This document shows, one piece after another, positions 1 through 64,000 of a stretch of DNA of 64,000 bases. Every line of letters starts with the position of its first letter. Position 1 is the stretch's first letter. The translations under genes and the position numbers were made by a program. Source of the DNA: Candidatus Bipolaricaulota bacterium (GTDB taxonomy: Bacteria > Bipolaricaulota > Bipolaricaulia > UBA7950 > UBA9294). The notes beneath the pieces are model-generated. The model ran no database searches. It was not told where the DNA came from and saw only the letters and a list, made by a program, of their open reading frames with translations. The stretch spans positions 13,736 to 77,735 of the forward strand of contig JAHITR010000028.1 of assembly GCA_018817505.1 (NCBI GenBank). The letters run 5' to 3'.

Positions 1-41
1 AGCAGGTACTCCAGATCACGGCAGCAACAGATCCCCAGAGA

Positions 42-2726
42 TTGCTCATCATCGATGGCCACTCATGGGCCTACCGCGCCTTCTATGGCATTCCCGATCT
101 GACATCGCCGACAGGTCAGCCGGTCGGCGCAATCTTCGGGTTCTGGCGAGCATTTGTGCAGATCATGCGCGCATTTCCTTCGGATCATGTTGCAGTCACC
201 TTCGATGCCTCTGGCCCGACATTCCGCCACAACATGTATCCGCAGTACAAGGCGACGCGCAGCCCGATGCCCGAAGAACTGCGTTCGCAGATTCCGTTGA
301 TCCAACGGCTGCTTGAAGAACTTGGTGTTCCTGTGTTTTCTGTATCTGGCGTTGAGGCCGATGATGTCATGGCCACCCTGGCCACTCAAGCCAGTCTCAA
401 TGGTTACACGAGCTTGATCGCCTCGTCAGACAAGGACTTGGCACAGCTTGTCAACGACGATATCTTCCTGCTCCGTCCAGCAGGTCGCGGAATCGATTCA
501 TCTTCTCAGATCATCGATGCCTATGGCGTGGAAGCCAAATTCGGCGTTCCTCCGGAAAAGATTGTCGATTTGCTATCGCTGATTGGCGACAGTTCGGATA
601 ACGTGCCCGGCGTTCCTGCAGTCGGAGAAAAGACAGCCACCAAGCTGCTGCAGCAATTCTCCACTCTCGCAAGTGTCTTGGCTTCGGCCGGGAAGGTAGG
701 CAATCGGCGCGTCGCCGAAAACCTAGTGACGTACGCCGATGATGCCCGGCGTGCTCAAGAACTAATTCGACTTAGGATAGATCTTGAGCTCGGCGACATC
801 CCTGCAGATTGTCGATTGAAAGGCATTAGCCTAGAGCCGCTGGTGCAAACATTGACGGAATTCGGATTCTCCAGCGTGCTGAATGAAATCGGACAAGCAC
901 CATCAGCACTGGCAGTCCCCAAATCGCCCGCCGTAGACGTCGCCTATTCCACCATTCTGAAGCCCGAACAGTTCGATGCGCTTCTGTCTGAGCTAGCAGG
1001 CGCCAGCATCGTGTCCATTGACCTGGAAACGACGAGCACCGATCCTCATCAAGCGGACATTGTTGGCATTGCTCTCTCCATGCAGCCGCTGGTCGGATAC
1101 TACATTCCCATCGGCCACAACACGCTCGATGCACCCGCGCAACTGGATTTGTCGTTGGTGTTGGAGGCGCTTCGCCCATTCCTTGAAGCTCAACAACCCC
1201 AGTTGATTGGCCAGAACATCAAATACGATCTCATCATTCTGAAGCGATACGGTATTCATCCCGCAGGCATCAGCTTCGATGCCATGATTGCCTCACACCT
1301 CACTCAGCCCGAGGAACACAGACACAATCTGGAGCGAATTGCAAGCGACGTGCTTGGATGCTCGATGATCAGTTTCGAAGATGTCGCAGGGAAAGACGGA
1401 TCCTTTGCCGCCGTGCCTGTGGAGAGCGCAACAATCTACGCAGCTGAGGACGCAGAGATCGTTCAGCGACTGCGTGAGCCGCTGCTTGGACGATTACAGG
1501 CTCAGAACCTGCTTTCTCTGTTTGACACCGTGGAGATGCCGCTCGTCCCCGTACTGGCTGGCATGGAACTCAACGGCATTTCTCTCGATGCTCATGTGCT
1601 GGCTGCACAAGGCGATGAGATCCGCAAAGAGTTGGAGATCCTTGAGTCCGATCTGTTTGACATCGCAGGCGAGCCCTTCAATCCAAATTCCCCCAAGCAG
1701 GTGGCTGAGATTCTCTTCTTTCGCCTTGGATTGCCCATGCTAGCCAAGACGAAGTCCGGACCTTCAACATCAGCCCAGGTGTTGACGCGACTGGCGGAGC
1801 TCCATCCGCTCCCTGGCAAGTTGATCGTTCATCGAGAGTTGCGGAAGCTGCTGTCGACATACATCGATCAGCTTCCCAAAGCGATCCATCCTGTAACTGG
1901 ACGCATTCACTCCTCATTCCATCAGACCTCAACCGCCACGGGCAGACTGTCTTCATCTGATCCCAATCTCCAAAACATCCCCACGCGGACGGAAACAGGA
2001 GGAAGAATCCGCAGTGCGTTCGTTGCACCTCCTGGCCACAGGTTCGTTGCCGCCGACTACTCACAAATCGAGCTTCGATTGCTAGCTCATTTCTCTCAAG
2101 ATGACAACCTGCTTGACGGCTTCCGCTCAGGCGTCGACCTGCATCGGCTAACTGCCAGTCACGTGTTCGGGTTGCCCGAGAACGAAGTAACCGACCAGCT
2201 CAGAGACGCGGCCAAGCGCATCAACTTCGGGATCCTCTACGGGATCAGCCCCTTCGGACTTGGACGCGAACTGCGAATTCCGCAATCTGAAGCCAAGGGC
2301 TACATTGATCGTTTCTTCGCCGCCTATCCCAAGGCCAAGGAAACTCTCGATCGACTCGTTGAGACAGCTACGCGAAATGGCTATGCGGAAACCCTAATGG
2401 GTAGGCGCAGGCCACTACCCAATCTGACTTCGCGCAACATGCAGCAGCGCAATTTCGATCGCCGCAACGCCGTCAACACGCCCATTCAGGGGAGTGCGGC
2501 CGATCTGATCAAGCTGGCCATGATTCACATCGACCAGAAGATTCGAAACCAGAGCCCGTCCGTGAAGATGATTCTCCAAATCCACGATGAATTGGTGTTT
2601 GAGGTTCCAGAACACCTTCTTGAACCAGCAATTGCTCTGATCCGCGATGGGATGGAAAACGTCTATCCGCTGAGCTTGCCGCTGACGGTCAAGGTGAGTA
2701 CAGGCATCAACTGGGGGGAGCTGTAG
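42..2726 (+). CDS. polA: DNA polymerase I (5'-3' exonuclease, 3'-5' exonuclease and polymerase domains)
   Basis: 894 aa. The N-terminal FEN-like motifs (IIDGHSWAYRAFY) and the C-terminal family-A polymerase motifs (RRxAKxxNFGIxYG, DYSQIELRLLAH, QIHDELVFEV) are visible in the translation. Confidence 0.95.
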   Translation: MLIIDGHSWAYRAFYGIPDLTSPTGQPVGAIFGFWRAFVQIMRAFPSDHVAVTFDASGPTFRHNMYPQYKATRSPMPEELRSQIPLIQRLLEELGVPVFSVSGVEADDVMATLATQASLNGYTSLIASSDKDLAQLVNDDIFLLRPAGRGIDSSSQIIDAYGVEAKFGVPPEKIVDLLSLIGDSSDNVPGVPAVGEKTATKLLQQFSTLASVLASAGKVGNRRVAENLVTYADDARRAQELIRLRIDLELGDIPADCRLKGISLEPLVQTLTEFGFSSVLNEIGQAPSALAVPKSPAVDVAYSTILKPEQFDALLSELAGASIVSIDLETTSTDPHQADIVGIALSMQPLVGYYIPIGHNTLDAPAQLDLSLVLEALRPFLEAQQPQLIGQNIKYDLIILKRYGIHPAGISFDAMIASHLTQPEEHRHNLERIASDVLGCSMISFEDVAGKDGSFAAVPVESATIYAAEDAEIVQRLREPLLGRLQAQNLLSLFDTVEMPLVPVLAGMELNGISLDAHVLAAQGDEIRKELEILESDLFDIAGEPFNPNSPKQVAEILFFRLGLPMLAKTKSGPSTSAQVLTRLAELHPLPGKLIVHRELRKLLSTYIDQLPKAIHPVTGRIHSSFHQTSTATGRLSSSDPNLQNIPTRTETGGRIRSAFVAPPGHRFVAADYSQIELRLLAHFSQDDNLLDGFRSGVDLHRLTASHVFGLPENEVTDQLRDAAKRINFGILYGISPFGLGRELRIPQSEAKGYIDRFFAAYPKAKETLDRLVETATRNGYAETLMGRRRPLPNLTSRNMQQRNFDRRNAVNTPIQGSAADLIKLAMIHIDQKIRNQSPSVKMILQIHDELVFEVPEHLLEPAIALIRDGMENVYPLSLPLTVKVSTGINWGEL

Positions 2727-2839
2727 ATCACGTGTCGAGCAGCAGCGTCGTGCCGAAACCCGACTCGCGGAGTACACTCAGGATGAAACTTCTTGCCTGG
2801 AGTCGTGTATTTGTGGGGCGTTCCTCAAAGGAGAGTCTC

Positions 2840-4480
2840 ATGGTCAGACGAGCACGGATCATTGTCCTATCGCTGTTGCTGTGTCTTGTTTCATTGACAG
2901 CAACTGCCTTGCCTGACTTGGTTATCTCGGAGATGCGCCTGGAGCCATCTCTCCCTCAAGCTGGAGAGTCCGTATTCATCGAGGTTACAGTCGTCAATGA
3001 CGGCCCCGATGACGTCGAGAAGCCCTTCTTCGTACACTTCTTGATGGATGGCCGCAAGATCGCCGTGCAATCCATTGTGGGAGGCGTTTCATCCAATCGA
3101 TCCAAACGTGTGGCCATCGAGTGGCTGGCGATCGCTGGCGTGCATACGCTCGTTGCTGAAGTCGATCCGCCCATCAGCCGCATTGATGAGTCCGATGTAT
3201 CGAATAATCAGCACTCTCTGATGTTCACCGTCGCTCTCAGTGAAGAGACTGTAGCCGCCATTGGTCCACTGAAGATCGTTGTTGCACCGTTCAGCGATTT
3301 GTCTGGGTCCGGTTTTCTCCGCGTGGGAGAAGGTGTCTCCGATAAATTGATGGATCAATTCCTGGGTATGGGCTTGCGTGTGCTGGAACGATCAGAGCTT
3401 GAATCCATCATGCAACGACGTGAACTCAATCCGTCTCTACCATCTGACCTCGCGCTCGCGGCACAAGAGTTGGGAGCTGACATCCTCATCGCAGGATCAG
3501 TGACCGCGCTTGACGTCCACGAAAGCTCCCTTCAGTTAGGTGTTCTCGCGATTCGTAGTGCTGAGGTGAATATCCGTCTGTCTGCTAGCCTTGTCGATGT
3601 ATACTCCGCAGAGATGGTTGGGGCTGTCGACGCGGAGGGATATGCCGAAGGAACAACTGGATTCTCATTCGATTTGACCGGATTTCTTGGAATCATGGCG
3701 TCAGATTCTGATGATCTCTGCGGCGGAGGCCTTCAGACTGCGCGATCTTGGTATAGCGTAGGCGAAGCTATCTCCATTGCCTATCACAATCCCGGGGCAG
3801 CTGACTGGTTTAGCATCGAAATATCAACATCCATCGGCTCGTTCGTACGATGGCTTGGCTGGCAGTTTGTCGACATGAATGCCTGCACTTTGTGGAATTG
3901 GAATCAACTCAATACCTCGAACCTCCAGATGTCTCCTGGCGTCTATACGGCCAAGATCTGGGACGGCATCGCCTATGTCGCTCAGGTAAGTTTCCAGATT
4001 CGCCCTGGCATCTCTCTGTCGGTTCTTCCCGCCACGGAGATCACCGTAGGTACCCCACAATTCGAAGACACGGTTGTAGGCAGTGCGCTCAATGCCGCCG
4101 TGGACAATTTGTCGGTGAACCTACTCAATTCACTGGAAACTGCCTCTGCTACCTTCGCTGAAGAAGCCATGGGATCCGCCGCGGCGAGAAGCCCGCTGTC
4201 CTCAAGACGAGAGGGCCAGATTGCCTCGCTTCTTCCTGACGGCCGCGTCGCCATCAATATTGGGGCTTCCGTAGGTGTCGCACAGGGTGAGTTGTTCGAA
4301 GTGCTCGGCGTAGCTAATGTCATCGTCGACCCCCAGACACTTGAGATCTTGGATTACGAAACGCTCTCCGTAAAGGGACAAATTGTGATCACCGAGGTTC
4401 GCGACAGGGTCTCATATGGCATGCGCACGTCCGACTTCCAACCGGCAATCGGCGATATCGTTCGATGGCTGGCTCCCTGA
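2840..4480 (+). CDS. secreted protein with an N-terminal CARDB-like domain and a central CsgG-like (curli secretion channel family) domain
   Basis: ATG at 2840 follows an AAAGGAGAG RBS and opens a signal peptide (MVRRARIIVLSLLLCLVSLTA). CARDB-like segment: LPDLVISEMRLEPSLPQAGESVFIEVTVVNDGPDDV. CsgG-like stretch: VVAPFSDLSGSGFLRVGEGVSDKLMDQF...ERSELESIMQRREL...ADILIAGSVTAL. Domain calls are motif recall only. Confidence 0.55.
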   Translation: MVRRARIIVLSLLLCLVSLTATALPDLVISEMRLEPSLPQAGESVFIEVTVVNDGPDDVEKPFFVHFLMDGRKIAVQSIVGGVSSNRSKRVAIEWLAIAGVHTLVAEVDPPISRIDESDVSNNQHSLMFTVALSEETVAAIGPLKIVVAPFSDLSGSGFLRVGEGVSDKLMDQFLGMGLRVLERSELESIMQRRELNPSLPSDLALAAQELGADILIAGSVTALDVHESSLQLGVLAIRSAEVNIRLSASLVDVYSAEMVGAVDAEGYAEGTTGFSFDLTGFLGIMASDSDDLCGGGLQTARSWYSVGEAISIAYHNPGAADWFSIEISTSIGSFVRWLGWQFVDMNACTLWNWNQLNTSNLQMSPGVYTAKIWDGIAYVAQVSFQIRPGISLSVLPATEITVGTPQFEDTVVGSALNAAVDNLSVNLLNSLETASATFAEEAMGSAAARSPLSSRREGQIASLLPDGRVAINIGASVGVAQGELFEVLGVANVIVDPQTLEILDYETLSVKGQIVITEVRDRVSYGMRTSDFQPAIGDIVRWLAP

Positions 4481-4536
4481 TTCATTCGTCCACGTCTGAT
4501 TGGCAATCAATCTGCCGATTCGATAGACTGCACCCG

Positions 4537-4989
4537 ATGAATCGAAACCTCGTACGCTATCTTGGCTTGGCCGCCATCTGTATTTGCTTCGGATTCGCCC
4601 AGGTGCAAGCAGAAGGGCTTCGTTCCATTGGCCTACGTGTGGCGATTTCTTGGAGTGATACGCCAATTTGGATCGGAATCGAAGCCTCGACGGAGCTATC
4701 GTTCTCAGTTCTTTCGGGATCCCTTTTCATCACGCCTGATGGGAAGACGCTATTTATGGCACATTTGGACGTTCCGCTGCAAGAGAATGGATCGGCATTT
4801 CTCAGATTGACTGGGGGCTTTTACTACTTCGGACCGAGGCAGCCACTCCCCTATCCGCTTGCGGGCGTAGGCCTCTCGTATCTTGCAATCGCCGTCAGCC
4901 CTATCTACTTTGCGTTCTCGGGTGAATTCGTTTATCCGCTCGCATTTCCTCTCCCCATGTTCTCCATCTCTGGAGGGTGGCTACCCTAG
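4537..4989 (+). CDS. small secreted beta-rich hypothetical protein
   Basis: Signal peptide MNRNLVRYLGLAAICICFGFAQVQA with an AxA cleavage site; Gly/aromatic-rich. No obvious RBS. Immediately downstream of the CsgG-like gene. Confidence 0.4.
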   Translation: MNRNLVRYLGLAAICICFGFAQVQAEGLRSIGLRVAISWSDTPIWIGIEASTELSFSVLSGSLFITPDGKTLFMAHLDVPLQENGSAFLRLTGGFYYFGPRQPLPYPLAGVGLSYLAIAVSPIYFAFSGEFVYPLAFPLPMFSISGGWLP

Positions 4990-4992
4990 ACC

Positions 4993-6327
4993 ATGACACA
5001 ATACTTCGGCACAGACGGCATCCGCGGAAAAGCCAATCAGCTGCTCACGCCTGAATTGGTCTTGGCCCTGTCCCGGGCCATCGCATCGACCATTGTTCCG
5101 CGCGGAGGTCGCGTTATTATTGGACGCGATACGCGAGTCAGCGGGCCGATGCTTGAAGCAGCGCTTTCTGCCGGTCTAGCATCTGCAGGTCTCGATGTGT
5201 GTCTGGCGGGGATCATTCCCACGCCAGCTATCTCCTTCCTCATCAAGGATGAACGCGCAGATCTGGGTATCGTCATCTCCGCATCACACAATCCTCCTGA
5301 AGACAACGGCATCAAACTGTTCGACCAAAAGGGCCAGAAGCTGTCCCAGGAGCAAGAGATACTGATCGAGAGTTCGCTCCAGGGACCCCATCCAGTGTCC
5401 CCATCGATCGGAAAGGTTTCTGTTTTGGAGGCAGCGGCCACTCGATATGCAGCGTTCCTCAGCGGCGCCATCGATTCAGAACATGTCGATCTGACAGGCA
5501 TGACCCTCGTTGTGGATTGCGCGTATGGATCCACCGCCCCCATTGCTCCGCACGTATTCCGCCATCTCGGAGCCACGGTGATTCCTATTCATTGCGAATT
5601 GGACGGAGAGAAAATCAACGTCGATTGTGGAGCCACCAACCTCGCGCAACTCCACGAGATCACAAGAGAGCACGGCGCAGACCTTGGCATCGCCTTTGAT
5701 GGCGATGGCGATCGTGTTCTCCTCGTCGATCCAGACGGATTCGAGATCGATGGCGACCGCATGATGGGTATTGCTGCGTCCAGTATGGCAGAACGCAATT
5801 TGCTTGAACCCTCTGCCATCGTAGCGACCATCCTCAGCAATCGCGGGCTCGAAGTGTGGCTGGAAGAACGCGGCATCGAGGTTCATCGGACAGATGTGGG
5901 GGATCGTCACGTGTCCCATCGAATGATCGAGGAGGGGATCCAAATCGGGGGCGAGGCTTCTGGCCACGTTATTTTCCGTGATCACTCGCCCACGGGTGAT
6001 GGCATTCTCACCGCCGTCAAGCTCCTGGAAATCGCCCATCATCATGGATGCGACCTGCCTACACTGGCGCGACAGATTCCTCTGTACCCACAGATTGCCC
6101 GCAACATCGTCTGCAGTTCCCCCAGTCAATTGGCAGTAGATCCGCGAGCGCAGGATCTTCTTCAGCAAGCTGAGAAAGCTCTCGGCCACACAGGCCGCGT
6201 TGTTCTTCGTCCATCAGGAACGCAGCCGATGTTGAGAATCATGATCGAGGCAGAGGATGCCAGCCGATGCGAGCAGATCGCAAATTCGCTCGAAGCAGGC
6301 TTGCAGAAAATCGCCCGCATCGACTGA
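4993..6327 (+). CDS. glmM: phosphoglucosamine mutase
   Basis: MTQYFGTDGIRGKAN N-terminus and SASHNPPEDNGIK active-site serine loop; 444 aa. Confidence 0.95.
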   Translation: MTQYFGTDGIRGKANQLLTPELVLALSRAIASTIVPRGGRVIIGRDTRVSGPMLEAALSAGLASAGLDVCLAGIIPTPAISFLIKDERADLGIVISASHNPPEDNGIKLFDQKGQKLSQEQEILIESSLQGPHPVSPSIGKVSVLEAAATRYAAFLSGAIDSEHVDLTGMTLVVDCAYGSTAPIAPHVFRHLGATVIPIHCELDGEKINVDCGATNLAQLHEITREHGADLGIAFDGDGDRVLLVDPDGFEIDGDRMMGIAASSMAERNLLEPSAIVATILSNRGLEVWLEERGIEVHRTDVGDRHVSHRMIEEGIQIGGEASGHVIFRDHSPTGDGILTAVKLLEIAHHHGCDLPTLARQIPLYPQIARNIVCSSPSQLAVDPRAQDLLQQAEKALGHTGRVVLRPSGTQPMLRIMIEAEDASRCEQIANSLEAGLQKIARID

Positions 6328-6342
6328 CTCTAGACGTTCGTG

Positions 6343-7791
6343 CTATTCGCCATCCAGCGGAACCTTCAACACCGGATTCTTGGCTGCCTGGGTTTGATCC
6401 AGGCGGCGGACTGAAGCACGCACTGGAGCATCATGCAGCAGTTGTGGATTCTCTTTCGCTTCTCGCGCGACGATCTCCATGATCTCAGCAAATCGATCGA
6501 GAGTTGCTTTGCTTTCAGTTTCCGTGGGCTCAATCATGATCGCTTCCTTCACTGTAAGCGGGAAGTAGATCGTCGGTGGGTGCACGCCGTAATCAATCAG
6601 GCGTTTAGCGATATCCAGCGTCGAGATCCCTTCTGCCAGCCCCTTCCCTGAGAGGACAAACTCATGTTTGCACAGTCCATCATAGGGCAAGGCATACGTC
6701 TTCTTGAGCCGCTGCTGAAGGTAGTTGGCGTTCAAAACTGCATTCTCGCTAACCTCGCGCAACCCGACATCCCCCAGTTGGAGGATATAGGCGAAGGCAC
6801 GCACGGCCACGAGGAAATTGCCGTAGAACGAATGCACGCTGCCAATTGAGTGTGGGCAATTCCAGTCCAGTTTGTACTGTTCGTTCTCAAGACGTACTCG
6901 AGGAACAGGCAGGTAGTCCACCAGCGCGTCAGAAACGGCAATCGGACCAGATCCCGGCCCGCCGCCGCCGTGTGGCGTCGACATCGTCTTGTGTAAGTTG
7001 AAATGGAAGACGTCTGCACCCATATCTCCGGGACGTGTCTTCCCCATGTAGGAATTGAGATTCGCCCCATCAAAGTAGCACAGACCGCCGGCGGCATGGA
7101 CCTTTTCTGTGACCTGCAAGATATCGGATTCAAAGATGCCCAATGTATTGGGGACCGTGAGCATAATTCCGGCAACCGTATCATCGAGGGCTTCATCCAG
7201 AGCAGCAAGATCAATCCTGCCTGTCTCGTCCGATGCCACTTCGGTCACCGAGAATCCCGCCAAAGCCGCGGATGCCGGATTCGTCCCGTGAGCTGTATCA
7301 GGCAGAAGGATTCGCTTGCGTTCGTGCTCTCCGCGAACCTGGAAATATTTCTTGAACAGGAACATGCCAGCCAACTCGCCGTGCGCTCCAGCGACCGGCT
7401 GAAGCGAGACATCGGCCATTCCAGCAATGCCTCGCAGGAATCCTGTGAGCTCAAACATCAGCTGAAGTGCGCCCTGTGATCGACTGACGTCACTGCGGGG
7501 ATGGAGTCCAGAAAATCCAGGCAACACAGCCATCGCTTCGTTGAGCTTCGGGTTGTACTTCATCGTACAGCTTCCCAGCGGATAGAAGCCATCATCCACG
7601 CCAAAATTGAGCTTAGATAATTTGGTGTAGTGCCTAGCCACCTGCGGTTCCGACAGATCGGGTAGGCGAAGGGGCTGCGTACGAACGTGCGCGGCGTCGA
7701 TGAGCCGTTCCACTCCCTGAGCAGGAACGTCCAGCTCGGGGAAGAGTCCTCCGACCTTTTCACTACATCGACAATCAAAGATAGTGCTCAT
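6343..7791 (-). CDS. gcvPB: glycine dehydrogenase (decarboxylating) subunit 2
   Basis: 482 aa. PLP-lysine context FHFNLHKTMSTPHGGGGPG typical of GcvPB; 4-nt overlap with gcvPA. Confidence 0.93.
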   Translation of the reverse strand: MSTIFDCRCSEKVGGLFPELDVPAQGVERLIDAAHVRTQPLRLPDLSEPQVARHYTKLSKLNFGVDDGFYPLGSCTMKYNPKLNEAMAVLPGFSGLHPRSDVSRSQGALQLMFELTGFLRGIAGMADVSLQPVAGAHGELAGMFLFKKYFQVRGEHERKRILLPDTAHGTNPASAALAGFSVTEVASDETGRIDLAALDEALDDTVAGIMLTVPNTLGIFESDILQVTEKVHAAGGLCYFDGANLNSYMGKTRPGDMGADVFHFNLHKTMSTPHGGGGPGSGPIAVSDALVDYLPVPRVRLENEQYKLDWNCPHSIGSVHSFYGNFLVAVRAFAYILQLGDVGLREVSENAVLNANYLQQRLKKTYALPYDGLCKHEFVLSGKGLAEGISTLDIAKRLIDYGVHPPTIYFPLTVKEAIMIEPTETESKATLDRFAEIMEIVAREAKENPQLLHDAPVRASVRRLDQTQAAKNPVLKVPLDGE

Positions 7792-9110
7792 CGACTCCCT
7801 CCCAGCACTCGAGTCAACCGATCGAGCTCGTTCTTCGTTCGCTTTTCTGTCACAGCGAACCGAAGCACACGGTCGAGACCAAATGATTGAAGAGCCTGCG
7901 GCGCTTCAACAGCGAAGCCTGCCTGCACCAATGCATCGTGAATCTCGGTTGCGTCGCCAGGCACATTCACAATGAATTCATTGAAGAAATCTCCCGCAAA
8001 CGCCAATTCATATCCATCAATCGCCGTGATTCGATCCGCCAAATAATGCGCCTTCTCCAAATTCAGCTTGGCCACTTGCCTCAATCCAGCAGATCCTGCA
8101 CTGGCCAAATAGATCGTGGTCGCCAACGCACAGAGCGCCGAATTGGTGCAGATATTGGACGTGGCCCGCTGGCGGCGAATATGCTGCTCACGCGTCTGAG
8201 CGGCCATTGCATAGCCCGTCTTGCCATCCACATCGACGGTTCGTCCTGCGATGCGTCCGGGCATCTGCCGCAGATGTTCTTCACGCGCCGCAAACAGTCC
8301 CAGTAGCGGACCTCCATAACCCATGGCCAATCCAAGGGACTGCCCTTCGGCAACGACAATGTCGGCTTTGTAGGCACCCGGAGGCTGAAGCAATCCTAGC
8401 GACAAGGGATTGCAGGACACAATGAGCAATGCATCGCCGATCCGCTCCTTCAGCCCGGCCAACGGCTCAATCACACCGAATGCATTGGGCGTTTGCACGA
8501 CCACTGCCGAAAGCTGCTCTGGAAGTGACTGCCAATCAGCCGTCCCGTCGGGGAGATAGTTCATTTCGTGAATTTGGATGTCTGTTGCCCAGCAGTACGT
8601 ATCCAACGTGCGGCGCAGGTGAGAGAAAAGCGAGCGGGGAACCGCGACTGCTCCTCTCTTGCGAATGCGCTCTGCCATCAACACGGCTTCTGCCATCGCC
8701 GTCGCGCCGTCATACATCGACGCATTGGCGATATCCATGCCCGTCAGCTCGCAGACGTAGGTTTGAAACTCAAACATCGCTGTGAGCGTTCCTTGACTGA
8801 TCTCTGGCTGATAGGGCGTATAGGCAGTAACGAATTCGGAACGAGACAGCAAATTGCCAACCACGCTGGGCACGTAATGATCGTAGATTCCCCCACCCAG
8901 CAAGCAGACGGCATCTGTTGGCTTGTTGCGATCCGCCATGTCGCTCACGATGGAGGCGACTTCCATCTCGCTACGCGGCGGCAGCCCCAGGGGCCGGAAA
9001 CAACTTCGAACCGATTCAGGAATATCCGCAAACAATGCTTCAATCGAAGAAACGCCGATCGACGCAAGCATCTCGTCTCGATCGGCAGACGTATTGGGGA
9101 TGTAGCGCAT
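7788..9110 (-). CDS. gcvPA: glycine dehydrogenase (decarboxylating) subunit 1
   Basis: 440 aa. MRYIPNTSADRDEMLASIGVSSIEALFADIP N-terminus typical of GcvPA. Confidence 0.93.
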   Translation of the reverse strand: MRYIPNTSADRDEMLASIGVSSIEALFADIPESVRSCFRPLGLPPRSEMEVASIVSDMADRNKPTDAVCLLGGGIYDHYVPSVVGNLLSRSEFVTAYTPYQPEISQGTLTAMFEFQTYVCELTGMDIANASMYDGATAMAEAVLMAERIRKRGAVAVPRSLFSHLRRTLDTYCWATDIQIHEMNYLPDGTADWQSLPEQLSAVVVQTPNAFGVIEPLAGLKERIGDALLIVSCNPLSLGLLQPPGAYKADIVVAEGQSLGLAMGYGGPLLGLFAAREEHLRQMPGRIAGRTVDVDGKTGYAMAAQTREQHIRRQRATSNICTNSALCALATTIYLASAGSAGLRQVAKLNLEKAHYLADRITAIDGYELAFAGDFFNEFIVNVPGDATEIHDALVQAGFAVEAPQALQSFGLDRVLRFAVTEKRTKNELDRLTRVLGGSR

Positions 9111-9115
9111 CGTGA

Positions 9116-9499
9116 CTAGGCTCCTGATACGAACGATTCGTATGCAGCCGCGTCCATCGTATCATCGAGACCGGCAAGATCGACGACCTCAAGATCCACA
9201 ATCCATCCACCTACGTGCGGTGCCGAATTGATCGTCTCGGGAGCAGATTCGAGTGCATCATTGATTCCCACAACTTTCCCAGAAGCGGGTGAGAAGACAT
9301 CGCCAACAGCCTTCACAGATTCGACAGTAGCGATATTGTCTCCCTTGTTGACGGATGTACCGATCGCAGGCAATTCCACGAACACGATGTCACCCAATTC
9401 GGCTTGTGCGTGATCTGTGATTCCAATGCGCGCTCGATTTCCCTTCAACTGAACCCACTCATGATCCTTGGTGTAACGATAGTCGGTTGGATAGGCCAT
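9116..9499 (-). CDS. gcvH: glycine cleavage system H protein
   Basis: The true start is the ATG at 9497-9499 (MAYPTDYRYTKDHEWV), preceded by AAAGGGGAAG. The tool ORF extends further 5' into dnaB. Lipoyl-lysine region present (ATVESVKAV). Confidence 0.9.
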   Translation of the reverse strand: MAYPTDYRYTKDHEWVQLKGNRARIGITDHAQAELGDIVFVELPAIGTSVNKGDNIATVESVKAVGDVFSPASGKVVGINDALESAPETINSAPHVGGWIVDLEVVDLAGLDDTMDAAAYESFVSGA

Positions 9500-9533
9500 T
9501 GCTTCCCCTTTCAATCCGTTAAAAAAGCCGCCC

Positions 9534-9562
9534 ATTATAGGCGCACACGCTACGTTTGGCCA
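9534..9562 (-). promoter_or_regulatory. candidate sigma70-like promoter for gcvH-gcvPA-gcvPB (TGGCCA-17-TATAAT on the minus strand)
   Basis: The minus strand reads tggccaaacgtagcgtgtgcgccTATAATgggcggcttttttaacggattgaaaggggaagcaATG. The TATAAT hexamer lies about 35 nt upstream of the gcvH start. Confidence 0.35.
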
Positions 9563-9587
9563 CGCTTCCATCAAGAGGCGCGGCTTC

Positions 9588-11063
9588 TCATTCCCCGCTG
9601 ACCGGGTAATAGCTTGCATAGGCCTTGTGAAACATGATGTCGATGTTCCCGACTGGCCCGTTTCTTTGCTTGGCAATAATCAATTCAGTCTGTGCCGACG
9701 CATCGCTGGGTGCGCCTGCTCCACCTTCGTCCTGCTGACGATGGTAATCCTCGCGATAAATGAACATGACGATGTCCGCGTCCTGCTCAATGGCTCCCGA
9801 TTCACGCAGATCTGCCAAGCGCGGCCGTTTCTCTGTCCGGCCTTCCACCCCACGGTTTAACTGTGAAGCCGCAATAACACAGATATTCAACTCGCGTGCC
9901 AATTTCTTGAGAGAACGTGAGATGTAGGCAACTTCCTGCTCGCGACTATCCGTGCGAACCCCGCCTTCCACCAGCTGTAGATAGTCCAGCATGAGTACGT
10001 CCAACCCGTGCTGGGCAGCCATGCGGCGTGCGCGAGCACGGATTTCGAGGATGGAAACGCCGGGAGTATCGTCTACGATGAATTTTGCCTTTTGCAGCTT
10101 GCTGGCCGCAGATGCCAGGTCACGCCACTTTTCTCCGGGAACGAATCCACCACGCAGATGATGAAGATTGACCTTGCCTTCGCCGCACAGCAGACGCTCC
10201 AGCAAGTGCTCTTTCTTCATTTCAAGAGAGAACATACCAATCGTGGCGTTGTCGCGTATGCTCATATGCCTTGCCATCGCCAGCAGAAGACTCGTCTTCC
10301 CCGTCCCCGGCCGCCCGGCGATGATCACCAAGTCAGATCGCTGCATGCCGGCAGTCATTCCATCCAGCTCGGGGAATCCCGTCGCATATCCGGTGATCGT
10401 ATGACGGCCGGGATCTCGATGCAGTTTCTCCAGCGTGTCGATATGCTCGTAAAGAAAATCGCTAATGAGGTAATACGAACTGCCTGTGTCGCGACTGGAA
10501 ACATCGAAGATGAGCTGCTCCGCCTTGTCCAAAATTTCTGCGGTCTCGCTGGTTTCATCGAATCCCAGCTCGGAGATGCGCCCGCCAGACTCAATGAGCG
10601 AACGCAACGTCGCCTTTCTCCTGACGATATCAGCGTAGTATTCGAGGCTTGCCGTGGTTGTGGTGCGATCGAGCAATTCGTTGAGATACATGCGCCCGCC
10701 CGCGCGCTCCATGTCGTCATTCTCTTCCAATCGATTGGCGAGAATAACGATGTCTGCGGGTTCGCCTCGATCAAACAACTCTCGGATTGTGCGAAAAATA
10801 ACACGGTGACGGCGTTCATAGAAGTGTTCAGGAACCAGCCTCTCCACGAGAATGGGGAGCGTACTATTCGGTTCCAGAATGGCAGAGCCAAGCACGACTT
10901 GTTCCGCTTCTATATTTTTCGGAAGCTCTCGCACCTCCGTGCGATCGACTCGTGTTGCATCCACGTGCTTCACCGCCTCAAATGTGGCATCATTATCACT
11001 CGTTGCACGGGCGACGAACAAGTGAAACCGAAGCAATTGTGAATCCGGTGTTCCCCAATGCAC
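9588..11063 (-). CDS. dnaB: replicative DNA helicase
   Basis: N-terminal PKNIEAEQVVLGSAIL motif and a RecA-like C-terminal domain with Walker A GRPGTGKTS. The exact start is uncertain (possibly an internal GTG). Confidence 0.9.
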   Translation of the reverse strand: MHWGTPDSQLLRFHLFVARATSDNDATFEAVKHVDATRVDRTEVRELPKNIEAEQVVLGSAILEPNSTLPILVERLVPEHFYERRHRVIFRTIRELFDRGEPADIVILANRLEENDDMERAGGRMYLNELLDRTTTTASLEYYADIVRRKATLRSLIESGGRISELGFDETSETAEILDKAEQLIFDVSSRDTGSSYYLISDFLYEHIDTLEKLHRDPGRHTITGYATGFPELDGMTAGMQRSDLVIIAGRPGTGKTSLLLAMARHMSIRDNATIGMFSLEMKKEHLLERLLCGEGKVNLHHLRGGFVPGEKWRDLASAASKLQKAKFIVDDTPGVSILEIRARARRMAAQHGLDVLMLDYLQLVEGGVRTDSREQEVAYISRSLKKLARELNICVIAASQLNRGVEGRTEKRPRLADLRESGAIEQDADIVMFIYREDYHRQQDEGGAGAPSDASAQTELIIAKQRNGPVGNIDIMFHKAYASYYPVSGE

Positions 11064-11131
11064 GTATTGCGGAAATACTGGGCTTTAGCTATACTTCGCC
11101 ATTATGATTCAGGACAGTTTGGGAGGGTAAT

Positions 11132-11992
11132 GTGGACGTCCTTACGATGAAAGAGCTGCTCGAAACCGGAGTGCATTTCGGGCATCGAACAAGAAAATGG
11201 AACCCCAAGATGGCGCGTTACATCTTCACAGAGCGCAAGGGTATTCACATCATCGATCTAGAACAAACGGTCGATTTGTTTAGAAAAGCCTACTACTCTG
11301 TGCGTGACTGCGTGGCCGCAGGGGGAGAAGTCGTGTTCGTCGGAACAAAGAAACAAGTTCAGGCAACGATTTCTGAAGAAGCCGTGCGTTGCGGAGCACA
11401 CTACGTCAACGAACGGTGGCTTGGCGGCACACTCACCAATTTCGCAACCATCAAGCTGAGTATCGAGCGAATGAAGAAGATGGAAGCCATGATTGAAGAT
11501 GGCTCCATTGAATTCATGCCGAACAAGGAAGCAAGCGCTATGCGTCGACGTTTGTCCAAGCTACAGCGCAACCTCGATGGATTGCGACACATGGAGAAGA
11601 AGCCCAGCCTGATGTACGTGATTGATCCGGATTCCGAGACCATCGCTGTGCACGAAGCCAATTTGGCCGGTGTTCCGGTGATCGCTATTGTCGATACCAA
11701 TTGCGACCCGGATCCCATCGATTTTCTCATTCCCGGAAACGATGATGCCATCAAAGCTACCAAGTTAATCACTTCTCGCATCGCTGATGCAATCATTGAA
11801 GGACGCGAAGGTCGACAGGGCGATGACGCGGGTTCTGCCAAAGCTGAGGTAGCCCAACCCGATGACGCTGAAGAAGCGATCGCCGAGCCAATTGAAGACG
11901 CGACCGATGCACGTGCTGTCGAAGCAGAAACCGTAGTTGAAGTGGCTTCTGAGGTCGAAGAGGACGAAGAAGAGGAAACGGATGACGATTAA
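11132..11992 (+). CDS. rpsB: 30S ribosomal protein S2 with an acidic C-terminal tail
   Basis: [22 protein letters not shown] motif. GGAGGG RBS at 11122-11127. The start could instead be the ATG at 11147. C-terminal [13 protein letters not shown] tail. Confidence 0.93.
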
Positions 11993-12584
11993 GATCGAAG
12001 ATATCAAGCGACTCCGTGAAGAGACCGGTATCGGCATGATGGACTGCAAGAAGGCCCTTACCGAAGCCAACGGCGATATCGAGCGGGCCAAAGAGATTCT
12101 GCGCGCGCAGGGTCTTGAGTTGATGGAGCAGATCGGCCGAGAAGCCCATGAGGGGCGCATCGTGTCCTACGTGCACCACACAGGCAAGGTGGGCGTGCTC
12201 CTTGAAATGGCGTGCAATACCGACTTCGCGGCCAAAGCCGCGGAATTCGTTCAGCTGGCCAATAACATCGCCATGCATATCGCCAGTGAAGCACCGCTTT
12301 ACGTGGCGCCTGACAGCGTTCCTGAGGAAGACATCGCGGCCAAGAAGGCGGACATGCGCAAGCAGCTCGAAGAGCAGGGCAAGCCCGCAGAGATCATCGA
12401 GAAGGCCGTCGAGGGAAGCATTGCCCGTTTCTTGAAGGATTCCTGTTTAATCAAGCAGCAGTTTGTCAAGAATCCAGAAGTCACAATCGAAGACATGCTT
12501 GCCGACCTGCGGACGAAGACCGGCGAGAATATTTACGTCGCGAAGTTCGTACGATTCTTCATTGGGAATGAAGAAGAGGCCTAG
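11982..12584 (+). CDS. tsf: elongation factor Ts
   Basis: [39 protein letters not shown]-like N-terminus; overlaps the end of rpsB. Confidence 0.9.
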
Positions 12585-12590
12585 GAGACG

Positions 12591-13280
12591 ATGGTCGAGA
12601 AGCCGAAGAGAATTCTACTCAAACTGAGCGGAGAAGCATTGAAGGGAGAGAACAGTCCGTTCTCTCCCTTTTCTCTGCAACGTATCTGCGCAGCCATCGC
12701 CTCGGTGCCCGTCGAATGGGCTATCGTCGTCGGAGCGGGCAACTTGATTCGAGGCGCCCGAAGTCCGTGGCTTGATCGCGTGGAAGCCGACACCATGGGA
12801 ATGCTCGCCACAGTGCTCAATGCGCTGGCTGTCCAATCCTGCCTCGTCAGTTTGGGAAAGAATGTGCTCATCCAATCGGCAGTAGATACCCAGCTGACTC
12901 GGCCGGTTTCTCCACGTCACGCTCAGGCAGCACTTGCGGCAGGAACGATCGTCATCTTTGCAGGTGGAACAGGGAGCCCGCTAGTCACGACAGACACGGC
13001 AGCAGCCATTCGTGCCGTTTCCATCGAAGCCGACCTGCTCATCAAGGGATCCAATGTGAACGGCGTTTACGACGGCGATCCTTCCAAGGATCGTTCTGCC
13101 CGTCTTATTGAGGAATTGAGCTACGATGACTTCTTGGCCCAGCGATACGGCGTGATGGATCAAGTGGCCGTTGAGATCTGCCGCGAGCACGGGATGCCAA
13201 TCGAGGTGTTCAATCTTGAACAGCCTGACGCATTGGCGTCCATCGCCAGCGGCACAAAGGTCGGAACGCGAATCCGATAG
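12591..13280 (+). CDS. pyrH: uridylate (UMP) kinase
   Basis: ILLKLSGEAL ... VVGAGNLIRGA amino-acid-kinase family motifs; 229 aa. Confidence 0.93.
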   Translation: MVEKPKRILLKLSGEALKGENSPFSPFSLQRICAAIASVPVEWAIVVGAGNLIRGARSPWLDRVEADTMGMLATVLNALAVQSCLVSLGKNVLIQSAVDTQLTRPVSPRHAQAALAAGTIVIFAGGTGSPLVTTDTAAAIRAVSIEADLLIKGSNVNGVYDGDPSKDRSARLIEELSYDDFLAQRYGVMDQVAVEICREHGMPIEVFNLEQPDALASIASGTKVGTRIR

Positions 13281-13315
13281 CGCTCGTCGATTGAGTCCCA
13301 GCCTCTGATCGCTGC

Positions 13316-15595
13316 CTATACGCGAATCCAGCGAATCATCTCGCCAAATCGTTGCTCAATCAAATCCGTCAACTCGGGTGAGATCCCCTGTGCATAGGCG
13401 GCCTTGGCCGCCTCACGGGCTCTGCGCATCAGATCGAGATCCCGCATCAAATCCACCGCTCGAAGCAGAGTGAAATACCCGTGTTGCTGCGTACCCACCA
13501 AGTCTCCTGGTCCTCGAATGCGCAAATCCTCCTCGGCAATGGCGAATCCATCCAAGTGCTCCTGGAACGCGGCAAGCCGTTCTTTCCCCTCTTCTGTCCC
13601 AGCATCAGCCAGTGCAAAGCACCAGGATGGCTGTCCCGCACGTCCGATGCGCCCTCGCAACTGATGAAGCTGAGACAACCCGAACCGATCCGCATCCTCA
13701 ATCACCATGAAGTCCGCATCCTGAACATCAATGCCCACCTCGATCACGGTCGTGGCCACAAGCAGTTGTGTCTCCCCGTCACGAAACGCTTCCATGGCTT
13801 TGGCCTTTTCTGCGGAAGCCAGGCGCCCATGGATCAGCCCCACACCGTGCACGGGAAAGCGATGCGTCAATTCGTTTGCCACCTGGATGGCCGCATTGGC
13901 CTCAACCTTCTCCGATTCTTCGACCAATGGGAGGACAACATAGCCCTTGCGCCCCTCGTCAAGCATTCGCCCGATTTTCTCGTACAACGCGTCCCGTTTA
14001 GACGCTTCGATCCACTGTGTCTCAATCGATCGCGGTCCCATCGGCATCTCATCCAGCACCGACGTGTCGAACTCGCCATACAACGTCAGGGTGATCGTGC
14101 GTGGAATGGGCGTTGCACTCATCACCAATAGATCCACACGATCCCCCTTTTCTTCGATCGCCGACCGCTGGACAACGCCGAAGCGATGTTGCTCATCGAT
14201 GATGACCAAGCCCAAATCCTTGAACGATACCGACTCTTGTATCAAGGCATGGGTCCCAACCAGCAGATCAACATCCCCATTCGCAATGCGCTCGTTGATC
14301 GTTGTCTTCCCCGCTGTGTTGCCTGTCAGGATCTGAACAGCAACCGGCAGCCCGCTCAACATGCGCTCAAAAGTGAGGGCATGCTGCTCTGCCAGGATTT
14401 CTGTCGGCGCCATGTAGGCAACCTGACATCCGCTGTCAATCACCGCGATTGCTGCCGCCAATGCGACCAGCGTCTTTCCTGATCCGACGTCTCCCTGGAG
14501 GAGCCTCATCATGCGAACCGGTTTGGACAGATCAGAGAGAATCTCATCGATAGCACCGCGCTGTGCGGCTGTCAAGGTAAAGCGCAGCCCGGCAAAGAAT
14601 GATTCCAGCAGACCGTTGTTCGCTGCATGGGTGCGGCCTACCTCAGATCGCGACGATCGCAGCAATCCCAGCTGCAACAAGAAGAATTCTTCAAAAGCTA
14701 GGGAACGTCGTGCGCGCTCGAATGCTGCCGGGTTTTGCGGACGATGAATGGTCTCCACAGCTTCACGCCGAGACATCAATCGAAACTGTGATCGCATGTC
14801 AGTTGACAAGGATTCGCGAACGCCTGGCAGGCAGCGATCCAGGTTCTTGTGAATCAGGGATCGAATGGACTTGACCGTAATCCCTTCAGTGGCTGGGTAC
14901 ACGGGAACCCAGCGACCTATCTCAACCCCCATCCCCTCAGGTTCCCAGATTGGGGACTTCATCTGCAATTCCCCATAGCTTCGCTCGACGTGCCCGAAAA
15001 CGTCAATCATCATCCCTCGCTTGATTTGGTCCGCCACCCATGGCTGATTGAACCACACCGCAGACAGGAAGCCTGTCCCATCTGCGATCGAGGCCTTCAC
15101 AAGGGTCATCCCGCGATTCATTCTCACCTTCTGAATCGCATGGACGGCTCCTCGTACTGAGACGTCCATGCCGTCCTTCAGCAATCCAATTCGTGTCACC
15201 TGAGTTCGGTCCTCCAATCGATGGGGGAAGAACATCAACAGGTCCTCCATCGTGTTCAGTCCGAGTTTGGCTAGGAGAGTTGCGCGTTTGGATCCAATGC
15301 CATGGGCCCTGCTAATCGGTTCAGTCAAATCAGGTTCATGGGGTAGCGAACTGGCTTGAGAAGCAGCTCGAACATCGTCACTGCTCAAGGAGCGGATGAG
15401 ATCATCGATCATGGATTGACGTGCCGCCGGAGTCGCTGCCGCGTACCCTTCGATCCATTGGATTGAGGCGGGATGCTGAAGTCGGACGAATGCCTCCAAA
15501 CCGCACGTCGCAGCTCGGTCGTCGTAGCCGGTCGCACGTTCCAGATCAAGCACTTTCCGAATGCGAATCTGCCAATCACTGTTCTCTTGTGGCAT
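13316..15595 (-). CDS. recG: ATP-dependent DNA helicase RecG
   Basis: Superfamily-2 helicase motifs (GDVGSGKT, VIIDEQHRFGV, QLRGRIGRAGQ) plus an N-terminal wedge region. The start is probably the ATG at 15593-15595 (MPQENSDW) rather than the tool start at 15634. Confidence 0.9.
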   Translation of the reverse strand: MPQENSDWQIRIRKVLDLERATGYDDRAATCGLEAFVRLQHPASIQWIEGYAAATPAARQSMIDDLIRSLSSDDVRAASQASSLPHEPDLTEPISRAHGIGSKRATLLAKLGLNTMEDLLMFFPHRLEDRTQVTRIGLLKDGMDVSVRGAVHAIQKVRMNRGMTLVKASIADGTGFLSAVWFNQPWVADQIKRGMMIDVFGHVERSYGELQMKSPIWEPEGMGVEIGRWVPVYPATEGITVKSIRSLIHKNLDRCLPGVRESLSTDMRSQFRLMSRREAVETIHRPQNPAAFERARRSLAFEEFFLLQLGLLRSSRSEVGRTHAANNGLLESFFAGLRFTLTAAQRGAIDEILSDLSKPVRMMRLLQGDVGSGKTLVALAAAIAVIDSGCQVAYMAPTEILAEQHALTFERMLSGLPVAVQILTGNTAGKTTINERIANGDVDLLVGTHALIQESVSFKDLGLVIIDEQHRFGVVQRSAIEEKGDRVDLLVMSATPIPRTITLTLYGEFDTSVLDEMPMGPRSIETQWIEASKRDALYEKIGRMLDEGRKGYVVLPLVEESEKVEANAAIQVANELTHRFPVHGVGLIHGRLASAEKAKAMEAFRDGETQLLVATTVIEVGIDVQDADFMVIEDADRFGLSQLHQLRGRIGRAGQPSWCFALADAGTEEGKERLAAFQEHLDGFAIAEEDLRIRGPGDLVGTQQHGYFTLLRAVDLMRDLDLMRRAREAAKAAYAQGISPELTDLIEQRFGEMIRWIRV

Positions 15596-15615
15596 CCCGA
15601 AGGCTACTTTATAAT
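15587..15615 (+). promoter_or_regulatory. candidate sigma70-like promoter TTGTGG-17-TATAAT for def-fmt, overlapping the recG start codon
   Basis: ttgtgg at 15587-15592 and tataat at 15610-15615. The def ATG at 15644 follows an AGAGGGG RBS. Confidence 0.4.
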
Positions 15616-15643
15616 GCCGGCATCTCGCATGCAAGAGGGGATC

Positions 15644-16135
15644 ATGGAACTTCGTACGTATGGAGACGCGGCCCTTCGCCGAAAGACGGAGCCCATTGGC
15701 GTCATCAATGATGAGGTCCGCGAGCTCTGCAAGCTCATGATTGAGGTCATGATTCGGGAGAACGGGGTTGGATTGGCGGCCCCCCAGATCGGCATTTCTA
15801 AACGCATATTTGTCCTGGATGCAAATGAAGAGCTTTATGTATTCATCAATCCGGAACTCGTCGAACTGTCAGAAGAAACCGAGGAGTCAAGAGAGGGCTG
15901 TCTGAGTGTGCCCGGCGTGGACGCCTCGGTCGCGCGATCCTCGCGAGCCGTCGTCGAGGGACTCAACGTGAGTGGAGAGCGAATCCGGCTGGAAGGAGAA
16001 GGCATGATTGCTCGAGCGATCCAACATGAAATGGATCACCTCAACGGCAATCTGTATTTCGATCACATCTCGACTGCGAGAAGGCAGAGCCTGATAAAGG
16101 AGTTCCAGCGAAAGCAACGCGAGGAGGACGAGTGA
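15644..16135 (+). CDS. def: peptide deformylase
   Basis: GVGLAAPQIG, EGCLSVPG and HEMDHLNG motifs (the three PDF signature motifs). Confidence 0.92.
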   Translation: MELRTYGDAALRRKTEPIGVINDEVRELCKLMIEVMIRENGVGLAAPQIGISKRIFVLDANEELYVFINPELVELSEETEESREGCLSVPGVDASVARSSRAVVEGLNVSGERIRLEGEGMIARAIQHEMDHLNGNLYFDHISTARRQSLIKEFQRKQREEDE

Positions 16136-17055
16136 ATCTCGCGTTTTTCGGCACCTCCACATTCGCCTGCCCGGCACTTCAATCACTAGATGATGCCTAC
16201 GGCATTCAGATGGTTGTGACGCAACCCGATCGTCCATCTGGCCGCCACGCGAAACCACAGCCCTCCGCCGTCAAGCAGATCGCACTCGAACGAGGACTGC
16301 CCCTGATGCAGCCAACGAACATCAATGATCCCGAGCCAATCGAGACGATGCAGGCTCTGTCTCTCGATGCCATTGTGGTCGCATCCTATGGACAGTTGCT
16401 GAAACCCGCTGTCTTCAATCTTCCAAGGCTAGGAACGATCAATATCCATGCCTCCCTCTTGCCAGCCTATCGAGGCGCAGCCCCTGTTCAGTGGGCCATC
16501 ATTCACGGCGAGAAGCGTACGGGCGTCGCCACGTTCTTCATCGAGAAAGGGCTAGACACGGGGGATGTTCTCATGATGGAGTCCCTTGATGTCGGCGTTG
16601 ATGAAACGTCCATCGACTTGGAAGCTCGCTTGGCGATGCTAAGCGCTGATGTCATTGTCAGAACCTTGCAGGGCTTGGAGAGGGGGACGCTACGTGCCAC
16701 GCCCCAACCCACGCAGGGCGTCTCGTTGGCCCCCAGTCTGTCGCGTGAGGACGGGCATATCAACTGGCATCAGTCCGCAGAGCGAATCCACAACCTCGTT
16801 CGAGGCACGCAACCTTGGCCTGGCGCGTGGACAACGATTGATCAATACCGCGTCAAGATTCAGCGCACGCAGGTGACCAACATCGCTTCCGGCGCTCTCC
16901 AACCTGGAGAGATCGGTCCTCCAGGGACAAATCGCCTACTAGTCGCTACTACGGACCAGCTGCTGGAGATCCTCCAACTGCAGCGTGAAGGCAAAACGAG
17001 CGTTCACGGTTGCGATTTCCTGCACAGCCTCCATTCGCCTGCGTTCTTCATCTAG
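16132..17055 (+). CDS. fmt: methionyl-tRNA formyltransferase
   Basis: N-terminal formyltransferase fold (FFGTSTFA ... INIHASLLPAYRGAAPVQWAII) and a C-terminal domain; 4-nt overlap with def. Confidence 0.93.
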   Translation: MNLAFFGTSTFACPALQSLDDAYGIQMVVTQPDRPSGRHAKPQPSAVKQIALERGLPLMQPTNINDPEPIETMQALSLDAIVVASYGQLLKPAVFNLPRLGTINIHASLLPAYRGAAPVQWAIIHGEKRTGVATFFIEKGLDTGDVLMMESLDVGVDETSIDLEARLAMLSADVIVRTLQGLERGTLRATPQPTQGVSLAPSLSREDGHINWHQSAERIHNLVRGTQPWPGAWTTIDQYRVKIQRTQVTNIASGALQPGEIGPPGTNRLLVATTDQLLEILQLQREGKTSVHGCDFLHSLHSPAFFI

Positions 17056-17062
17056 CAATCGC

Positions 17063-17515
17063 TCACCTGGGACGCGGAAACAGCCCCACAAGTCCGTTCG
17101 CTTCGAGTCGACGTTCCATGGCAATGCCCACCAAAGGTAGCAAGCCCATTTCCAGCGTGTTGTGGACAGTCGCCGAAATCAAGTGCCCGCCACAAACGAG
17201 TCCATCCTGCTGAGAGAGGCAGAGATGGACATGGGCAATTCGCCTCCCCTGTGCATCGACCGCTACATTCCCTTGAAGAGACACAAGCTCAGCTGGACCC
17301 GGGTAGGCGTGGACCTCATACTCACTCCCGTTCCAGAATCCCAGTTCGACATCTTTGAGCATGCCGATGCCCATCAGGATCAACGCGGCGTCGCTTTCCA
17401 ACGCCCGCAACGCATCCACAAGCACTTCGCCATCCTGGAGCCTGACCACCCACTGACCTGCGTTCTTGGCTTCGATCATAGTGATTGGATGGTATCGACC
17501 GATGAAGCGGCACAC
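17063..17515 (-). CDS. PPC-domain (DUF296) protein
   Basis: The pattern VVRLQDGEVLVDALRAL...ILMGIGMLKDVELGF...HVHLCLSQQDGLVCGGHL matches the PPC/DUF296 fold from memory. The start may be the internal M at 17479. Confidence 0.55.
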   Translation of the reverse strand: MCRFIGRYHPITMIEAKNAGQWVVRLQDGEVLVDALRALESDAALILMGIGMLKDVELGFWNGSEYEVHAYPGPAELVSLQGNVAVDAQGRRIAHVHLCLSQQDGLVCGGHLISATVHNTLEMGLLPLVGIAMERRLEANGLVGLFPRPR

Positions 17516-17556
17516 CAGTTGTTCTCAGCGTCCATGGCATCTATCCTCGCATCAAG

Positions 17557-18267
17557 ATGAATGATGCCGCGAAGATGATGTGGATTGCCAACAAGCTGAT
17601 CGAACGATTTGGAGCTCCTCTGGTTCAGATGCGTGATCCAGTGGAGAATCTTGTTCTCACCATCCTTTCTCAGAACACCAATGACATCAATCGAGATCGA
17701 GCGTTCGCATCCCTGATGGCCGCATTCGAAACGCTCGATCGGATTCAACTCGCACCACAGGATGCGGTTGCTCGGGCCATCCAAGTAGGAGGCATGCAGC
17801 ACCAGAAAGCGCGCTCGATTCGAGAGGCTCTGGAACGGATCACCAGCCATCGTGGCCATCTTGATCTCTCGTTCCTCGATGCTCTCTCCCTCTCGGAGGC
17901 CGTGAAATGGCTGACAGCGATTCCTGGTGTTGGACCCAAGACCGCAGGTATTGTTCTTCTGTTTTCGTTTGCGCGTCCCTACTTTCCTGCCGACACCCAC
18001 ATTCGGCGGATCATGAGCCGTATGGGACTCATCCCTGAGCGCGGCGATCCGCATCCGCGACTGAACGAACTTCTGCCTGCGGAACCCGTCCTCATGCAAC
18101 GTCTTCACTTGCTCGCCATTCGGCTAGGACGTGAGGTATGTCATCCCAGAGATCCCCAATGCAAGCCATGTCCGCTTCGAGATGAGTGCCTTTGGAATGC
18201 TTCTCATGGCTCAACAGGCAAAGATGAGGTAACGTCTCCGATCGAAAGAGGAGGCAGCCACTCATGA
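17557..18267 (+). CDS. endonuclease III-like HhH-GPD DNA glycosylase with a 4Fe-4S cluster loop
   Basis: HhH motif IPGVGPKTAGIVLLF and a C-terminal CHPRDPQCKPCPLRDEC (C-x6-C-x2-C-x5-C). Confidence 0.8.
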   Translation: MNDAAKMMWIANKLIERFGAPLVQMRDPVENLVLTILSQNTNDINRDRAFASLMAAFETLDRIQLAPQDAVARAIQVGGMQHQKARSIREALERITSHRGHLDLSFLDALSLSEAVKWLTAIPGVGPKTAGIVLLFSFARPYFPADTHIRRIMSRMGLIPERGDPHPRLNELLPAEPVLMQRLHLLAIRLGREVCHPRDPQCKPCPLRDECLWNASHGSTGKDEVTSPIERGGSHS

Positions 18268-18749
18268 ACCAGTCGACCCGCCTAGCCGCCCAGCTGGCAG
18301 AACAAGGCCTCTCGCTGGCTACTGCCGAATCCTGCACTGGCGGAGGGCTTTCGCACCTTCTGACGTCGATTCCTGGGGCCTCGGCATTCTTTGTGGGCGG
18401 CATCATCGCCTATCAGAACGACATTAAGGAAAGATTTCTCGGAGTGCCTAAACAGGTGCTGCAAGATTACGGCGCAGTCAGTTCGCAGACAGCCTTGGCC
18501 ATGGCTGACGGCTGCAGAAGTCGCTTTGGAACGGACATTGCAGTTAGCATTACCGGAATCGCCGGCCCCGGCGGAGGATCCGCTGAGAAGCCAATAGGTC
18601 TCGTCTATATCGCCGTAGCCGTGAATCAGGGCACACGCGCCACCGAATTCTTCTTCTCTGGGCAGCGCGAGCAGATCCGGAATGCAGCCATTTCCGCCGC
18701 GCTCGACCTCATTCTTGAGGCCCTCAATGAGAGACGAAGGCCCTATTGA
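18264..18749 (+). CDS. CinA C-terminal domain / nicotinamide-nucleotide amidohydrolase PncC-like protein
   Basis: LATAESCTGGGLSHLLTSIPGASAFFVGGIIAYQNDIK motif of the CinA-C family; 4-nt overlap with the upstream gene. Confidence 0.85.
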   Translation: MNQSTRLAAQLAEQGLSLATAESCTGGGLSHLLTSIPGASAFFVGGIIAYQNDIKERFLGVPKQVLQDYGAVSSQTALAMADGCRSRFGTDIAVSITGIAGPGGGSAEKPIGLVYIAVAVNQGTRATEFFFSGQREQIRNAAISAALDLILEALNERRRPY

Positions 18750-18792
18750 CACCTAATATGTCCCCTACGCAAGACACGACGGCTGTGATAGC

Positions 18793-19845
18793 ATGGCATC
18801 TATGAACATCCTACGAAACGGGTGGAAGATTCTCCTCTCGATTGCCATTGGATTGGCCATCCTGATGACGGTCATGTATTTCGTCGGATGGCAAAACATG
18901 TTCGCCGAGATGGTCGCTCTGGGAACCCTAGGCATTGTCAGCGTTCTTGGCAACGTTGTTCTCTCGATGACCTTCTGGATCCTCTGTTGGTGGGTCATTC
19001 TTCGTTCTTACGGCATTTCCCTTCCTTTGCGAAGCATTATCGGTGCGCGTCTTGCTGGCTACGCAGTGAGCTACCTTACGCCGACCTTGTACTTCGGCGG
19101 AGAACCCGTCCGGGCGATACTCGTGGTTGGCAAGTCGGACGCGCCTACAACGCGCATCTTTGCCACCATTGTCGTGGAGCGATTCCTTGGCGGGCTGAGC
19201 ATGATCGTCTTCATTCTGATGGGCAGCTTCTACGCACTGTCATCCGCCGAAATCCCTTGGGAGCAACGAAGGCTACTGGCACTCGTCATTGGCTTTGTCA
19301 CGTTCTGGATTCTTGTAGGGTTAATCGATTTCGCAGGAAATCTGAAGTGGATTAGTCGCACGATTCGCATGCTCGGTAGGCCATTTGCTCGATGGAAGAA
19401 CGCATTGGAGAGAGCGGCCAACAAGGTTTCGGAAACAGAAGACGAAGTCCATTTTGCCTTCACGAAGCACTGGAAGGGGACGTTGGTCGCATTCTTGTTA
19501 CAGACCGTAGCCACGTTCTTTGTCTACACGCGACCTCAGTTCTTCTTTCTCTTCTCGGCTGGATTGCATTTCACCGTACCTCAGCTATCGCTGATTTTTT
19601 CGTTCACGATCGTGCTGTCCTTCTTCTTGTGGATCACGCCTGGTGGATTGGGGACCGCAGAGGCGGCCTTGGTCGCCGTCTTTGCTCTCATCGTCCCTGC
19701 GGCCACGAGCGCTGGGGTTGTGGCTTACTCGTTGACCTTCAAGTTGGCTGAATCCATCTTCGTCGCCATGGGCATGGTCTATGTGACCAAACGGGGGATT
19801 CAGTACATGCGAAGCCGAGCAGATGCCGACGATTCAGCGAACTAG
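18793..19845 (+). CDS. polytopic membrane protein, UPF0104 / lysylphosphatidylglycerol-synthase-TM-like (flippase-like) family
   Basis: 350 aa with about 8 hydrophobic helices. The N-terminal pattern KILLSIAIGLAILMTVMYFVGW resembles that family. Family assignment is from memory. Confidence 0.5.
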   Translation: MASMNILRNGWKILLSIAIGLAILMTVMYFVGWQNMFAEMVALGTLGIVSVLGNVVLSMTFWILCWWVILRSYGISLPLRSIIGARLAGYAVSYLTPTLYFGGEPVRAILVVGKSDAPTTRIFATIVVERFLGGLSMIVFILMGSFYALSSAEIPWEQRRLLALVIGFVTFWILVGLIDFAGNLKWISRTIRMLGRPFARWKNALERAANKVSETEDEVHFAFTKHWKGTLVAFLLQTVATFFVYTRPQFFFLFSAGLHFTVPQLSLIFSFTIVLSFFLWITPGGLGTAEAALVAVFALIVPAATSAGVVAYSLTFKLAESIFVAMGMVYVTKRGIQYMRSRADADDSAN

Positions 19846-19880
19846 AGCGCTCGCGAAGAGGCGGATTGATCCGCCACCAG

Positions 19881-20726
19881 CTAGGGAAGTGGATCGAAGT
19901 CACGGCCATGAAGCAGGCTTGCGCCAAGAAGCCCCGACAGGCCGCCAAGCAATGTCCCCAATGCCAGGATCGTCATTCCAGCGCTCAGAATTCGCAAGCC
20001 ATTGAGCAGCCCTCCAAACAGCGAGAAGGCAACGACATGCGATAGGGCCAGTCGATGGAACAAATACAGCCCCGCCACCAAAAGGAGCCCTGCAAGCAAC
20101 CCCATCAGCACACCCAGCGCGACCACAAGAAGAATCACGACCCTCTCAGCGATACCGGACAATCGCAGCATGCGTATCTCCCCAGAGAATGAGGACAAAA
20201 GCTCATGGAACCCTCGTCGGAAGCAAAAGAGGCTCGCGGAGACCGTGGACACAAGAATGATGAGCAACGTAATTCGAACGATCAGAGAGACCGATGGCGT
20301 CTTGATCGCCAACTCGCGAGGGATTTCGACCACATCGATCACGCCATCCACGCCTCGAAACTCACTCGCAAGCGACGCGGCCATTTCCGGATCCGTTGGA
20401 GTCACGACAAACAGACCACCAGACGCGCTGTCATCGAATTCCTGCGCAAATTGGAAGCGCAGTGCAGCGATGTCATCACGCTCCCGCCAATCAAGGAACC
20501 ACTGATCGATTGTGGCAGATGACAGCCGTGGGGAGAGAAACACGCGAATCTCCTCAATGGGTTGTCCCTCCGTACTCCGAGCCACACTACCAGGAGAGAT
20601 CATGAAGAAACAGGCGATGGATGCCAAAAAAAGGAATAGGAGCAGACCTCCAAACAGAAAGAATGTCGCGCTCTTCGCTCGGATAGAGCCTAGCAACTCA
20701 CGAAAGAGGAACATCGGCATCGTCAT
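19881..20726 (-). CDS. ftsX: cell division permease FtsX-like
   Basis: One TM, then a large extracytoplasmic loop, then three C-terminal TMs. The start ATG at 20724-20726 (MTMPMFLF) overlaps the ftsE stop by 4 nt (ATGA). Confidence 0.75.
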   Translation of the reverse strand: MTMPMFLFRELLGSIRAKSATFFLFGGLLLFLFLASIACFFMISPGSVARSTEGQPIEEIRVFLSPRLSSATIDQWFLDWRERDDIAALRFQFAQEFDDSASGGLFVVTPTDPEMAASLASEFRGVDGVIDVVEIPRELAIKTPSVSLIVRITLLIILVSTVSASLFCFRRGFHELLSSFSGEIRMLRLSGIAERVVILLVVALGVLMGLLAGLLLVAGLYLFHRLALSHVVAFSLFGGLLNGLRILSAGMTILALGTLLGGLSGLLGASLLHGRDFDPLP

Positions 20727-21385
20727 GCTCCTTTCACCGTCCCATCCACCAAGCGGATACGCCGAAAGGCCTCCAACCCAGGTGGAACTGATCCTCGCGA
20801 TGCCACAAGTATGGTGAGATGCCCCGTATTCATCCGGCACAACAGGCGCGCCACCTCTGCCTTCTCCTCTTCTGCCAATCCTTCAAACGGCTCGTCAATC
20901 AACAGCAACAGGGGGTCGTGACAGATGGCCAACGTGATACCGAGCCGAACGCGATCGATTGACGAGAGTTCGAGCGCATCGACGCCCTGTTGGCGAATCA
21001 GACCTGTCGTCTCCAAAGCATACAACACCTTCTCTTCAGCTTGCTCGCGGTAATTGCCCAGCGCGCGAAGCTTGAACATCACATTGTCATGAACAGTACG
21101 TGGTAGAGGAACAAACCCCTGAGGATAGATGCCGATTCGCCGCCGTAGCGATAGCATCTTGTTAGGACCCAAACGAGCCACATTGCGACCGTGAACGAGT
21201 ATTTGCCCGCGTTGCGGACCGATCTGTGCCCCCAGCAGGCCCAGCAAGAGCGATTTTCCTGATGCAGCGGGCCCGACGATCACCATCAGTTCGCCTTGAT
21301 CCACACGAAGATGAATGTCTTCGAGCACCTTGACACCGTCTTCTGTGGAGAAGTGCAGTTCAGAGACTTGGATCATGATGGACAT
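20723..21385 (-). CDS. ftsE: cell division ATP-binding protein FtsE-like (ABC ATPase with a degenerate signature motif)
   Basis: Walker A GPAASGKS, Walker B LLLIDEP and an H-loop are present. The ABC signature reads LSSIDRVRLGI instead of LSGGQ. Confidence 0.75.
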   Translation of the reverse strand: MSIMIQVSELHFSTEDGVKVLEDIHLRVDQGELMVIVGPAASGKSLLLGLLGAQIGPQRGQILVHGRNVARLGPNKMLSLRRRIGIYPQGFVPLPRTVHDNVMFKLRALGNYREQAEEKVLYALETTGLIRQQGVDALELSSIDRVRLGITLAICHDPLLLLIDEPFEGLAEEEKAEVARLLCRMNTGHLTILVASRGSVPPGLEAFRRIRLVDGTVKGA

Positions 21386-22245
21386 CGCCCCACAACAAAC
21401 CGGTCCTTCTCTGCAATGTCACGCTCGACATGAACGTCGTCGAGCCCGGCACTCTCCAAGATCTGCTTGGCGTGATTGCCTTGTCGGTGACCGATTTCCA
21501 TGAGCACCACGCCATCAGGCCGAAGATGCGCCTGAAGTCCTGCGGCAATCTGACGGATTTTTTCCAGCCCATCGGGTCCGCCATCAAGTGCGACGGCGGG
21601 TTCGTGATCCTTGACTTCCGGCGCCAGATCTGACAGCTCATCGCTACGGATATAGGGAGGGTTGGTAGCAATGAAATCAAATTGCCCTTCAACCTGGTCA
21701 AACCAATCGGATTCAATGAATTCGATGCGATCGCCCACCTCATTCAACGCGGCATTTTCTCGTGCCGCACTAAGCGCAGTCGGTGATACATCAACGGCAA
21801 TGACCTCAGCCCTGGGAAGATAGCGCGCCATACAAACGGCAATCACACCCGTACCAGTGCCCAGATCTAAACATCGAATGTCTCGATCCCTTGGCGCTCG
21901 CTTGATGACTTGATCAAGCAACTCTTCGGTTTCCGACCGTGGGATCAGCGTTCTACGATCTACGCGGAACCTCAAACCATAGAAATTGACTTCCCCGATG
22001 ACGTGCTGAAGAGGGGTTCCCGAACGGCGTTCCTTCACCACATGACGATAGCGAGAACGCTCGTCACTCGTGAGCGGTTTGTCAGGAGCCATATAGAGAT
22101 GAAGGCGATCAACATCCAGAGCATGTGCAAGAAGAATCTCCGCTTCCAAACGCGGCTGCACGATTCCGGCATCCTCGAAGTATCCACGAGTCCAATTCAA
22201 AACCTCGCGGATGGTCCACTCAGTAGTCAGCGTAGTCCCCCCCAC
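21373..22245 (-). CDS. prmC: release factor glutamine N5-methyltransferase
   Basis: SAM motif LDLGTGTGVIAV and the NPPY active site (FIATNPPYI). Confidence 0.88.
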   Translation of the reverse strand: MGGTTLTTEWTIREVLNWTRGYFEDAGIVQPRLEAEILLAHALDVDRLHLYMAPDKPLTSDERSRYRHVVKERRSGTPLQHVIGEVNFYGLRFRVDRRTLIPRSETEELLDQVIKRAPRDRDIRCLDLGTGTGVIAVCMARYLPRAEVIAVDVSPTALSAARENAALNEVGDRIEFIESDWFDQVEGQFDFIATNPPYIRSDELSDLAPEVKDHEPAVALDGGPDGLEKIRQIAAGLQAHLRPDGVVLMEIGHRQGNHAKQILESAGLDDVHVERDIAEKDRFVVGRCPS

Positions 22246-22292
22246 CCACGAAGGCTAGGAGCCCTCATTTGCTGATTACAATAGCGAAATCT

Positions 22293-22320
22293 TGTAGTGA
22301 AAACAAGTGCTCCGTATAAT
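22293..22320 (+). promoter_or_regulatory. candidate sigma70-like promoter TTGTAG-16-TATAAT upstream of the yacL-like gene
   Basis: ttgtag at 22293-22298 and tataat at 22315-22320, inside an unusually AT-rich 60-bp patch between prmC and the next gene. Confidence 0.45.
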
Positions 22321-22381
22321 AGGATATCTGAGGAAAACGAGCAGAAACACCCATGATGTTTCTATTCGGGGCCAAAGGACG

Positions 22382-23446
22382 GTGGCGGGCGTGTTCTATT
22401 TCTTGTTGTTCTTATCATCCTCATTCATCTTCGGTGCTGCCATCTCAGTTGCCTACCGGCTACTTCCGCCGCTTGGACCACTCTCCATGTTCGTGTCCAA
22501 TCTGCTGCTCGGCGGGATGGCTGGCAGTGTATTGGCAGCAGGGATTGCGATGACCTGGAAGCGAATCTCTCACTCGTTTGAGGAGGAGGGCGCTGAGCAG
22601 CGACTGCTCAATAGCCTGTGGGTTGGTTTGGGAGGCACGGCGTTCGGCATCGTGCTTGCCTACGGGGTGACGTTGGCGTTCCCACTCACAGATGCAGTGA
22701 AGGTGGCCCGGGGGGTACTCCTCATGGGCTGTAGTTGCGCCGGGATTCGTATCGGATTTCTACTCCATAGCCCGATGGCTCGCCCTCGACAGGAGAATGG
22801 ACATCGCGTCACACGTAAGCCATCCAATACGCCAAAGAAGATCCTTGACACAAGCATCATCATCGACGGACGTATCAGTAGTCTGTTGGCAACTGGTTTT
22901 GTCGAGGGCGAAATTTTAGTTCCTGAATTTGTTCTCACTGAACTGCAAAACATCGCGGACTCCTCCAACAGCTTGCGCAGACGCAAGGGGCGGAGAGGCC
23001 TAGATGCACTCAACCAGCTCATGCAAGATGACAGTATCGCGATACGAGTCACAACACGTGACTATCCTTCGATCCGAGAGGTCGATCGCAAGCTGATCCA
23101 TCTTGCCAAGGATGAGTCCGCCGTTCTGATTACGACAGACTACAATCTCAATCGCGTCGCACAGGTTGAAGGCGTGGCCATTCTGAACGTCAATGAGCTC
23201 TCCAACGCCGTGAAGCCTCGCTTCATCCCTGGAGAGGAGATTTCCGTGGAAATCATCGACCGCGGCGAGGAGATCAACCAAGGTGTCGGCTACCTGGATG
23301 ATGGAACCATGGTTGTGGTGGAAAACGGGCGTCGTCACATTGGGCGAACCATCAAGGCCGTCGTCAAGAGCACGCTGCAAACGGATGCCGGACGCATGTT
23401 GTTTGTGGAGCCGGCCAGTGACGGTGCGCGCGGGGAGCAATCTTAA
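22382..23446 (+). CDS. PIN/TRAM-domain membrane protein (YacL-like)
   Basis: N-terminal TM helices, then a PIN domain (ILDTSIIIDGRISSL...EILVPEFVLTELQNIAD), then a C-terminal TRAM-like beta domain (ISVEIIDRGEEINQGVGYLDDGTMVVVENG). Start is placed at the GTG at 22382 (AAGGA upstream); the tool ORF start at 22307 lies inside the promoter. Confidence 0.7.
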   Translation: MAGVFYFLLFLSSSFIFGAAISVAYRLLPPLGPLSMFVSNLLLGGMAGSVLAAGIAMTWKRISHSFEEEGAEQRLLNSLWVGLGGTAFGIVLAYGVTLAFPLTDAVKVARGVLLMGCSCAGIRIGFLLHSPMARPRQENGHRVTRKPSNTPKKILDTSIIIDGRISSLLATGFVEGEILVPEFVLTELQNIADSSNSLRRRKGRRGLDALNQLMQDDSIAIRVTTRDYPSIREVDRKLIHLAKDESAVLITTDYNLNRVAQVEGVAILNVNELSNAVKPRFIPGEEISVEIIDRGEEINQGVGYLDDGTMVVVENGRRHIGRTIKAVVKSTLQTDAGRMLFVEPASDGARGEQS

Positions 23447-23453
23447 GGAAGGC

Positions 23454-23960
23454 ATGATGAACAAGAAGAGATGGATCCTTGTCGGGGCGGTTGCCGCTCT
23501 GCTGCTCGTGGTCTTTGTTGGGCGCGGCCTGTTCACGAGCAACGAAGCTGATTACACATACTGGGAACCTGTTCTCAGCCCAGATGGCAGCATGATCGTC
23601 TATGAATCCGTGACTGAGTTGAGCCTTGAGTTGTTCACGATGGATCTAGGCACACAGGCAGTGACGCAGCTGACAAACGATGAATACGCGAATTGGTCAC
23701 CTTCATGGTCCCCTGACGGCAACCGTGTCGCGTTCGCGTCCAGCCGCGACAAGAATGTCGACATTTTCGTGCTCGATGTTCATACTCTTGAGATCACGCG
23801 TCTGACATCGCATTCCGGTGATGATATCAACCCCAGCTGGGGAATCGATGGGGCCATCTATTTCAACTCCAATCGCTCCGAAACCTGGGAAGCCTACTCC
23901 ATCGATCCCGACAGCTTCGTGCTTCGGAAACTAACGTCACTCGACGCGACGAGCCCATGA
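23454..23960 (+). CDS. TolB-like WD40/PD40 beta-propeller repeat protein (short, secreted)
   Basis: ATG at 23454 after an AGGAAGG RBS; signal/TM segment MMNKKRWILVGAVAALLLVVFVG. PD40-like repeats: YESVTE, WSPSWSPDGNRVAFASSRDKNVDIFVLD, INPSWGIDG. Confidence 0.6.
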   Translation: MMNKKRWILVGAVAALLLVVFVGRGLFTSNEADYTYWEPVLSPDGSMIVYESVTELSLELFTMDLGTQAVTQLTNDEYANWSPSWSPDGNRVAFASSRDKNVDIFVLDVHTLEITRLTSHSGDDINPSWGIDGAIYFNSNRSETWEAYSIDPDSFVLRKLTSLDATSP

Positions 23961-24631
23961 GCATTAGTGCAGTGATTCTCGCAGCAGGCCGCGGGGATAG
24001 AATGCAAGCGGGGGGCAACAAAATGCTGCTGCCCCTTGAGGGTCACCCTTTGATCTGTTGGGCTGTGCGCGCATTCGCGCGAATCGATGAAATCGATGAC
24101 CTGATCATCGTTGTACAGGCTCACGAAGCGATGGAGATCCGACGACTCCTCCATCCCATCGCCCCCAATGCGCGGTTCATCGAGGGGGGAGTGACGCGAA
24201 GAGATTCAGCGTTAGCCGGTGTTCGCGCAACTCGCAACGAGTTGGCGTTGATCCATGATGGCGCGAGGCCTTTCCCGTCTGCAGCGCTCATCCACCGCGT
24301 CATTGCCAAGGCGAAAGTCACGGAAGCGGCAATCCCAGTTCTGCAGATCACGGACTTGCTTCATACGCTCGACTCTTCTGGGAGTACAGTCACGCAGTTG
24401 CCACCCTCCATCCCGTTGTTGGCTCGTGCGCAGACACCGCAGGGATTCTATCGTGCTCTCATTCTTCAATGTCTCGAGAACGCACCAGCCGAAATCCGAG
24501 ACGATGCCACTGCCGTCTTATGGACAGGCAGGGCCGTGTCGACCGTCCCTGGCGAAAGCGTGAATGTAAAGATCACCAAGCCGGATGACCTTCTCCTGGC
24601 CGAAGCCATCGCCGCACACTTGGAAGCCTAG
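23957..24631 (+). CDS. ispD: 2-C-methyl-D-erythritol 4-phosphate cytidylyltransferase
   Basis: SAVILAAGRGDRM N-terminus and the IHDGARPF motif; 224 aa. Confidence 0.9.
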   Translation: MSISAVILAAGRGDRMQAGGNKMLLPLEGHPLICWAVRAFARIDEIDDLIIVVQAHEAMEIRRLLHPIAPNARFIEGGVTRRDSALAGVRATRNELALIHDGARPFPSAALIHRVIAKAKVTEAAIPVLQITDLLHTLDSSGSTVTQLPPSIPLLARAQTPQGFYRALILQCLENAPAEIRDDATAVLWTGRAVSTVPGESVNVKITKPDDLLLAEAIAAHLEA

Positions 24632-24705
24632 GCAACTGAACTGTCTCGTTGTCAGATCCTGTGCATCCGGCTAGAATGCGTTATCACCGCGCCAAGGAGG
24701 CTGGT

Positions 24706-25398
24706 ATGATTCGAACCAAAAATCTGTGGTTGGTATTGGGTTTGGTCTTGAGCATGTCGCTCATCACGTTTGCCGCTACTCCATTTACGGAAACGTATGT
24801 TGTGGGTGGCACTGCAGTATGGTTGTTCAACAACACCACTGGAGAGACCGCGAACATTCTCCACCTGGAGTTTGCAGAGGACGTTACGCTCAGCGCGACA
24901 CTGGCAATCGGTGGGCAACTTGTCCCAATGGGCCCACTCACAGGCAAAGTCTTTGACTTCGCTGGATCCATCACCAAGGGCGGAACATTCCAGGTTTATG
25001 TGACCCCAGTCACTGCAGTTCCGGCTCTCGCACAGTGGCTCAAGATGGACGCGGTTGGCAATACCCTTCCGATTGGTTCTCCTTATTTCACGTCGCTCTC
25101 GGTTTTGGGACGACTATTTGGAATCGGTATTGTCGCATTGAGGGAAGCCAATCCAGCAGCTCTTGCTGCAGCATTCGAGCAGTTCTTCGCAGACAATGCG
25201 GATTATTTGGCTGGCCTCTCCGAATCGCTTGGCATGTCGCTTGCAGACTCCTTGATGCCCATTATTATGGCGTCTCCTGCAGAAGGCATCGAGAACTTCT
25301 TCAACACCATCATGGGGATGTTGGGAGTCACCAGTCTTGCTGAAGCCGTTACGGGAAGCGTGAACTGGACCGCCTTGTTTGCAGCGCTCGGGATGTAG
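24706..25398 (+). CDS. secreted hypothetical protein
   Basis: ATG at 24706 after an AAGGAGG RBS; signal peptide MIRTKNLWLVLGLVLSMSLITFAATPF. No recognisable domain. Confidence 0.5.
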   Translation: MIRTKNLWLVLGLVLSMSLITFAATPFTETYVVGGTAVWLFNNTTGETANILHLEFAEDVTLSATLAIGGQLVPMGPLTGKVFDFAGSITKGGTFQVYVTPVTAVPALAQWLKMDAVGNTLPIGSPYFTSLSVLGRLFGIGIVALREANPAALAAAFEQFFADNADYLAGLSESLGMSLADSLMPIIMASPAEGIENFFNTIMGMLGVTSLAEAVTGSVNWTALFAALGM

Positions 25399-25426
25399 AT
25401 CCCTGAAACGATTCGAGATAGCTTTC

Positions 25427-25456
25427 AGAGAAGGGCTTCGGCCCTTCTCTTTTTCT
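25427..25456. terminator. rho-independent terminator hairpin between convergent genes
   Basis: agagaagggc-ttcg-gcccttctct, a perfect 10-bp stem with a 4-nt loop followed by TTTTCT, sitting between the gene ending at 25398 (+) and the one ending at 25472 (-). Confidence 0.65.
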
Positions 25457-25471
25457 ACAGAAGAAGGTTGC

Positions 25472-27742
25472 TTAGGCCGATCGCAGCAATTCCGCGACGG
25501 TGCACGGTTCGAGGGGGTATTTGGTCGCCTGATGGCCCACAGCATGGCTTACAGCACTGGCCACAGCCGCATGAGCAGCCATAAGTGGCACTTCCCCCAA
25601 CCCTTTGGCTCCGAACGGGCCAGCCGAAAACTCGGCTTCAATAAAATCGACGCCCATATCGAGCACCACATCGCGGATCGTGGGTAGCCGATAGGTTGTC
25701 AGCCCGTTCACCATCAGGAACCCGTCCTTCTGGGGAATGTCCTCCATGAGCGCAAATCCTATGCCTTGCGCGACGCCTCCCTGTACCTGGCCCGTGGCCA
25801 ACGTACGATTGAGAATTCGGCCTGAATCGTGGACAGCCACAAAGTCAATGACGTCCGTTTCTCCAGTGACCGTGTCGACCTCAACTTCGGCAATATGGCA
25901 GGCGTACGCATAGACGGGATAGGCGTCTCCCAGGCCCGTCTGCGGATCCCAAGACACCGGTTCTGTCTTGGCCCAGCCTTCGACGGCGGGATCAAGGTTA
26001 TTCAGCCAGAACAAGTTGGCGATTTCGTCCCAACGCTGCCGAATTTCAGAGCGATCCATTCCGTTGCCAAGCGCAACCTCCTCAACACGTTCGCGGAGTT
26101 TCCTGGCTGCATCGAGCACGGCCAGTCCTGACATCATCGTTCCACGCGAAGCAACCGTCGGCCCTGAATCCGGAACGCGTGACGTATCCACAGGCGCCAG
26201 CTGAATTCGCTCGATAGAAACACCGAGCTCTTCTGCAGCAATTTGAAGCAGCGATGTGGTGAGCCCTTGTCCCATTTCCACAGTTCCCACGGCAACGGCA
26301 ACGGAACCGTCAGCTTCTAGCTTCATCGTCGCGCCAGCCTTGTCTAGGAAGGGAGCTTTTCCTCCTAATCCAACACCATACAGAACGCAGGAAATGCCAA
26401 GACCCCGCTTGATGTCGCGGTGTTGCTCATTGAAGGCGGCGATGGCTTCCAGTCGCTGATTCCATTCGACCATCTCTGTCGCACGGGCGAGCGAATCGGC
26501 CATTCCTACACTGGAATCAAGCAGTTGCTCGGTCGACGACCGATCGCCTTCGACAAGCACATTACGTCGTCGTATGTTTGCCCGATCCAAATTCAGCGCC
26601 TCAGCCAGCCGATCCAACTGCGCTTCGTGCGGGAAGATCACTTGCGGGCTTCCGAATCCTCGAAATGCACCATTGGGAACGGTGTTTGTCGCCACTGACT
26701 TAGCATTCACGCGAACATTGGGGATGCGATAGGGGCCTGCTGCCGTGCACAAACTTCGCCACAATACGGCAGAGCTGAGCGTTTGATAGGCACCCGCATT
26801 GAGGATGACATCCACATCAATGGCTGTGATCGTTCCGTCAAACATTGCTCCGGTTCGGTAATGCACACGGGACGGGTGGCGTTTGCTGGTCGTCAATACG
26901 TCTTCTCCGCGATCCAGGACCAGCTTCACAGGACGCCGAGTCTTCCAGGCCATGAGCGCGGCCAAGCTACAGATCTGCGACGGAACGTCTTCCTTGCCAC
27001 CGAATGCTCCTCCTGTCGTGGCCTGGATGACGCGGATCTTGGACATCGGAAGACCGAGCACCACAGAAACGGCCCGCTGCACATAGAATGGACACTGCAT
27101 CGATGCGTAGATGGCCATGCCACCGCCCTCTTCGGGAACAGCAATGGCCCCTTGGGTTTCAATATACGCGTGCTCTTGATAGCCCGTTTCGTAGTCACCC
27201 TCGATGATCACATCTGCTTGGGCAAAACCCGCATCTGCATCGCCCTTGTGCAAGACCATCTCATTAAATAGATTACCGCCCCCCTCAGCCGCAGCTTCAA
27301 GCGAGACGATGACGGGGGAATCAGAGCGAAGTGCCTCCACAGGATCGCTCACCACAGGCAATTCCTCATACGTGATCTTCATGCCCTCGGCTGCTTGCTT
27401 GGCCACTTTGCGGCTCGTTGCCGCGATAAGGGCCACGGGTTCGCCCACGTAGCGAACCACATCGCAAGCAAGCGCTGGCTGGTCATCGTAGATGACGTGA
27501 ACGACATTCTTGCCAGGCACGTCCTCATGGGTCACCAGACAACTCACATCCGGGTGAGAGAATGCTGACGCGAGATCCACGTGCATGACCTTGGCATGCG
27601 GAAGTGGACTGCGGACAACCCATCCATGGAGCATTCCGGGAAACGCGAGATCATCGACGTACTTCGCGTCACCGCGTACTTTGTCTACTGCGTCAGGACG
27701 CGATAGCCCAGCTCCAATCAGGGTTGTCCGCATGTGCGTCAT
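25472..27742 (-). CDS. xanthine dehydrogenase / aldehyde oxidase family molybdopterin-binding large subunit (stand-alone, no FeS or FAD domain)
   Basis: 756 aa. An N-terminal a/b-hammerhead region leads into the Mo-binding domains. Motifs: TTGGAFGGKED and PNGAFRGFGSPQ. The C-terminal motif reads ATGQVQGGVAQGIG where XDH has GQVEGAFVQGLG. Stop/start abutment with the carbamoyltransferase gene ending at 27745. Confidence 0.88.
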   Translation of the reverse strand: MTHMRTTLIGAGLSRPDAVDKVRGDAKYVDDLAFPGMLHGWVVRSPLPHAKVMHVDLASAFSHPDVSCLVTHEDVPGKNVVHVIYDDQPALACDVVRYVGEPVALIAATSRKVAKQAAEGMKITYEELPVVSDPVEALRSDSPVIVSLEAAAEGGGNLFNEMVLHKGDADAGFAQADVIIEGDYETGYQEHAYIETQGAIAVPEEGGGMAIYASMQCPFYVQRAVSVVLGLPMSKIRVIQATTGGAFGGKEDVPSQICSLAALMAWKTRRPVKLVLDRGEDVLTTSKRHPSRVHYRTGAMFDGTITAIDVDVILNAGAYQTLSSAVLWRSLCTAAGPYRIPNVRVNAKSVATNTVPNGAFRGFGSPQVIFPHEAQLDRLAEALNLDRANIRRRNVLVEGDRSSTEQLLDSSVGMADSLARATEMVEWNQRLEAIAAFNEQHRDIKRGLGISCVLYGVGLGGKAPFLDKAGATMKLEADGSVAVAVGTVEMGQGLTTSLLQIAAEELGVSIERIQLAPVDTSRVPDSGPTVASRGTMMSGLAVLDAARKLRERVEEVALGNGMDRSEIRQRWDEIANLFWLNNLDPAVEGWAKTEPVSWDPQTGLGDAYPVYAYACHIAEVEVDTVTGETDVIDFVAVHDSGRILNRTLATGQVQGGVAQGIGFALMEDIPQKDGFLMVNGLTTYRLPTIRDVVLDMGVDFIEAEFSAGPFGAKGLGEVPLMAAHAAVASAVSHAVGHQATKYPLEPCTVAELLRSA

Positions 27743-27744
27743 GC

Positions 27745-28767
27745 TTACAGACGCCCTCCCATGGTGAGGGTCATGATCGCCTTCTGAGTATGCAGTCGGT
27801 TCTCTGCTTGGTCATAAATCCACGACAGATCGTTGTCGCAGACATCAGGCATGGCCTCATGTCCTCGATCTACTGGCATGCACTGGAGTAGATGCCCGGG
27901 ACTGGTAAGCGCCTGCTTTTCAGCGGTGTAGCACCAGTTCTTGTACTTGAGGGCAATCTCGTGCTCCTTCTCTTTGCCAATATCGTATCGATCCTTGGTG
28001 AACCAATTGCGCGGGAAGACGACCGTGGCACCAGCAAGAGCTTTGTCCAAATCGTTCTCCACCGTGAATTGGCCCCCAGTCTGCTTGGCCAAATCCCGGC
28101 ACTGCTGCATGACGTTGGGATCCATGTCATACTCCGGCGGATGGGCAACAACAACGTCCATGCCGTACATCGACGAAATCAGTGCCGTTCCCTGAACAGA
28201 GCAGAGACCGCGGATCCACGGCGTGTAGGCCCACATAATGACAATCTTCCTTCCCTTGACCTTGCCTTCCAGTTTTTCGTGCATGGTGTAGATGTCTGTC
28301 AGCGACTGGCAGGGATGGTTGATGTCTGATGCCATGTTGATGACGGGAACGCCGGCATGTTCGCCGAACATTCTCATCACTTGGTCGCCAAAGCCGTAAT
28401 GGTCGATGGCGTCATCGAGCAGACGAATACCAATACCATCGCAGAACCGAGCCATCGCCTTGGCGGTATCCTTGACGGTTTCGCCGGCTCCTGGCTTGTC
28501 TTCGAGAGAGATGCGCATGGTCGACGGGTTGAGGAACTGGGCATGTCCGCCCAATTGTGTCATACCCGTTTCAAAAGACATCCGCGTGCGCGTCGATCCG
28601 GCAAAGAACAGCATGGCGAACGTCTTGTCTTCGAGAGTGTGATGCGGTTTCCTGCTGTAGTAGGCACCCTTCAGCTGATCCGTGACCTTCATCGCGATAT
28701 CGTACTCTTCGCGCGTCCAGTCAATCTCGCTGATGAGATTGCGACCTGCTAGATCAAACCAGCTCAT
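27745..28767 (-). CDS. YgeW-like knotted carbamoyltransferase, paralog B (divergent)
   Basis: ATG at 28765-28767 (MSWFDL) after an AGGAGG RBS. Carbamoyl-phosphate binding STRTR (FAGSTRTRMSF), HPCQ (HPCQSLTD), an IMWAYTPW block, and LLQCMPVDRG in place of the HCLPA motif. Confidence 0.8.
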   Translation of the reverse strand: MSWFDLAGRNLISEIDWTREEYDIAMKVTDQLKGAYYSRKPHHTLEDKTFAMLFFAGSTRTRMSFETGMTQLGGHAQFLNPSTMRISLEDKPGAGETVKDTAKAMARFCDGIGIRLLDDAIDHYGFGDQVMRMFGEHAGVPVINMASDINHPCQSLTDIYTMHEKLEGKVKGRKIVIMWAYTPWIRGLCSVQGTALISSMYGMDVVVAHPPEYDMDPNVMQQCRDLAKQTGGQFTVENDLDKALAGATVVFPRNWFTKDRYDIGKEKEHEIALKYKNWCYTAEKQALTSPGHLLQCMPVDRGHEAMPDVCDNDLSWIYDQAENRLHTQKAIMTLTMGGRL

Positions 28768-28845
28768 GCTTCCTCCTTGGAGGCGGCGCTCATCGCGGAG
28801 TTCGTAGCGCTTGACGCTACGAACCCCGCACAATGAATCGCAGCT

Positions 28846-29880
28846 TTACCCCATAATCAGGGCCATCATGCCCTTCTGCGCATGCAGACGGTTGGCGGCC
28901 TCTTCGATAATGACCGAGCTAGGGCCGTCAATGACTTCGTCAGTCACTTCCATATCCCGATCTGCTGGCAAACAATGCATGTAGATGGCGTCATTGGTGA
29001 GCTCCATCTTGTCCTGGGTGCAGATCCAATCCTTGTTCGCCTCAAAGATTTCCTTCGCAGCAGCCTCATCCCATGCGCGACCATCCGTTGCCTGCACAGT
29101 CCAAGCCTTGGGGTAGACAACGACGGCGTCCTTGAATGAGTCATCCATGTCGTGGGAGATCTGGAATGCACCACCATTCTTCTTGGCCAGATCCTTGGTT
29201 GCCTGCAGAATGCGGGGATCAAGATCCAATCCCTTGGGATGAGCCAACGTGACGTCCATGCCCATCATGGCCGCTGAGATGATGGCCGACTGAGGAACAG
29301 CCAGCGGTTTGGCTACTGACCCGGAATAGGCCCAGGACATCACGAATTTCTTGCCCTGCAGGTTGTTGCTGAGCTTCTCCTGCATGGTCATGACGTCTGC
29401 CAATGCCTGGCATGGATGGTAGATGTCGTCTTCCATGTTAATCACGGGGATCTTGGACCATTTGGCAAATTCACGCACAATGCGGTCGCCTTTTCCATAT
29501 TCCCAACCCGTCGGCTTTCCGTAGATGCGGATGGCAATCGCGTCACCCATTTCAGCCAATACTCGTGCAACGTCAGAGATGCGCTCTGTGGAGTAGGCCA
29601 CTTCATCGCCTTTGAGAGCTGGCGTGTAAACGGCACCCGGCTGAAGGAAGTGAGCGTGTCCGCCCATCTGCGTCATGCCAGCCTCGAACGAGTTACGTGT
29701 TCGAAGCGAGGAATTGTAGAACATCATGTGTAGCGTTTGCCCATCGAGCACTTTGTGCGGTTCGCGACGGATGAACTTCCTCTTCAGGTCGTGAGCTGTA
29801 TCAAGCATCGCCTCGATTTCGTCGCGGGAGAAGTCAAGCCACGTAATGAAATCGCGGCCACGAAGTGTTGTACTAGACAT
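28846..29880 (-). CDS. YgeW-like knotted carbamoyltransferase, paralog A
   Basis: AGGAGG RBS before MSSTTLRG. Motifs SLRTR, HPCQALAD, KKFVMSWAYSGSVAKPLAVPQ, MDVTLAHPKG and KDWICTQDKMELTNDAIYMHCLPAD closely follow the E. coli YgeW pattern as I remember it. Confidence 0.82.
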   Translation of the reverse strand: MSSTTLRGRDFITWLDFSRDEIEAMLDTAHDLKRKFIRREPHKVLDGQTLHMMFYNSSLRTRNSFEAGMTQMGGHAHFLQPGAVYTPALKGDEVAYSTERISDVARVLAEMGDAIAIRIYGKPTGWEYGKGDRIVREFAKWSKIPVINMEDDIYHPCQALADVMTMQEKLSNNLQGKKFVMSWAYSGSVAKPLAVPQSAIISAAMMGMDVTLAHPKGLDLDPRILQATKDLAKKNGGAFQISHDMDDSFKDAVVVYPKAWTVQATDGRAWDEAAAKEIFEANKDWICTQDKMELTNDAIYMHCLPADRDMEVTDEVIDGPSSVIIEEAANRLHAQKGMMALIMG

Positions 29881-29897
29881 AGAAATGCCTCCTAAAC

Positions 29898-30854
29898 CTA
29901 ATTCTTGGTAATCGTTGTTCCGGCGTTGCCTTCCAGGGCAGCAACTGCCTGATTGAGAGAGGTGATGATTGCCTTCTCCCCGCCCGCTTCGACAAATCGA
30001 ACGGCCGCTCGAACCTTGGGCTCCATGGAGCCCTTGGCAAAGTGGCCCTCTTCCGCATACTTCTTGGCTTCGGCAACAGTCATCTTCGAGAGGGATTTCT
30101 CGTCCGAAGTCTTGTAATTCAACCGTACACTGTCCACATCCGTGAGAACCATGAAGATCGACGCACCCACGTCGACAGCCAAACGTTCTCCTGCCAGATC
30201 CTTGTCAATGACTGCATCGACGCCAACAAGCTTCCCATCCTCGCGGATGACGGGGATGCCTCCGCCGCCGGAGGCAATGACGATCGCCTTGGCTTCCACG
30301 AGATGTCGGATCGAATCCTTCTCATGAATGGAGATCGGATCTGGCGAAGGCACAACTCGGCGCCAGCCACGGCCCGCGTCCTCACGAACGTTGTAGCCCT
30401 TATCCGATTCCAGGGCCTTGGCTTCGGCTTCAGAATAGAAGGGGCCTACGGGCTTGGTTGGATTGGAGAATGCCGGATCCTGCTTGTCTACGACAACCTG
30501 GGTCACGATGGTAGCGACAGGTATGTCGCCTCGACCCTGCTCTGCAAGCAGATTGCCCAGGTTCTGTTGAATCATGAGGCCGATGAACCCCTGCGATTCG
30601 GCCCCCAAAGCAAACAAAGGCATCGGTGCAGCGACCTCTTTGCCCGCTTCGTTTTGAAGCAGCAGGTTGCCCACCTGAGGTCCGTTGCCATGGGTGACCA
30701 CAACACGATACTTGCCGGACTCCACCATGTGTGCCAACTGCACGCACGTAACATGCACATTGGCCATCTGTTCTTCGTATGTGCCCTTCTGTCCCGGTTG
30801 AAGAATCGCATTGCCACCGAGAGCGACTACTACTGTCTTCTTTCCACCATCCAT
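29898..30854 (-). CDS. arcC: carbamate kinase
   Basis: TVVVALGGNA N-terminus and GGGGIPV motif of the amino-acid-kinase family; 318 aa. Confidence 0.9.
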   Translation of the reverse strand: MDGGKKTVVVALGGNAILQPGQKGTYEEQMANVHVTCVQLAHMVESGKYRVVVTHGNGPQVGNLLLQNEAGKEVAAPMPLFALGAESQGFIGLMIQQNLGNLLAEQGRGDIPVATIVTQVVVDKQDPAFSNPTKPVGPFYSEAEAKALESDKGYNVREDAGRGWRRVVPSPDPISIHEKDSIRHLVEAKAIVIASGGGGIPVIREDGKLVGVDAVIDKDLAGERLAVDVGASIFMVLTDVDSVRLNYKTSDEKSLSKMTVAEAKKYAEEGHFAKGSMEPKVRAAVRFVEAGGEKAIITSLNQAVAALEGNAGTTITKN

Positions 30855-30990
30855 TGGATCACCTTTTCGTACTTCAGTTTTTTAATCTATTCGTTCAGAT
30901 TCGCCACAGCAGATCGGTCTACATGCAACGTCACGATCACCCTCGTCACAGAGGATTTTCGCTCACTGATGGTCAAGAGCAACGCCTGCG

Positions 30991-31698
30991 TCATGCCTCC
31001 CAGATCTCTCGCATGCGATCCCAATGCTCGACCGTCTTGGCAAAGGCCGTATCGGCATCGCGTACCACAATGGCACCAAGTATCTCTTGATGAAGATCCA
31101 CCACATGCTGAATGTCATCCACATTCTTCAGGTAGTAATGCCTGGTGAATTCCCGATACACAAGCTGATCCATGGTGTCCAACAAGGGCGTTAGCGCAGC
31201 AGTAATCAGCGCGTTTCCTACGGCATCGGCCAATTCAGTATGGAATCGTTTGTCCGCATCGAAATAGGCATCAAAGTCGTCTTTGGCTGCATTTTCGCGC
31301 ATATCCTCGATGGACTTGCGCAACCGTGCTACCACTGCGCCCGATGCCTTGGACGCAACCAGAGCCGCAATGGGCGGTTCCAGTACGCCCCGTGCTTCCA
31401 TCACTTCGAGACATCCCATTTCGGATTCAATCAGATGGACTGCGGCAGTTTCATCGGAGGAACTGGGCTTACGCATGACGTAGTTGCCGCTTCCCGGACG
31501 GGATTCAATAATCGACATCGCTTGCAGCGCAGACAATGCTTCCCGGATGGATGGCCGACTCACACCCATCAATTCAGCCAGCTCGAATTCTGAGGGCAGT
31601 TTGCTGCTCACTGGATAATCGCCACGTTGAATCGCATCCACGATCTGCTCAGCAGCAATGGCGCTTACCTTGCGAGGTCGAACCTTCTTGAAAGACAT
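30991..31698 (-). CDS. GntR-family transcriptional regulator (FadR/FCD subfamily)
   Basis: N-terminal wHTH (LPSEFELAELMGVSRPSIREAL) and a C-terminal all-helical FCD-like domain. AGGAGG RBS. Confidence 0.85.
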   Translation of the reverse strand: MSFKKVRPRKVSAIAAEQIVDAIQRGDYPVSSKLPSEFELAELMGVSRPSIREALSALQAMSIIESRPGSGNYVMRKPSSSDETAAVHLIESEMGCLEVMEARGVLEPPIAALVASKASGAVVARLRKSIEDMRENAAKDDFDAYFDADKRFHTELADAVGNALITAALTPLLDTMDQLVYREFTRHYYLKNVDDIQHVVDLHQEILGAIVVRDADTAFAKTVEHWDRMREIWEA

Positions 31699-31775
31699 CC
31701 AGCCTCCTGATGGTATTCCTGTCCCTTGACGTCAACCTGTATGATAGCCTGACGGGTTTGCATCCGCAAAAAACG

Positions 31776-33134
31776 CTAAGGGAGGGCACGGAACAGGAAC
31801 TTCCCGCGACCTTCTTCAGCAAGCAATTCTCCATCCTGAACGATGATCTCGCCTCGAGAGATTGTCGATACGGCCTTGCCTGTCATCTCCCATCCTTCGT
31901 ACGGAGAGAAATCGGTTCTCATGTGCAGGAATGTCGCTTCAATCTCCCACTCCAGAGCCGGATCAAAGATCACCAAGTCCGCGTCCATGCCAATCTCAAT
32001 CGATCCTTTGTGACCATCTAGTCCGTAGATCTGAGCCGGCCCTTCGCTGAGAAGGCGAGGAATGTCCGTCACAGACAGCAATCCCTTCCCCACTCCCTCG
32101 GAGTAGAGAATCGGAAGAAGCGTCTCCACTCCAGGAAGACCATACGGAAGATCCACGAACGACCCTCGCCAGGTCTTTTGCTCGCGCGTAAACGGACAGT
32201 GGTCCGTGGCGACAAAGTCGATCACCCGATTCCTCAATCCGTTCCACAGCATCGTTTGATCCCCCAACGTGCGGAGCGCTGGGCTGGCAGAGAAGAGGTG
32301 TCCATCCATGCGCTCATAGGAATCGGCGCCCAGAACAAGATACTGCGGGCACGTCTCAGCAGTCATCGCTGCTCCTGACTTGCGCGCCTCTTGAACAGCC
32401 ATGATCCCCTTGGCAGAAGAGACGTGCACAATGTGAGTACGACAGCCTGTCTCAGCGGCCGCACGCCCGACCTGTGAGATCGCTGTCGATTCACAGAGTG
32501 CTGGACGCGCCCGCGCCAGGATGGACATGTCCGTCATCTGTTCGGGAGAAAGCGACTCCATGATCGAACGGATCAGATCTTCATCCTCACAATGAACGAG
32601 TGCCACGCAATCCAAGTCCGCCAAATGTTCGAACGCCCGCCGCATAATGGCAGGCGTCGTGCGCCGCCCTGACGACTCATAGGCCGTATAAAACTTGAAG
32701 CTCGTCACTCCGCGTCGCCGAGCTTCTGCAAACTCGCCCGATTCTTCGGGCTTCCACCCAACCACTTCTGCATGCAAGCCCACATCGATAATCGCGGGCT
32801 GGATATTCTCCATCCGTCGATCGATGTCCAGGGGAATCGAAGAACGCAAGGACCCCACCGTAAAGTCAAGAATGCTTGTCACTCCGCCAAACGCGGCAGC
32901 CACAGTCCCCGTGTAGAAATCGTCTGAGGATCGAGTCCCTGCGACGGGGAGATCCATGTGCGTGTGAGCATCGATGACTCCAGGGAACACCAACATTCCG
33001 TCTGCGTCAAGCACACGATGGCCAGACAATGCTGTTCCGAGAGCGGAAATGGTCTCTCCGTCAATCCCAATGTCCAGCTTTTGCGCGGACAGCGGCGTAA
33101 CCACTGTGCCGTTTCGAATGACAAGATCATGCAT
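31776..33134 (-). CDS. cyclic amidohydrolase of the hydantoinase / dihydropyrimidinase / allantoinase family
   Basis: PGVIDAHTHMDLP metal-binding His pair; GTVAAAFGGVTSILDF; a carbamylated-lysine context GVTSFKFYTAY. The start is probably the ATG at 33132-33134 (MHDLVIRNGTVV); the tool start at 33164 is a TTG. Confidence 0.85.
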   Translation of the reverse strand: MHDLVIRNGTVVTPLSAQKLDIGIDGETISALGTALSGHRVLDADGMLVFPGVIDAHTHMDLPVAGTRSSDDFYTGTVAAAFGGVTSILDFTVGSLRSSIPLDIDRRMENIQPAIIDVGLHAEVVGWKPEESGEFAEARRRGVTSFKFYTAYESSGRRTTPAIMRRAFEHLADLDCVALVHCEDEDLIRSIMESLSPEQMTDMSILARARPALCESTAISQVGRAAAETGCRTHIVHVSSAKGIMAVQEARKSGAAMTAETCPQYLVLGADSYERMDGHLFSASPALRTLGDQTMLWNGLRNRVIDFVATDHCPFTREQKTWRGSFVDLPYGLPGVETLLPILYSEGVGKGLLSVTDIPRLLSEGPAQIYGLDGHKGSIEIGMDADLVIFDPALEWEIEATFLHMRTDFSPYEGWEMTGKAVSTISRGEIIVQDGELLAEEGRGKFLFRALP

Positions 33135-33234
33135 AGGATGTCTCGATACCCTTTCAAGATGCAACTTGGAAAGTTGCCAAGCTGCATGATAGCATTACAG
33201 CTACAACTCCACAATCAAATCGAGGTAAAACGCC

Positions 33235-34704
33235 ATGATTGACCTGACGATACACGAAGGCAAGCTTCAGAATACCGTGCGCCGTGCGCGCGAGCGCGGT
33301 ATTGTTATTCCTACGTTCGAGCAGATGAAGAACCCGTCGCTCATTCCCGCAACCGTCAAGGCTGGATTGAAAGCCCACGGCTTGTGGGACCTTCATCCAC
33401 TCAACCTGTATCGCATCACCTGGAAGAACGAGCCCGTTCTTCAAGGCGGCGGCTTTGGCGGCGTCAATTATATCGAATTCCCATCTGCGCTCACGGGCGT
33501 CGACGCTCGCATCATTGCCCTCATCGGCAAGTGGTTCCCAACCGGAGCCCACAAAGTGGGAGCCACATTCGGTTGCCTCGTCCCTCGCTTGGTGACCGGT
33601 CAGTTCGACCCAACGTTCCACAAGGCCGTGTGGCCATCCACAGGAAATTTCTGCCGCGGCGGCGCCTACAACTCGGCACTGCTCGGCTGTGACTCCATTG
33701 CCATCTTGCCCGAGGAGATGTCCAAGGAACGATTTGCATGGTTGTCCAAGGTAGCTGGAGAGGTCATCGCTACACCGGGTTGCGAATCGAATGTTTGGGA
33801 GATTTTTCAGAAGTGCAAAGAGCTGCAAGCGACGCGGGACAACGTCATGATCTTCGACCAATTTGAGGAATTCGGAAACCATCTCTGGCACTACGACGTC
33901 ACTGGACATGCCATGCAAGACGTGCTGAACATCGAGCTCAAGGGCGGCCGATATGCTGGTGTCGTCTTGACCTCAGGATCAGGCGGCACCATGGGCTGTG
34001 GCGATTATCTGAAAGAACAGTATCCCGGCTCCAAGCTCATTGCCTCAGAGGCTCTTCAGTGCCCGACGATGCTTGAGAATGGGTTCGGCGGCCATCGCAT
34101 CGAAGGCATCGGCGACAAGCACATCCCATGGATTCACAACGTTCGGAATACAGACTTCGCGGTCGCCATTGATGACGAGGATCCCATGCACTTGATTCGG
34201 TTGTTCAATGAACCTGAGGGCAAGAAACATCTGCAATCGCTGGGGCTGTCGCCTGCATACGTGGAAGCGCTGGAACAGCTAGGCATCTCTGGCGTGGCCA
34301 ACGTGCTGGCTTCCATCAAATTCGCCAAGTACAACGAGTTGACGAGTTCCGACGTTGTACTCACGGTATTGACCGATTCCATGGAAATGTATGGTACGCG
34401 TCTTCAAGAACTGAATGAGTCCCTGGGGCCCTATACCACGAATCAGGCTGCCATCGATCACAGTCGACACATGCTGGGTCAGAAGACTGACTCCATGCAG
34501 GAATTAGGCTATCGTGATCGAAAGCGCATCCACAACCTGAAGTACTTCACATGGATCGAGCAGATGGGCCGGAGTGTCGCTGAACTCGATCGGCAATGGT
34601 ACGACTACGACGCCTACTGGGGGGGCATTCACAGCATGGTGCCCGCTATTGACAAGTTGATCGTGGAATTCAACGAAGCCGTCGGCCTGGAAGCCAAGCG
34701 CTAA
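33235..34704 (+). CDS. fold-type II (tryptophan-synthase-beta / cysteine-synthase-like) PLP-dependent enzyme, subfamily unknown
   Basis: Candidate PLP-lysine in FPTGAHKVGA. Downstream WPSTGNFCRGGA and LPEEMSKERFAWLSKVAGEV align by eye to the cysteine-synthase core. Long N-terminal extension (about 110 aa); 489 aa total. Confidence 0.7.
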   Translation: MIDLTIHEGKLQNTVRRARERGIVIPTFEQMKNPSLIPATVKAGLKAHGLWDLHPLNLYRITWKNEPVLQGGGFGGVNYIEFPSALTGVDARIIALIGKWFPTGAHKVGATFGCLVPRLVTGQFDPTFHKAVWPSTGNFCRGGAYNSALLGCDSIAILPEEMSKERFAWLSKVAGEVIATPGCESNVWEIFQKCKELQATRDNVMIFDQFEEFGNHLWHYDVTGHAMQDVLNIELKGGRYAGVVLTSGSGGTMGCGDYLKEQYPGSKLIASEALQCPTMLENGFGGHRIEGIGDKHIPWIHNVRNTDFAVAIDDEDPMHLIRLFNEPEGKKHLQSLGLSPAYVEALEQLGISGVANVLASIKFAKYNELTSSDVVLTVLTDSMEMYGTRLQELNESLGPYTTNQAAIDHSRHMLGQKTDSMQELGYRDRKRIHNLKYFTWIEQMGRSVAELDRQWYDYDAYWGGIHSMVPAIDKLIVEFNEAVGLEAKR

Positions 34705-34705
34705 A

Positions 34706-35692
34706 ATGGAACCCGTCTTTGGATCTCCACTCGCGCCGGTCGTTGAACTCATCCGTGCGCAAATGGAGAAACAGAGAAAGAAACAGCCTATCTTGCTCGT
34801 TGGCGGCATCGGATCGGGCAAGACGGCAGCCGGCCTCCGACTTTTGTCCCTGCTTCGCAGCTACGGGATTCAAGTCGGAGGCATTCTTGCTCCCCGCATT
34901 CTCAAGGGAGAGGAGACGATCGGATATTCGATCATCGACCTTGCCACCAATGCGACCCATCCCTTTGCTGGCTTGGAGCCATCGGATGTGCAAATCGGCA
35001 AGTACTACCTGTCCCAAGCCGGATTGGATCTGGCTGAACGAACGATCCGCAACGCCCTCAATGAACGGCCAGTCGTGTTCATCGACGAGGTGGGCCGATT
35101 AGAGCTTGAGGGCGGCGGACACGCACAGGCTATTCGCCAGCTGCTGAAATCCAACAGCGTGCCTGTGCTTCTGGTTCGTGATACGCTTGTTGAACAGGCC
35201 ATTCGCACGTTCGACATTACGAGTCCTTTCATCTTCCACGCTTCTGAAATGCAAGACACCGAAGAAATGGCACCCGGTGGCGCGCAGACGTTTTGGCAGA
35301 TCGTTGATTCCATCCCCTATCCCTTGCTTGTCACCATTAGCTCTCTCGATGGATTTCCTCAGTCACGCCCAATGCACTTGATCGATCACGATGCTCGGAC
35401 GGTATGGTTCGCCACATCCAGAGCATCGAACAAGATCAAGCAGATCGAGGGCAATTCACACGTGACCGTTTTGTTTGTCGATTCGGCCCGCTACAACTAC
35501 GCCGCGTTCCATGGCCATGCCCGTATCGTCGATGACGCCGATCGTGAACGAACGCTTTGGCGCAACGAGTGGGAGGAGGATTGGCCGGAAGGCCCTTCGG
35601 ATCCTGATTATGTTCTCATCCGCATCGACGGCATCCGAGGCCACTTTCTGCGTGGAGCTACGGGTGAGTCTGGTGAAGTCGAATTGGGCTAG
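34706..35692 (+). CDS. fusion protein: N-terminal P-loop NTPase (THEP1/DUF2478-like) and C-terminal pyridoxamine-5'-phosphate-oxidase-like FMN-binding split-barrel
   Basis: Walker A LLVGGIGSGKTAAG and Walker B VVFIDEVGRLE in the first 180 aa. The C-terminus (LLVTISSLDGFPQSRPMHLIDHDARTVWFATSRASNKIKQIEGNSHVTVLF) resembles the PNPOx / general-stress-protein-26 fold. Start is 2 nt after the PLP gene stop. Confidence 0.6.
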   Translation: MEPVFGSPLAPVVELIRAQMEKQRKKQPILLVGGIGSGKTAAGLRLLSLLRSYGIQVGGILAPRILKGEETIGYSIIDLATNATHPFAGLEPSDVQIGKYYLSQAGLDLAERTIRNALNERPVVFIDEVGRLELEGGGHAQAIRQLLKSNSVPVLLVRDTLVEQAIRTFDITSPFIFHASEMQDTEEMAPGGAQTFWQIVDSIPYPLLVTISSLDGFPQSRPMHLIDHDARTVWFATSRASNKIKQIEGNSHVTVLFVDSARYNYAAFHGHARIVDDADRERTLWRNEWEEDWPEGPSDPDYVLIRIDGIRGHFLRGATGESGEVELG

Positions 35693-35896
35693 ATGATTTC
35701 GATCCCACGTGGAGGGTGATTCGGCCGCTCAGCATGACTGGGATTCCCTGCAAGCGTTCAAGTGCAAAGCGCCCTCTCACTGAAGAATGCGGGACACATC
35801 GCTTTGTGAAACTCCGATGCTCTCGTTTCTGTGCCCTGGACTATTCCTCGTATACTCTGCTGGCTCATTCGTTCGTTCTTTGATTGGAGGGATGTC

Positions 35897-37123
35897 ATGG
35901 AGTGGCTGTATCTGGGGATCGGGCTCATCGTCGGGGCGTTTGTCAGTTGGCTGCTCGTTCGCGCCCGCGCTCAAGAAAAAGTGACGACACTGCGTGTCAG
36001 TGCGGCCAAATTGGAGGAAGAACTCCGCGCTGAGCGCGATAAGGCCGCATCGACGGACGTCCTCCAGGATCGAATGAAAGCGATGTTTGAGTCTTTGGCC
36101 CATCAAGCCCTGACATCCAACTCTGAGCAGCTTCTAGCACGCTCTCGTGAGCAGCTGGCCGGTCTCCTGCAGCAAGTCCGTGGCGATTGGGGCACACAAA
36201 AGGAGCAACTCAAGGGCTTGGTCGATCCGCTTAGCAAGGCATTAACGACTATGGATGAGCAGGTGCGTGCCATGGAACAGAAGCGCGAGGGAGCCTATCA
36301 GGGGCTTGGCGAGCAACTGCGCAATTTGGGCGATGCACAGATCCAACTTCGACAATCAACGATTCGGTTGGAGCAATCGCTCAAATCATCGACAGCCCGA
36401 GGACGCTGGGGAGAAATGCAACTGCGCCGCGTCGTCGAACTAGCAGGCATGACCAAGCATGTCGATTTCTCGGAGCAGGTATCAGGCGATCAGGGCCGCC
36501 CTGACATGATCGTCCGACTCCCCAATGAAGGCATTCTGCCAATCGACGCCAAGGCTCCGGCTGCCGCCTATCTGGATGCCATGAATCATGAAGGAGAAGC
36601 TCGCGCGCAGAAGCTGATCGAACATGCCAAAGCGATGCGCTCGCGCATTCAGGAACTATCGCGCAAGGCCTACATGGATCAATTCGAGAAGTCACCAGAG
36701 ATTGTCGTCATGTTCGTCCCGTTTGAATCCGCCTTATCAGCAGCATTCGAAAGCGATCCCGGCCTGCTAGAGTATGGCATCCAGCAGCGCATCCTGGTTG
36801 CTTCGCCAGTGACCTTGTTGGCGCTGCTCCGAGCAGCTGCCTTTGGATGGCAGCAATACCATATCGCAGAGCACGCGCAGCTTATCGCCAACCAGGGGCG
36901 CGAACTCTACACGCGATTTCTCAATGTCATCAAACCCATCGGCGATGCCGGAGACAAGCTCGGCAAAGCAGTCGATGCCTATAACAAGGCCATCAGCTCT
37001 ATTGAGACACGCCTCATGCCAGCACTGAGAAATCTCAAAGATTCGACTGCCGTGTCAGAGGAAGTGCCGGTTCTTGAGCCGCTTGAGCAGAACCCGCGAT
37101 TGCCTCTCGACGACGCACGCTAG
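35897..37123 (+). CDS. rmuC: DNA recombination protein RmuC
   Basis: N-terminal TM helix, a long coiled-coil region, and a conserved C-terminal nuclease-like core (IVVMFVPFESALSAAFESDP). Confidence 0.85.
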   Translation: MEWLYLGIGLIVGAFVSWLLVRARAQEKVTTLRVSAAKLEEELRAERDKAASTDVLQDRMKAMFESLAHQALTSNSEQLLARSREQLAGLLQQVRGDWGTQKEQLKGLVDPLSKALTTMDEQVRAMEQKREGAYQGLGEQLRNLGDAQIQLRQSTIRLEQSLKSSTARGRWGEMQLRRVVELAGMTKHVDFSEQVSGDQGRPDMIVRLPNEGILPIDAKAPAAAYLDAMNHEGEARAQKLIEHAKAMRSRIQELSRKAYMDQFEKSPEIVVMFVPFESALSAAFESDPGLLEYGIQQRILVASPVTLLALLRAAAFGWQQYHIAEHAQLIANQGRELYTRFLNVIKPIGDAGDKLGKAVDAYNKAISSIETRLMPALRNLKDSTAVSEEVPVLEPLEQNPRLPLDDAR

Positions 37124-37437
37124 AAATCACACGACAACGTTTGCTGCGGCCACAATCAAGCCGAGGCTCGCGAGTCGCATCTCGTGTGCTTGCCATGGCA
37201 GGAATCGACTTCCTTCTCTCCAAGCTCTAGCTTCTTCAGCGATCCGTTCAAAGCTCAACCAGGGATTGTCACCTCGTCAAGCATGTTCGCCGATTGCTGA
37301 TTGGCGACTGTGATAGTATTCCGTTTCTCCCACGTGCTGACCATCTCAGAGCCAACCGGAAACGCCAATCGCGACCGGTCTCACTGGACAATTCGCAAGG
37401 CCGCGGCTACGCTACTCGGCCTTACGAAGGGGGCATC

Positions 37438-38643
37438 TTGTTTCGGGTTTTTGCCAGCTTGTTCTTCGCGACGGCCACTGCGCAGCTTGGTTTGGGAATC
37501 ATCTCCCCCATTCTTCCGTTGTATGCCAAGACGTTTGCTGCCAGTGCAACTCAGATCGGCCTCGTGTTCACGGCGTTCTCCATTTCGCGCGCCTTGCTCG
37601 GGCCATTTGTCGGGCGTCTATCCGATCGCATCGGTCGCCGCCCGCTCATTCTTGGCGGGCTTCTCATCTACGCCGTCGTATCCGTCCTTTACGCGTCAGC
37701 AACGAGCCTCTTGACGCTCGGCGCGTTCAGATTGCTGCAAGGTGTTGCGTCGGTGATGGTGACTCCCATCGCGCAGGCCTACGTGGGCGATCTCACACCC
37801 AAAGGTCGCGAGGGGCGCTATCTGAATGCCTTCTATTCGTCGCAATTCATTGGCATGGCATTCGGCCCATTGCTGGGTGGCATCATTGGCGGCATGTGGT
37901 CCTATGCCGCCGCCTTCTACGTCATGGGCGGGTTGAGCGTGCTGTCTCTCGTTCTCGTCTATCTGACCGTGCCCGTCGATCAAACAGCGCGAGAAAGGCG
38001 ACAAGTCAAGCCCAAGTCCATCACGCCGCTCCGAGAAGTTGTCGGCAATGACGCGGTCAAGGCGATGCTCGCCTACTTCATCACACGAGGGTTCTGGCGC
38101 CAGTCGTTCAACGCGTTTTATCCGCTGTATGCTGTCGTTGCATTCTCATCGGGTGAGGCCAACGTCGGTCTTGTTCTTTCCTCATACATGTTCGCTGAAG
38201 GCCTGCTGCAGATCCCGTTCGGGTTCCTTGCCGATCGATACCCTCGTATTCGTCAGATTGTGATTGGAAGCGTTTTCGCCCCCCTCATCTTACTGGCAGT
38301 CCCGTTCGTCAACTCGCCGTGGGCAGTGGCCGTGCTCACGTTCGTGATGGGGGCGTTCTCTGCCTTGGGCCGCTCCTCGCTTGTGGCCATCCGGACGGAG
38401 CTGGGGCGAACGCATGGCATGGCAACGCTTGCGGGAATTCAAGGTAGTGCTTTCGCTGTCGGCCAAGCTCTCGGACCGCTGCTCACCGGCCTGATTGTGG
38501 ACGCGGTAGGACTGCTTGCCGTGTTCCCCTTTGGAAGTGCTGTCGGTTGTGTCGGAACGGTGTTGGTTCTTTCCTGGCTGACCCGATGGAAACGAACCAA
38601 TCCCGATGCAGCTGCCATGTCACGCGCGCGGACATCTCGCTAG
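37438..38643 (+). CDS. MFS transporter
   Basis: About 12 TM segments with the MFS loop motif GRLSDRIGRRPL between TM2 and TM3. Start is assigned to the TTG at 37438 after an AAGGGGG RBS; the tool ORF starts at 37294. Confidence 0.75.
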   Translation: MFRVFASLFFATATAQLGLGIISPILPLYAKTFAASATQIGLVFTAFSISRALLGPFVGRLSDRIGRRPLILGGLLIYAVVSVLYASATSLLTLGAFRLLQGVASVMVTPIAQAYVGDLTPKGREGRYLNAFYSSQFIGMAFGPLLGGIIGGMWSYAAAFYVMGGLSVLSLVLVYLTVPVDQTARERRQVKPKSITPLREVVGNDAVKAMLAYFITRGFWRQSFNAFYPLYAVVAFSSGEANVGLVLSSYMFAEGLLQIPFGFLADRYPRIRQIVIGSVFAPLILLAVPFVNSPWAVAVLTFVMGAFSALGRSSLVAIRTELGRTHGMATLAGIQGSAFAVGQALGPLLTGLIVDAVGLLAVFPFGSAVGCVGTVLVLSWLTRWKRTNPDAAAMSRARTSR

Positions 38644-38889
38644 GATCAATTCAACCGTAGCTTCAATGCCATGTCCGACAACGTTGTTTTTCGTCAAGCG
38701 AATTCGTCTGACACGGGAAACAGTCAACACAAGACGAGCGCTACTGCATGGCCCAAATCATCGATGCCAGAGGCATTTGGAATTCATTGGGGCGCGCACC
38801 AACGAATGCTGCGGTCCGTTTGCGAGCACCCGCAAAGGTGAGCGGATTATCCCATCTCGTAGTGAGTCTCTTCCCCTCCAAGGCTCACG

Positions 38890-39174
38890 TTACCTGGTCA
38901 TCAACAGATCCATGTCCTGGAGGAATGCGGCAATGCCCTGTGCGATTTCCGCTTCATTCACCGTGTAGTATCGAGTCTGTGCCGTCTGTTTGAATACCAC
39001 GAGACCCTGCATTCGTAGAAGCTGCAAGTGCTGAGACACTGTGGAAACGTTGACTCCAATTCGCAGGGAGAGGTCATCCACAGTGAGGCTGCTATCTTCA
39101 TGGAGCAGCTTGAGAATCTCCACCCGTGTGCGTGCCGAAAGCATTTTGAAGAATGAAGAATGTGTTCTGGGCAT
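38890..39174 (-). CDS. ArsR/SmtB-family transcriptional regulator
   Basis: 94 aa wHTH: LSARTRVEILKLL...LTVDDLSLRIGVNVSTVSQHLQLLRMQGLV. Confidence 0.8.
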   Translation of the reverse strand: MPRTHSSFFKMLSARTRVEILKLLHEDSSLTVDDLSLRIGVNVSTVSQHLQLLRMQGLVVFKQTAQTRYYTVNEAEIAQGIAAFLQDMDLLMTR

Positions 39175-39200
39175 CTGCTTCCTCCTTCACAGACGATCGC

Positions 39201-39229
39201 TTGACAAGCTGCTGAGCAACAGTATAATG
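39201..39229 (+). promoter_or_regulatory. consensus sigma70 promoter TTGACA-17-TATAAT
   Basis: ttgacaagctgctgagcaacagtataat is a perfect match to both hexamers with a 17-bp spacer, between the divergent ArsR and zinc-ribbon genes. Confidence 0.55.
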
Positions 39230-39249
39230 TCTTTTGCCTAGTTAGTCAA

Positions 39250-39273
39250 TTGCGCAACTGGCGTGTTGCGCAA
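39250..39273 (+). promoter_or_regulatory. tandem palindromes TTGCGCAA-n8-TTGCGCAA in the 5'UTR (candidate operator, possibly for the adjacent ArsR)
   Basis: ttgcgcaactggcgtgttgcgcaa lies between the predicted TSS (about 39236) and the AGGAGG RBS at 39274. Each 8-mer is self-complementary. Confidence 0.35.
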
Positions 39274-39283
39274 GGAGGAAATC

Positions 39284-39520
39284 ATGAGCACGAAGCTGCT
39301 CAAATTCAAGCACAGGTTGACGTGCCCAGCATGTCATATACGAGTCCGATTTCAGGCGGCAACCGATGGCCTTGGGACGTGTCCCAGTTGTGGGGAGTGG
39401 CTGGCCCAGCACGGATTGTTCCCCAGAATCACCGTGCGCTTGAACGAAGAGCCAGGAAGAGATTTCGACGATACAGACGCGTGGGAGAAGGCGTTGACCA
39501 GAGAGATCAACTCGCGATGA
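39284..39520 (+). CDS. small zinc-ribbon protein (CPAC-x17-CPSC) with an acidic C-terminus
   Basis: AGGAGG RBS 5 nt before the ATG. 78 aa: MSTKLLKFKHRLTCPACHIRVRFQAATDGLGTCPSCGEW. Confidence 0.55.
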   Translation: MSTKLLKFKHRLTCPACHIRVRFQAATDGLGTCPSCGEWLAQHGLFPRITVRLNEEPGRDFDDTDAWEKALTREINSR

Positions 39521-39643
39521 CCCATCCGTCGTCAATGGATTCGCAAATGAGAGCAGTTGCCGTCTGTTCCGCCACAGAGCTTGCCAGATAGCCCGTCGAA
39601 GTGCCCGCGTGAGCGCTTCGGGAGCGCTCAGAGGAGATCGAAA

Positions 39644-41479
39644 ATGAGAAGATTGACCTATCTTGTTGCGCTCATTGCGTTGAGCTACCTGGCGAGCGGG
39701 CAACCAGCTCCACTGGGCATCTACGTAGAACCTCCCGCATCAGAAGGGCTCACCGTTCGAGTTTGGATGGACAAGCCAGTGTACGCCGTCGGGGAATCAG
39801 TGCAGGCATCGTTCCAGATCAATCGCAGTGCCTACGTCTACATTTGGGATATCGAGCCAACGGGGACTGTGAGGCAGATCTTCCCCAACCAATACGACAC
39901 CAGCAACTACTTCCAAGCAGGCGTCTACAGAATTCCTAGTGCTGGAAAACTCTATCGATTGGCTGTGACCCCGCCCACAGGAACCGAGTGGCTCCAGATC
40001 ATGGCGGTCACGTCTCCTGCAGTTGGAGTATTCGGGACGACAACCGCTCTGAGTCCATTCCCGGTTCTTGGACAGAATCCAGCGGTGTGGAGCGCTCAAC
40101 TGCAGGTTCAGATCAAGGGTATCGTGCCTTCTCAAGCAGATCGTGCTTTCGACTTCACGAAGTTCGATATTATCTCTGGCACTGCTCCAGCATATGGCAC
40201 GCTGCAGATCAACTCAACCCCTGCATCTGCGGAACTGTATGTCGATTCAGTGTTCCGCAGCTGGACGCCTCGCAGCATCGTGCTTACAGCCGGGACGCAT
40301 GACATCATGGTTCGAAAGGCCGGATACCAAGATCACACAACTCGCGTCTATGTTCGATCCGCTTCGACGCAAACGCTTACCGTGACCTTGGCGTCAATTT
40401 CAACGAACCTGCCTCCAATCGCGCAGTTCTCGGTCTCACCATCAGCGCCTCGCGTTGGCGAAGCCATCCAACTCGATGGTTCGACATCAACTGACGCAGA
40501 CGGGACGATCTCGTCTTATCAATGGGACTTCAACGGAGATGGCATCACCGATCAAACGGGAAGAACGGCAACGTGGCAGTACATGGTCTCAGGCGCCGCC
40601 ACCGTGCGACTGACTGTAACAGACAACCGAGGTGCAACCGGTCAAGCACTACAAACTCTCAATGTTCGTGCTGCCAATCAAGCTCCTGTGGCCCTCTTCT
40701 ACACGACGCCAGCCACTCCAACAATTTGGAGTCCCGTTATTCTGGACGCCAGTTCGTCATACGATCCTGATGGTGCAATTGCCACCTACCAATGGGATTC
40801 CGATGGAGACGGTCTCATCGATCAGACGGGGCGGACCATCACCAGGACGTACTACTCACCAGCGAGCTACTGGGTCACGCTGTACGTAACCGACCTGTTG
40901 GGTGCAACCGGAATTCGAACGCTGCCTTTGGTCGTCGGCCCGTCTTCAGTTCCAGGAATGCCGGCCATGGGGAACGTTCCTGGATTCTATGTCTGGGGAA
41001 TGGATGCATGGCGAATCACGGTCAACGGGTCACCCCTGTGGACTACACCACGCCCCTATCGCATCGAGTTGCGCACCGACGGCGTCTTCCTCAGTGCATC
41101 TTCTGGATCTGGCGTGTCACCCACGGGCCTTGTCCCAACACAAAACTCTGAGGGCTGGAAGTTGATTCTTGAGGGAAGTGTCGGCATATCAGCACAAACC
41201 TACGTATTCCAGGCAGTTGGCGCATCGTCAATCTATATGGACCTCGCGCTGGATATGGATGGCGATGGATACGTAAACCGCTCGACTGGGTTCGTTCGGC
41301 TTGGCCAGTCCATGGTCACTGCGCCGCGCAATCCTATCGTGATCGGCAAGCCAGACTGGTACTCTGGCGCCCTCACTCCGAATTTGAACTACAAGTTGGG
41401 CACGCCCGCGCTGTATTCAGAGAGCTCGCGCGTCATCTTCTACTTCACGACGATTGGAGCTCTCGGAGGAACCCCATAA
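39644..41479 (+). CDS. large secreted protein: DUF4384-like N-terminal domain, PEGA domain and two PKD domains
   Basis: Signal peptide MRRLTYLVALIALSYLASG. PEGA-like LQINSTPASAELYVDSV...IMVRKAGYQDHTTRVYV. Two PKD repeats: QLDGSTSTDADGTISSYQWDFNGDGITDQTGRTATW and LDASSSYDPDGAIATYQWDSDGDGLIDQTGRTITRTY. Confidence 0.7.
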   Translation: MRRLTYLVALIALSYLASGQPAPLGIYVEPPASEGLTVRVWMDKPVYAVGESVQASFQINRSAYVYIWDIEPTGTVRQIFPNQYDTSNYFQAGVYRIPSAGKLYRLAVTPPTGTEWLQIMAVTSPAVGVFGTTTALSPFPVLGQNPAVWSAQLQVQIKGIVPSQADRAFDFTKFDIISGTAPAYGTLQINSTPASAELYVDSVFRSWTPRSIVLTAGTHDIMVRKAGYQDHTTRVYVRSASTQTLTVTLASISTNLPPIAQFSVSPSAPRVGEAIQLDGSTSTDADGTISSYQWDFNGDGITDQTGRTATWQYMVSGAATVRLTVTDNRGATGQALQTLNVRAANQAPVALFYTTPATPTIWSPVILDASSSYDPDGAIATYQWDSDGDGLIDQTGRTITRTYYSPASYWVTLYVTDLLGATGIRTLPLVVGPSSVPGMPAMGNVPGFYVWGMDAWRITVNGSPLWTTPRPYRIELRTDGVFLSASSGSGVSPTGLVPTQNSEGWKLILEGSVGISAQTYVFQAVGASSIYMDLALDMDGDGYVNRSTGFVRLGQSMVTAPRNPIVIGKPDWYSGALTPNLNYKLGTPALYSESSRVIFYFTTIGALGGTP

Positions 41480-41561
41480 TGCCCGACTATAATGGTTCAA
41501 AGTCGCATGTGATTGTCCGTGCCGGGGGCTATAACTCTCGGCACCCGAATGGAGGTGTGTC

Positions 41562-42668
41562 ATGAGAAGAAATCAAGTGTGGACAATGGTCGCTTTGGCT
41601 GTGGCGCTGATGTCACTCACAGCGCAGGGAATGCCCCTCTGTAGCTACCAAGCACCCGAGACGTTGCTATTGGATGCAACAACCTCGTTTTCCTATCAGT
41701 ACTTTGACGATGCAAATACGCCGGGCACCGATGTGAATACTGGCAGAGTTGATTTCAGCTTCAGTCGTCTTCGTGACGCAGAAACCTATGGCTCCACACT
41801 GCGATTGAATGGCTTGATGGGTTTGTCAGACTTCCTGCCCACTCAATGGATGAGCGAGGGAACTGCGTCGTACCGCTACTACGTTTCATCGAGTCTCCCG
41901 CTGTTTGGATTCGGCGGCATCCACGGACTTTTCAACACCAGCCAAACGCAGCTTGGCCTGGAAATACAGTCAGGTTTTGGATTCGGTAGATTCGGCGATG
42001 TAACCCCACTTGCCAAGGCCATGCTCGTGGACATCAATCTTCAGAAGAACAAGGTAACCTACGTCCCATTACCAGACAGCGTGTTGACAACAATGGCCCA
42101 AACGATTGGCTCCTTGTCTGCTGAGAACTCCATCGAGACCGTGGTCGCCTTGCTTGAGTCCATCATCGAGACAACAACCGGTTTGCAGCTGGATGCTCGC
42201 ACGTTGCTGATGATTGAAGATGTCGTTGCCAACTCTGATACACAGCGGTATTGCGGGTTCACAGCCCGAGCGGGACTAGGATACGAACTCCTTGATCCTT
42301 ATGGCGGACCACAGAGTTTCTTGCTCGCCTTGTCAGCCGATGCGGCCTATGCCCCTGATCCGAACGGACAGATGCAATGGCACTTGAGCTTTTCCGGTCC
42401 ATTCGATGTCGCAAGTGAGAACACGCTGACCGGATCTTTCTCCTACGAGGTTATGGTCTCAGACGCGAATTCTCTAGAAGCCAACTACTCCTTCCAGCGT
42501 ATCCAGCCTGCAGGCGGTGTGGCGGTCACTTCACATGTCGTCACATGCAATTGGGTGATCAAGGTCGCAGCGGTTGACACGCTTGTCGGATTCTCCATCG
42601 CCCGCACGAGCGAAGATGCTGGATGGTCCATCACGTTTTCGCTATCTACGGCCATGGATCTGATCTAG
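41562..42668 (+). CDS. secreted protein, paralog 1 of an uncharacterised family (possible beta-barrel)
   Basis: Signal peptide MRRNQVWTMVALAVALMSLTAQG. Conserved blocks shared with 44805-45941: LCSYQAPE/VCSYEPPE, GRFGDVTPLAKA/GRFRDVTPLAQA, DARTLLMIEDVVANSDTQRYCG/DVRGLLAIEEILKSSDVTRLCG. Amphipathic beta-like C-terminus. Confidence 0.6.
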   Translation: MRRNQVWTMVALAVALMSLTAQGMPLCSYQAPETLLLDATTSFSYQYFDDANTPGTDVNTGRVDFSFSRLRDAETYGSTLRLNGLMGLSDFLPTQWMSEGTASYRYYVSSSLPLFGFGGIHGLFNTSQTQLGLEIQSGFGFGRFGDVTPLAKAMLVDINLQKNKVTYVPLPDSVLTTMAQTIGSLSAENSIETVVALLESIIETTTGLQLDARTLLMIEDVVANSDTQRYCGFTARAGLGYELLDPYGGPQSFLLALSADAAYAPDPNGQMQWHLSFSGPFDVASENTLTGSFSYEVMVSDANSLEANYSFQRIQPAGGVAVTSHVVTCNWVIKVAAVDTLVGFSIARTSEDAGWSITFSLSTAMDLI

Positions 42669-42774
42669 TCCGGGGAGGTTCTCAGCAGGCGAATGCCTAC
42701 GAGCATACTCGGCGCGAGTTGGCACTTCAGCCGTCTCGGGTGCATCGCACACTAGGTGCATCCTAGATGACAAC

Positions 42775-42809
42775 GGTGGGGCGATGAAGGAACCCTTCAA
42801 CGCCCCACC
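42775..42809. terminator. hairpin between convergent genes (9-bp GC-rich stem, 17-nt loop)
   Basis: ggtggggcg ... cgccccacc. There is no T-tract after it, so terminator function is uncertain. Confidence 0.25.
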
Positions 42810-42856
42810 GAATGCCATTCAACCTTGAGGCCTGATTCACCTCTCAAGTCAGCCGG

Positions 42857-44071
42857 CTACGCGGTATAGGCTTGCCGTCGCATGCTGATAACACTCAACA
42901 ACAGTGTGACGACAGCGATGGCGCCGAGGACGGACAACTCGAAGGTCAATGCGCCCAAGCCCTGACCTGTAAGCATGATCTTTCTCAAGGCAGAATTGGC
43001 GTACGTCAAGGGAATCGCGTAGGAGATCGCACGCATGGTCGCTGGCATGGTTTCCAGCGGCCAGAAGACGCCACTGAGCATGATCGATGGTATCAGCAAG
43101 AACAGCACGAATTGCATCGCTTGAGCTTCGTTCTTGGCGACCGTAGACATCAGTGTCGCGATGCCCTGCAGGCCTACAGCAAACAAGACGATCACGAGAA
43201 TCACGGCTCCTGGATCGCCGACAAATCGAATGTCAAACAGCCACAGCGAAACGAGAAACAGTTCAGCGGCTTGGAACAGCGCAATGAGGCTGAATGCCAA
43301 CGTATAGCCCATCGTCACTTCCCACGCACTGATTGGGGCAATGAGAATACGCGTCAGCGTTCCGCCCGTTCGTTCACGAACGACGGCCATCGCTGTCAGC
43401 ATGACGGTAATCAACGTCATGGCGAATCCAATGATGCCTGGCGCTGTGAAGTCGAGCATACGAATCTTGCCTTCATAGAGTCGCTGCACATTGAGCAGTG
43501 ATTCTACAGTCACTGACGATTGTTGCGTCTCCAACACGGCCGTAAATGCATCGTTGAATGCAGCGATCACCGCGCTGGCAACAAGTGGATTGGAATCATC
43601 AATGACCAGTCGCGTGGGGGGGCCGGCATCAATCTCGCTAGGGAGCAGAGTTACACTACTGCCTTCAAACTGGACCTTGCGCTCTCCACTAGAACGTATG
43701 GCTTGGCTAACCACAGCGTTGGAAAAGGATTTGGGAAAGGCAAGAGCTGCCCATGCCTCAGTGCCGACCATGGAGAACGCTTCGTCCGCATCATCGAGGA
43801 TAACGATGTCAAAGACATCTGGATCGAGCGCGCTGACGAACGCTGCTGCCAAATCGACAGTCAGGGTGATGCGCCCCACTTCCTGGGTGCGGACTGAGGC
43901 AAGCCCGTTGTCTGCATTGACAATGACAATGGTTAAGTCAGAGTAGGAACCCGAGAATGAGTTGCCATAAATGAGCACAAAGAACAGCGGAAGGATGATG
44001 ATCAGCGCCAATGTGCGCCCATCTCTAAGAATGCGGCGCAGGACGTTTCGTGCGACAGCTAGACTGGTCAT
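42857..44071 (-). CDS. ABC-2 family transporter permease with a large extracytoplasmic loop
   Basis: N-terminal TM (LALIIILPLFFVLIY), a loop of about 200 aa, then five C-terminal TMs. 4-nt ATGA overlap with the ATPase gene. Confidence 0.8.
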   Translation of the reverse strand: MTSLAVARNVLRRILRDGRTLALIIILPLFFVLIYGNSFSGSYSDLTIVIVNADNGLASVRTQEVGRITLTVDLAAAFVSALDPDVFDIVILDDADEAFSMVGTEAWAALAFPKSFSNAVVSQAIRSSGERKVQFEGSSVTLLPSEIDAGPPTRLVIDDSNPLVASAVIAAFNDAFTAVLETQQSSVTVESLLNVQRLYEGKIRMLDFTAPGIIGFAMTLITVMLTAMAVVRERTGGTLTRILIAPISAWEVTMGYTLAFSLIALFQAAELFLVSLWLFDIRFVGDPGAVILVIVLFAVGLQGIATLMSTVAKNEAQAMQFVLFLLIPSIMLSGVFWPLETMPATMRAISYAIPLTYANSALRKIMLTGQGLGALTFELSVLGAIAVVTLLLSVISMRRQAYTA

Positions 44072-44805
44072 GAGGGCACCTCGCCACGTTCTTGGAGCAC
44101 GATGAAGGCATCGTCCAGATTATCTGTCCCCGTTTGTGCAAGGATCTCCTCTGGCTTGCCTTGTGTGAGCAGCTTCCCTGCCATCAGGAAACCGACAAGA
44201 TGGCAGCGCTGTGCTTCTTCGACGAGGTGTGTGGTCACCACGAGAGTCACATCTTGGTCAGCAAGGGCATTGAAGTAATCCCAGAACGAACGACGGAGTT
44301 TCGGGTCCACTCCCGCTGTCGGCTCATCCAAGAATGCCAATCGCGGTTTGTGAAGCAGGCTAATGGCCAGCGAAACGCGTCTGCGCATGCCGCCTGAGAA
44401 CGTGCCCACACGATCCCGTTTGCGGTCTGTCAGTTGAACGAGATCGAGAAGCTCATCGGCCCGCTCACGAACTTGCGCACGTCGCAAGCTGTATAGCTGC
44501 CCGAAGAATTCCAGATTTTGCATGACGCTCAAGTCGTTATAAACAGCGAAATCCTGTGGCATGTAGCCGAGCTGTGATCGAACGCGCGTACTTGGCATCT
44601 TCCATCCAAGCAAGGTGGCTTCCCCCTCATCCGGCCGAAGCAGACCACAGAGTGTGCGGATGAGCGTGGTCTTCCCTGCACCATTGGGGCCCGCTAATCC
44701 ATACAACTGACCTTGGGCAACAGACAGACTTAGTCCATCAAGAGCCGCTCTCTTGCCATACACTTTGCGCAATCCCTGCGCGCGGATGACGTGTTCGGCG
44801 GTCAT
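44068..44805 (-). CDS. ABC transporter ATP-binding protein
   Basis: Walker A GLAGPNGAGKTT, signature LSGGMRRRVSLA, Walker B LAFLDEPTAGVD. Confidence 0.9.
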   Translation of the reverse strand: MTAEHVIRAQGLRKVYGKRAALDGLSLSVAQGQLYGLAGPNGAGKTTLIRTLCGLLRPDEGEATLLGWKMPSTRVRSQLGYMPQDFAVYNDLSVMQNLEFFGQLYSLRRAQVRERADELLDLVQLTDRKRDRVGTFSGGMRRRVSLAISLLHKPRLAFLDEPTAGVDPKLRRSFWDYFNALADQDVTLVVTTHLVEEAQRCHLVGFLMAGKLLTQGKPEEILAQTGTDNLDDAFIVLQERGEVPS

Positions 44806-45941
44806 TAGAAAAGGTCCGTTTCCATGTACACGGCCAGCGAACTCGTCATTTCTTCATCGCCGGTCCTGTATTGCAGGCTGCCCACTAGACTGAGCCCAAC
44901 GGAGCCGAATATCTTTGTCGTCAGGCTGCCAGAGGCTGCATGTGCAGTTGCCGTGACATTGGAAGTTGTCCACAACCGATCGACAGTCACACGATACTCC
45001 GCGCGAGCGGTCCATCCATCTGGCAAGCGGCGCGTATACGAAGCGCCCGCCTTGATGTTCATCTGCTCAGGATGAGCAAGCCGAATCTTAGCCTCAGCGC
45101 TGGAATTAAACTGCGAAACAGGATCTGGAACCGCAGCATAGCGAATGAGGACGATGCCTGTTGAAGCAACGCTGAACTCGGGATAAACCATGGCAGAAAC
45201 ACCAAGACGTGCCTGCAAATCACGTCCGCACAGGCGCGTCACGTCGCTTGATTTGAGGATCTCCTCAATCGCAAGCAACCCGCGAACGTCGAGATCCTGA
45301 CCAGATACCAATTCAGTCGAAACCAGTTTGGCAACCAATGTGACGACCTTCTCATCGTCTGCCAAATCAATGCTTCCTAAAATCTGAGCCAGGTCCAACA
45401 GGGTCTCGTTGCTGACAGGAGCCAGCAATTCGCCAAGGTCAAGCAATTCATTTTGAATCGATATCGCCTGTGCCAGTGGGGTAACATCACGGAATCTCCC
45501 CGTACCTAGGCCTCCAGTCAGATCAAGTTCAAGGCCTTCTTGCGTGGATGCAGAGAATCCGACTACGCCAACGCCAAAGATATCTGCGTAGGCTGGGGTA
45601 TCGGCAGCAAAGAAGCTGCTCAAGCTGCCTGACCCGAACACGCTGGCCGCCCATCCACTGCCATCGGCGCGAATCTCGGTTCGTGCATCCAATGCCTGCC
45701 CAAAGGCTGCAGAAGAGTAGATGCCGGTGTAGTCGCCGACGAGGCTTGCAGACATCGTTCGATTGCGATCGTCCGCAAAGGGGCCGTCATACCAGTTGAA
45801 TGAGCCCAAGAGGCCAAAATCGGAAATGCGGCTCTCTGGCGGTTCGTACGAGCAGACGGATAAGGCAGCTCCACAGGCAGCGAGACCCGCCATGAATCCA
45901 AGGAATGCCGTGGTCACCACGACAAGCATCGTGCGTTTCAT
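44805..45941 (-). CDS. lipoprotein, paralog 2 of the same uncharacterised secreted family
   Basis: GGAGGA RBS, then ATG at 45939-45941 (MKRTMLVVVTTAFLGFMAGLAAC; lipobox LAAC). C-terminal ...AVYMETDLF ends in Phe, as in outer-membrane beta-barrels. 1-nt overlap (TAATG) with the ATPase start. Confidence 0.65.
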   Translation of the reverse strand: MKRTMLVVVTTAFLGFMAGLAACGAALSVCSYEPPESRISDFGLLGSFNWYDGPFADDRNRTMSASLVGDYTGIYSSAAFGQALDARTEIRADGSGWAASVFGSGSLSSFFAADTPAYADIFGVGVVGFSASTQEGLELDLTGGLGTGRFRDVTPLAQAISIQNELLDLGELLAPVSNETLLDLAQILGSIDLADDEKVVTLVAKLVSTELVSGQDLDVRGLLAIEEILKSSDVTRLCGRDLQARLGVSAMVYPEFSVASTGIVLIRYAAVPDPVSQFNSSAEAKIRLAHPEQMNIKAGASYTRRLPDGWTARAEYRVTVDRLWTTSNVTATAHAASGSLTTKIFGSVGLSLVGSLQYRTGDEEMTSSLAVYMETDLF

Positions 45942-45999
45942 GATCCTCCGATACTGCGTAGGCATCTGAGATAACACTACAGTGATTCGATGGAGGCGG

Positions 46000-47208
46000 T
46001 CAAGAAATCGAGGCATGGCTTGGCCGCAGCAGGGTTTCCAACATCTGATGCTTGATGCCGTAGGTTTCCTTCAGCGTCTCAATCTGCTTGTACGTTTCCT
46101 CTCTTGAAGCAGGCGGATCCCCACGAATCGCAAGGATCAGCTTGTTCTTGCTTGTATGTTCTAGAGACACGAACTCGAGAATCTGCGTCTTGTAGCCGTG
46201 CGCCTCCAATAGCAGCGCACGAAGCGCGTCAGTCACCATGTCGGCTTCTTGCCCCATGTGCACGCCATACTTGAGGACAGGCAGCAGATTCGCCGGACTC
46301 TTGATCTGCTGACGAACTTCCTTGTGGCAGCAGGGCGAACACATGATGATGCCAGCACCTGAGCGGATGCCCAAATGAATGGCGAGGTCCGTTGCCGTGT
46401 CGCAGGCATGCAGCGCAATCAGCGCATCCATCGTTTCCGGGGCCGAACTGCGGACATCGCCGATACGAAAATGCAATCCACCCATCTGAAGACGAACGGC
46501 AAGATCTGTGCACAGATTCACGAGCTCTTCTCTCAGTTCCACGCCCGTCACCACAGTTTCCTTGTCCAACACGGACTGAAGATAGTCATAAATGGCAAAC
46601 GTCAAGTAGCCCTTGCCTGATCCGAAGTCGACGACGCGAATGGCATCCTTTGTTGTGAGCTCCGAAGAGGCTACGGCGTGATCAAAGATCTCAATGAACT
46701 TGTTGATTTGTTTCCATTTGCGCGCCATCGCAGGCACAATGCGCTCGCTAGGACCGGTCACGCCGAGCGTTCGCAAGAATGGGCGCGATGAATCCACATA
46801 GCGCCGCTTCTGTCGGTCGTGTTCTATCTCCTGAACAGTCGAACGCGACGGATTTCCAGTTCCCAGCTTCGCTTTGCCCTTCTTGCTGAATTCGATCTGA
46901 ACATCCTGCGTTTCGGTGAACAGGTGAGCGGCCTTGAAAGCCACTCCGAGGAGACCACGGATTTTGTCAAGGCCATGACCCTGTGGGCCATTCTTGGTGA
47001 TGTCACGCGTTTCGTAGCGATAGACAAACGACAGATGCGGCTGCCCCTTCAGGATGACCCGGCGAATGACAAGCCGCTTCAGATCGGGCTGTTCGCCGCG
47101 ATACTTGGTCAGCAGTAGCTCAATGAAACTGCCGTCAGTCAATGCGGACGCGACCGTACCGAGAAACGCCTCCGTCTTCTCCTGATCAGTATTCCTTGTC
47201 GTTCCCAT
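46000..47208 (-). CDS. SAM-dependent methyltransferase (METTL25/Methyltransf_32-like)
   Basis: VVDFGSGKGYLTFAIYD glycine-rich SAM loop. Family recall from memory. Confidence 0.6.
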   Translation of the reverse strand: MGTTRNTDQEKTEAFLGTVASALTDGSFIELLLTKYRGEQPDLKRLVIRRVILKGQPHLSFVYRYETRDITKNGPQGHGLDKIRGLLGVAFKAAHLFTETQDVQIEFSKKGKAKLGTGNPSRSTVQEIEHDRQKRRYVDSSRPFLRTLGVTGPSERIVPAMARKWKQINKFIEIFDHAVASSELTTKDAIRVVDFGSGKGYLTFAIYDYLQSVLDKETVVTGVELREELVNLCTDLAVRLQMGGLHFRIGDVRSSAPETMDALIALHACDTATDLAIHLGIRSGAGIIMCSPCCHKEVRQQIKSPANLLPVLKYGVHMGQEADMVTDALRALLLEAHGYKTQILEFVSLEHTSKNKLILAIRGDPPASREETYKQIETLKETYGIKHQMLETLLRPSHASIS

Positions 47209-47259
47209 GGTAGTGCTAGAATACCGCAGGACAGGTTCAATTGCTTTGCTGCCTAGGGG

Positions 47260-48435
47260 CTACAGCCCAGTCAATGGGTACTGACGCCGCATAGCATCCA
47301 TCTCTTCCGGGTTGTTGGCTGTCGGAATGACGATGCTTCCATCGAGAATGCCTGCCTCCAACTCAGCGACGGCATCCCAAATCCAGGCCGGCACGGTTGC
47401 ACGGTTTGCTGACCAATGGGCCAACGTCGTGTAGAAGGCATCGCTGTCAAGGGCTTGCGCTTGGATACCGAAGTCGATGAATTCAAGCAGGTCCTCTACG
47501 TCGCTCATCCCGACGCCACCTTCTGCCAATCCAAGGCTGGTCACGCCTCCCACAAAAGTGCCCCGAGCAACCGCATTAACCGCCTGGATCGTGGCCACGT
47601 CAATACGCTTCATCCCGCTAGCCAACCCGTGGAAACCGCCGCCAAGGTAGTCCTGGTTCGCATCAACACCAAAGAAATAGGGTGGTCCGTAGCTCGTGTC
47701 AGCCAGCTCGTGATATTCGGCAATGGCCTGCAAATCGCCCAATCCCAACGCGCCCGCCACGTTGAAGATCGAAGCGGCCCCTTGGGCAAGCATCGCTTCA
47801 GATGCCGCTTTGCCAACGGCAATGTCCTGGAATGTGCCCGCATAGGTATAGAGCATGCCGACACTCACCGGATTTCCCGTGACTTGTGTATAGCGCGCGA
47901 GCCCCCAGTCCATGCCGAATCGATAGCCTGCCTCAAAGTGATAGAGAACGGGAATCTCAATGCCCAGAACCATTCCCGCGTAGGCATAGCCGTGATACCC
48001 AGCGGTCAATGCTGCCAGAGCACCGACAAGGGCTGACATTTCGTTTTCACGGAATGTAATCGACATCACATTGGCTAGGTTTGAGACGAAGCCACCCACG
48101 GTCACGAATCGTTGCGTCGGATACTCGCCAGCCGCTTGCGCAACGGCATCGGCGAACAAGGAGCCGAAGCTGAGGATGACATCGAACTGTTGGGTTCGTG
48201 CCAGATCGCGAAGCGTGGGAAGATAATCGGCCGTCGAAACGCTCTGAGCGGTGGTCAACGACAATCCCAGCTGTTCCGCAGCCTCTGAAGCGCCTTTGAA
48301 GCCCATGTCATTGAAGGAAAGGTCTCCGCGTCCCCCGCCAAGCACAATCGCCATCTTGCCCGTTGAGGCACAGCCCATGGCTGCGATCATCACGACGAGA
48401 AGGATTAACAGACTCAGACTACTCAATGTACGCAT
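47260..48435 (-). CDS. BMP-family (PnrA/Med-like) ABC-transporter substrate-binding lipoprotein
   Basis: GAAGGAG RBS, then MRTLSSLSLLILLVVMIAAMGCAS (lipobox). IVLGGGRGDLSFNDMG and FGSLFADAV blocks typical of basic membrane lipoproteins. Confidence 0.82.
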   Translation of the reverse strand: MRTLSSLSLLILLVVMIAAMGCASTGKMAIVLGGGRGDLSFNDMGFKGASEAAEQLGLSLTTAQSVSTADYLPTLRDLARTQQFDVILSFGSLFADAVAQAAGEYPTQRFVTVGGFVSNLANVMSITFRENEMSALVGALAALTAGYHGYAYAGMVLGIEIPVLYHFEAGYRFGMDWGLARYTQVTGNPVSVGMLYTYAGTFQDIAVGKAASEAMLAQGAASIFNVAGALGLGDLQAIAEYHELADTSYGPPYFFGVDANQDYLGGGFHGLASGMKRIDVATIQAVNAVARGTFVGGVTSLGLAEGGVGMSDVEDLLEFIDFGIQAQALDSDAFYTTLAHWSANRATVPAWIWDAVAELEAGILDGSIVIPTANNPEEMDAMRRQYPLTGL

Positions 48436-48479
48436 GAAACGACTCCTTCGCTTTTCACCCTGGGTTGACTTCATCAATT

Positions 48480-48507
48480 TTCGACAATCAGTTGCCAAAG
48501 ATTGTCA
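48480..48507. promoter_or_regulatory. imperfect inverted repeat TCGACAAT-n12-ATTGTCAA upstream of the BMP lipoprotein gene (candidate operator)
   Basis: The half-sites match 7 of 8 as reverse complements. The repeat lies about 45-70 nt upstream of the start codon on the minus strand. Confidence 0.25.
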
Positions 48508-48659
48508 ACTATAGAGGACGGGCGATGCAAAGTCCCCCCGCTACGCGCTGCGTCCACCAGGCGAATCCTCTCATCGTGACATCAACGGGGATAGGAGCCT
48601 TCTTCTTGCAGGTTCACTCCTGCCGCACAAGTCCAACCACAGCTGTGAGCCTGGGCTGG

Positions 48660-49640
48660 CTAAGGCGTGTCGTGCTCGTCCATCAGACGTTCAAGTTTCT
48701 TCAGTCGATGCGTGGACTGCATTCTGCGGACCGTGCCCGTCAGTCCGCGAATGACAATGCTCTCCGTGACCGCACCGCCACCGAAGTATTCGACGCCTTT
48801 GAGTAGCTCGCCATCGGTTACGCCCGTGGCTGCGAATAGCACGTGGTCTGATGCCACCAAATCGTCCACATAGAGAGGATCTCCCAAACTGAAACCGTCC
48901 CAGTTGATGATATCGTGTGGAAAAGTCACAAGCTGCGCCTGGAAATCGCCCCCCAATGCGCGCACTGCGCAGGCAGCGAGCAACCCTTCCGGGCTTCCGC
49001 CGATGCCCAACATGAGGTCGATGCCTGTGTGTTCCCAACACGTCATCAAGGCAGCGGCGACATCACATTCCTTGATCATGCGAATCCGTGCGCCGCAGGC
49101 TCGAACGTCGTCGATCAGGGTCTCATTGCGAGGGCGATCCATGATGACGACCGTCAAATCGGCGACGTCGCACGACTCCGCTTTGGCCAACACACGAAGG
49201 TTATGGGCCACAGGCCGGGTGATATCGACCAATCCTCGTGCCTTGGGGCCAACAGCCATCTTGTTCATGTACATGGCGCGCCCCGGATCGAGCATGGTTC
49301 CGCGGGGGGAGGCAGCGATCACTGAAATCGAATTCAGAGTCCCTGCCGCCAAGGAACGTGTGCCATCGATTGGATCGACAGCGAAGTCAAGCAGCGGAGG
49401 GACACCCGTTCCGACAGATTCTCCGCAATAGAGCATGGGCGCATTGTCCTTCTCCCCTTCACCAATGACGATCCGTCCGTCGACCTGAACGGACTGAAGC
49501 GCAGTGCGCATGGCATCCACGGCCACTTGATCAACCACGTGGCTGTCACCGCGCCCCATGAAACGTGCAGCCGCAAGCGCAGCGAATTCTGTGACGCGCA
49601 CCAGTTCGAGTGCCAGATTGCGAGAGTGCTGAGGAAGCAT
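48660..49640 (-). CDS. glpX: class II fructose-1,6-bisphosphatase (GlpX-type)
   Basis: GGAGGA RBS before MLPQHSRNLALELVRVTE. VDAMRTA, RIVIGEGEKDNAPMLY and AVDPIDGT motifs. Confidence 0.85.
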   Translation of the reverse strand: MLPQHSRNLALELVRVTEFAALAAARFMGRGDSHVVDQVAVDAMRTALQSVQVDGRIVIGEGEKDNAPMLYCGESVGTGVPPLLDFAVDPIDGTRSLAAGTLNSISVIAASPRGTMLDPGRAMYMNKMAVGPKARGLVDITRPVAHNLRVLAKAESCDVADLTVVIMDRPRNETLIDDVRACGARIRMIKECDVAAALMTCWEHTGIDLMLGIGGSPEGLLAACAVRALGGDFQAQLVTFPHDIINWDGFSLGDPLYVDDLVASDHVLFAATGVTDGELLKGVEYFGGGAVTESIVIRGLTGTVRRMQSTHRLKKLERLMDEHDTP

Positions 49641-49813
49641 GGAATCCTCCGGAAGCTGAAAGTGCGGCGATTGTACACGTCTCGCGGCCATTTGGCAGGT
49701 CCCACATGCAGAAGAGCAACATGTCTGGCATCGACCCGAATTGCGTGTCTCGCAGAACCCGGAAGAGCCGTATGGCTCTTCCGGGTATGCAGCATTCGAT
49801 CGTGTCCTTGTTC

Positions 49814-51325
49814 CTAGGACAGCCCGTAAATCTTCGAGAACTTCTCTTCTACGTAGCGCACGAAGTGTGAAGCATCCAAAGGAGCCCCGGTGATTCGCGT
49901 CATGAGTTCATCAGGTTGATAAACACCGCCGGAACGATGGACGTGGGTTCGAACCCACTCAGTCAATGCGTGAATGTCACCTACAGCGATCCGCTCATCG
50001 AGATCTGGCAGATCTTGTCGAATCTTTGTCGCCATCTGAGCTGCGTAAAGGTTTCCCAGCATGTAGGAAGGAAAATAGCCAAAGTAGCCGATGGACCAAT
50101 GAACATCCTGCAGGACACCTCGCGCATCATCGGGCGGCGTGATGCCAAGGTAACGCTCCATGGCTTCGTTCCAATGCCTCGGCAGATCAGCCACTTGGAT
50201 TTCGCCAGCAATCAGCGAGGCTTCGAGCTCGGCTCGAAGCATGATATGCAGGTTGTAGGTCACTTCGTCCGCTTCCACACGAATCAGAGAGGGGGCCACG
50301 AGGTTGACTGCGCGGTACAACACATCAGGCGAGATCTGCTGGAATTGAGGGAAAACACCGGCGAGAATGGGCTGAAAGTGCTTCCAGAAGGGCAAATCGC
50401 GCCCAAGCAGGTTTTCGATCATTCGCGATTGAGACTCATGGATGCCATTGGATGAGCCTCCGCTCAGGCGCAGTGCGTACAAGTTCTCAGGCATCCCTTG
50501 GTTGTAGAGCGCGTGTCCGCCCTCGTGTAGCGCGCCAAACAATCCAGATGTCAGCAAGTTTTCAAGATAGCGATTGGTCACGCGAACGTCGTCAAAGGCA
50601 ATGGCTGTGGTGAATGGATGCGCCACATCATCCAGAGAACCCGCAGCGAAGTCATAGCCAATAAGGTCCAGTGCGATGCGTGCCATGTGCCGCTGTTTAT
50701 CTACATCGAAGAAGCCCTCGACAACAGACGTATCCGGTGGCGTACCTTCAGTGGCCAGCCGTTTCATGAATGGCACGAGCTGCTGGCGCAATGGATCGAT
50801 GATCATCTGCAATTGCTTGACCGTCATTCCCGGCTCGAATCCTTCGAGCAATGCATCGTAGGGATGCTCCTCGTAGCCGTAGTAGTCGGCAAAGCGACGC
50901 GCATAGTCGACCATCTTCGTCAGCAGTGGCTGGAACACGGAAAAGTCCGACTGCTTGCGCGCCTCCACCCAAGCTGCCTGGGATTGAGATTGGACAATCG
51001 CATGTTCTTCGATGAGCGCTGGTGGAATCGCCTTCTGGCGATGATATTCCTTGGCCATATCGCGCACACTGGCACGCTCTTCAAGGGTCAGGGAACCATC
51101 CGCTGCCAATGCATCCAAGTACTCGCCGAGTACGGGCGCGACGCTCAGCTCAAACAGCTTCTTCGTGAAGCGCCCTGTAACCTGAGATCGAGCGCCAATG
51201 CCGCGCGATGGCATGTACGTCTCTTGATCCCAAGAGAGAAGCGCCAGAGCAGAGGAGAGAAGATTCATCTCCTTCAGGTGTTCCTTGTAAGAAGTAAGCG
51301 TGTCCACGTTGTTCCCTTCAAGCAT
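49814..51325 (-). CDS. M32 family carboxypeptidase (Taq-type metallocarboxypeptidase)
   Basis: HEGGHALY zinc motif, with HPF, DVR and GYF-type blocks; 503 aa. Confidence 0.88.
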   Translation of the reverse strand: MLEGNNVDTLTSYKEHLKEMNLLSSALALLSWDQETYMPSRGIGARSQVTGRFTKKLFELSVAPVLGEYLDALAADGSLTLEERASVRDMAKEYHRQKAIPPALIEEHAIVQSQSQAAWVEARKQSDFSVFQPLLTKMVDYARRFADYYGYEEHPYDALLEGFEPGMTVKQLQMIIDPLRQQLVPFMKRLATEGTPPDTSVVEGFFDVDKQRHMARIALDLIGYDFAAGSLDDVAHPFTTAIAFDDVRVTNRYLENLLTSGLFGALHEGGHALYNQGMPENLYALRLSGGSSNGIHESQSRMIENLLGRDLPFWKHFQPILAGVFPQFQQISPDVLYRAVNLVAPSLIRVEADEVTYNLHIMLRAELEASLIAGEIQVADLPRHWNEAMERYLGITPPDDARGVLQDVHWSIGYFGYFPSYMLGNLYAAQMATKIRQDLPDLDERIAVGDIHALTEWVRTHVHRSGGVYQPDELMTRITGAPLDASHFVRYVEEKFSKIYGLS

Positions 51326-51431
51326 CTCCGACCGAGCGGAGCGAGATGGTTTTCAGTATACCCGACGGACTATCCGGAAAGAGCGCTATTCGTAGTGTGC
51401 TCCCCCATCTCCCGTGCGCCTTGATCCCAGA

Positions 51432-52223
51432 CTAGAAGGCAGACGAGTCCGCAAACGCCGCCATCAGCGGCGTGTGATCCGATGGCTTGTCAGCCGTCCT
51501 CGGCTCAAGATCAATCCAACTGTTGATTGATCGGTCGGCAAGTGGTTTGGTCGCTTGGATATGATCGATCCGCCAACCCACCCCGTTGGCGATGGCGTTG
51601 CGAGCACGATAATCATAGTAAGTGTAGTGCCCACCTTCAGGCACATGTTTGCGGAACACGTCGACAAATCCCCAATCCGTCACCTTGTGGAACGCATCGG
51701 TCACTTGAGGATTGAAGCAAACGTGACCGAGCAGCCGCTTGGGGTCGTGAATGTCGATGTCTGTCGGCGCCACATTGATATCGCCCACCCAGACAATCGG
51801 CTGATCGCGAGTGAACTGCGTCTCGAACAACGCGCGAAGCCGGTCGAACCACGCCAGCTTGTATTGATACATCTCGTGCTCGACATCGCGGCCCTGCGGC
51901 ACGTAGGTATTCACAACCGTGATACCGGCGATTTCGGCAATCAGTAGGCGTGCTTCGTCAGCAGGGCCTCCATCATCGAATCCATTGATCACAGACGAAG
52001 GCTCACTTTTCGATAGGATGGCGACGCCGTTGTAGGACTTTTGTCCCTTGAACGTCACGTGATAGCCCGCCTCCTGGAAAGGCGCGGCCGGATACTCCTC
52101 GTCTTGAACCTTGGTCTCCTGCAAGCAGACGATGTCCGGCGATGTCTTTTCCAGCCACGGCAGCAGAATAGGCATGCGCGAGCGGACGGAGTTCACGTTG
52201 AACGTAGCGATCAACAATGGCAT
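51432..52223 (-). CDS. xth: exodeoxyribonuclease III
   Basis: IATFNVNS N-terminus, CLQETK, and the C-terminal SDHTPL of the EEP nuclease family. Confidence 0.9.
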   Translation of the reverse strand: MPLLIATFNVNSVRSRMPILLPWLEKTSPDIVCLQETKVQDEEYPAAPFQEAGYHVTFKGQKSYNGVAILSKSEPSSVINGFDDGGPADEARLLIAEIAGITVVNTYVPQGRDVEHEMYQYKLAWFDRLRALFETQFTRDQPIVWVGDINVAPTDIDIHDPKRLLGHVCFNPQVTDAFHKVTDWGFVDVFRKHVPEGGHYTYYDYRARNAIANGVGWRIDHIQATKPLADRSINSWIDLEPRTADKPSDHTPLMAAFADSSAF

Positions 52224-52236
52224 GGGGCCTCCCGGT

Positions 52237-53061
52237 TCACGCGGGAATGATGCCGCTCAATGTCGTCACTTCAATCCCCTCGCCGCGCAATCGATCGATA
52301 TAGGGGTTGATTCCGATCGAGTCAGACACAACGTGTCCTGTGACGATCAAATTGACGTTGTCGCCAAAGTCAGCGATCAGTTTCTTGGAGTCTGCGGGAC
52401 GGCAGTGAATGTAAATGACCGTGTTGATACCGTGATCAAAGTAGGCCTTGGCGACAGGATACCCGCCATTGGTCCCCGCGCCGTGTGACATGACCACCCT
52501 GCCGATCGGGCGATCTAATTGCCCCACTCGTAGTTCAATCTGAGTGTCTGCGTGGCGGAACTCACCAAAGGAGGACTGGAAGTGAGCGATCAATTCTGCA
52601 ACGGTGTTGGTGGGCGCCAATTCATCTGCAGCATCCTGCAATCTTCGGCGTCCGATTTCATCAAGCGGCGTGTGGATGTTCATATAAGGCATGTCGAGCA
52701 GACGGGCCACGGATGGATCATGATCGTAGTTGGACATCGACGCCATCACTCGATGCTCTTCAGCCAGGTCATCGATGATGGTTTGGACGGCCTTCAAGGG
52801 AACGCCCGCTGCGGTGAGTTGATCCAGATGCCGGTACAGCACTTTGTGAAACTGCAGACGCGCCTGCCCTCCGGTCGGGTGATGACTCATGGCCACGTCA
52901 AAACCCAAGTCAGCAGCCATCTTGACTTCTGGCGCCTTGACGTCAATGCCGAACATCACTTTGTGCAGGTTTTGGCCAGGATGGTAGATCGCACTATCGC
53001 CAGGGATCTCTGTCAATCCTGCCATTTCCAGGGCCAGCGACATCAGTTGATCGGTATTCAT
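52237..53061 (-). CDS. Nif3-like dinuclear-metal-centre protein
   Basis: DVAMSHHPTGG and TGHVVSDS resemble Nif3 His-cluster motifs. Assignment is moderate. Confidence 0.5.
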   Translation of the reverse strand: MNTDQLMSLALEMAGLTEIPGDSAIYHPGQNLHKVMFGIDVKAPEVKMAADLGFDVAMSHHPTGGQARLQFHKVLYRHLDQLTAAGVPLKAVQTIIDDLAEEHRVMASMSNYDHDPSVARLLDMPYMNIHTPLDEIGRRRLQDAADELAPTNTVAELIAHFQSSFGEFRHADTQIELRVGQLDRPIGRVVMSHGAGTNGGYPVAKAYFDHGINTVIYIHCRPADSKKLIADFGDNVNLIVTGHVVSDSIGINPYIDRLRGEGIEVTTLSGIIPA

Positions 53062-54857
53062 GGTGTAGGGGCTTCTCCTTTGGCGGCGTTCGAGCGACTG
53101 GGGCCATCACTGTTGCCGTTAAGCGGTGCTACGGCGAAATCGCGCAATGTGGACCCACCAATGAATTCGCGCAAGATCGAATTGGACGGGATGTTGTCGG
53201 TTTCTAGCGGTTCAAACCATCGCAGCAAGGACAGCAATCGATCTGCCTCCACGCGCATAATGGGATCCTGAATCTGCCGTAAATGCGATTCGACGAACGG
53301 CTTGAGCACGCTCAGTTCATAGCTCAAGGCGGAATTGAACATCATGTCAGCTTCTTCTTGATACGGGAAGATGTAATTCTTTTCTCCGCGTCTGACGTTG
53401 TCCCAAAGCCTCAGCGTGTCCTCTGCTGGATATCCGCGGAATACGGCATCTCGCACAATGCGACGGATGAGGCGCGTATCCGTTGTGGATACGCGATTGT
53501 GGGCATCCAGATTCAGCTGAGTCAACGCGGATACGAAGATCCGCACGCTGGCGTCAGTCGGCGAGCCATCCAGAATCTCGGGATTGAGCCCGTGAATACC
53601 CTCAACCAGCAGGATCTGATCTGGAGCAAGCTGAATCGTCGGCCCCGGTTCTCGCTCCCCTGTAAGGAAATTGAAATGGGGCAGCGTCACCGACTCTCCA
53701 CGTCCCAGCCGATGAAGATGCTCTTGGAGGAGCGGAATGTCCATGGCGCTTGGTGCGTCTAGGTCGATGTTGCTTCCGTATCTCTCCGCCATCACGGTTC
53801 GCGGATTGAAGTATTCGTCCATACCCAGCGGATAGGGCTGCAATCCAGAAGCTAACAACTGGATGGACAGCCGTTTCGAGAACGTGGTTTTGCCCGAGGA
53901 GGAAGGTCCGGCAACAAAGACCAAGCGCGCGCCTTCAGCATGCCGTCGCTTGAGCACGGCCGCAATCTCGGCGATACGCTTCTCATGTAGCGCCTCAGAG
54001 ATGAGGATAATCTGGTTGATACGCTCCGATCGAATGGCCTGATTGAGGGATCCGACATCGCGAACGCCGATGACCTTGAGCCACTGCCCATATTCGTCGA
54101 ACACTTTGCGCAATGCCTTGAACTTCACGTTGGGAACAAGCCGGGTCGGATCCTCACGCCGAGGGAACCGCAGCACAAAGCCGCCTTCACAAGGCTCAAT
54201 TCCGAATGTCTTGAGCACGCATGTGGATGCAACCATATAGCCGTAGAAATAATCCGTCATGCCATTCAGCTCGTACAAGTGATAGTGATCCTCGTTGAGC
54301 CAACTGACGAGTTGTTCTTTGTCCATATCGCCCTGCGCACGAAATGCTGCTTGTGCTTCCTGAAGCGTGACCCGCTTGCGTCGAATGGGAAGGTCAGCAG
54401 CCACCAATTCCTTCATCCGCCGCTTAATCTGCTTCAATTCCTCATTGCTGAACGGATCACGCGCCTTGAGGTGGCAGACATACCCCCCATAGGGGACCGA
54501 GTAGTCGATGTAGACGCGGACTTGCGGAAACAGCTCGCGTACCACAATGACCAAGAGGAAGGATAGACTCCGAGCGTAAATGCGCGCCCCATCAGAATCC
54601 TTCAAGAAGACGGGGGTCACCGCAGTGTCCCAATTCAAAGGACGTGACGATTCCACCAACACGCTGTTTATCACTGCCGCTACCGGCTGATTATCGGAGT
54701 CATAGGCAAGTCGAAACACGTCAACCAGCGGCGTGCCACGTTCGAATTCAAACACACGCTCATCAGGAAGCTGAACCTGAACCGTAGGACGCAACGTTGT
54801 CTGGTGAACCTTGAATTTGTGCTGAGGGTGTAGCGCGTTGTTGTTGGACACGATCAT
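53058..54857 (-). CDS. uridine kinase / phosphoribulokinase-family P-loop kinase with an N-terminal TGS-like domain
   Basis: P-loop FVAGPSSSGKTTFSKRL preceded by about 250 aa whose beginning (VQVQLPDERVFEFERGTPLVDVF) resembles a ThrRS-type TGS domain. Start ATG at 54855-54857 after GGAG. Confidence 0.7.
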   Translation of the reverse strand: MIVSNNNALHPQHKFKVHQTTLRPTVQVQLPDERVFEFERGTPLVDVFRLAYDSDNQPVAAVINSVLVESSRPLNWDTAVTPVFLKDSDGARIYARSLSFLLVIVVRELFPQVRVYIDYSVPYGGYVCHLKARDPFSNEELKQIKRRMKELVAADLPIRRKRVTLQEAQAAFRAQGDMDKEQLVSWLNEDHYHLYELNGMTDYFYGYMVASTCVLKTFGIEPCEGGFVLRFPRREDPTRLVPNVKFKALRKVFDEYGQWLKVIGVRDVGSLNQAIRSERINQIILISEALHEKRIAEIAAVLKRRHAEGARLVFVAGPSSSGKTTFSKRLSIQLLASGLQPYPLGMDEYFNPRTVMAERYGSNIDLDAPSAMDIPLLQEHLHRLGRGESVTLPHFNFLTGEREPGPTIQLAPDQILLVEGIHGLNPEILDGSPTDASVRIFVSALTQLNLDAHNRVSTTDTRLIRRIVRDAVFRGYPAEDTLRLWDNVRRGEKNYIFPYQEEADMMFNSALSYELSVLKPFVESHLRQIQDPIMRVEADRLLSLLRWFEPLETDNIPSNSILREFIGGSTLRDFAVAPLNGNSDGPSRSNAAKGEAPTP

Positions 54858-54867
54858 GACTCCATTT

Positions 54868-55989
54868 CTATCTCTGCATTCGTTTGAGCACATGCGCCTT
54901 CAGATGGTTGAGAGTGCCATCCAAGTCGCTTAATACGTGATCGGGAGAGAGGGTCAACTCATTCGAACCACGCAATCGAGAGGCGGCCACATCATACACG
55001 GCCGCCTCAGTCATCCATTCGGCGGGAATCTCATCGGCGAGTGTTCGATCCAGCATCGTCGCCCAAGCCAGTGTCCAGGCACGCACAACATTGGCCACGT
55101 CATAGCCCCCGCCACCAATTGCAATCCATGGAAGGCCCAGAGATCTGAACTGTTGCAGACATCTCTCGAACCCACGCAAGGACAGGCGTAAGTTGGCGAC
55201 AATGTCACCGATCACTGCATCTGATCCCAATTGAGTGACCAACACATCCGGTTGAAAGGCTTGAAGCAGAGGCAGAATGATTTCCGAAAACGCTCGTTCG
55301 TAGGCATCGTCGCCAGCGCCGGGAGCAAGGGGAATATTGGCAGAAAAACCCAGGCCTTCGCCCTCCCCGACGTCACTGGCAAAACCCGTGCCAGGGAAGA
55401 TGGTACGCCCCGTTTGATGGATCGAAATGGTGAGTACATCCGAGCGTTTGTAGAAGGCATGTTCAACGCCATCGCCGTGATGGGCGTCAAGATCCACGTA
55501 CGCCACTCGCTTGCCTGCTTTCGTCAGAGCTTGAATCGCCAGAACTCCGTCATTGATGTGACAGAAGCCCGAGGCGTAGGAGGGCATCGCATGATGGAGT
55601 CCGCCTGCCGGATTGAATGCCCGCTCCGCGTTCCCAGATAGGATCTCTTCCGCGCAAAGAATCGATGAACCTGCCACAGACATGGCCCAGTCATAGACAC
55701 CGGGGAATACGGGATTGTCAGAACTTCCTAGCCCATGGGTGAACAGGTTGGGAGTCCACGTTCCGTCACTCGAGAGGCGCAAACACTCCAGATACCCCTG
55801 AGCATGGAAAGTCATGGCCTCAGGATCTGTGGCCATGCGCGGCGACAACACGCGAATGTCAGCGCCATCGACCATGTGATAGGCTTCCATCAAACTGTAT
55901 GCGAGTCCAAGTCGGTAGATCTTGAACGGATGGTATGCCCCAAAGTCATACTGCAACAATGTTCTCGGATCAATCAGACTGTGGTTCAC
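54868..55989 (-). CDS. histone deacetylase superfamily protein (AcuC/acetoin-utilisation type)
   Basis: N-terminal DFGAYHPF; catalytic FCHINDG... and DLDAHHGDGVE zinc-binding motifs. Confidence 0.85.
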   Translation of the reverse strand: MNHSLIDPRTLLQYDFGAYHPFKIYRLGLAYSLMEAYHMVDGADIRVLSPRMATDPEAMTFHAQGYLECLRLSSDGTWTPNLFTHGLGSSDNPVFPGVYDWAMSVAGSSILCAEEILSGNAERAFNPAGGLHHAMPSYASGFCHINDGVLAIQALTKAGKRVAYVDLDAHHGDGVEHAFYKRSDVLTISIHQTGRTIFPGTGFASDVGEGEGLGFSANIPLAPGAGDDAYERAFSEIILPLLQAFQPDVLVTQLGSDAVIGDIVANLRLSLRGFERCLQQFRSLGLPWIAIGGGGYDVANVVRAWTLAWATMLDRTLADEIPAEWMTEAAVYDVAASRLRGSNELTLSPDHVLSDLDGTLNHLKAHVLKRMQR

Positions 55990-56042
55990 AACACCTCACT
56001 TGGACCGTTTCCGGTCCCTTTGAGCCTTATTTCGCTGCAATC

Positions 56043-57044
56043 TCACGGTTCGGGGAACGACCATAGCTCTGCCAGGTCACTTTCGTCAAGCCCCCAGGGA
56101 TCGCACCCGAGGCCGTAAACGCCGACATCGACGGCCGACTCGGCAATAACGAACGTGCCATCGCTCCAAGTGAAGGGAACGATCTCGGCTGCACAGGTCA
56201 GTTCAGACAACTGTCGACTTGACACGGCAACCAATGCAAGCACGTGATCCGGCGTACCGTCGCCATCCGTGTCGACAAACGCCAATTTGCACGCAACATC
56301 CATCGCCTTCAACAGGCTGACGAACAAAATGGCCGTGTCCTCGCAATCCCCATCGCCATCGGCCAGGGTTTCCAATGGATACAGCGGGTGTTCAATTCCC
56401 GGAGGATCCGCCTGGTACTTGATCGCCCCTTGCACAAAAGCCAGCGTCTCTTCAACAAACTCGCTCTGATTCTGGCCTGCACGATTCCAAAGCTCCATGG
56501 CATAGTCATGCAGGGTGGGATCATCGAGCGGATCGCGAACGAAATCGACGTACTTGTCTATATAGGGACTGTTGCGCAAACGCCCCTTGTAGTCTTGATA
56601 AAGGTCGTAGGGAATCAGCATATCCCACGTTCGCGGCTCACCCTCTCTTTCCCAGCGAAACGTTCGCAGTGTGAAGCCATCGGGAATGGCGCGAACGACG
56701 ATCGGGACGATCACTGAAGCGACCTTGCCCTCCGTATCGACAAGGGTCACGCGAACCTTATACGTCCCAGCCTTCCTGTAGGAATGCGTGATCAGCGAGC
56801 CCGTGGCTGTCTGGCCATCACCGAAATCCCACTGAATGGTCACGGCTGTACCCTCAGGATCGAAGGACTTCGATGCGTCGAAGCTCACGACTAACGGCGT
56901 GTATCCCTCACGTGGCAGCACATCCAACACAGCAACCGGAGCGCGGTTGGTTGCCGGAAAAAGACATCCCGACAATCCCAAACAGATCACCAAGCTGACA
57001 ACGAACAGCATGTTTCGAATCGCTAAATACGTGTTCTTCCTCAT
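56043..57044 (-). CDS. lipoprotein with a PKD domain and a transglutaminase-like cysteine-protease core
   Basis: Lipobox LGLSGC. PKD repeat PLVVSFDASKSFDPEGTAVTIQWDFGDGQTATG. Transglutaminase-like GDCEDTAILFVSLLKAMD. Confidence 0.6.
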   Translation of the reverse strand: MRKNTYLAIRNMLFVVSLVICLGLSGCLFPATNRAPVAVLDVLPREGYTPLVVSFDASKSFDPEGTAVTIQWDFGDGQTATGSLITHSYRKAGTYKVRVTLVDTEGKVASVIVPIVVRAIPDGFTLRTFRWEREGEPRTWDMLIPYDLYQDYKGRLRNSPYIDKYVDFVRDPLDDPTLHDYAMELWNRAGQNQSEFVEETLAFVQGAIKYQADPPGIEHPLYPLETLADGDGDCEDTAILFVSLLKAMDVACKLAFVDTDGDGTPDHVLALVAVSSRQLSELTCAAEIVPFTWSDGTFVIAESAVDVGVYGLGCDPWGLDESDLAELWSFPEP

Positions 57045-57176
57045 CTCTGGCCGATTGTAGGTCCTTTGTGTACGGGACTCAATGTCAGAATCCTTTCCTG
57101 TTGTACATTCCGAGGATTTCGCGCGTTGACCCAAGATTTCATCTATGCTACCATCGAGCACGGTAAGGGGGCTTCA

Positions 57177-57845
57177 ATGTATATGATCATTGTGGGGGCA
57201 GGCAGTATCGGTACGAGCTTGATCGATATTGCCGTTTGCGAGAAGAACAACGTTGTTGTTATCGACTCAAGCGCGGAGCGTGCACGCGAAATCAGCAACA
57301 AATACGACATTACCGTCCTCAGTGGCGATGCCACATCCGCAGATACGATTCGCGAGGCTGGTGCCGAAAGGGCCGATGCACTCGTCGTCACGACATCGGA
57401 TGATGCGGTCAATCTGATGGTTGTTTCCATTGCCGCGCATCTGGACATTCCATCCATCGTGTCCATCGTCAATGAAACAGAGCATGCGGATTTCTTCCGG
57501 AAGCTCGGTGCGAATGTCATGGAAAACCCAGAGGAGGTCGTGGCTCAGCATTTGTACAATGCAGTGAAACAGCCCAATGTGCAGGACTTCGCGCTGCTTC
57601 CTCAAGGCGCACAGATCTTCAGGCTACAAATCAACGAAGAGTCCCCTCTCGCTGGCCGTTCCATTGCCGACAGTATTCAGCGAGGATTCATTCCGGAAGC
57701 TATCCGAGTCCTGGCCATCGCACGCGAAGACGAGGACACGCAATCCATCGCGATGGGTGATTCCATTCTCGCGGAAGGTGATATCCTTACCCTGTTCTCT
57801 CTGCAGCGCGTCAGCGATGAAACCATCGCGAAATTGATAGGATGA
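57177..57845 (+). CDS. trkA: Trk/Ktr system NAD-binding subunit
   Basis: AAGGGGG RBS before the start. Rossmann loop IIVGAGSIGTSL, then a C-terminal TrkA-C domain. Confidence 0.85.
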   Translation: MYMIIVGAGSIGTSLIDIAVCEKNNVVVIDSSAERAREISNKYDITVLSGDATSADTIREAGAERADALVVTTSDDAVNLMVVSIAAHLDIPSIVSIVNETEHADFFRKLGANVMENPEEVVAQHLYNAVKQPNVQDFALLPQGAQIFRLQINEESPLAGRSIADSIQRGFIPEAIRVLAIAREDEDTQSIAMGDSILAEGDILTLFSLQRVSDETIAKLIG

Positions 57846-59359
57846 GCTCATCGATCTTTCGCGCCAAACAGGACTTGTTCATTGTCCTTCGAGACTTGGG
57901 ATTGCTAATTCCAGTCGTTGGATTGATGGCTCTTGTTTCCATGGCAATACCACTCATCTATGGCGAAACCTTCGCGCTGGTGCCGTTTGCCATCACTGCA
58001 GCGACATCCTTTGCCTTGGGCGCGTCGCTTTATTTTCCGCTCCGCAAAGTCGCTGGAGATACACAACTCAAGCACGGGCTGATCATCGCTGCCATTGGGT
58101 GGCTGATCATCGCTGCGCTGGGATCCATGCCCTTCGTGTTGACAGCCGTCATGGTCGACGCGAATGCGTCCACAGAAACACTCCAGGTCTTTCATGATCC
58201 CGCAAGCGCTTTCTTCGAATCGATCTCCGGCTACACGGGGACCGGCCTGACGATGGCCGCTCGTGCGGATCTACTCCCAAAAAGCCTCCAATGGTGGCGC
58301 AGCTTCATCGAATGGATTGGGGGAATGGGCGTTATCGTACTCATGCTATCTATCCTAGCTGGACCTCGACCTGGGGCAGCCAGTCACAGCTTGTACTATG
58401 CCGAAGCCCGGTCCGAGCGCATCCATCCGAGCATCAATTCAACGCTACGCACGATGTGGTGGATCTTCTTCCTCTACACCTTCATTTCCGTGATCGCCTT
58501 GTGGGGCGCGGGCATGCCCATGTGGGAATCGATCAACCATGCCATGACCGCCATCTCAACGGGCGGATTCAGTGTGACAGACAATTCGATTGCCTCCTAC
58601 AACAGTGTGGCCATCGAGTTGACGTTGATTCCGATCATGCTGCTGGGGGCCATTAGCTTTGCCGTGCACTACGAGATGATGCGGGGCAATGGCTGGATCC
58701 TTTGGCGCGATTTTCAAACGCGCTGGTTCCTCATCCTGACGGCCATAGGAATTGCCGTGCTCACCCTGGAGAATTTCGGAATCATCGGCGGATTCCAATC
58801 CCTGCGAGATTCCGCTTTCCAAATGGTATCTTCAATCACCTGTACGGGCTTCCAAACCGCCGATTTGAGCGTGTGGAGTCCCACAGGGAAGCTCTTGCTT
58901 GCTGCCGCCATGTTCATCGGCGGTGCTGCAGGATCGACGGCTGGAGGCATCAAGGTCATGCGAATGCTCATCCTGATGAAGGGCGTGCAGTGGCGATTTC
59001 GCAAAATCGTGTCCCCTCGACAGGCCATCGTTCCATTCCGAATCGGAACATCGACTGTGGATGAGTCGCAAGTCGGACAACGGTTGGAAGACGCCTCGCT
59101 CATTACGTTTTTGTGGCTCATCTTCCTTGGGTTGGGTATTGTCGTGCTTTTGCACACCGTTCCTCCAGAGTACACGCTGTCTGATGTCGTATTTGAAGTC
59201 GCCAGTGCTCAGGGGAACGTTGGGTTATCCGTTGGAATCACGCACCCGGCAATGTCGTTGCTCAGCAAGCTTACCCTGTGTTTCAACATGTGGATCGGTC
59301 GTTTGGAAATCATCCCCGTTCTCATGCTCGTTCGGGCCCTGTTCTTTGGCGTGCAGTAA
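57842..59359 (+). CDS. trkH: Trk/Ktr potassium uptake membrane subunit
   Basis: 505 aa polytopic protein with repeated pore-loop GxG motifs (TGTGLT, STGGFS, ITCTGFQ); 4-nt overlap with trkA. Confidence 0.88.
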   Translation: MSSSIFRAKQDLFIVLRDLGLLIPVVGLMALVSMAIPLIYGETFALVPFAITAATSFALGASLYFPLRKVAGDTQLKHGLIIAAIGWLIIAALGSMPFVLTAVMVDANASTETLQVFHDPASAFFESISGYTGTGLTMAARADLLPKSLQWWRSFIEWIGGMGVIVLMLSILAGPRPGAASHSLYYAEARSERIHPSINSTLRTMWWIFFLYTFISVIALWGAGMPMWESINHAMTAISTGGFSVTDNSIASYNSVAIELTLIPIMLLGAISFAVHYEMMRGNGWILWRDFQTRWFLILTAIGIAVLTLENFGIIGGFQSLRDSAFQMVSSITCTGFQTADLSVWSPTGKLLLAAAMFIGGAAGSTAGGIKVMRMLILMKGVQWRFRKIVSPRQAIVPFRIGTSTVDESQVGQRLEDASLITFLWLIFLGLGIVVLLHTVPPEYTLSDVVFEVASAQGNVGLSVGITHPAMSLLSKLTLCFNMWIGRLEIIPVLMLVRALFFGVQ

Positions 59360-59428
59360 GTCAACAATTCCTTCACATCTCTGCCATATCGGACCCGTAT
59401 ACTACGATCGATAACCAAAGGAGGAAAT

Positions 59429-61276
59429 GTGACGAAACGCTTCGTTCTTCTCTCTTGCCTTCTGCTTATTTTGTCTAGCAGTCCGGCATGGGCCTATGAC
59501 CGCTCCGAATTCTTGTTCCTTGATGAGATCGAAATCGGGATGACGGGCATCGGAAAGACCATCGTCGCTGGAGATATCATCGAGGAATTCACTGTGGATG
59601 TACTCGGTGTGATTGATCAGCCAGGAACCCTATCGGACTTCATTGTCGTGCAGGTCTCAGGCGATGTCATCGGTCGAACGGGCGGCATTGCTCAAGGGAT
59701 GAGCGGCAGCCCAGTCTACGTCGATGGGAAGCTCATCGGGGCCATTTCCCGCGCTGCCAATTGGTCCAAGGCGATCACCCCCATCGGACTGGTGACGCCT
59801 ATCGAGCCGATGTTGGAGGTTCTTGATCGCGCCCGCCAAGCGACCATCCTGGCCTCTCCCGCCCCGTCCGCTGTCCTCGCAGACGTCGGACTCCTTGAGA
59901 TGAAGGGGCAGGCTCAAGACGACCTCGTCGCCGCGCTGCCAGACGTCATCTTTTCCTATCCCGTGTCCTCACCGTTCATCACAACCGGAATGTCTGGCCG
60001 GTCGCTTGACATTCTGATGTCTGGACTCCCAACGCATGGGACGTCGACCAAGATGATCACTGACATCCTGGACATCGGTTTTCAACCAACGTTCCGTGGG
60101 TTGGCTTCGTTGGGACTCTCGTTGATTCCTCTGGCAGGCTCTGCCTCGGGTGCGACCACAGATCCGGCGACACTGGTCGCTGGTGGTTCTGTAGGCGTCG
60201 CCCTAGCCACAGGAGACATGGCTGCTGGTTCGCTGGGAACCATCACCTATCGCGATGGCGACACCCTTGTGGGCTATGGGCACCCGTTCATCAACAACGG
60301 CTCGTCCCAGTTTCCACTGGCGAGTGTGTCGATTATCAGCACGATGAAGTCGTTCGAGGCTTCATTCAAGCTTGGCACCCTTGGCGAGCCACTCGGGACC
60401 ATTCTTGAGGACCGAAGCGCAGCCATTGGGGGGCGATTGGGCCCCGTGGCCGACCTTATTGATTTGTTGTTGACTGTCGAGGATGTCGATCGCAATCTGA
60501 CGCAGGAGTACAGCATCGGATTGGTCAAGGAACCTCAGCTTGTTCCTAATTTGCTTCTGTCCATGGGGTATCAAGCGATTGATACCACGCTTGATCGCGT
60601 GGGTCAAGGAACTGTTGAGGTCACTTATGAAATCCAGGGCGACAATATGCCGTTCCCGCTGGAGCGCAGGGACGTGTTCTTCAGCTCTGCAGACATTGCC
60701 ATCTATGCCCCCTGGCAACTGGCAAGCATCGTCGCCTTCCTTGAGTACAACGCCTATGATGACCCCAAGATCACCAGCATTTCGGCATCCATGCAAATCA
60801 CCGAGGAAATACGGGGCATTCAAATCAATGGCCTCGTACTGGACCGTTCCTACTATGCACCAGGAGACACGGTGAATTACGAGGTGGCGCTGCAGACGTT
60901 CCAAGGCGAGGCTCGCGTCGAACGAGGTTCCCTGCAGATTCCAGCTGATCTCATTTCAGATATAGTCGTCATTCGCGCCTACGGAGGTCCCCGTTATCTC
61001 GAGGATGGTGAAGCTCCGCGCGAATTCGATGGATTGGCAGACTTGATTGACGCAATCGAAACCATCCCTGCCTACGATGAACTGACCGTCGAGTTGTTTG
61101 CCGTCAATCTGTTGGGCGTCGATCCATCAGCGTTGTTTGGTGTCGGCGACGAGATGGTCACGTTCCCTGGCTACGTCATTTATGATGAGCGAGAGGTCGC
61201 TGTACCTTTGCTGCTCGACGCAAACTCGGCGGCCACAACGGAACCCGATACGCCACCGAGAGGACCTGGGTGGTAG
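59429..61276 (+). CDS. secreted S55-family (SpoIVB-like) serine peptidase
   Basis: GTG start after an AGGAGG RBS; signal peptide. GGIAQGMSGSPVYVDGKLIGAI matches the SpoIVB catalytic-serine motif GMSGSP. Confidence 0.65.
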   Translation: MTKRFVLLSCLLLILSSSPAWAYDRSEFLFLDEIEIGMTGIGKTIVAGDIIEEFTVDVLGVIDQPGTLSDFIVVQVSGDVIGRTGGIAQGMSGSPVYVDGKLIGAISRAANWSKAITPIGLVTPIEPMLEVLDRARQATILASPAPSAVLADVGLLEMKGQAQDDLVAALPDVIFSYPVSSPFITTGMSGRSLDILMSGLPTHGTSTKMITDILDIGFQPTFRGLASLGLSLIPLAGSASGATTDPATLVAGGSVGVALATGDMAAGSLGTITYRDGDTLVGYGHPFINNGSSQFPLASVSIISTMKSFEASFKLGTLGEPLGTILEDRSAAIGGRLGPVADLIDLLLTVEDVDRNLTQEYSIGLVKEPQLVPNLLLSMGYQAIDTTLDRVGQGTVEVTYEIQGDNMPFPLERRDVFFSSADIAIYAPWQLASIVAFLEYNAYDDPKITSISASMQITEEIRGIQINGLVLDRSYYAPGDTVNYEVALQTFQGEARVERGSLQIPADLISDIVVIRAYGGPRYLEDGEAPREFDGLADLIDAIETIPAYDELTVELFAVNLLGVDPSALFGVGDEMVTFPGYVIYDEREVAVPLLLDANSAATTEPDTPPRGPGW

Positions 61277-62634
61277 CATCCATGTTCCCTGTGGAGAAGA
61301 TCGCCCGCACAGTCCAGGGTGAGCTTCTCCACAGGGAGAACGTCACTCCTCCCACACGCGCCATCCACGACTCCAGGCTCGTCGAGCCCGGAGATCTGTT
61401 CATTGCCCTGCGCGGACGGCGATCCGATGGACACGATTTCCTGTCCGATGCCTTCCGCCGTGGAGCGAGCGCCGCCCTGGTCTCTGACACCAACGATCTG
61501 CCTCCCAATGCTCGCAACATCATATGCGTCCCAGATCCAGTGCTCGCGCTGCAACAATGGGCAACTGCCTGGAGACAGCGTCTGAATGCCACGTTCATCG
61601 GCATCACCGGCACCAACGGCAAGACCACGGTCAGAGCACTGCTGGGGCATCTTCTACAGACTCATGGCCATGCCTACGTCTCCCCCTACAACTACAACAC
61701 GGAAATTGGTCTTCCGATGGCCTTGCTCTCCATGCCGATGGATGCCGACATCGGCGTGTTTGAATTGGGGGCGGAGAATCCCGGAGACATCGCCACGCTC
61801 GCTCGTATCTTGCAGCCGCACATGGGAATCGTGACAACCCTGGGCCCCGGCCATCTGGATGGATTCCAAACAATGGATGGCGTGGCGACAGAGAAATGGT
61901 CCCTAGTCGAGCATCTGCCTGAGAACGGAACGGCCCTGATCAATGCGGACGTGCCTCGCCTTCTTGAGATGGCAGCCACAGCAACGATCAACGTCCTCTC
62001 CGTTGGCCTGAACCACGGCGATTTGCGAGGCCATTTGCTTCAGTCCGTCCCCCATTTGGAACTCACATTGGCGGGGCATAACGAGATCCTACGTTGTCCA
62101 CTGGTCGGGGAGCATAACGCAATCAATGTGCTGCTGGCTTCGGTCGCCGCCCACACGCTTGGGGTCCGTTGGGAAGTCATCGCTCATCGGATGGCATCCT
62201 TTGTGCCCATCGCCCACAGATTGAGTCCGATCCAAACCTCATTCGGAACCATCCTCGACGACACCTACAACGCGAACCCTGCATCGATGAGAGCTGCATT
62301 GGACGTGCTCGCGACATTTGGCACCGAGATCCCCAAACGGCTGTTCGTTTTTGGAGACATGTTGGGACTGGGAACCGCAAGTGAGCGATTCCATCGCGAA
62401 GTGGCTCAGCTCGCGCTACAGCTTCCCATCGACGTGATCCTGCCCGTGGGCCAGGCTGCGATTGCCGCCTGTCAAGCTGTCGCACCTGCTTCCGACAGTT
62501 CAAAGATCGTTATTCTCCCTCGGAATGAGGTCAGTTCATGGATTGTCGCCTACTCACCGGCCATGGTGGTATTGGTGAAGGGATCACGCGGCCTGGCTCT
62601 TGAGACCCTTGCCGCCGAGCTGCAAGATTTCTAG
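61270..62634 (+). CDS. murF: UDP-N-acetylmuramoyl-tripeptide--D-alanyl-D-alanine ligase
   Basis: IHDSRLVEPGDLFIALRGRRSDGHDF N-terminal domain and the Mur-ligase P-loop GITGTNGKTT. Overlaps the preceding peptidase gene by 7 nt. Confidence 0.88.
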   Translation: MVASMFPVEKIARTVQGELLHRENVTPPTRAIHDSRLVEPGDLFIALRGRRSDGHDFLSDAFRRGASAALVSDTNDLPPNARNIICVPDPVLALQQWATAWRQRLNATFIGITGTNGKTTVRALLGHLLQTHGHAYVSPYNYNTEIGLPMALLSMPMDADIGVFELGAENPGDIATLARILQPHMGIVTTLGPGHLDGFQTMDGVATEKWSLVEHLPENGTALINADVPRLLEMAATATINVLSVGLNHGDLRGHLLQSVPHLELTLAGHNEILRCPLVGEHNAINVLLASVAAHTLGVRWEVIAHRMASFVPIAHRLSPIQTSFGTILDDTYNANPASMRAALDVLATFGTEIPKRLFVFGDMLGLGTASERFHREVAQLALQLPIDVILPVGQAAIAACQAVAPASDSSKIVILPRNEVSSWIVAYSPAMVVLVKGSRGLALETLAAELQDF

Positions 62635-62662
62635 GGCACGGTGCAGGACGGCTGCCGAAAAA

Positions 62663-64000
62663 TCAGCGTTCTGCTGCTCCGTCGTCTGGGGCAAATCCGC
62701 GAGCCTGTAGTGCATCGCTGTCTGAATGGGGCAATCGCTCCTCGTTAACGAGCTGCTCATCCTCATGTCCCTTGCCTGCCAACACGATCAGGTCGCCTGC
62801 CTCGGCCTGCTCAATCGCGATGTCGATGGCCTGCATGCGATCCTGAACAATGCAAACGGGTATTCGTGCATTTCCTATGCCCGTTTGGATCTCCTCAGCG
62901 ATGGCAGCCGCGCGTTCACGTTTGGGATTATCCGCTGTCAGAATGATGCGGTCTGCCCAGCGAGCGCTGGCGCGTCCCATCGATACCCTTTTCTCTGTCT
63001 CTCCATCACCTGGACAACCAAATACGACGATGATTCGTGCCCAATTGGGTCGAAGCGTCGAGAGCAGGGCTTCAAGAGAAGCGCCATTGTGCGCGAAGTC
63101 GACGACGGCACTGAGTCCATCCACACGTCGGAAGAAGATGCTCCTTCCGGGAATGGGTAGGACGTGCGTCAATCGATCCAGCATGGTTGAAGGCGCGATG
63201 CCGACAATCTCTCCAACGCTTAGGGCTGCCAGGGCATTGGAGATATTGTGACGTCCTGGCACAGGCAAACGCACGCTCATCGTACGGTGTCCGCGAAGTG
63301 AAACCGAGAACTGGCTGTTGCGCTTTCCCAGGACAATGTCTGACGCGCGCGCATCCACGTTCCCCTCGCACCCATACCTCAAGATCTGTGCGTTTGTGCC
63401 AGCAACAATCGTCTCAGCCATTGGATCATCGGCATTGACGATCGCCCATGCCTCTGGCTTGAGCGTCTCAAAGAGCTTCAGCTTGGCCTTTCGATAGGCC
63501 GCCAATCCACCGTGATGCCGCACGTGCTCAAGAGACAGATTGGTGAAGACACAAGCGTCAAAGTCAATCGAACCCACGCGGTCTTGCTCAATCCCGGCAG
63601 ATGACGCCTCAACGATTAGATGTCTCATTTTGGCGACCACCGCGTCACGAGCCAAAGATTGAATCACCGGACTTGGCGGCGTGGTGAGTCCGGCAAAGCC
63701 CAGGACGGGGGTTCGTACCGTCGACAAGACGCTTGAGTGGCTGCGTCCAAGAATGTCGGCAATCCAATGACAAACGGTCGTCTTCCCGTTCGTGCCGGTC
63801 ACCCCCACGGTGAACAGCTCGGAGGTGGGATGATCGTAGAACGCAGCAGCAAGTTGAGCCAACGCCGTCCGTGCAGATGAAGTAACAAGGACAGGTACGG
63901 ATGCTGAGAAGGCATGCTCGGCCAGCACCGCCACTGCTCCGTGCTCGATCGCATCATCAACAAACTCGCAACCATCCCGACGATGACCAGGAATAGCAAC
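62663..64000 (-). CDS. murE: UDP-N-acetylmuramoyl-L-alanyl-D-glutamate--2,6-diaminopimelate ligase (5' end beyond the window)
   Basis: GVTGTNGKTT P-loop and the DNPKRE motif (MurE DNPR). The frame stays open to the window edge at 64000, so the N-terminal domain is truncated by the window. Confidence 0.88.
   Translation of the reverse strand, partial: VAIPGHRRDGCEFVDDAIEHGAVAVLAEHAFSASVPVLVTSSARTALAQLAAAFYDHPTSELFTVGVTGTNGKTTVCHWIADILGRSHSSVLSTVRTPVLGFAGLTTPPSPVIQSLARDAVVAKMRHLIVEASSAGIEQDRVGSIDFDACVFTNLSLEHVRHHGGLAAYRKAKLKLFETLKPEAWAIVNADDPMAETIVAGTNAQILRYGCEGNVDARASDIVLGKRNSQFSVSLRGHRTMSVRLPVPGRHNISNALAALSVGEIVGIAPSTMLDRLTHVLPIPGRSIFFRRVDGLSAVVDFAHNGASLEALLSTLRPNWARIIVVFGCPGDGETEKRVSMGRASARWADRIILTADNPKRERAAAIAEEIQTGIGNARIPVCIVQDRMQAIDIAIEQAEAGDLIVLAGKGHEDEQLVNEERLPHSDSDALQARGFAPDDGAAER

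Follow-up and report, generated by a model that had tools for sequence, protein, structure and literature searches.

Two carbamoyltransferases beside a carbamate kinase in a Bipolaricaulota gene cluster: a probable ureide half of reductive purine degradation

Why should a bacterium encode two carbamoyltransferases next to a carbamate kinase, a hydantoinase and a molybdenum hydroxylase subunit? This question is raised by a locus in a 64,000-nucleotide stretch of DNA (the window) from a Candidatus Bipolaricaulota MAG, a member of an anaerobic phylum. The first-pass annotation had proposed a catabolic logic, in which a cyclic amidohydrolase acts ahead of carbamoyltransferase phosphorolysis and carbamate kinase then makes ATP, and this idea is upheld by our comparative data. 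It had also regarded the chemistry of the related YgeW island as still largely unassigned; this is outdated, since a reconstitution in 2025 showed the island to encode the reductive 2,8-dioxopurine pathway of urate degradation. Our analysis suggests that the cluster is, with fair probability, the Bipolaricaulota ureide half of reductive (2,8-dioxopurine) purine and uric acid degradation, with a purine-type molybdenum hydroxylase attached. While the pathway itself is already known, the clades of the two transferases and the alternation of YgeY with a second transferase are new. All eight open reading frames that had been proposed are present, and the public record has matching gene calls:

25427-25450, no strand assigned: GC-rich hairpin with a 10-bp stem (terminator scan and sequence)
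25472-27742, minus strand: molybdenum (Mo) subunit, 756 aa
27745-28767, minus strand: carbamoyltransferase (TCase) B, 340 aa
28846-29880, minus strand: TCase A, 344 aa
29898-30854, minus strand: carbamate kinase (CK), 318 aa
30991-31698, minus strand: GntR/FCD regulator, 235 aa
31776-33134, minus strand: hydantoinase-type amidohydrolase, 452 aa
33135-33234, no strand assigned: divergent promoter region, the spacer between the hydantoinase and PLP genes
33235-34704, plus strand: PLP enzyme, 489 aa
34706-35692, plus strand: NTPase_1-PNPOx fusion, 328 aa

The genes are indeed tightly packed: neighbouring minus-strand genes are separated by 77, 136, 17, 78 and 2 nt, GGAGGA precedes the ATG of TCase B at position 28767, and a single nucleotide separates the two plus-strand genes. 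The hairpin is located between the stop codon of the Mo subunit gene and the convergent upstream gene, and the transcription unit probably ends here; as the T-tract of the hairpin is present on the plus strand only, we infer the termination of the minus-strand operon at this site. The synteny of all eight genes is found again in a second Bipolaricaulota MAG (L092, PLP enzymes 74% identical), and the CK-TCase A-TCase B core in at least five further lineages; thus, the arrangement is not due to chance. The regulator encoded inside the operon contains GntR and FCD domains (Pfam), and its gene is kept upstream of the CK gene in L006-L008, L013 and L092. An alignment with L092 revealed the block CTGCATGATAGCATT (33182-33196) as the sole conserved part of the divergent spacer; on the minus strand, it corresponds to the extended -10-like TGCTATCAT. 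The palindrome GCAACTTggaAAGTTGC at 33161-33177 is specific for the window, and a generic promoter scan gave no signal above chance.

With the exception of the YgeW-type label, profile searches (Pfam, NCBIfam) confirmed the gene families that had been assigned. The carbamate kinase scores 435.5 bits against the arcC model TIGR00746 (cutoff 358.25), and its sequence places it in the arcC/YqeA type; in all related loci, its gene immediately precedes that of TCase A. The amidohydrolase (Amidohydro_1 in Pfam) reaches 368.6 bits against the D-hydantoinase/dihydropyrimidinase model TIGR02033 (cutoff 393.25), its best PDB match is the D-hydantoinase 1yny (290 bits), and all metal ligands are kept (DAHTH, SFKFY Lys, VHCE, VHVS, TDHC). 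It can be assigned to the D-hydantoinase/dihydropyrimidinase family as a HyuA-like member; that it is equally near to generic dihydropyrimidinases counts against our preferred explanation. The proposed relationship to the E. coli ygeW-hyuA-yqeA-xdh island is well founded: CK shares 46% identity with YqeA and the hydantoinase 36% with HyuA, and in relatives the CK-A-B-PLP module shares one operon with SsnA.

The two transferases had been described as YgeW-type (TIGR03316), and this label has to be withdrawn: TCases A and B score 163 and 114 bits against a cutoff of 500, and both lack the N- and C-terminal helices and the extended 240s loop of YgeW. TCase A (OTCace_N and OTCace domains in Pfam; motifs SLRT, HPCQ and HCLP; E144 and K252 present) exceeds the cutoff of the NCBIfam AOTCase model NF003384 (318.9 vs 288) and reaches just 163-172 bits with the YgeW models (cutoffs 453-500); PGAP names it N-acetylornithine carbamoyltransferase. 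This name is probably wrong. AOTCase was rejected as its identity: the E92/N185/K302 trio fails (P185, E302) and W77 is absent, and of 100 bootstrap replicates of a neighbour-joining (NJ) tree, 71 placed TCase A with the YgeW group and none with AOTCase. The Pro-rich loop of TCase A, WAYSGSVAKPLAVPQS, resembles that of YgeW, WAYSPSYGKPLSVPQG, the YgeW pocket residues K203, K270, D334, E344 and S/G200 are shared, and five of the seven proposed substrate-pocket residues of YgeW are found in TCase A as compared to only one or two in AOTCase. TCase A is thus classified as a knotted-lineage clade that is sister to YgeW and the short YgeW-like enzymes; the support of only 71% (NJ bootstrap) for its grouping with YgeW counts against our preferred explanation. 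TCase B has the same two Pfam domains and the motifs STRT, HPCQ and QCMP (HCMP or HVMP in relatives), AOTCase positions 144 and 252 are occupied by Ala and Arg, respectively, and it stays under every NCBIfam cutoff (AOTCase 235.8/288, OTCase 216.8/281, YgeW 114/500). Its AF2 model (pLDDT 87.4) best matches the AOTCase structure 3kzk (TM 0.89, 1.9 A); the enzyme has an extended 120s loop and an insertion in the region of the Pro-rich loop. Among 185,579 species genomes, orthologues of TCase B (at least 55% identity) occur in Bipolaricaulota loci only, and they form a clade with a bootstrap of 100 (NJ), which identifies TCase B, as far as its sequence tells, as a new clade confined to this phylum. 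Taken together, TCases A and B appear as two new knotted-lineage clades nearest to YgeW; they are separate from each other and moderately tied to YgeW (NJ bootstrap 71 and 82) in a tree from which SOTCase, PTCase and UGTCase references were left out. Both enzymes stay apart from anabolic OTCase and ATCase, and the open reading frames scanned show no sign of an arginine deiminase context.

The Mo subunit consists of a hammerhead domain (PF01315, Ald_Xan_dh_C) and two MoCo-binding domains (PF02738, MoCoBD_1; PF20256, MoCoBD_2) only, without any Fe-S or FAD domain. In NCBIfam, it best matches pucD (542 bits) and xdhB (506), with every score under the respective cutoff, and its best PDB matches are human and bovine XOR (363 bits). 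The protein keeps the equivalents of Q768, E803, R881, R913, F915 and E1262 (human XOR numbering), and residues of the E802/R880/E1261 type are the mark of purine hydroxylases; it is a probable catalytic subunit of a purine hydroxylase or dehydroxylase. It is not an XdhD orthologue, as the N-terminal Fe-S domain and the E606 insertion of XdhD are missing; rather, it is XdhA-like, which counts against the preferred explanation. The description of this subunit as an orphan was correct: no open reading frame with an XDH-type 2Fe-2S motif is found anywhere in the window, and homologues of XdhB, XdhC and YgfM are absent throughout. Its adjacency to TCase B is kept in L009 (70% identity), L091 and L092.

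In the PLP enzyme, the Pfam PALP domain spans residues 129-326 only, and the best named match is cysK (88.7 vs a cutoff of 351). The enzyme is of fold-type II and belongs to a small, uncharacterised family with distant kinship to CysK and CBS; it is not an orthologue of YgeX, to which it has no BLASTP match. The Schiff-base residue Lys107 (PTGAHKVGAT) does not vary among 32 homologues, nor does the TSGSGGT loop, and the family is rare, with E<=1e-30 in only 319 of 1.84 billion cluster representatives. Homologues with 40-69% identity adjoin CK, TCase and SsnA genes in L003, L013, L015, L017, L018, L020, L023, L029, L031-L034 and L036-L038, which marks the enzyme as a conserved companion of the CK/TCase module; it is a candidate 2,3-diaminopropionate lyase, analogous to YgeX. 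The translationally coupled downstream gene encodes a fusion (NTPase_1, Pyrid_ox_like and PNPOx_N in Pfam) of a THEP1-type P-loop NTPase (about 28-166) and a PNPOx-like FMN/F420-binding split barrel (about 194-312) with a weak match to the F420-PPOX model TIGR03618 (38.6 vs 79). The fusion is also present in L092, whereas L003 has a stand-alone NTPase_1 gene next to npdG and CofE, and L006 has one in the vicinity.

Related loci provide a further link to purines. In the Bipolaricaulia genome L003, which shares 71% (CK), 77% (A), 60% (B) and 69% (PLP) identity with the window, a tight operon encodes an SBP, an F420-dependent LLM reductase, SsnA (NF005540, 511.8 > 444; 36% identical to E. coli SsnA), a ThrC-like PLP enzyme, an M20 hydrolase, PLP-488, CK, A and B. 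CofE, npdG, a MocA-like gene, XdhC and YqeB (TIGR03309, 305 > 220) are located nearby. The presence of SsnA marks the uricolytic cluster of the reductive urate (2,8-dioxopurine) pathway, and an F420/LLM variant of this cluster was noted in Chloroflexota (Li et al. 2025, PMC12507026). Moreover, loci of Chloroflexota, Actinomycetota, Sumerlaeota and Verrucomicrobia that combine A-related transferases, CK and PLP-489 homologues also carry SsnA (41-46%), XdhD (36-42%), YgfK, HyuA-like genes and 8-oxoguanine deaminase. In the window itself, ygeY and ssnA are lacking, as had been claimed (tblastn, whole 64 kb); SsnA, a reductase (YgfK, UacX, LLM), YgeY and YgeX, as well as XdhC, YqeB and an Fe-S/FAD subunit, are all missing from the 64-kb window, and this counts against the preferred explanation.

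Of 28 related loci that encode a short YgeW-like transferase, seven have YgeY as its neighbour (true orthologues, 36-53% identical to E. coli YgeY) and 15 a second transferase, belonging to pseudo-ATCase group 2, whereas one locus has both and five have neither. This nearly exclusive distribution is the pattern predicted by isofunctional replacement, and the second transferase probably replaces the hydrolysis by YgeY. The two-transferase design of Bipolaricaulota uses a non-orthologous second enzyme, TCase B. The simple idea that B replaces YgeY is weakened by the M20 hydrolase that accompanies A and B in the relatives L003, L010, L011 and L013.

Based on these comparisons, a pathway can be proposed. 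Together with Fe-S/FAD partners whose genes lie elsewhere, the Mo subunit would interconvert purines and urate/2,8-dioxopurine. The F420-dependent LLM reductase and SsnA, the genes for which lie outside the window and share the CK-A-B operon in L003, would perform reductive dearomatisation and opening of the pyrimidine ring. By homology, the HyuA-like hydantoinase would convert ureidomethyl-hydantoin to 2,3-diureidopropionate, from which TCases A and B may phosphorolyse one ureido group each, TCase B acting in place of YgeY, which hydrolyses in E. coli. Each carbamoyl phosphate would be converted by CK to ATP, NH3 and CO2, so that up to two ATP might be gained per purine instead of one, and the PLP enzyme would replace YgeX in the conversion of 2,3-diaminopropionate to pyruvate and ammonia; the divergent promoters may be controlled by the GntR/FCD protein. 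ATP formation from 2,3-diureidopropionate by YgeW and YqeA has been demonstrated experimentally, and the regiochemistry of YgeW is itself disputed in the literature. The exchange of hydrolysis for a second transferase would keep both ureido groups as carbamoyl phosphate, and two transferases beside the kinase may thus provide more ATP per purine than the E. coli version. A replacement of the allantoate amidohydrolase or beta-ureidopropionase routes describes the cluster less well, as the comparative data favour intermediates of the 2,3-diureidopropionate type.

An energy-conserving reductive pyrimidine catabolism is improbable. Here, the amidohydrolase would be the dihydropyrimidinase suggested by its best NCBIfam match (TIGR02033, slightly under the cutoff), A and B would phosphorolyse N-carbamoyl-beta-alanine and N-carbamoyl-beta-aminoisobutyrate, and CK would make ATP; two transferases could fit the uracil and thymine branches, and a review explicitly speculated on a "catabolic beta-alanine transcarbamylase" (Shi et al.). 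However, a profile scan that began about 13 kb into the window revealed no PydA/DPD-type reductase in or near the cluster, the putatively co-transcribed Mo hydroxylase is of the purine type, and in relatives the module is tied to SsnA, YgeY, XdhD, YgfK, 8-oxoguanine deaminase and YqeB of the purine pathway. In addition, beta-alanine leaves the fold-type II PLP enzyme without a role, and the pocket of TCase A is like the alpha-amino-acid-type site of YgeW. The same low probability applies to fermentation of a different cyclic ureide (a 5-substituted hydantoin, an N-methylhydantoin/creatinine derivative or hydantoin-5-propionate): ring opening by the hydantoinase, carbamoyl phosphate formation from an N-carbamoyl amino acid and use of the amino acid by the PLP enzyme are a generic logic that suits any N-carbamoyl-alpha-amino acid, D-hydantoinases are the best solved relatives of the amidohydrolase, and genes for sarcosine-oxidase-like, creatinase_N/M24 and proline racemase proteins lie within 10 kb in L006 and L092. 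Yet the conserved Mo hydroxylase adjacency (L009, L091, L092) and the recurrent linkage to SsnA and the F420 reductase are left unexplained, and there is no reason for two transferases.

Still less likely is allantoin/allantoate fermentation. The two ureido groups of allantoate, the precedent of the Rubrobacter UGTCase adjoining carbamate kinase and allantoinase, and the 285 bits of the amidohydrolase against the allantoinase model TIGR03178 (cutoff 358) would agree with an allantoinase, a ureidoglycine carbamoyltransferase-like enzyme (allantoate + Pi), the long-sought transferase-type oxamate transcarbamylase (oxalurate + Pi) and ATP formation by CK. But A and B fall outside the UGTCase/pseudo-ATCase group (HxLP is HCLP or QCMP, not H[TS]LP or HPLA), uricase, HIU hydrolase, OHCU decarboxylase and ureidoglycolate dehydrogenase were not found at or around the cluster, the phylum is anaerobic, and in relatives the module is joined to SsnA-type reductive genes. 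Finally, arginine metabolism as implied by the public annotation, with A as an anabolic N-acetylornithine (or N-succinylornithine) transcarbamylase and B or A with CK in an arginine deiminase-like route, is very improbable: the curated AOTCase cutoff, the matching PGAP name and AOTCase as the closest solved structure speak for it, but the AOTCase-defining residues and the tree speak against it, the OTCase motif DxxxSMG is missing from A and B, neither arg genes nor arcA were seen in the neighbourhood of any related locus, and adjacency to carbamate kinase is the mark of catabolic enzymes.

The cluster can also be compared with known systems. The closest solved structure is the Xanthomonas campestris AOTCase (PDB 3kzc and others), with which the length class, the long 80s loop, the extended 120s loop and the Pro-rich-loop insertion are shared, as are E144/K252 in TCase A; W77, N185 and K302 are not conserved, E92 is displaced in the alignment, the surrounding genes are catabolic and not those of an arginine biosynthesis cluster, and the tree keeps the enzymes apart. 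As our cluster would, the Rubrobacter xylanophilus UGTCase (Barba et al. 2013, PMC4016543) feeds carbamate kinase by phosphorolysis of a purine-derived diureide, in this case allantoate, but it is a single transferase of another branch (HPLA) in an oxidative (uricase) context. In Nocardioides sp. JS614, a pseudo-ATCase (group 2) lies by a ygeW homologue, xdhABC and hyuA, and no function was assigned in that study (Barba et al. 2013, PMC4016543); the two adjacent transferases with XDH and hydantoinase genes, a layout shared by L038, resemble our locus, but the second one is in the ATCase branch and not in clade B. The reductive urate cluster of E. coli and Clostridium comprises xdhD-ygfM, ygfK, ssnA, hyuA, ygeW, yqeA, ygeY and ygeX (Li et al. 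2025, PMC12507026; Liu et al. 2025 bioRxiv 2025.04.24.650524). Our cluster shares with it the hydantoinase, the carbamate kinase with a knotted-lineage carbamoyltransferase beside it, the XDH-family Mo enzyme, the fold-II PLP enzyme and, in relatives, SsnA and YqeB in the same locus. It differs by having two transferases, neither in the YgeW family, by the absence of YgeY and YgeX orthologues, SsnA and the reductase from the window, by an XdhA-like Mo subunit without Fe-S and FAD partners, by a GntR regulator instead of sigma54-YgeV, and by the additional NTPase-PNPOx fusion. The F420-type cluster of Chloroflexota (Li et al. 2025, PMC12507026) was classed by Pfam only (PF00185, PF00291), so that these enzymes and the duplication were not distinguished. 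L003 resembles it in the LLM F420 reductase, SsnA, npdG, CofE, the ThrC-like and PLP-489-like enzymes, CK and the two-transferase layout. However, whereas Chloroflexota and Actinomycetota pair a short YgeW-like enzyme with a pseudo-ATCase of group 2 (HSLP), Bipolaricaulota combine A and B, both of the knotted lineage.

Reductive purine catabolism is the probable role of the cluster, and the gene context in related genomes is the key evidence for this assignment. The cluster consists of the following genes, with the minus-strand genes given in their order of transcription:

31776-33134, minus strand, hydantoinase
30991-31698, minus strand, GntR/FCD regulator
29898-30854, minus strand, carbamate kinase
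28846-29880, minus strand, transferase A
27745-28767, minus strand, transferase B
25472-27742, minus strand, XDH-family Mo subunit
33235-34704, plus strand, PLP-489 (489-aa PLP enzyme)
34706-35692, plus strand, P-loop NTPase/PNPOx fusion

All open reading frames listed in the first-pass annotation are present in the window and agree with the genes called on the public contig, a 92-kb ENA metagenome assembly, and profile searches confirmed each of its gene families. The products A and PLP-489 match NCBI proteins of 'Candidatus Bipolaricaulota bacterium' at 100% identity. The minus-strand genes are separated by gaps of 77, 136, 17 (carbamate kinase stop to A start), 78 and 2 nt, and the order carbamate kinase-A-B is conserved in the relatives. 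PLP-489 is transcribed divergently and followed after 1 nt by the fusion gene. The B gene starts with the ATG at 28767, preceded by the Shine-Dalgarno sequence GGAGGA, and a GC-rich hairpin is located 3' of the Mo gene. The GC content is about 55% and flat over the whole window. According to Pfam, the neighbours on both flanks are housekeeping genes only (RecG, Def, Fmt, IspD, RmuC, MFS, ABC-2 and others); the gene at 23957-24631 codes for a true IspD (173 bits) and not for MocA. An ABC substrate-binding protein of the PnrA/Bmp family (nucleoside-binding type) is encoded at 47263-48498, some 12 kb away from the cluster.

The divergent spacer contains a perfect 7-bp palindrome, GCAACTTggaAAGTTGC, at 33161-33177, and a 15-nt block, CTGCATGATAGCATT, at 33182-33196, which is the sole part of the spacer that is conserved between the window and L092, a Bipolaricaulota MAG with the same eight-gene synteny. 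On the minus strand this block reads TGCTATCAT and resembles an extended -10 element from which the minus-strand operon could be transcribed; the hydantoinase ATG follows about 47 nt downstream. A sigma-70 promoter scan gave hits at chance level (6 observed vs 5.8 expected), terminator-like sites were not above chance (13 observed vs 10.1 expected) and did not occur in the intergenic gaps of the operon, and the search of three intergenic spacers for inverted repeats of at least 10 nt found none. Rfam detected neither a riboswitch nor any other RNA family between 24000 and 37000.

The interpretation given with the first-pass annotation is supported in part. It had regarded the chemistry of such clusters as largely unassigned. 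This view is superseded by two 2025 studies that reconstituted the pathway (Li et al. 2025, PMC12507026; Liu et al. 2025, bioRxiv 2025.04.24.650524): XdhD converts urate to 2,8-dioxopurine, reduction by YgfK or UacX and ring opening by SsnA, which marks the reductive urate pathway, lead to ureidomethyl-hydantoin, and HyuA forms 2,3-diureidopropionate. YgeW then uses phosphate to release carbamoyl phosphate, from which YqeA makes ATP; the second ureido group is hydrolysed by YgeY, and YgeX produces pyruvate (PMC12507026; bioRxiv 2025.04.24.650524). In the cluster, the Mo enzyme would feed purines into the pathway, the hydantoinase would open ureidomethyl-hydantoin, A may act like YgeW on 2,3-diureidopropionate, and B could take off the remaining ureido group, with up to two ATP to be gained by the carbamate kinase. 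PLP-489 would stand in for YgeX, and the GntR regulator may control the divergent promoters.

The two transferases had been called YgeW-type, and this label did not hold. On TIGR03316 (cutoff 500), A and B score 163.1 and 114.4, on the YgeW equivalog NF005538 (cutoff 453) 172.0 and 115.9, and the structural features of YgeW are absent as well: The segment from K252 to H293 has 43 (A) and 41 (B) residues vs 58 in YgeW, the N-terminal segment 57 vs 70, and the C-terminal tail 13 and 16 vs 32, so that neither protein has the long termini or the extended 240s loop by which YgeW is defined. The 80s segment (56 residues in A, 53 in B vs 47 in YgeW) is not the short OTCase-like 80s loop with Gln98, and the substrate pair Q160/K270 of YgeW is E/K in A and A/R in B. 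As judged from the alignments, A and B show the features typical of the knotted AOTCase/SOTCase/YTCase enzymes: The stretch from R112 to H148 comprises 36 residues in A and 35 in B vs 26 in OTCase, corresponding to an extended 120s loop, and both proteins contain a Pro-rich loop insertion, with a single Pro in the case of B. The loop KPL(A/S)VPQ is common to A, where it reads KPLAVPQ, and YgeW. Both transferases retain an intact carbamoyl-phosphate site, with SxRT and HPxQ as well as the conserved and the C-terminal Arg. Of the seven residues that have been proposed for the second-substrate site of YgeW, A matches five (K203, K270, D334, E344, S/G200), and the pocket of B is related yet distinct, with R203, R270, W200, an Ala at the Glu/Gln position and the motif [HQ][CV]MP in place of HCLP. 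B gave a confident AF2 model (pLDDT 87.4), and the structure that fits it most closely is AOTCase (TM 0.89, 1.9 A).

In an NJ tree without SOTCase, built from few references and with an AOTCase reference reconstructed from PDB alignments, A groups with the YgeW group in 71 of 100 bootstraps and A plus B do so in 82 of 100. The B clade has 100% bootstrap support, and orthologues of B (at least 55% identity) were found exclusively in Bipolaricaulota when single genomes of 185,579 species were scanned. Three GTDB species-representative MAGs with B orthologues (L009, L011 and L013; 55-79% identity) bear the title 'uncultured Thermotogae bacterium'; these are probably mislabelled Bipolaricaulota bins. 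The A clade (99% bootstrap) includes one sequence from a Promethearchaeota MAG. In this MAG (L019, JBHLPQ010000124.1, 2368-9900), the A-clade transferase is 57% identical, groups with the Bipolaricaulota clade at a bootstrap of 99 and shares its contig with SsnA-like (36%) and ThrC-like genes; its presence could be due to inter-domain transfer or to bin contamination.

An AOTCase in arginine biosynthesis was considered for A, which scores 318.9 on the AOTCase model NF003384 (cutoff 288), whereas B stays below it with 235.8. Since A passes this model, PGAP names it N-acetylornithine transcarbamylase, and catabolic transferases of the purine pathway would thus be carried as N-acetylornithine carbamoyltransferase in public genomes. 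We reject this reading: Glu92, a specificity residue of AOTCase, is absent from A at the aligned position (a gap, or Thr with Glu at 93), Asn185 and Lys302 are Pro185/Glu302 in A and Gly185/Glu302 in B, and Trp77, which comes from the neighbouring subunit, is Leu or Thr in A and Ile in B. Moreover, A adjoins carbamate kinase, a catabolic setting, rather than arg genes, no arg genes were found within 10 kb on either side in the related loci or in the neighbourhood in the window, and A grouped with the Xanthomonas AOTCase in 0 of 100 bootstraps of the NJ trees. A short YgeW-like enzyme of Thermoflexus almost passes NF003384, too (278.8/288). An OTCase, be it anabolic or the catabolic type of an arginine deiminase pathway, is rejected for both proteins, as they lack the DxxxSMG motif in the 240s loop (PKAWTVQ in A, PRNWFTK in B) and score below the cutoff of the OTCase model TIGR00658 (236.6 and 216.8 vs 280.85). 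UGTCase-type allantoate cleavage by A or B was considered and rejected as well.

With 435.5 bits on TIGR00746 (cutoff 358.25) and 46% identity to YqeA, the kinase is shown by its sequence to be a bona fide carbamate kinase. The hydantoinase scores 368.6 bits on the D-hydantoinase/dihydropyrimidinase equivalog TIGR02033, slightly short of the cutoff (393.25), and an alignment with HyuA revealed that all ligands of the binuclear metal centre, including the carboxylated Lys, are conserved. Aligned to human XOR, the Mo subunit keeps the residues of the purine type, with the catalytic E1261, the substrate-binding E802 and R880, as well as Q767 and F914 (bovine numbering); F1009 is not conserved. 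It scores below the curated equivalog cutoffs of pucD, xdhB and XdhA, and it is XdhA-like. An orthologue of XdhD was rejected (257.7 vs 1101.9 on TIGR03313), and the 11-aa insertion of XdhD that carries E606 is missing. The Mo subunit has no fused Fe-S domain, and neither an Fe-S partner nor, in a regex search for the XDH-type 2Fe-2S motif, a small subunit was detected in the window. Beside the Mo subunit, no Fe-S/FAD partner is present in the window, L009, L091 or L092; in many loci of Chloroflexota and Actinomycetota, XdhB- or XdhC-like genes adjoin the Mo subunits.

PLP-489 is not a member of the YgeX family of 2,3-diaminopropionate ammonia-lyases (NF006058), and a comparison with E. coli YgeX gave no match at E<=1e-3. 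The best named family is cysK (88.7/351), and the Schiff-base lysine and the phosphate loop are invariant. The family is small (319 of 1.84 billion cluster representatives at E<=1e-30); the AF2 model of PLP-489 is poor (pLDDT 60.7), and the fold search only repeated the similarity to CysK/CBS. Apart from a weak F420-PPOX match, we found nothing in favour of the PNPOx domain acting as the dearomatising reductase that is missing. An NTPase_1 domain of the THEP1 type is encoded repeatedly in the vicinity of the module. The window and L092 have it joined to PNPOx, L003 (13991-14518) has it as a separate protein next to npdG and CofE, and in L006 (16980-17612) its fusion partner is DUF2478.

The related loci are MAG contigs that were viewed through windows of 10 kb on either side. 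In the Bipolaricaulia genome L003, the orthologues of PLP-489 (69%), carbamate kinase (71%), A (77%) and B (60%) form the end of a nine-gene operon. Its first genes encode a solute-binding protein, an LLM reductase that depends on F420, and SsnA (511.8 on NF005540, cutoff 444), and next come a ThrC-like PLP enzyme and a hydrolase of the M20 type. At most 10 kb away there are genes for CofE, the NADPH:F420 reductase npdG, a MocA-like protein, XdhC and YqeB, a selenium-cofactor protein. A variant of the pathway with F420/LLM enzymes has been noted in Chloroflexota (Li et al., PMC12507026). In the 64 kb of the window, SsnA, any dearomatising reductase (YgfK, UacX, F420-LLM), Fe-S/FAD partners and selenium-cofactor genes are all absent; in many loci other than L003, too, SsnA and such a reductase accompany related modules. 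The window and L003 are complementary: In the former, the core is linked with the genes for hydantoinase and Mo subunit, in the latter with those for SsnA and a reductase. The linkage seen in the window is also present in L092 and in L009.

Several loci of Bipolaricaulota encode an ArgE/DapE-type M20 protein (24-27% identity to YgeY) alongside A and B. In L003, a Bmp gene follows yqeB. The complete 1.73-Mb Bipolaricaulota genome L091 (CP070725.1, 9615-12820) harbours a decayed copy of the cluster, in which B has remained intact and only 88 aa are left of A and 568 aa of the Mo subunit, with the carbamate kinase, the regulator and the hydantoinase not nearby; either gene loss or assembly frameshifts may account for this. 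In two lineages (L006-L008, 17616-21032; L092, 15143-20214), genes for sarcosine-oxidase-like proteins, proline racemase, ornithine cyclodeaminase and creatinase_N/M24 are located at most 10 kb from the carbamate kinase-A-B genes, which hints at adjoining amino-acid or creatinine-type catabolism. A literature search for Bipolaricaulota together with carbamate kinase, xanthine dehydrogenase or hydantoinase returned nothing relevant.

The loci, chiefly the 80 from the genome scan, were annotated by tblastn with proteins from E. coli K-12, L003 and the window. Beyond the Bipolaricaulota, a short YgeW-like transferase is present in Chloroflexota, Actinomycetota, Sumerlaeota and Verrucomicrobia (about 325 aa); it groups with E. 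coli YgeW in 93 of 100 NJ bootstraps. It is accompanied by carbamate kinase, a ThrC-like enzyme, a PLP-489 homologue (40-66%), SsnA, npdG and CofE, and often also by XdhD (36-42%), YgfK, hydantoinase and Fe-S/FAD subunits. In these loci (L014-L043), tblastn found no true YgeX, and the ThrC-like and the CysK-like PLP enzymes are conserved. The gene beside the YgeW-like transferase encodes a YgeY orthologue in seven loci, a second transferase in 15, both in one and neither in five. This second transferase is pseudo-ATCase group 2 with the motifs STRT/HPTQ/HSLP, and the same pair had been noticed in Nocardioides with no function assigned (Barba et al. 2013, PMC4016543). A Thermoflexus sp. cluster (L018, 5984-7360) starts with an 8-oxoguanine deaminase (722.5 on NF006055, cutoff 532), and since this enzyme yields urate, oxidised guanine is suggested as an entry substrate.

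It thus appears that a recurrent, non-orthologous second carbamoyltransferase trades places with the hydrolase YgeY. Their nearly exclusive alternation is expected if the second transferase does the job of YgeY by phosphorolysis, and the two-transferase layout of the Bipolaricaulota with a different second enzyme, B, argues that the pairing was selected for. We tentatively propose, with clearly less confidence than for the assignment to purine catabolism, a double phosphorolysis: Both ureido groups of 2,3-diureidopropionate would be converted to carbamoyl phosphate, giving two ATP per urate, A and B might be regiospecific 2-ureido/3-ureido phosphorylases, the B clade (Bipolaricaulota) and pseudo-ATCase group 2 (Chloroflexota, Actinomycetota) may have been recruited independently for the task of YgeY, and PLP-489 could represent a new class of diaminopropionate lyases. 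If true, purines would yield twice as much ATP by substrate-level phosphorylation, which is relevant to energy-starved fermenters living on the nucleic acids of necromass.

Our analysis defines three enzyme clades (A, B and PLP-489), each with concrete candidate substrates, and exposes a systematic misannotation as 'N-acetylornithine carbamoyltransferase', 'ornithine carbamoyltransferase' and 'cysteine synthase'. Which ureido group is attacked by YgeW-type enzymes is a matter of dispute between the two 2025 studies (PMC12507026; bioRxiv 2025.04.24.650524), and two dedicated transferases provide a natural experiment on this very question. The pathway would reach from gut bacteria to deep-branching uncultured phyla of the subsurface and of digesters, i. 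e. Bipolaricaulota, Chloroflexota and possibly the Asgard archaea. Compared with the reconstituted pathway, the cluster probably represents a variant of a known route rather than unknown chemistry.

Follow-up and report, generated by a model that had tools for sequence, protein, structure and literature searches.

The locus and its genes

The window, i.e., the whole stretch of 64,000 nucleotides that was analyzed, contains an intact, ATG-initiated reading frame for a 756-aa molybdopterin-binding (Mo) protein of the XDH/XOR family (Table 1). Its start codon lies 2 nt from the stop codon of a carbamoyltransferase gene (carbamoyltransferase 2), and its ribosome-binding site GGGAGGG is located inside the 3' end of that gene. 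A preliminary description of this DNA had placed the Mo gene in one operon with a ureide cluster, and the ureide and carbamoyl-phosphate genes found here, together with the 2-nt gap, bear this out. A 10-bp GC-rich hairpin between the Mo gene and the convergent gene at 24649-25398 probably serves as a bidirectional terminator at the end of the operon.

Both carbamoyltransferases resemble E. coli YgeW. Carbamoyltransferase 2, which is called as a protein of 340-341 aa in homologous loci, shows 31.5% identity to YgeW and has the P. furiosus OTCase and N-acetylornithine carbamoyltransferase as its best PDB matches. Carbamoyltransferase 1 shows 33.5% identity to YgeW, scores above the cutoff of the NCBIfam model NF003384 (318.9 bits, cutoff 288) and matches the PDB entries 3m5c (2e-68) and 3q98, which is YgeW (8e-45). 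The carbamate kinase exceeds the cutoff of TIGR00746 arcC (435.5 bits, cutoff 358) and is 46% identical to E. coli YqeA. The cyclic amidohydrolase reaches 368.6 bits with TIGR02033 against a cutoff of 393, matches D-hydantoinases of the PDB at 2e-85 and is 36% identical to E. coli HyuA (1e-82). The GntR/FCD regulator is kept in the cluster across loci, as is the divergent pyridoxal phosphate (PLP) enzyme, at 64-89% identity. The 489-aa PLP enzyme matches cysteine synthases of the PDB at only 1e-19 and gave no BLAST match with YgeX; it is possibly a functional analogue of YgeX rather than its orthologue. The fusion of NTPase_1 and PNPOx-like domains is accessory, since it occurs in many, not all, cluster variants. 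The reading frames at 33154-33918 (-) and 30042-31148 (+) were discarded as spurious, as each overlaps a real gene of the other strand and matches no family. A search with Rfam gave no matches to purine, xanthine or Moco riboswitches.

Table 1. Positions of the Mo gene, its active-site codons and neighboring features in the window.
Feature	Position	Strand	Accession or basis
10-bp GC-rich hairpin between the convergent Mo gene and 24649-25398 gene	25427..25450	.	
XDH/XOR-family molybdopterin-binding large subunit, 756 aa	25472..27742	-	MBU1048777.1 (Candidatus Bipolaricaulota)
E717 codon GAA, catalytic Glu, motif KGLGEVPLM	25592..25594	-	XOR alignment
GQVQGG, residues 651-656 (Q654 codon CAG at 25781-25783)	25775..25792	-	Alignment
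GGKAPFL, residues 460-466, against bovine F1009-T1010-V1011-P-F-L	26345..26365	-	Alignment
R329 codon, motif LWRSL, bovine Arg880	26756..26758	-	Alignment
E251 codon, motif FGGKE, bovine Glu802	26990..26992	-	Alignment
Carbamoyltransferase 2, OTCase/AOTCase-like, ~340 aa	27745..28767	-	Pfam OTCace_N and OTCace
Carbamoyltransferase 1, N-acetylornithine-carbamoyltransferase-like, knotted type, 344 aa	28846..29880	-	NF003384
Carbamate kinase, 318 aa	29898..30854	-	TIGR00746 arcC
GntR/FCD-family transcription regulator	30991..31698	-	Pfam GntR and FCD
D-hydantoinase/dihydropyrimidinase-like cyclic amidohydrolase, HyuA-like, ~452 aa	31776..33134	-	TIGR02033, PDB
PLP enzyme, fold-type II, CysK/CBS-like, divergent, 489 aa	33235..34704	+	Pfam PALP
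NTPase_1 and PNPOx-like (flavin-binding fold) fusion, 328 aa	34706..35692	+	Pfam

Family and fold of the Mo protein

As the preliminary description had stated, the protein contains Mo-binding domains only: Pfam assigns Ald_Xan_dh_C, MoCoBD_1 and MoCoBD_2 (E-values of 5e-27, 2e-87, and 2e-81) and detects no FeS or FAD domain. The α/β-hammerhead followed by MoCoBD_1 and MoCoBD_2 is the architecture of XDH/CoxL large subunits. The best PDB matches obtained with phmmer are human and bovine XOR (1e-107). With the NCBIfam models, pucD scores best (542 bits, cutoff 783.65), followed by xdhB (506.5, cutoff 849.5) and XdhA (486.8, cutoff 780), and none of the XDH equivalog thresholds is reached. The XdhD model TIGR03313 yields only 258 bits, and the identity to E. 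coli XdhA is 31%, compared with 28% to XdhD. The Mo protein is 100% identical to protein P0001, and its homologues form more than 120 clusters at ≥69% identity.

The AlphaFold2 model has a mean pLDDT of 73, and Foldseek returns the bovine XO Mo chain (chain C) as its top match (TM 0.72). The model confirms the predicted XOR-type fold; the residue over the Mo center cannot be placed from it, as pLDDT falls below 50 in the cofactor and active-site loops 242-249, 357-365, 457-468, 518-533, and 707-715.

The catalytic glutamate is retained

The preliminary description had aligned GQVQGG, which lies within the peptide ATGQVQGGVAQGIGFALMED, with the XDH motif whose Glu it took to be the catalytic base, and had proposed that this base is a Gln in the present protein. 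The alignment itself is right: in a phmmer comparison with the PDB, GQVQGG pairs with GQVEG of human and bovine XOR, Q654 being the equivalent of human E1197. However, the GQVEG glutamate is not the base. The catalytic base of the XOR family is bovine Glu1261, i.e., R. capsulatus Glu730, while Glu802 and Arg880 of the bovine enzyme bind the purine (PMC3311054). In our alignment, the base corresponds to E717 (bovine E1261, human E1262, R. capsulatus E730), with KGLGEVPLM facing XOR KAVGEPPLF in the C-terminal family motif GxGE-P. The multiple alignment therefore puts a Glu in the catalytic position, and this Glu is invariant in all 74 aligned relatives (Bipolaricaulota orphans, which have no FeS or FAD gene in cis, and an FeS-linked outgroup) as well as in E. 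coli XdhA and XdhD.

Position 654, by comparison, varies. Of the 74 relatives, 63 carry E, 10 carry Q and one carries A, with Q limited to the sub-clade of the window protein and E present in most orphans; E. coli XdhA has His and E. coli XdhD has Tyr. XdhD is a demonstrated urate reductase (10.1101/2025.05.19.654654). Judged from the alignment, Q654 is an irrelevant sub-clade substitution at a naturally variable site. Since the GQVEG glutamate is not catalytic, E717 is intact and position 654 is His or Tyr in XdhA and XdhD, the non-hydroxylase role that had been derived from the Gln has no basis.

The equivalents of the purine-binding Glu802 and Arg880 are retained as well. E251 is invariant in the orphans and the outgroup, while it is replaced by Gln in XdhA, XdhD and an XdhD-like Mo protein of Bipolaricaulota (Mo779, see below); R329 is unchanged in 74/74 relatives, bovine Phe914 is kept as F363, and the Moco-binding motifs FGGKE, AFRGFG, EMGQG, and GQVxG are all present. 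The second sandwiching residue is replaced: where bovine XOR has Phe1009, the protein has a 2-residue insertion followed by G461/K462, and nothing aromatic is nearby. The Phe is missing at this position in the FeS-linked outgroup, too. With Phe1009 replaced and the scores below all XDH equivalog thresholds, the substrate is uncertain.

Thus, the Mo protein has the three-domain fold of the mammalian XOR Mo domain, R. capsulatus XdhB and B. subtilis PucD and shares with them the Glu802/Arg880/Glu1261 triad, Phe914 and the Moco motifs, but it differs from them in the replaced Phe1009, in the absence of [2Fe-2S] and FAD modules, whether fused or adjacent, and in an identity of only ~30%.

No [2Fe-2S] or FAD partner gene in cis

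The preliminary description had also reported that no adjacent gene encodes a [2Fe-2S] or FAD subunit, and this observation was extended here. Among the large ORFs of the window, profile searches detected neither Fer2/Fer2_2 nor FAD_binding_5/CO_deh_flav_C genes, and a motif scan found no FeS or FAD subunit motifs in any window ORF of at least 35 aa. Such genes might have been located just outside the window; yet none was found at positions 11702-86068 (74 kb) of the 92,237-bp source contig, so the orphan status stands. The absence is conserved. Across ~55 Bipolaricaulota loci, whose Mo proteins span 51-100% identity, there are no FeS or FAD genes within 10 kb, with one exception (L053). Eisenbacteria relatives also have no FeS and FAD genes within their flanks.

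Most of the relatives in other phyla keep the Mo, FeS and FAD genes together. The closest ones outside Bipolaricaulota, at 44-47% identity, belong to operons of WOR-3, Hydrothermota, Heimdall/Hodarchaeota and others (L058-L083). Their active-site residues are those of the window protein, the replaced Phe1009 region included. In most of them a Fer2/Fer2_2 gene follows directly downstream and, where the flank reaches that far, a FAD_binding_5 gene ~1 kb further. These operons lie outside any carbamoyltransferase/carbamate kinase cluster.

A comparison of the two groups revealed that 151 of the 756 positions are ≥90% conserved in both the orphans and the FeS-linked outgroup. The orphans are set apart by one 5-aa insertion, one ~15-aa deletion and only six fixed substitutions, and so small a number of group-specific positions suggests little remodeling of the protein. 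On the other hand, 11 positions that are ≥90% conserved in the outgroup, located at 333, 342, 498-507, 520, 539, 693, 738, and 747, are relaxed in the orphans, which could reflect the loss of an interface. We see in the orphan arrangement a genuine and conserved variant of modest interest.

Genes resembling those of a purine pathway lie beside the Mo gene

Roles in the reductive urate pathway have been published for HyuA, YqeA, and YgeW, and a hydantoinase, a carbamate kinase and a carbamoyltransferase of these types all lie beside the Mo gene. The cluster thus resembles, in its gene content, the published reductive uric acid/2,8-dioxopurine pathway. As comparison system we used E. coli XdhD-YgfM and C. 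sporogenes DOPDH (urate to 2,8-dioxopurine) with the ygeW-ygeX-ygeY-hyuA-yqeA-ygfK-ssnA cluster. Common to both are an XDH-family Mo gene amid HyuA-like, YgeW-like, and YqeA-like genes and the logic of ATP formation via carbamoyl phosphate. In contrast to the E. coli cluster, the window has two carbamoyltransferases and a CysK-like PLP enzyme, and contains no homologues of a dearomatizing reductase (YgfK or UacX) or of the ring-opening amidohydrolase SsnA; neither the diaminopropionate ammonia-lyase YgeX nor the M20 hydrolase YgeY was found in it. The window Mo protein also lacks the E606 insertion of XdhD and has no N-terminal FeS domains.

Some of these functions appear in variant loci. M20 genes occur in L019 and L049, and L011, L032, and L055 carry an SsnA-like amidohydrolase (229 bits, cutoff 444) and a UacX-like reductase with DHO_dh and 2x[4Fe-4S] domains beside orthologous Mo genes; the MAG PPR_0200 has both cluster types (L010 and L032). 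In L046-L053, a gene for 8-oxoguanine deaminase (615 bits, cutoff 532) lies directly upstream and an adenine deaminase gene downstream of the Mo gene. The dihydropyrimidinase-like and OTCase-like genes had also prompted a reading as a pyrimidine (Pyd-type) or an arginine/agmatine deiminase pathway. We rejected both as the main interpretation, since the Mo site is of the purine type and the Mo genes of variant loci are neighbored by genes for adenine deaminase, 8-oxoguanine deaminase, and SsnA-like and UacX-like proteins.

A second Mo operon in Bipolaricaulota

Bipolaricaulota carry a separate, canonical operon encoding FAD (281 aa), FeS (156 aa), and Mo (779 aa) subunits. The Mo subunit, Mo779, shows 41.5% identity to E. 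coli XdhD and shares its E606 insertion. In L053, this XdhD-like operon is located 8 kb from the orphan Mo gene, within one purine island, and this is the single case in which the orphan and an FeS/FAD operon were shown in the same genome. In the NCBI protein-accession blocks, which might have tied an FeS small subunit to the MAG of the window, no FeS accession falls near MBU1048777.1 or any other orphan accession. FeS small-subunit genes are common in Bipolaricaulota, and the FeS subunit of the XdhD-like operon is 54% identical to the FeS partner of the orphan's closest cis-complete relative. In a scan of JGI metagenomes with Mo779, the operon was nearly always arranged as FAD-FeS-Mo and sometimes neighbored by SsnA-like, OTC-like, and same-family PLP genes, and it was not found on the same contig as an orphan. 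A 61%-identical relative of the window PLP enzyme adjoins an XdhD-like operon in L138. We regard this operon as the likeliest source of an in-trans partner for the orphan. To our knowledge, there is no precedent for one small subunit common to Mo subunits that are only ~25% identical.

Discussion

Our preferred reading, to which we assign a probability of roughly 0.6, is that the Mo protein is a catalytically competent purine hydroxylase of the XOR/PucD type, encoded in a purine-to-ATP operon and passing its electrons to an FeS/FAD subunit supplied in trans. The Mo gene would be the last gene of a GntR-regulated operon that represents the Bipolaricaulota version of the anaerobic reductive uric acid/2,8-dioxopurine pathway. 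Since the Moco motifs and the triad E251/R329/E717 are intact, the protein is expected to hydroxylate or dehydroxylate the purine ring in an XOR-like manner, most likely acting on hypoxanthine, xanthine or a similar oxopurine, which it would bring into the route or further along it. Purines would be converted to ureido intermediates, with the HyuA-like hydantoinase opening the hydantoin ring. The two carbamoyltransferases would phosphorolyse the ureido groups to carbamoyl phosphate, from which the carbamate kinase would form ATP, and the PLP enzyme would probably finish the C3 skeleton. As the protein has no FeS domain and there is no FeS or FAD gene in cis, the electrons most likely exit via a [2Fe-2S] subunit, perhaps with FAD, in trans, for which the XdhD-like operon is the best candidate. 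In this reading, we infer which substrate is used, in which direction the reaction runs and that the partner acts in trans; the domain content, the conserved residues, the lack of cis partners, the make-up of the cluster with its variants and the presence of the XdhD-like operon in the phylum were observed directly.

Alternatively, the orphan may be a true stand-alone Mo subunit that works without a [2Fe-2S] subunit and hands electrons from the pterin face directly to ferredoxin or another redox protein, such as the divergent PNPOx-like flavoprotein or the 2x[4Fe-4S] UacX-like reductase of variant clusters. The lack of cis partners throughout the Bipolaricaulota loci and in Eisenbacteria, while most other phyla keep Mo-FeS-FAD, is in line with this, and so are the outgroup-conserved positions relaxed in the orphans. 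The FAD medium subunit is not universal in the family: D. gigas AOR does without it, as do clostridial DOPDH and XdhD, whose donor is probably of the ferredoxin type. However, we know of no characterized XDH-family enzyme that lacks the two [2Fe-2S] clusters. In addition, the orphans have diverged little from their FeS-linked relatives, FeS small-subunit genes are at hand in the phylum, and the PNPOx-like gene is absent from several cluster variants. We therefore consider a stand-alone subunit unlikely.

Somewhat more doubtful still is that the Mo protein is the functional equivalent of XdhD/DOPDH. It is the sole Mo enzyme of the cluster, variant B has SsnA-like and UacX-like genes as found with xdhD in C. 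difficile and E. coli, and the 8-oxoguanine deaminase upstream of the gene in L046-L053 makes urate. The replacement of Phe1009 also has a parallel in DOPDH, which has F1009V (Liu et al.). Yet in both identity and model score the protein resembles XdhA, PucD, and XOR more than XdhD, it retains the equivalents of E802 and R880, both of which are missing from XdhD, it does not have the E606 insertion, and Bipolaricaulota have a true XdhD orthologue elsewhere.

The missing partner genes could also mark a decaying remnant or non-functional paralogue, but this is very improbable given an intact frame, cofactor and catalytic motifs that are invariant over relatives of 51-100% identity, translational coupling in a conserved operon and the large number of homologue clusters. 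A reductase, dehydroxylase or unusual enzyme arising from a Glu-to-Gln exchange is refuted by the alignment, since the GQVQGG motif, though it does align with GQVEG, does not hold the base, which is kept as E717, and most orphans have E at position 654.

The most far-reaching reading, which we put forward as speculative and improbable, is that the Mo subunit has truly lost its dedicated [2Fe-2S]/FAD wire and either works alone with ferredoxin or docks on the FeS/FAD module of the XdhD-like urate reductase. If the docking were true, electrons from hypoxanthine/xanthine oxidation would be handed straight to the reduction of urate and 2,8-dioxopurine. The result would be a redox-balanced purine fermentation in which two carbamoyltransferases provide two carbamoyl phosphates, equal to two ATP per purine.

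The practical lesson for the family is a correction: its catalytic Glu is found in the C-terminal GxGE-P motif and not in GQVEG. As for the organisms, the anaerobic urate/2,8-dioxopurine pathway was elucidated as late as 2025, from gut members of the Proteobacteria and Firmicutes, and our analysis suggests a rearranged version of it in the uncultured, environmentally widespread Bipolaricaulota/Acetothermia. With its two carbamoyltransferases, this version could double the ATP yield; its PLP enzyme is a different one, and its XOR-type Mo subunit lacks an electron-transfer partner in cis. Should this subunit truly work without a [2Fe-2S] subunit of its own, or use one jointly with a second Mo enzyme, it would represent a new wiring of a Mo hydroxylase.

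Catalytic residues of the Mo subunit

The 756-aa protein, called here the orphan, has the same sequence as NCBI MBU1048777.1, a record that carries the annotation 'xanthine dehydrogenase family protein molybdopterin-binding subunit [Candidatus Bipolaricaulota bacterium]'. As stated in the preliminary description, it carries only the large-subunit domains (Pfam Ald_Xan_dh_C, MoCoBD_1 and MoCoBD_2). It was aligned over its full length with PDB sequences by phmmer, giving E values of ~1e-107 for human and bovine XOR and 1e-96 for R. capsulatus XdhB. An AlphaFold2 model (mean pLDDT 73), the kind of structure prediction suggested earlier, confirmed the fold, with a TM score of 0.72 to bovine XO chain C; its low-confidence part was the cofactor loops, and it did not inform on the active site.

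The preliminary description had proposed that the catalytic Glu is replaced by Gln in the peptide GQVQGG, which was found at residues 651-656. Its alignment with GQVEG of XOR was confirmed by phmmer against PDB sequences, the Glu there being human E1197. The active-site residues of bovine XOR, however, are Glu802, Arg880 and Glu1261, to which Glu232, Arg310 and Glu730 of the R. capsulatus enzyme correspond (PMC3311054). The Glu1261 motif KAVGEPPLF aligns unambiguously with KGLGEVPLM of the orphan, which by alignment assigns the catalytic Glu to E717, while E251 (FGGKE) and R329 (LWRSL) correspond to Glu802 and Arg880. In an alignment of 74 relatives from genomes, E717, E251, R329 and the AFRGFG motif were invariant (74/74). 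Residue 654 was Glu in 63 of them, Gln in 10 and Ala in one, with Gln confined to the window's own sub-clade (at least 69% identity). The equivalent residue is His in E. coli XdhA and Tyr in E. coli XdhD, for which reduction of urate to 2,8-dioxopurine has been demonstrated biochemically (10.1101/2025.05.19.654654). Residue 654 is thus naturally variable among active enzymes, and the interpretation of Q654 as a catalytic substitution is refuted.

Absence of FeS and FAD partners in cis

No Fer2/Fer2_2 or FAD_binding_5/CO_deh_flav_C gene was present among the window ORFs, and a Cys-motif scan of all window ORFs of at least 35 aa gave no credible FeS protein. The reported absence of an adjacent [2Fe-2S] or FAD gene was therefore upheld, and it extends beyond the window (approximately positions 16710-80709 of the 92,237-bp contig in ENA numbering), with no FeS or FAD subunit among the genes called at contig positions 11702-86068.

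We compared 80 species-representative loci and further contigs. Regex and BLASTP searches detected no FeS/FAD subunit within 10 kb in ~55 Bipolaricaulota loci (51-100% identity), except in L053. In most relatives from other phyla (44-47% identity), including WOR-3, Hydrothermota, Heimdall/Hodarchaeota and Gemmatimonadota, a Fer2+Fer2_2 small subunit lies directly downstream, followed ~1 kb further on by a FAD subunit where the flank is long enough. We therefore place the loss of these cis partners in the Bipolaricaulota clade, and the orphan arrangement is real and conserved. Orphans differ from these FeS-linked relatives by one 5-aa insertion, one ~15-aa deletion and six fixed substitutions, and eleven outgroup-conserved positions, including 498-507 and 738, are relaxed; judged from sequence, they are not heavily remodelled. 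Phe1009 is unconserved in the orphan and in the FeS-linked relatives of the 74-relative alignment.

In four Eisenbacteria relatives (L068, L072, L076, L082; 46% identity), the flanks likewise contain no FeS/FAD genes. Orphan large subunits of the XOR type may thus occur more widely than in Bipolaricaulota. All four lie outside any ureide cluster; L082 carries HdrA-like and HdrB-like genes ~4 kb upstream.

The operon and its variants

The proposed co-operonic ureide cluster was borne out, as the Mo gene ends a minus-strand operon with hydantoinase-like, carbamate kinase and carbamoyltransferase genes. The preceding gene contains a GGGAGGG ribosome-binding site and its stop codon lies 2 nt before the Mo gene start; a strong hairpin follows 3' of the Mo gene. 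The operon core and the divergent genes are conserved across Bipolaricaulota, where four cluster arrangements (types A-D) were distinguished.

Features of the window and of the compared Bipolaricaulota loci
Feature	Position	Strand	Remarks
Operon gene 1, D-hydantoinase/HyuA-like amidohydrolase		-	36% identity to E. coli HyuA
Operon gene 2, GntR/FCD regulator		-	
Operon gene 3, carbamate kinase		-	46% identity to YqeA; above arcC cutoff
Operon genes 4-5, tandem AOTCase-like (knotted-type) carbamoyltransferases	27745-29880	-	33.5% and 31.5% identity to YgeW
Operon gene 6 (end), Mo subunit	25472-27742	-	756 aa, ATG start
PLP (PALP-fold) enzyme, divergent	33235-34704	+	489 aa; only distantly CysK/CBS-like, best PDB match 1e-19
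NTPase_1/DUF2478-like P-loop + PNPOx-like (FMN/F420-type) fusion	34706-35692	+	Co-transcribed with PLP enzyme
Conserved protein	24649-25398	+	230-250 aa; N-terminal hydrophobic segment, no family match
Type A cluster			Arrangement in the window
Type B cluster (position of the SsnA-like and UacX-like genes)	L011:3303-5962, L032:3297-5956, L055		SsnA-like and UacX-like genes
Type C cluster	L019		Peptide-type ABC transporter, M20 hydrolase
Type D cluster	L046-L053 (e.g. L053:7851-9239, L046:10059-11789)		8-oxoguanine deaminase directly upstream of Mo gene (NF006055, 615 bits vs cutoff 532)
Canonical FAD-FeS-Mo operon	L087-L090 (e.g. L088:9159-12803), L053:1-1991		XdhD-like

In type B, the SsnA-like and UacX-like genes lie upstream of the GntR, carbamate kinase, two carbamoyltransferase and orphan Mo genes. 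Type D can also include an M20 hydrolase (L049) and, downstream at the cluster end, an adenine deaminase (L046 and L049); its loci belong to a halophile-associated sub-clade. One MAG, PPR_0200, holds types A (L010) and B (L032) on two contigs. The literature that was searched contained no account of such a cluster in Bipolaricaulota.

Several further features were observed. The PLP enzyme has N- and C-terminal extensions and, at 64-89% identity across Bipolaricaulota, exceeds the Mo subunit in conservation. In L138, a relative with 61% identity adjoins an XdhD-like operon. The NTPase-PNPOx fusion occurs in many, not all, variants. The gene convergent with the Mo gene is syntenic with it and ispD in nearly all Bipolaricaulota loci. 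At L033:316-2324 and L036:2295-4330, the Mo gene is immediately preceded by genes for a DDAH/arginine-deiminase-fold protein (~300 aa) and a proline-racemase/DAP-epimerase-like protein (318 aa), which in L036 separate it from the second carbamoyltransferase. Tungsten-type aldehyde:ferredoxin oxidoreductase genes on cluster contigs (L086:20862-21518, L011:3-1637) fit a ferredoxin-based anaerobic metabolism. The ORFs at 33154-33918 (-) and 30042-31148 (+), antisense to the PLP enzyme and carbamate kinase and matching no family, are probably spurious.

Relation to XdhD and a possible source of the FeS subunit

Bipolaricaulota carry, at a separate locus, a canonical operon that encodes a FAD subunit of 281 aa, a FeS subunit of 156 aa and a Mo subunit of 779 aa. 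The last, Mo779, is likely the urate to 2,8-dioxopurine reductase of this uncultured phylum, as it shares 41.5% identity with E. coli XdhD and the E606 active-site insertion. In L053, the distance between this operon and the orphan is 8 kb, and a Bmp-type ABC transporter is encoded between them. In JGI metagenomes, FAD and FeS genes nearly always precede the XdhD-like Mo gene, which is sometimes found beside SsnA-like, OTC-like or same-family PLP genes.

We consider it probable (about 0.6) that the orphan is competent as a purine molybdenum hydroxylase, feeding or serving the anaerobic purine pathway in a Bipolaricaulota version, and that its electrons leave via a [2Fe-2S] (perhaps also a FAD) subunit provided in trans, for which the XdhD-like operon is the most plausible source. 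From the published pathway we infer a stoichiometry in which oxidation of hypoxanthine to urate would release four electrons and reduction of urate to dihydro-2,8-dioxopurine would take up the same number, so that the orphan and the XdhD-like Mo enzyme would be redox-complementary.

A truly stand-alone subunit, with ferredoxin or another redox protein as its partner, is an unlikely alternative to this supply in trans. Somewhat less likely still is a DOPDH-like urate dehydroxylase: by profile scores and BLAST identity the orphan is nearer to XOR, PucD, XdhB and XdhA than to XdhD, it lacks the XdhD insertion carrying E606, and it retains Glu802 and Arg880 as in XOR; at these two positions E. coli XdhA and XdhD, like Mo779, carry Gln and lack the Arg. 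A decaying gene is highly improbable, and the non-hydroxylase role proposed earlier is the least credible, since Q654, its presumed basis, is not the catalytic position and E717 is conserved.

Comparison with the reductive uric acid pathway

The published enzyme set comprises XdhD, YgfK/UacX, SsnA, HyuA and YgeW together with YqeA, YgeY and YgeX. Taken together, the Bipolaricaulota cluster types match this reductive uric acid/2,8-dioxopurine set in gene content, with two differences. While E. coli uses one carbamoyltransferase (YgeW) and the M20 hydrolase YgeY, a second carbamoyltransferase replaces YgeY in the window, and a different PLP enzyme takes the place of YgeX; the 489-aa enzyme is not a YgeX orthologue. 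The cluster and the orphan arrangement represent a variant of a kind already known. Phosphorolysis of both ureido groups in 2,3-diureidopropionate, if it occurs, would raise the yield of the pathway from one ATP to two.

Follow-up and report, generated by a model that had tools for sequence, protein, structure and literature searches.

Two divergent carbamoyltransferase genes, here called A and B, lie in tandem between a carbamate kinase gene and a xanthine-dehydrogenase-type gene in the 64,000-nucleotide stretch of Bipolaricaulota DNA that was analyzed (hereafter the window). We propose, with a probability of about 0.4, that the two enzymes phosphorolyse in turn both ureido groups of a purine-derived di-ureido acid, so that two ATP would be gained via the kinase.

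Organization of the gene cluster

The organization of the genes surrounding A and B was analyzed (Table 1). The operon order is GntR-type regulator, carbamate kinase, A, B and molybdopterin (Mo) subunit of the xanthine dehydrogenase (XDH) type, and the genes are closely packed: 17 nt separate the end of the kinase gene from A, A and B are 78 nt apart, and the XDH gene starts 2 nt after the stop of B. On the minus strand, from the GntR gene to the XDH gene, we found no terminator-like site comparable to the hairpin that follows the XDH gene, and this hairpin is probably the end of the operon.

Table 1. Features of the carbamoyltransferase cluster, in window coordinates (strand of the hairpin not assigned)
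Feature	Position	Strand	Length	Domains, scores and remarks
Terminator-like GC-rich hairpin	25427-25450	.		10-bp stem (6 G-C) and T-run; between the XDH gene and a convergent gene
Xanthine-dehydrogenase-family molybdopterin subunit	25472-27742	-	756 aa	PF01315 + PF02738 + PF20256
Carbamoyltransferase B	27745-28767	-	340 aa	PF02729 + PF00185; divergent clade
Carbamoyltransferase A	28846-29880	-	344 aa	PF02729 + PF00185; ATG start; protein with knotted-type signature
Carbamate kinase	29898-30854	-	318 aa	TIGR00746, 435.5 (cut-off 358)
GntR/FCD-family transcriptional regulator	30991-31698	-		PF00392 + PF07729; heads the core module
Cyclic amidohydrolase, D-hydantoinase/dihydropyrimidinase family	31776-33134	-	452 aa	TIGR02033, 368.6 (cut-off 393)
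PLP-dependent enzyme (PLP489)	33235-34704	+	489 aa	PF00291, 52.7 bits; divergent from the cluster
P-loop NTPase_1/PNPOx-like flavin-binding fusion	34706-35692	+	328 aa	PF03266 + PF16242/PF01243

The neighbouring genes were compared with those of related loci. The carbamate kinase is 47% identical to E. coli YqeA and adjoins A in all related loci; the GntR gene is kept upstream of it in L003-L006, L013, L093, L095, L173 and L174. The Mo subunit follows B in L006, L007, L009, L093, L094 and L173; L008 has a truncated copy at this place. Fe-S and FAD domains are missing from the protein, and no such subunit is encoded next to it; its closest PDB relatives are xanthine oxidoreductases (363 bits), and it is about equally distant from XdhA (31-32% identity) and XdhD (28-30%). 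Residue E606 of XdhD, proposed by Li et al. to orient urate, was mapped onto it and proved uninformative, the site lying within an insertion that is absent here. The hydantoinase, whose closest PDB relatives are D-hydantoinases (290 bits) and which is 36% identical to E. coli HyuA, adjoins the module only in the window and in its close relative L173.

Two further genes are transcribed divergently. The PLP-dependent enzyme PLP489 is of fold-type II, with a cysteine-synthase-like core bearing N- and C-terminal extensions, and is matched weakly by the cysteine synthases of the PDB. It adjoins the module in L013, L173 and L174, and has homologs in two actinobacterial loci: L020 (63% identity), which contains a carbamate kinase, two carbamoyltransferases and an XDH subunit, and L023 (44%), a purine cluster with SsnA-, HyuA- and XdhD-like genes. 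The NTPase/PNPOx fusion recurs in L173, and its two halves are separate adjacent genes in L174.

Two intact carbamoyltransferases

Both proteins contain the PF02729 and PF00185 domains, with E values (3e-41 and 7e-34 for A, 1.6e-38 and 4.9e-26 for B) such that the assignment as carbamoyltransferases is not due to chance. Both ORFs are intact, and the proteins are 39% identical over their full length. The open reading frame enclosing B spans 27745-28833, and the true start is the ATG at 28767 (MSWFDL...): a Shine-Dalgarno sequence (AAGGAGG) lies 5 nt upstream, the N-terminus is kept across 18 orthologs, and public gene calls share this start. The tandem of divergent, non-identical genes described by the first-pass annotation is confirmed, and both genes are apparently functional.

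The features of the aspartate/ornithine carbamoyltransferase superfamily (domains, SxRT, HPxQ, HxLP, beta4 Arg) are present in both proteins, B having QCMP in place of HxLP. In A the motifs read SLRTR, HPCQ, MSWAYSG and YMHCLPADRD, with R118 as beta4 Arg; in B they read STRTR, HPCQ, IMWAYTP and LLQCMPVDRG, with R115. The motifs listed in the first-pass annotation are therefore all in place except for its (M/I)xWAYxP block, which is complete in B and lacks the final proline in A. The SLRTR of A, which had been singled out there, is ordinary, since S[LT]RT is listed for OTCase and YTCase, and S[LM]RT for AOTCase/SOTCase, in published tables of motifs (PMC4016543). At the HxLP position, orthologs of B have HCMP or HVMP, M-P being invariant.

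According to the alignment, each protein retains every carbamoyl-phosphate-binding residue, and the orthologs are strongly conserved, which suggests that A and B are probably both active enzymes. In B these residues are all invariant among 19 orthologs, and the possibility that B is a pseudo-enzyme was rejected on this ground. Orthologs of A are 71-96% identical across Bipolaricaulota; the rates of evolution differ, A being 71-87% identical between loci where B is 55-82% identical.

Family placement of A and B

The first-pass annotation called both proteins YgeW-type knotted carbamoyltransferases. At the level of sequence the knotted label fits: both show the sequence signature of knotted transcarbamylases, i.e. 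a Pro-rich loop and an extended 120s loop (WAYSGSVAKPLAVPQ and IYGKPTGWEYGKGD in A; WAYTPWIRGLCSVQ and LLDDAIDHYGFGD in B), and in the tree both fall within the knotted clade (77-79% bootstrap).

The YgeW label holds in part only. Neither protein is a strict YgeW equivalog: scores on the YgeW models TIGR03316 and NF005538 (cut-offs 500 and 453) are 163.1 and 172 for A, and 114.6 and 116 for B, although a short YgeW-like enzyme from the SsnA-YgeY cluster L014 itself scores only 236-257. Features that characterize YgeW are additional helices at both termini, a 240s loop lengthened by two helices and a short 80s loop containing Gln98 (PMC4581275). Aligned to the E. coli protein, A and B have neither the terminal extensions nor the 240s insertion, and their 80s loops are long; they are about 50 residues shorter than YgeW and 33% (A) and 32% (B) identical to it. 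On the other side, A lies beside a carbamate kinase gene as YgeW-type genes do, has the same residues as YgeW at positions S200, K203, K270 and E344, and shares with it the HCLPAD motif, YPKxW and the Pro-rich loop (S..KPLxVPQ; compare WAYSGSVAKPLAVPQ in A with WAYSPSYGKPLSVPQ in YgeW). A neighbor-joining (NJ) tree places A as sister of the YgeW-like enzymes of uric-acid clusters, with a weak bootstrap of 65%. The 80s loop, 120s loop and NME motif of A resemble those of AOTCase: the long 80s and 120s loops of the Xanthomonas enzyme (ArgF') are found in both A and B, and NME is common to AOTCase and A (NMAS in B).

B branches outside the YgeW, A and AOTC groups, in a clade with 100% bootstrap; a recent duplication of A as the origin of B was rejected accordingly. 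All NCBIfam equivalog scores of B are below cut-off, and among 1.84 billion proteins only about four representative clusters reach 43% identity or more to it. B is a small clade of its own, known so far from Bipolaricaulota only. The AF2 model of B (pLDDT 81) has AOTCase as top match with a TM of 0.85, a comparison in which Foldseek cannot part knotted from unknotted folds, OTCases reaching 0.80-0.83. For the model of A, too, unknotted OTCases rank only a little below the knotted AOTCase structures. The AF2 model of A is of low confidence (pLDDT 68, residues 54-100 poor), and for this reason no conclusions were drawn from it at the level of the pocket.

Conservation of the pair and parallel clusters in other phyla

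All Bipolaricaulota loci of sufficient length (the window, L003-L007, L009-L013, L093-L095 and L173) have A followed by B beside the kinase. B without A was not found in any Bipolaricaulota locus examined, which argues for a functional dependence. The surroundings of the core module differ by lineage and include XDH, hydantoinase, M20 peptidase, ABC transporter and adenine deaminase genes. In at least seven loci the gene of the XDH Mo subunit is tightly linked to B; the core module stands without XDH or hydantoinase in L003-L005 and L095; and L010, L011, L013 and L093 contain, besides A and B, M20 peptidases that share 24-27% identity with YgeY. The links to purine metabolism are the XDH Mo subunit, an adenine deaminase (in L093) and the hydantoinase (in the window and L173).

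Clusters containing SsnA-, HyuA-, XdhD/YgfM-, YgeY- and CK-like genes also encode enzymes resembling A (38-46% identity) in Actinomycetota, Chloroflexota and Sumerlaeota. In L019, L020, L023, L025, L026, L097 and L099 the A-like gene is adjoined by a second, unrelated transferase, a pseudo-ATCase; a YgeY-like gene is seen in only one of these seven loci (L025, which thus has YgeY and two transferases). Two single-transferase loci, L014 (fully flanked) and L017, both have YgeY-like genes, the contig of L017 beginning at the transferase gene, so that a second transferase may lie beyond its edge. Actinomycetota and Chloroflexota have reached a two-transferase layout with a different partner, the pseudo-ATCase. 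This arrangement had been noted in Nocardioides sp. JS614, where a pseudo-ATCase of group 2 adjoins a "ygeW homologue", xdh and hyuA (Barba et al. 2013, PMC4016543). As with A and B, two different carbamoyltransferases lie there side by side in a purine-type cluster, and the A-like member falls in the YgeW-like sister clade of A; the partner, however, comes from the ATCase branch and shares about 25% identity with A and B, whereas B belongs to the knotted group. The closest relative of A outside the phylum (53% identity, L098) lies beside an agmatine-deiminase-family gene, a kinase and a class-III aminotransferase, which indicates that the specificity of the A family is not tied to purine ureides.

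Proposed pathway

The first-pass annotation stated that no YgeW-family enzyme has a settled substrate. This is out of date: in 2025 the substrate of YgeW was settled as 2,3-diureidopropionate, a di-ureide (PMC12507026; bioRxiv 10.1101/2025.04.24.650524; PMC12990295). In E. coli, YgeW and YqeA obtain ATP from this compound and YgeY takes off the second ureido group (bioRxiv 10.1101/2025.04.24.650524; PMC12507026). The suggestion of a di-ureide substrate made in the first-pass annotation fits these findings. In the YgeW/YqeA/YgeY pathway of E. coli and Clostridium sporogenes (reductive, or 2,8-dioxopurine, uric-acid pathway), as in the window, a catabolic carbamoyltransferase lies beside a carbamate kinase, and a hydantoinase, an XDH-family Mo enzyme and a fold-type II PLP enzyme are present. 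The window cluster differs by its two transferases and by the absence of YgeY, YgeX, SsnA and YgfK; on about 78 kb of the 92-kb contig we found none of SsnA, YgfK/UacX, YgeX and an Fe-S/FAD partner of the Mo subunit.

We suggest that A, B and the carbamate kinase form a module of substrate-level phosphorylation: each transferase would convert one ureido (N-carbamoyl) group to carbamoyl phosphate, from which the kinase would produce ATP, CO2 and NH3. The likeliest substrate would be 2,3-diureidopropionate or a close analogue, delivered by the neighbouring hydantoinase in the course of anaerobic purine breakdown. Removal of the first ureido group would fall to A, whose pocket residues are YgeW-like; B would then act on mono-ureido-aminopropionate to release the second, a step that YgeY carries out hydrolytically in E. 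coli. Each purine would thereby yield two ATP rather than one. The resulting 2,3-diaminopropionate would be deaminated to pyruvate by PLP489, and purines would enter the pathway by way of the XDH-type Mo subunit. The M20 peptidases that accompany A and B, together with the YgeY of L025 beside two transferases, imply that B is not everywhere a simple replacement of the hydrolase. Further points against the proposal are the genes missing from the contig, the core modules that stand without XDH or hydantoinase, the surroundings of the A relative in L098, and the weak tree position and AOTCase-like traits of A.

The logic is that of the arginine and agmatine deiminase pathways (catabolic OTCase or PTCase with carbamate kinase), in which a ureide and Pi give carbamoyl phosphate and then ATP. 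The window differs from these in having no deiminase and no ornithine or putrescine recognition motifs, and the ureide is here probably made by ring-opening amidohydrolases. Chemically, allantoin could also be converted to allantoate and this be phosphorolysed twice, since the hydantoinase reaches 285 bits with the allantoinase model. This route was kept only as a minor variant: it does not account for the XDH and PLP genes, and the allantoin would have to come from an oxygen-dependent source.

As a tentative extension, to which we give less credence, the pair may represent a double-phosphorolysis variant of the reductive purine pathway in which B has a new specificity and the compact cluster is a minimal complete pathway. 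B would then be a catabolic ureido-aminopropionate (albizziin or 3-amino-2-ureidopropanoate) carbamoyltransferase marked by the HxMP/QCMP motif. The pathway would comprise the Mo hydroxylase, a PNPOx-like reductase, a single hydantoinase/dihydropyrimidinase opening both rings, A, B, the kinase and a new PLP diaminopropionate lyase. We found no paper describing a two-transferase diureidopropionate variant, and none linking Bipolaricaulota or Acetothermia with carbamate kinase, purine or XDH.

Alternative explanations

A and B might act in parallel on two different mono-ureido substrates and share one carbamate kinase and regulator, for example with a purine- or hydantoin-derived N-carbamoyl amino acid for one, and N-carbamoyl-beta-alanine, citrulline or carbamoylputrescine for the other. 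The second-substrate pockets do differ strongly (E150, S188, K191 and K258 in A versus A146, W184, G187 and R253 in B), the core module has different neighbours in different lineages, and an A-family member is associated with an agmatine-deiminase-family gene in L098. Independent pathways would nevertheless be expected to separate, yet B is never seen without A and their order is fixed in all loci seen; moreover, no deiminase or dihydropyrimidine dehydrogenase occurs in any Bipolaricaulota locus examined. We regard parallel substrates as rather unlikely. We consider still less probable the other proposal of the first-pass annotation, a heteromeric enzyme (mixed trimers or A3-B3) with shared active sites or with B tuning specificity or regulation; no heteromer of two carbamoyltransferases is known to us. 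Such an enzyme would agree with the strict co-occurrence of the adjacent genes, with their unequal evolutionary rates and with the way in which two neighbouring subunits, via the 80s loop, jointly make up a transcarbamylase active site (PMC4581275). The same review, however, reports no such heteromer, the full catalytic set of B is not that of a pseudo-enzyme, and the pairing of A-like enzymes with an unrelated ATCase-branch protein in other phyla fits two activities better than one complex.

The remaining explanation assigns A to arginine synthesis as an anabolic N-acetylornithine (or ornithine) carbamoyltransferase, and B to catabolism as an ornithine carbamoyltransferase working with the kinase. 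It draws on the score of A on the NCBIfam AOTCase model NF003384 (318.9, above the cut-off of 288; B, at 236.1, is below) and on structural neighbours: AOTCase is the closest solved relative of A by sequence (for B, Pyrococcus OTCase is just ahead of AOTCase) and the closest fold match of both models. The residues say otherwise. Of the AOTCase discriminators E92, N185 and K302 (criteria from PMC4581275; Xanthomonas numbering, verified on 12 published residues) none is present in A (T98, K191, E311) or in B (G95, G187, E304), only one of three residues fits the SOTCase pattern, and the motif of AOTCase is HCLP(L/I/V)R where A has HCLPAD. Both proteins lack the DxxxSMG loop of OTCase (D231, S235 and M236 replaced by K258, V262 and Q263 in A, and by R253, T257 and K258 in B) and the Lys of FxKxSxRT (K53 replaced by N56 in A and A56 in B), and both score below the OTCase cut-off (TIGR00658; 236.6 for A and 217.1 for B, cut-off 280.85). 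The Gln of the PTCase motif FxQxSxRT is likewise absent (N in A, A in B), as is the C-terminal extension of about 20 residues, and scores on TIGR04384 are 207.5 and 190.3 (cut-off 500). Neither protein falls in the OTC, ATC or PTC clades or carries their binding motifs (DxxxSMG, RxQ or PTCase features), so that the placement by which the first-pass annotation expected its view to be refuted is not observed. No arg genes, arginine biosynthesis cluster or arginine deiminase were found in the window or in any related locus; the context, made of the kinase and purine genes, is catabolic, in contrast to that of AOTCase. We hold the arginine explanation to be very improbable, and the public name of A, N-acetylornithine carbamoyltransferase, is probably a misnomer.

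Significance

If both ureido groups of a purine-derived di-ureide are phosphorolysed, as we propose, the cluster would encode a variant of the anaerobic purine pathway described in 2025 with a higher energy yield. This would illustrate the way in which Bipolaricaulota (here an uncultured anaerobe) and other energy-limited fermenters obtain ATP from nitrogen-rich heterocycles. Two regiospecific enzymes could also help to settle the dispute on which ureido group of diureidopropionate goes first. The naming of A and its orthologs as N-acetylornithine carbamoyltransferases is probably a systematic misannotation; if the proposal is true, functions would be assigned to two unstudied carbamoyltransferase clades and to a widespread family of 489-aa PLP enzymes, and also to the long-unexplained pseudo-ATCase/YgeW-like pairs of Actinomycetota.

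Organization of the gene cluster

The metagenomic source contig (ENA ERZ27247128, k141_800848, 92 kb) was assigned to Candidatus Bipolaricaulota (Acetothermia). A hydantoinase/dihydropyrimidinase-like amidohydrolase, a GntR/FCD regulator, a carbamate kinase, the carbamoyltransferases A and B and a molybdopterin subunit of the xanthine dehydrogenase (XDH) family form, in that order, one minus-strand gene string. Intergenic gaps are 17 nt between kinase and A, 78 nt between A and B, and 2 nt between the stop codon of B and the XDH start codon, a coupling kept in several lineages. An AAGGAGG ribosome-binding site precedes the ATG of B, and the XDH gene is followed by a hairpin terminator, the sole convincing one. 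The Mo subunit carries neither a [2Fe-2S] nor an FAD domain, and no such partner subunit was found on about 78 kb of contig. Glycine cleavage system genes, for the H protein and two P-protein subunits, are located ~20 kb away from the cluster.

Coordinates of the cluster genes in the window and of features in related loci (L handles)
Feature	Sequence	Coordinates	Strand
Glycine cleavage genes	window	6343-9676	(-)
XDH-family molybdopterin subunit, 756 aa	window	25472-27742	(-)
Carbamoyltransferase B	window	27745-28767	(-)
Carbamoyltransferase A	window	28846-29880	(-)
Carbamate kinase	window	29898-30854	(-)
GntR/FCD regulator	window	30991-31698	(-)
Hydantoinase/dihydropyrimidinase-like amidohydrolase	window	31776-33134	(-)
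PLP enzyme, 489 aa (PLP489), divergent from the minus-strand string	window	33235-34704	(+)
NTPase_1/PNPOx-like fusion, divergent from the minus-strand string	window	34706-35692	(+)
PLP489 with NTPase_1/PNPOx	window	33235-35692	(+)
PLP489 with NTPase_1/PNPOx	L173	10001-12480	
PLP489 with NTPase_1/PNPOx	L174	10001-12415	
PLP489 relative	L013	1186-2697	
PLP489 relative	L020	4519-5979	
PLP489 relative	L023	3677-5200	
A residues 1-273	L174	7305-8126	
A residues 258-344	L008	9615-9878	
177-aa ORF	L009	793-1326	
Proline/ornithine-type catabolic genes	L173	15143-21461	
Proline/ornithine-type catabolic genes	L003	15908-21032	
A-family member and neighbours	L098	6309-13387	

Classification of the two carbamoyltransferases

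The tandem pair reported by the first-pass annotation is real: A and B (39% identity, full length) each contain two transcarbamylase domains (E-values 1e-26 to 1e-41), and the motifs it quoted were recovered apart from one, the (M/I)xWAYxP block, which in A reads MSWAYSG, without the proline. The SLRTR that it had singled out in A against STRTR is present, but SLRT is an ordinary variant of the motif (PMC4016543). A and B were aligned with E. coli YgeW, ArgI and PyrB and with N-acetylornithine carbamoyltransferase (AOTCase) and Pyrococcus ornithine carbamoyltransferase (OTCase) sequences taken from PDB alignments, and published specificity residues (PMC4581275) were mapped onto them. This comparison, suggested earlier as a check, finds YgeW-like pocket residues in A and a different pocket in B. 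The full set of carbamoyl-phosphate ligands is intact in both; DxxxSMG, the OTCase Lys and the putrescine carbamoyltransferase (PTCase) Gln were found in neither. Both also have an extended 120s loop and a Pro-rich-loop region typical of knotted transcarbamylases. The Pro-rich loop of A is nearly the same as that of YgeW, with which A also has S200, K203, K270, E344 and HCLPAD in common, whereas the terminal helices and 240s insertion of YgeW are absent from A and B, whose long 80s loops are similar to those of AOTCase. B has a pocket of its own (A146, W184, R186, G187, R253) and reads QCMP at the HxLP position (HCMP or HVMP in its orthologs).

Both proteins score far below the cut-offs of the NCBIfam YgeW models (A 163-172, B 115-116; cut-offs 453-500). 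With the AOTCase model NF003384 (cut-off 288), B scores 236 and A 318.9, so that A and its orthologs bear the public name "N-acetylornithine carbamoyltransferase". Xanthomonas AOTCase is the best solved relative of A by sequence (232 bits; YgeW 156 bits), as Pyrococcus OTCase (177 bits) and AOTCase (168 bits) are for B, and the predicted AF2 structures (pLDDT 81 for B, 68 for A) best match AOTCase. By the discriminators E92/N185/K302, which are T98/K191/E311 in A (G95/G187/E304 in B), A is not a real AOTCase. A thus has 0/3 of the AOTCase-defining residues and its gene context is catabolic; the name given to A and its orthologs (P0121-P0240) has probably been misapplied systematically throughout the phylum. 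In neighbour-joining trees (100 bootstraps) the OTC clade was recovered at 100% and the knotted clade at 79%. Inside the latter are an AOTC group (66%), a group of YgeW and short YgeW-like sequences (78%), and the A group (94% with L098, a locus of another lineage), sister to the YgeW-like group (65%). The B clade (100%) branches outside these three groups. The "YgeW-type" label is only loosely right: the loop, residues and tree position of A are in its favour, but the model scores and the missing helices and insertion are not.

Distribution of the module

The order GntR regulator, carbamate kinase, A, B recurs in Bipolaricaulota (L003-L007, L009-L013, L093-L095, L173), with identities to the window's proteins of 71-91% for A and 55-91% for B. 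At least seven loci have the XDH subunit gene after B. PLP enzyme, NTPase and PNPOx genes flank the core module in L013, L173 and L174; the hydantoinase stands beside it in the window and L173 only; M20 peptidases accompany it in L010, L011, L013 and L093, the last having in addition an ABC transporter and an adenine deaminase. Orthologs of B are so far confined to Bipolaricaulota; identity falls abruptly from 55% to 39% in a scan of GTDB species representatives, and a full HMMER scan (1.84 billion representative proteins) gave about four clusters ≥43% identical to B.

In the closed genome CP070725.1 the A gene is split across two loci about 0.8 Mb apart, its first part lying next to the kinase (L174) and its second preceding B and a truncated XDH gene (L008); the cause is a rearrangement that cut through the gene or else a misassembly. 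An ORF of unknown family, flanked by repetitive GC-rich sequence, separates A and B in one lineage (L009) and is possibly a small mobile element. In L173 and L003, the DNA a few kb away from the module encodes proline racemases, ornithine cyclodeaminase, a creatinase/prolidase-like M24 peptidase, a glycyl-radical enzyme and sarcosine-oxidase-like flavoproteins, which suggests a nitrogen-compound catabolic neighbourhood.

PLP489 has a cysteine-synthase-like core, weak PDB matches and no NCBIfam equivalog. Its Bipolaricaulota representatives are always paired with NTPase_1 and PNPOx-like partners, which form one fusion protein in the window and L173 but come from separate genes in L174. Homologs occur in L020 (Actinomycetota, 63%), with carbamate kinase, two carbamoyltransferases and an XDH subunit, and in L023, a Nocardioides purine cluster (44%). 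YgeX was not found in the PLP489 loci (window, L173, L174, L013, L020, L023), and PLP489 may stand in for this diaminopropionate lyase.

A-like enzymes (38-46% identity to A) are present in Actinomycetota, Chloroflexota and Sumerlaeota, among neighbours resembling the E. coli uric-acid cluster. Besides its PLP489 homolog, L023 encodes SsnA-like (37%), HyuA-like (40%), YgfM-like and XdhD-like (36%, 512 bits) proteins, and its second transferase belongs to the ATCase branch; this pseudo-ATCase/"ygeW homologue" pair was already remarked by Barba et al. (2013) (PMC4016543). Pseudo-ATCase and A-like enzyme are paired in 7 loci, with a YgeY-like gene in 1/7 in the sequence available; L025 contains XDH, YgeY, pseudo-ATCase, A-like enzyme and kinase, and in L014 SsnA and YgeY (45%) accompany just one transferase, which is 41% identical to YgeW. 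The nearest relative of A outside Bipolaricaulota, in L098 (JGI Ga0209748_1000851), is 53% identical, has A's signature loops and lies with a PucR-type regulator on one side and a carbamate kinase on the other; it is flanked by class-III aminotransferase and PF04371 (agmatine-deiminase/PAD family) genes. This looks like a deiminase pathway around a knotted-type transferase replacing the canonical PTCase or OTCase; given such a context, specificity in the A family is evidently flexible. Another recurring cluster type (L030, L101, L103, L104, L106) associates OTC-like (~40% to ArgI), cyclic amidohydrolase and ATCase-like (~44% to PyrB) genes, to which L106 adds a carbamate kinase and one more ATCase-like gene; these may simply be genes of normal pyrimidine and arginine metabolism, or they may form a further catabolic module with several transferases.

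Proposed role

D-hydantoinase/dihydropyrimidinase family enzymes open five- and six-membered cyclic ureides alike, so the single amidohydrolase of the window might perform both ring openings of the proposed pathway; the PNPOx-like domain might serve as its reductase. Anaerobic urate breakdown was solved by two groups in 2025: urate is reduced to 2,8-dioxopurine and dearomatised, SsnA and HyuA then open the rings to give 2,3-diureidopropionate, one ureido group is phosphorolysed by YgeW with ATP formed via YqeA, the other is hydrolysed by YgeY, and YgeX finally converts diaminopropionate to pyruvate (PMC12507026; bioRxiv 10.1101/2025.04.24.650524). Since YgeW acts on 2,3-diureidopropionate, its substrate is settled; the first-pass statement that no YgeW-family enzyme has one is outdated, and its idea of a di-ureide fits these discoveries.

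The most economical reading, a tentative one (probability about 0.4), is that A, B and the kinase would recover both ureido groups of a 2,3-diureidopropionate-like di-ureide as carbamoyl phosphate. It would explain why A and B strictly co-occur and why their two pockets are intact yet differ, and it would account for the kinase and purine-type genes, for the PLP enzyme, which may be a diaminopropionate lyase, and for two-transferase clusters arising independently in other phyla. Its weak points are that neither SsnA nor a known reductase nor an Fe-S/FAD partner was found on about 78 kb of contig, that some lineages have the core module on its own, that M20 peptidases are often beside it, and that the L098 relative of A keeps company with an agmatine-deiminase-family gene. 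The system is best filed as a catabolic carbamoyltransferase and carbamate kinase variant of anaerobic purine or ureide degradation, and it includes an unstudied enzyme clade (B), restricted so far to one phylum.
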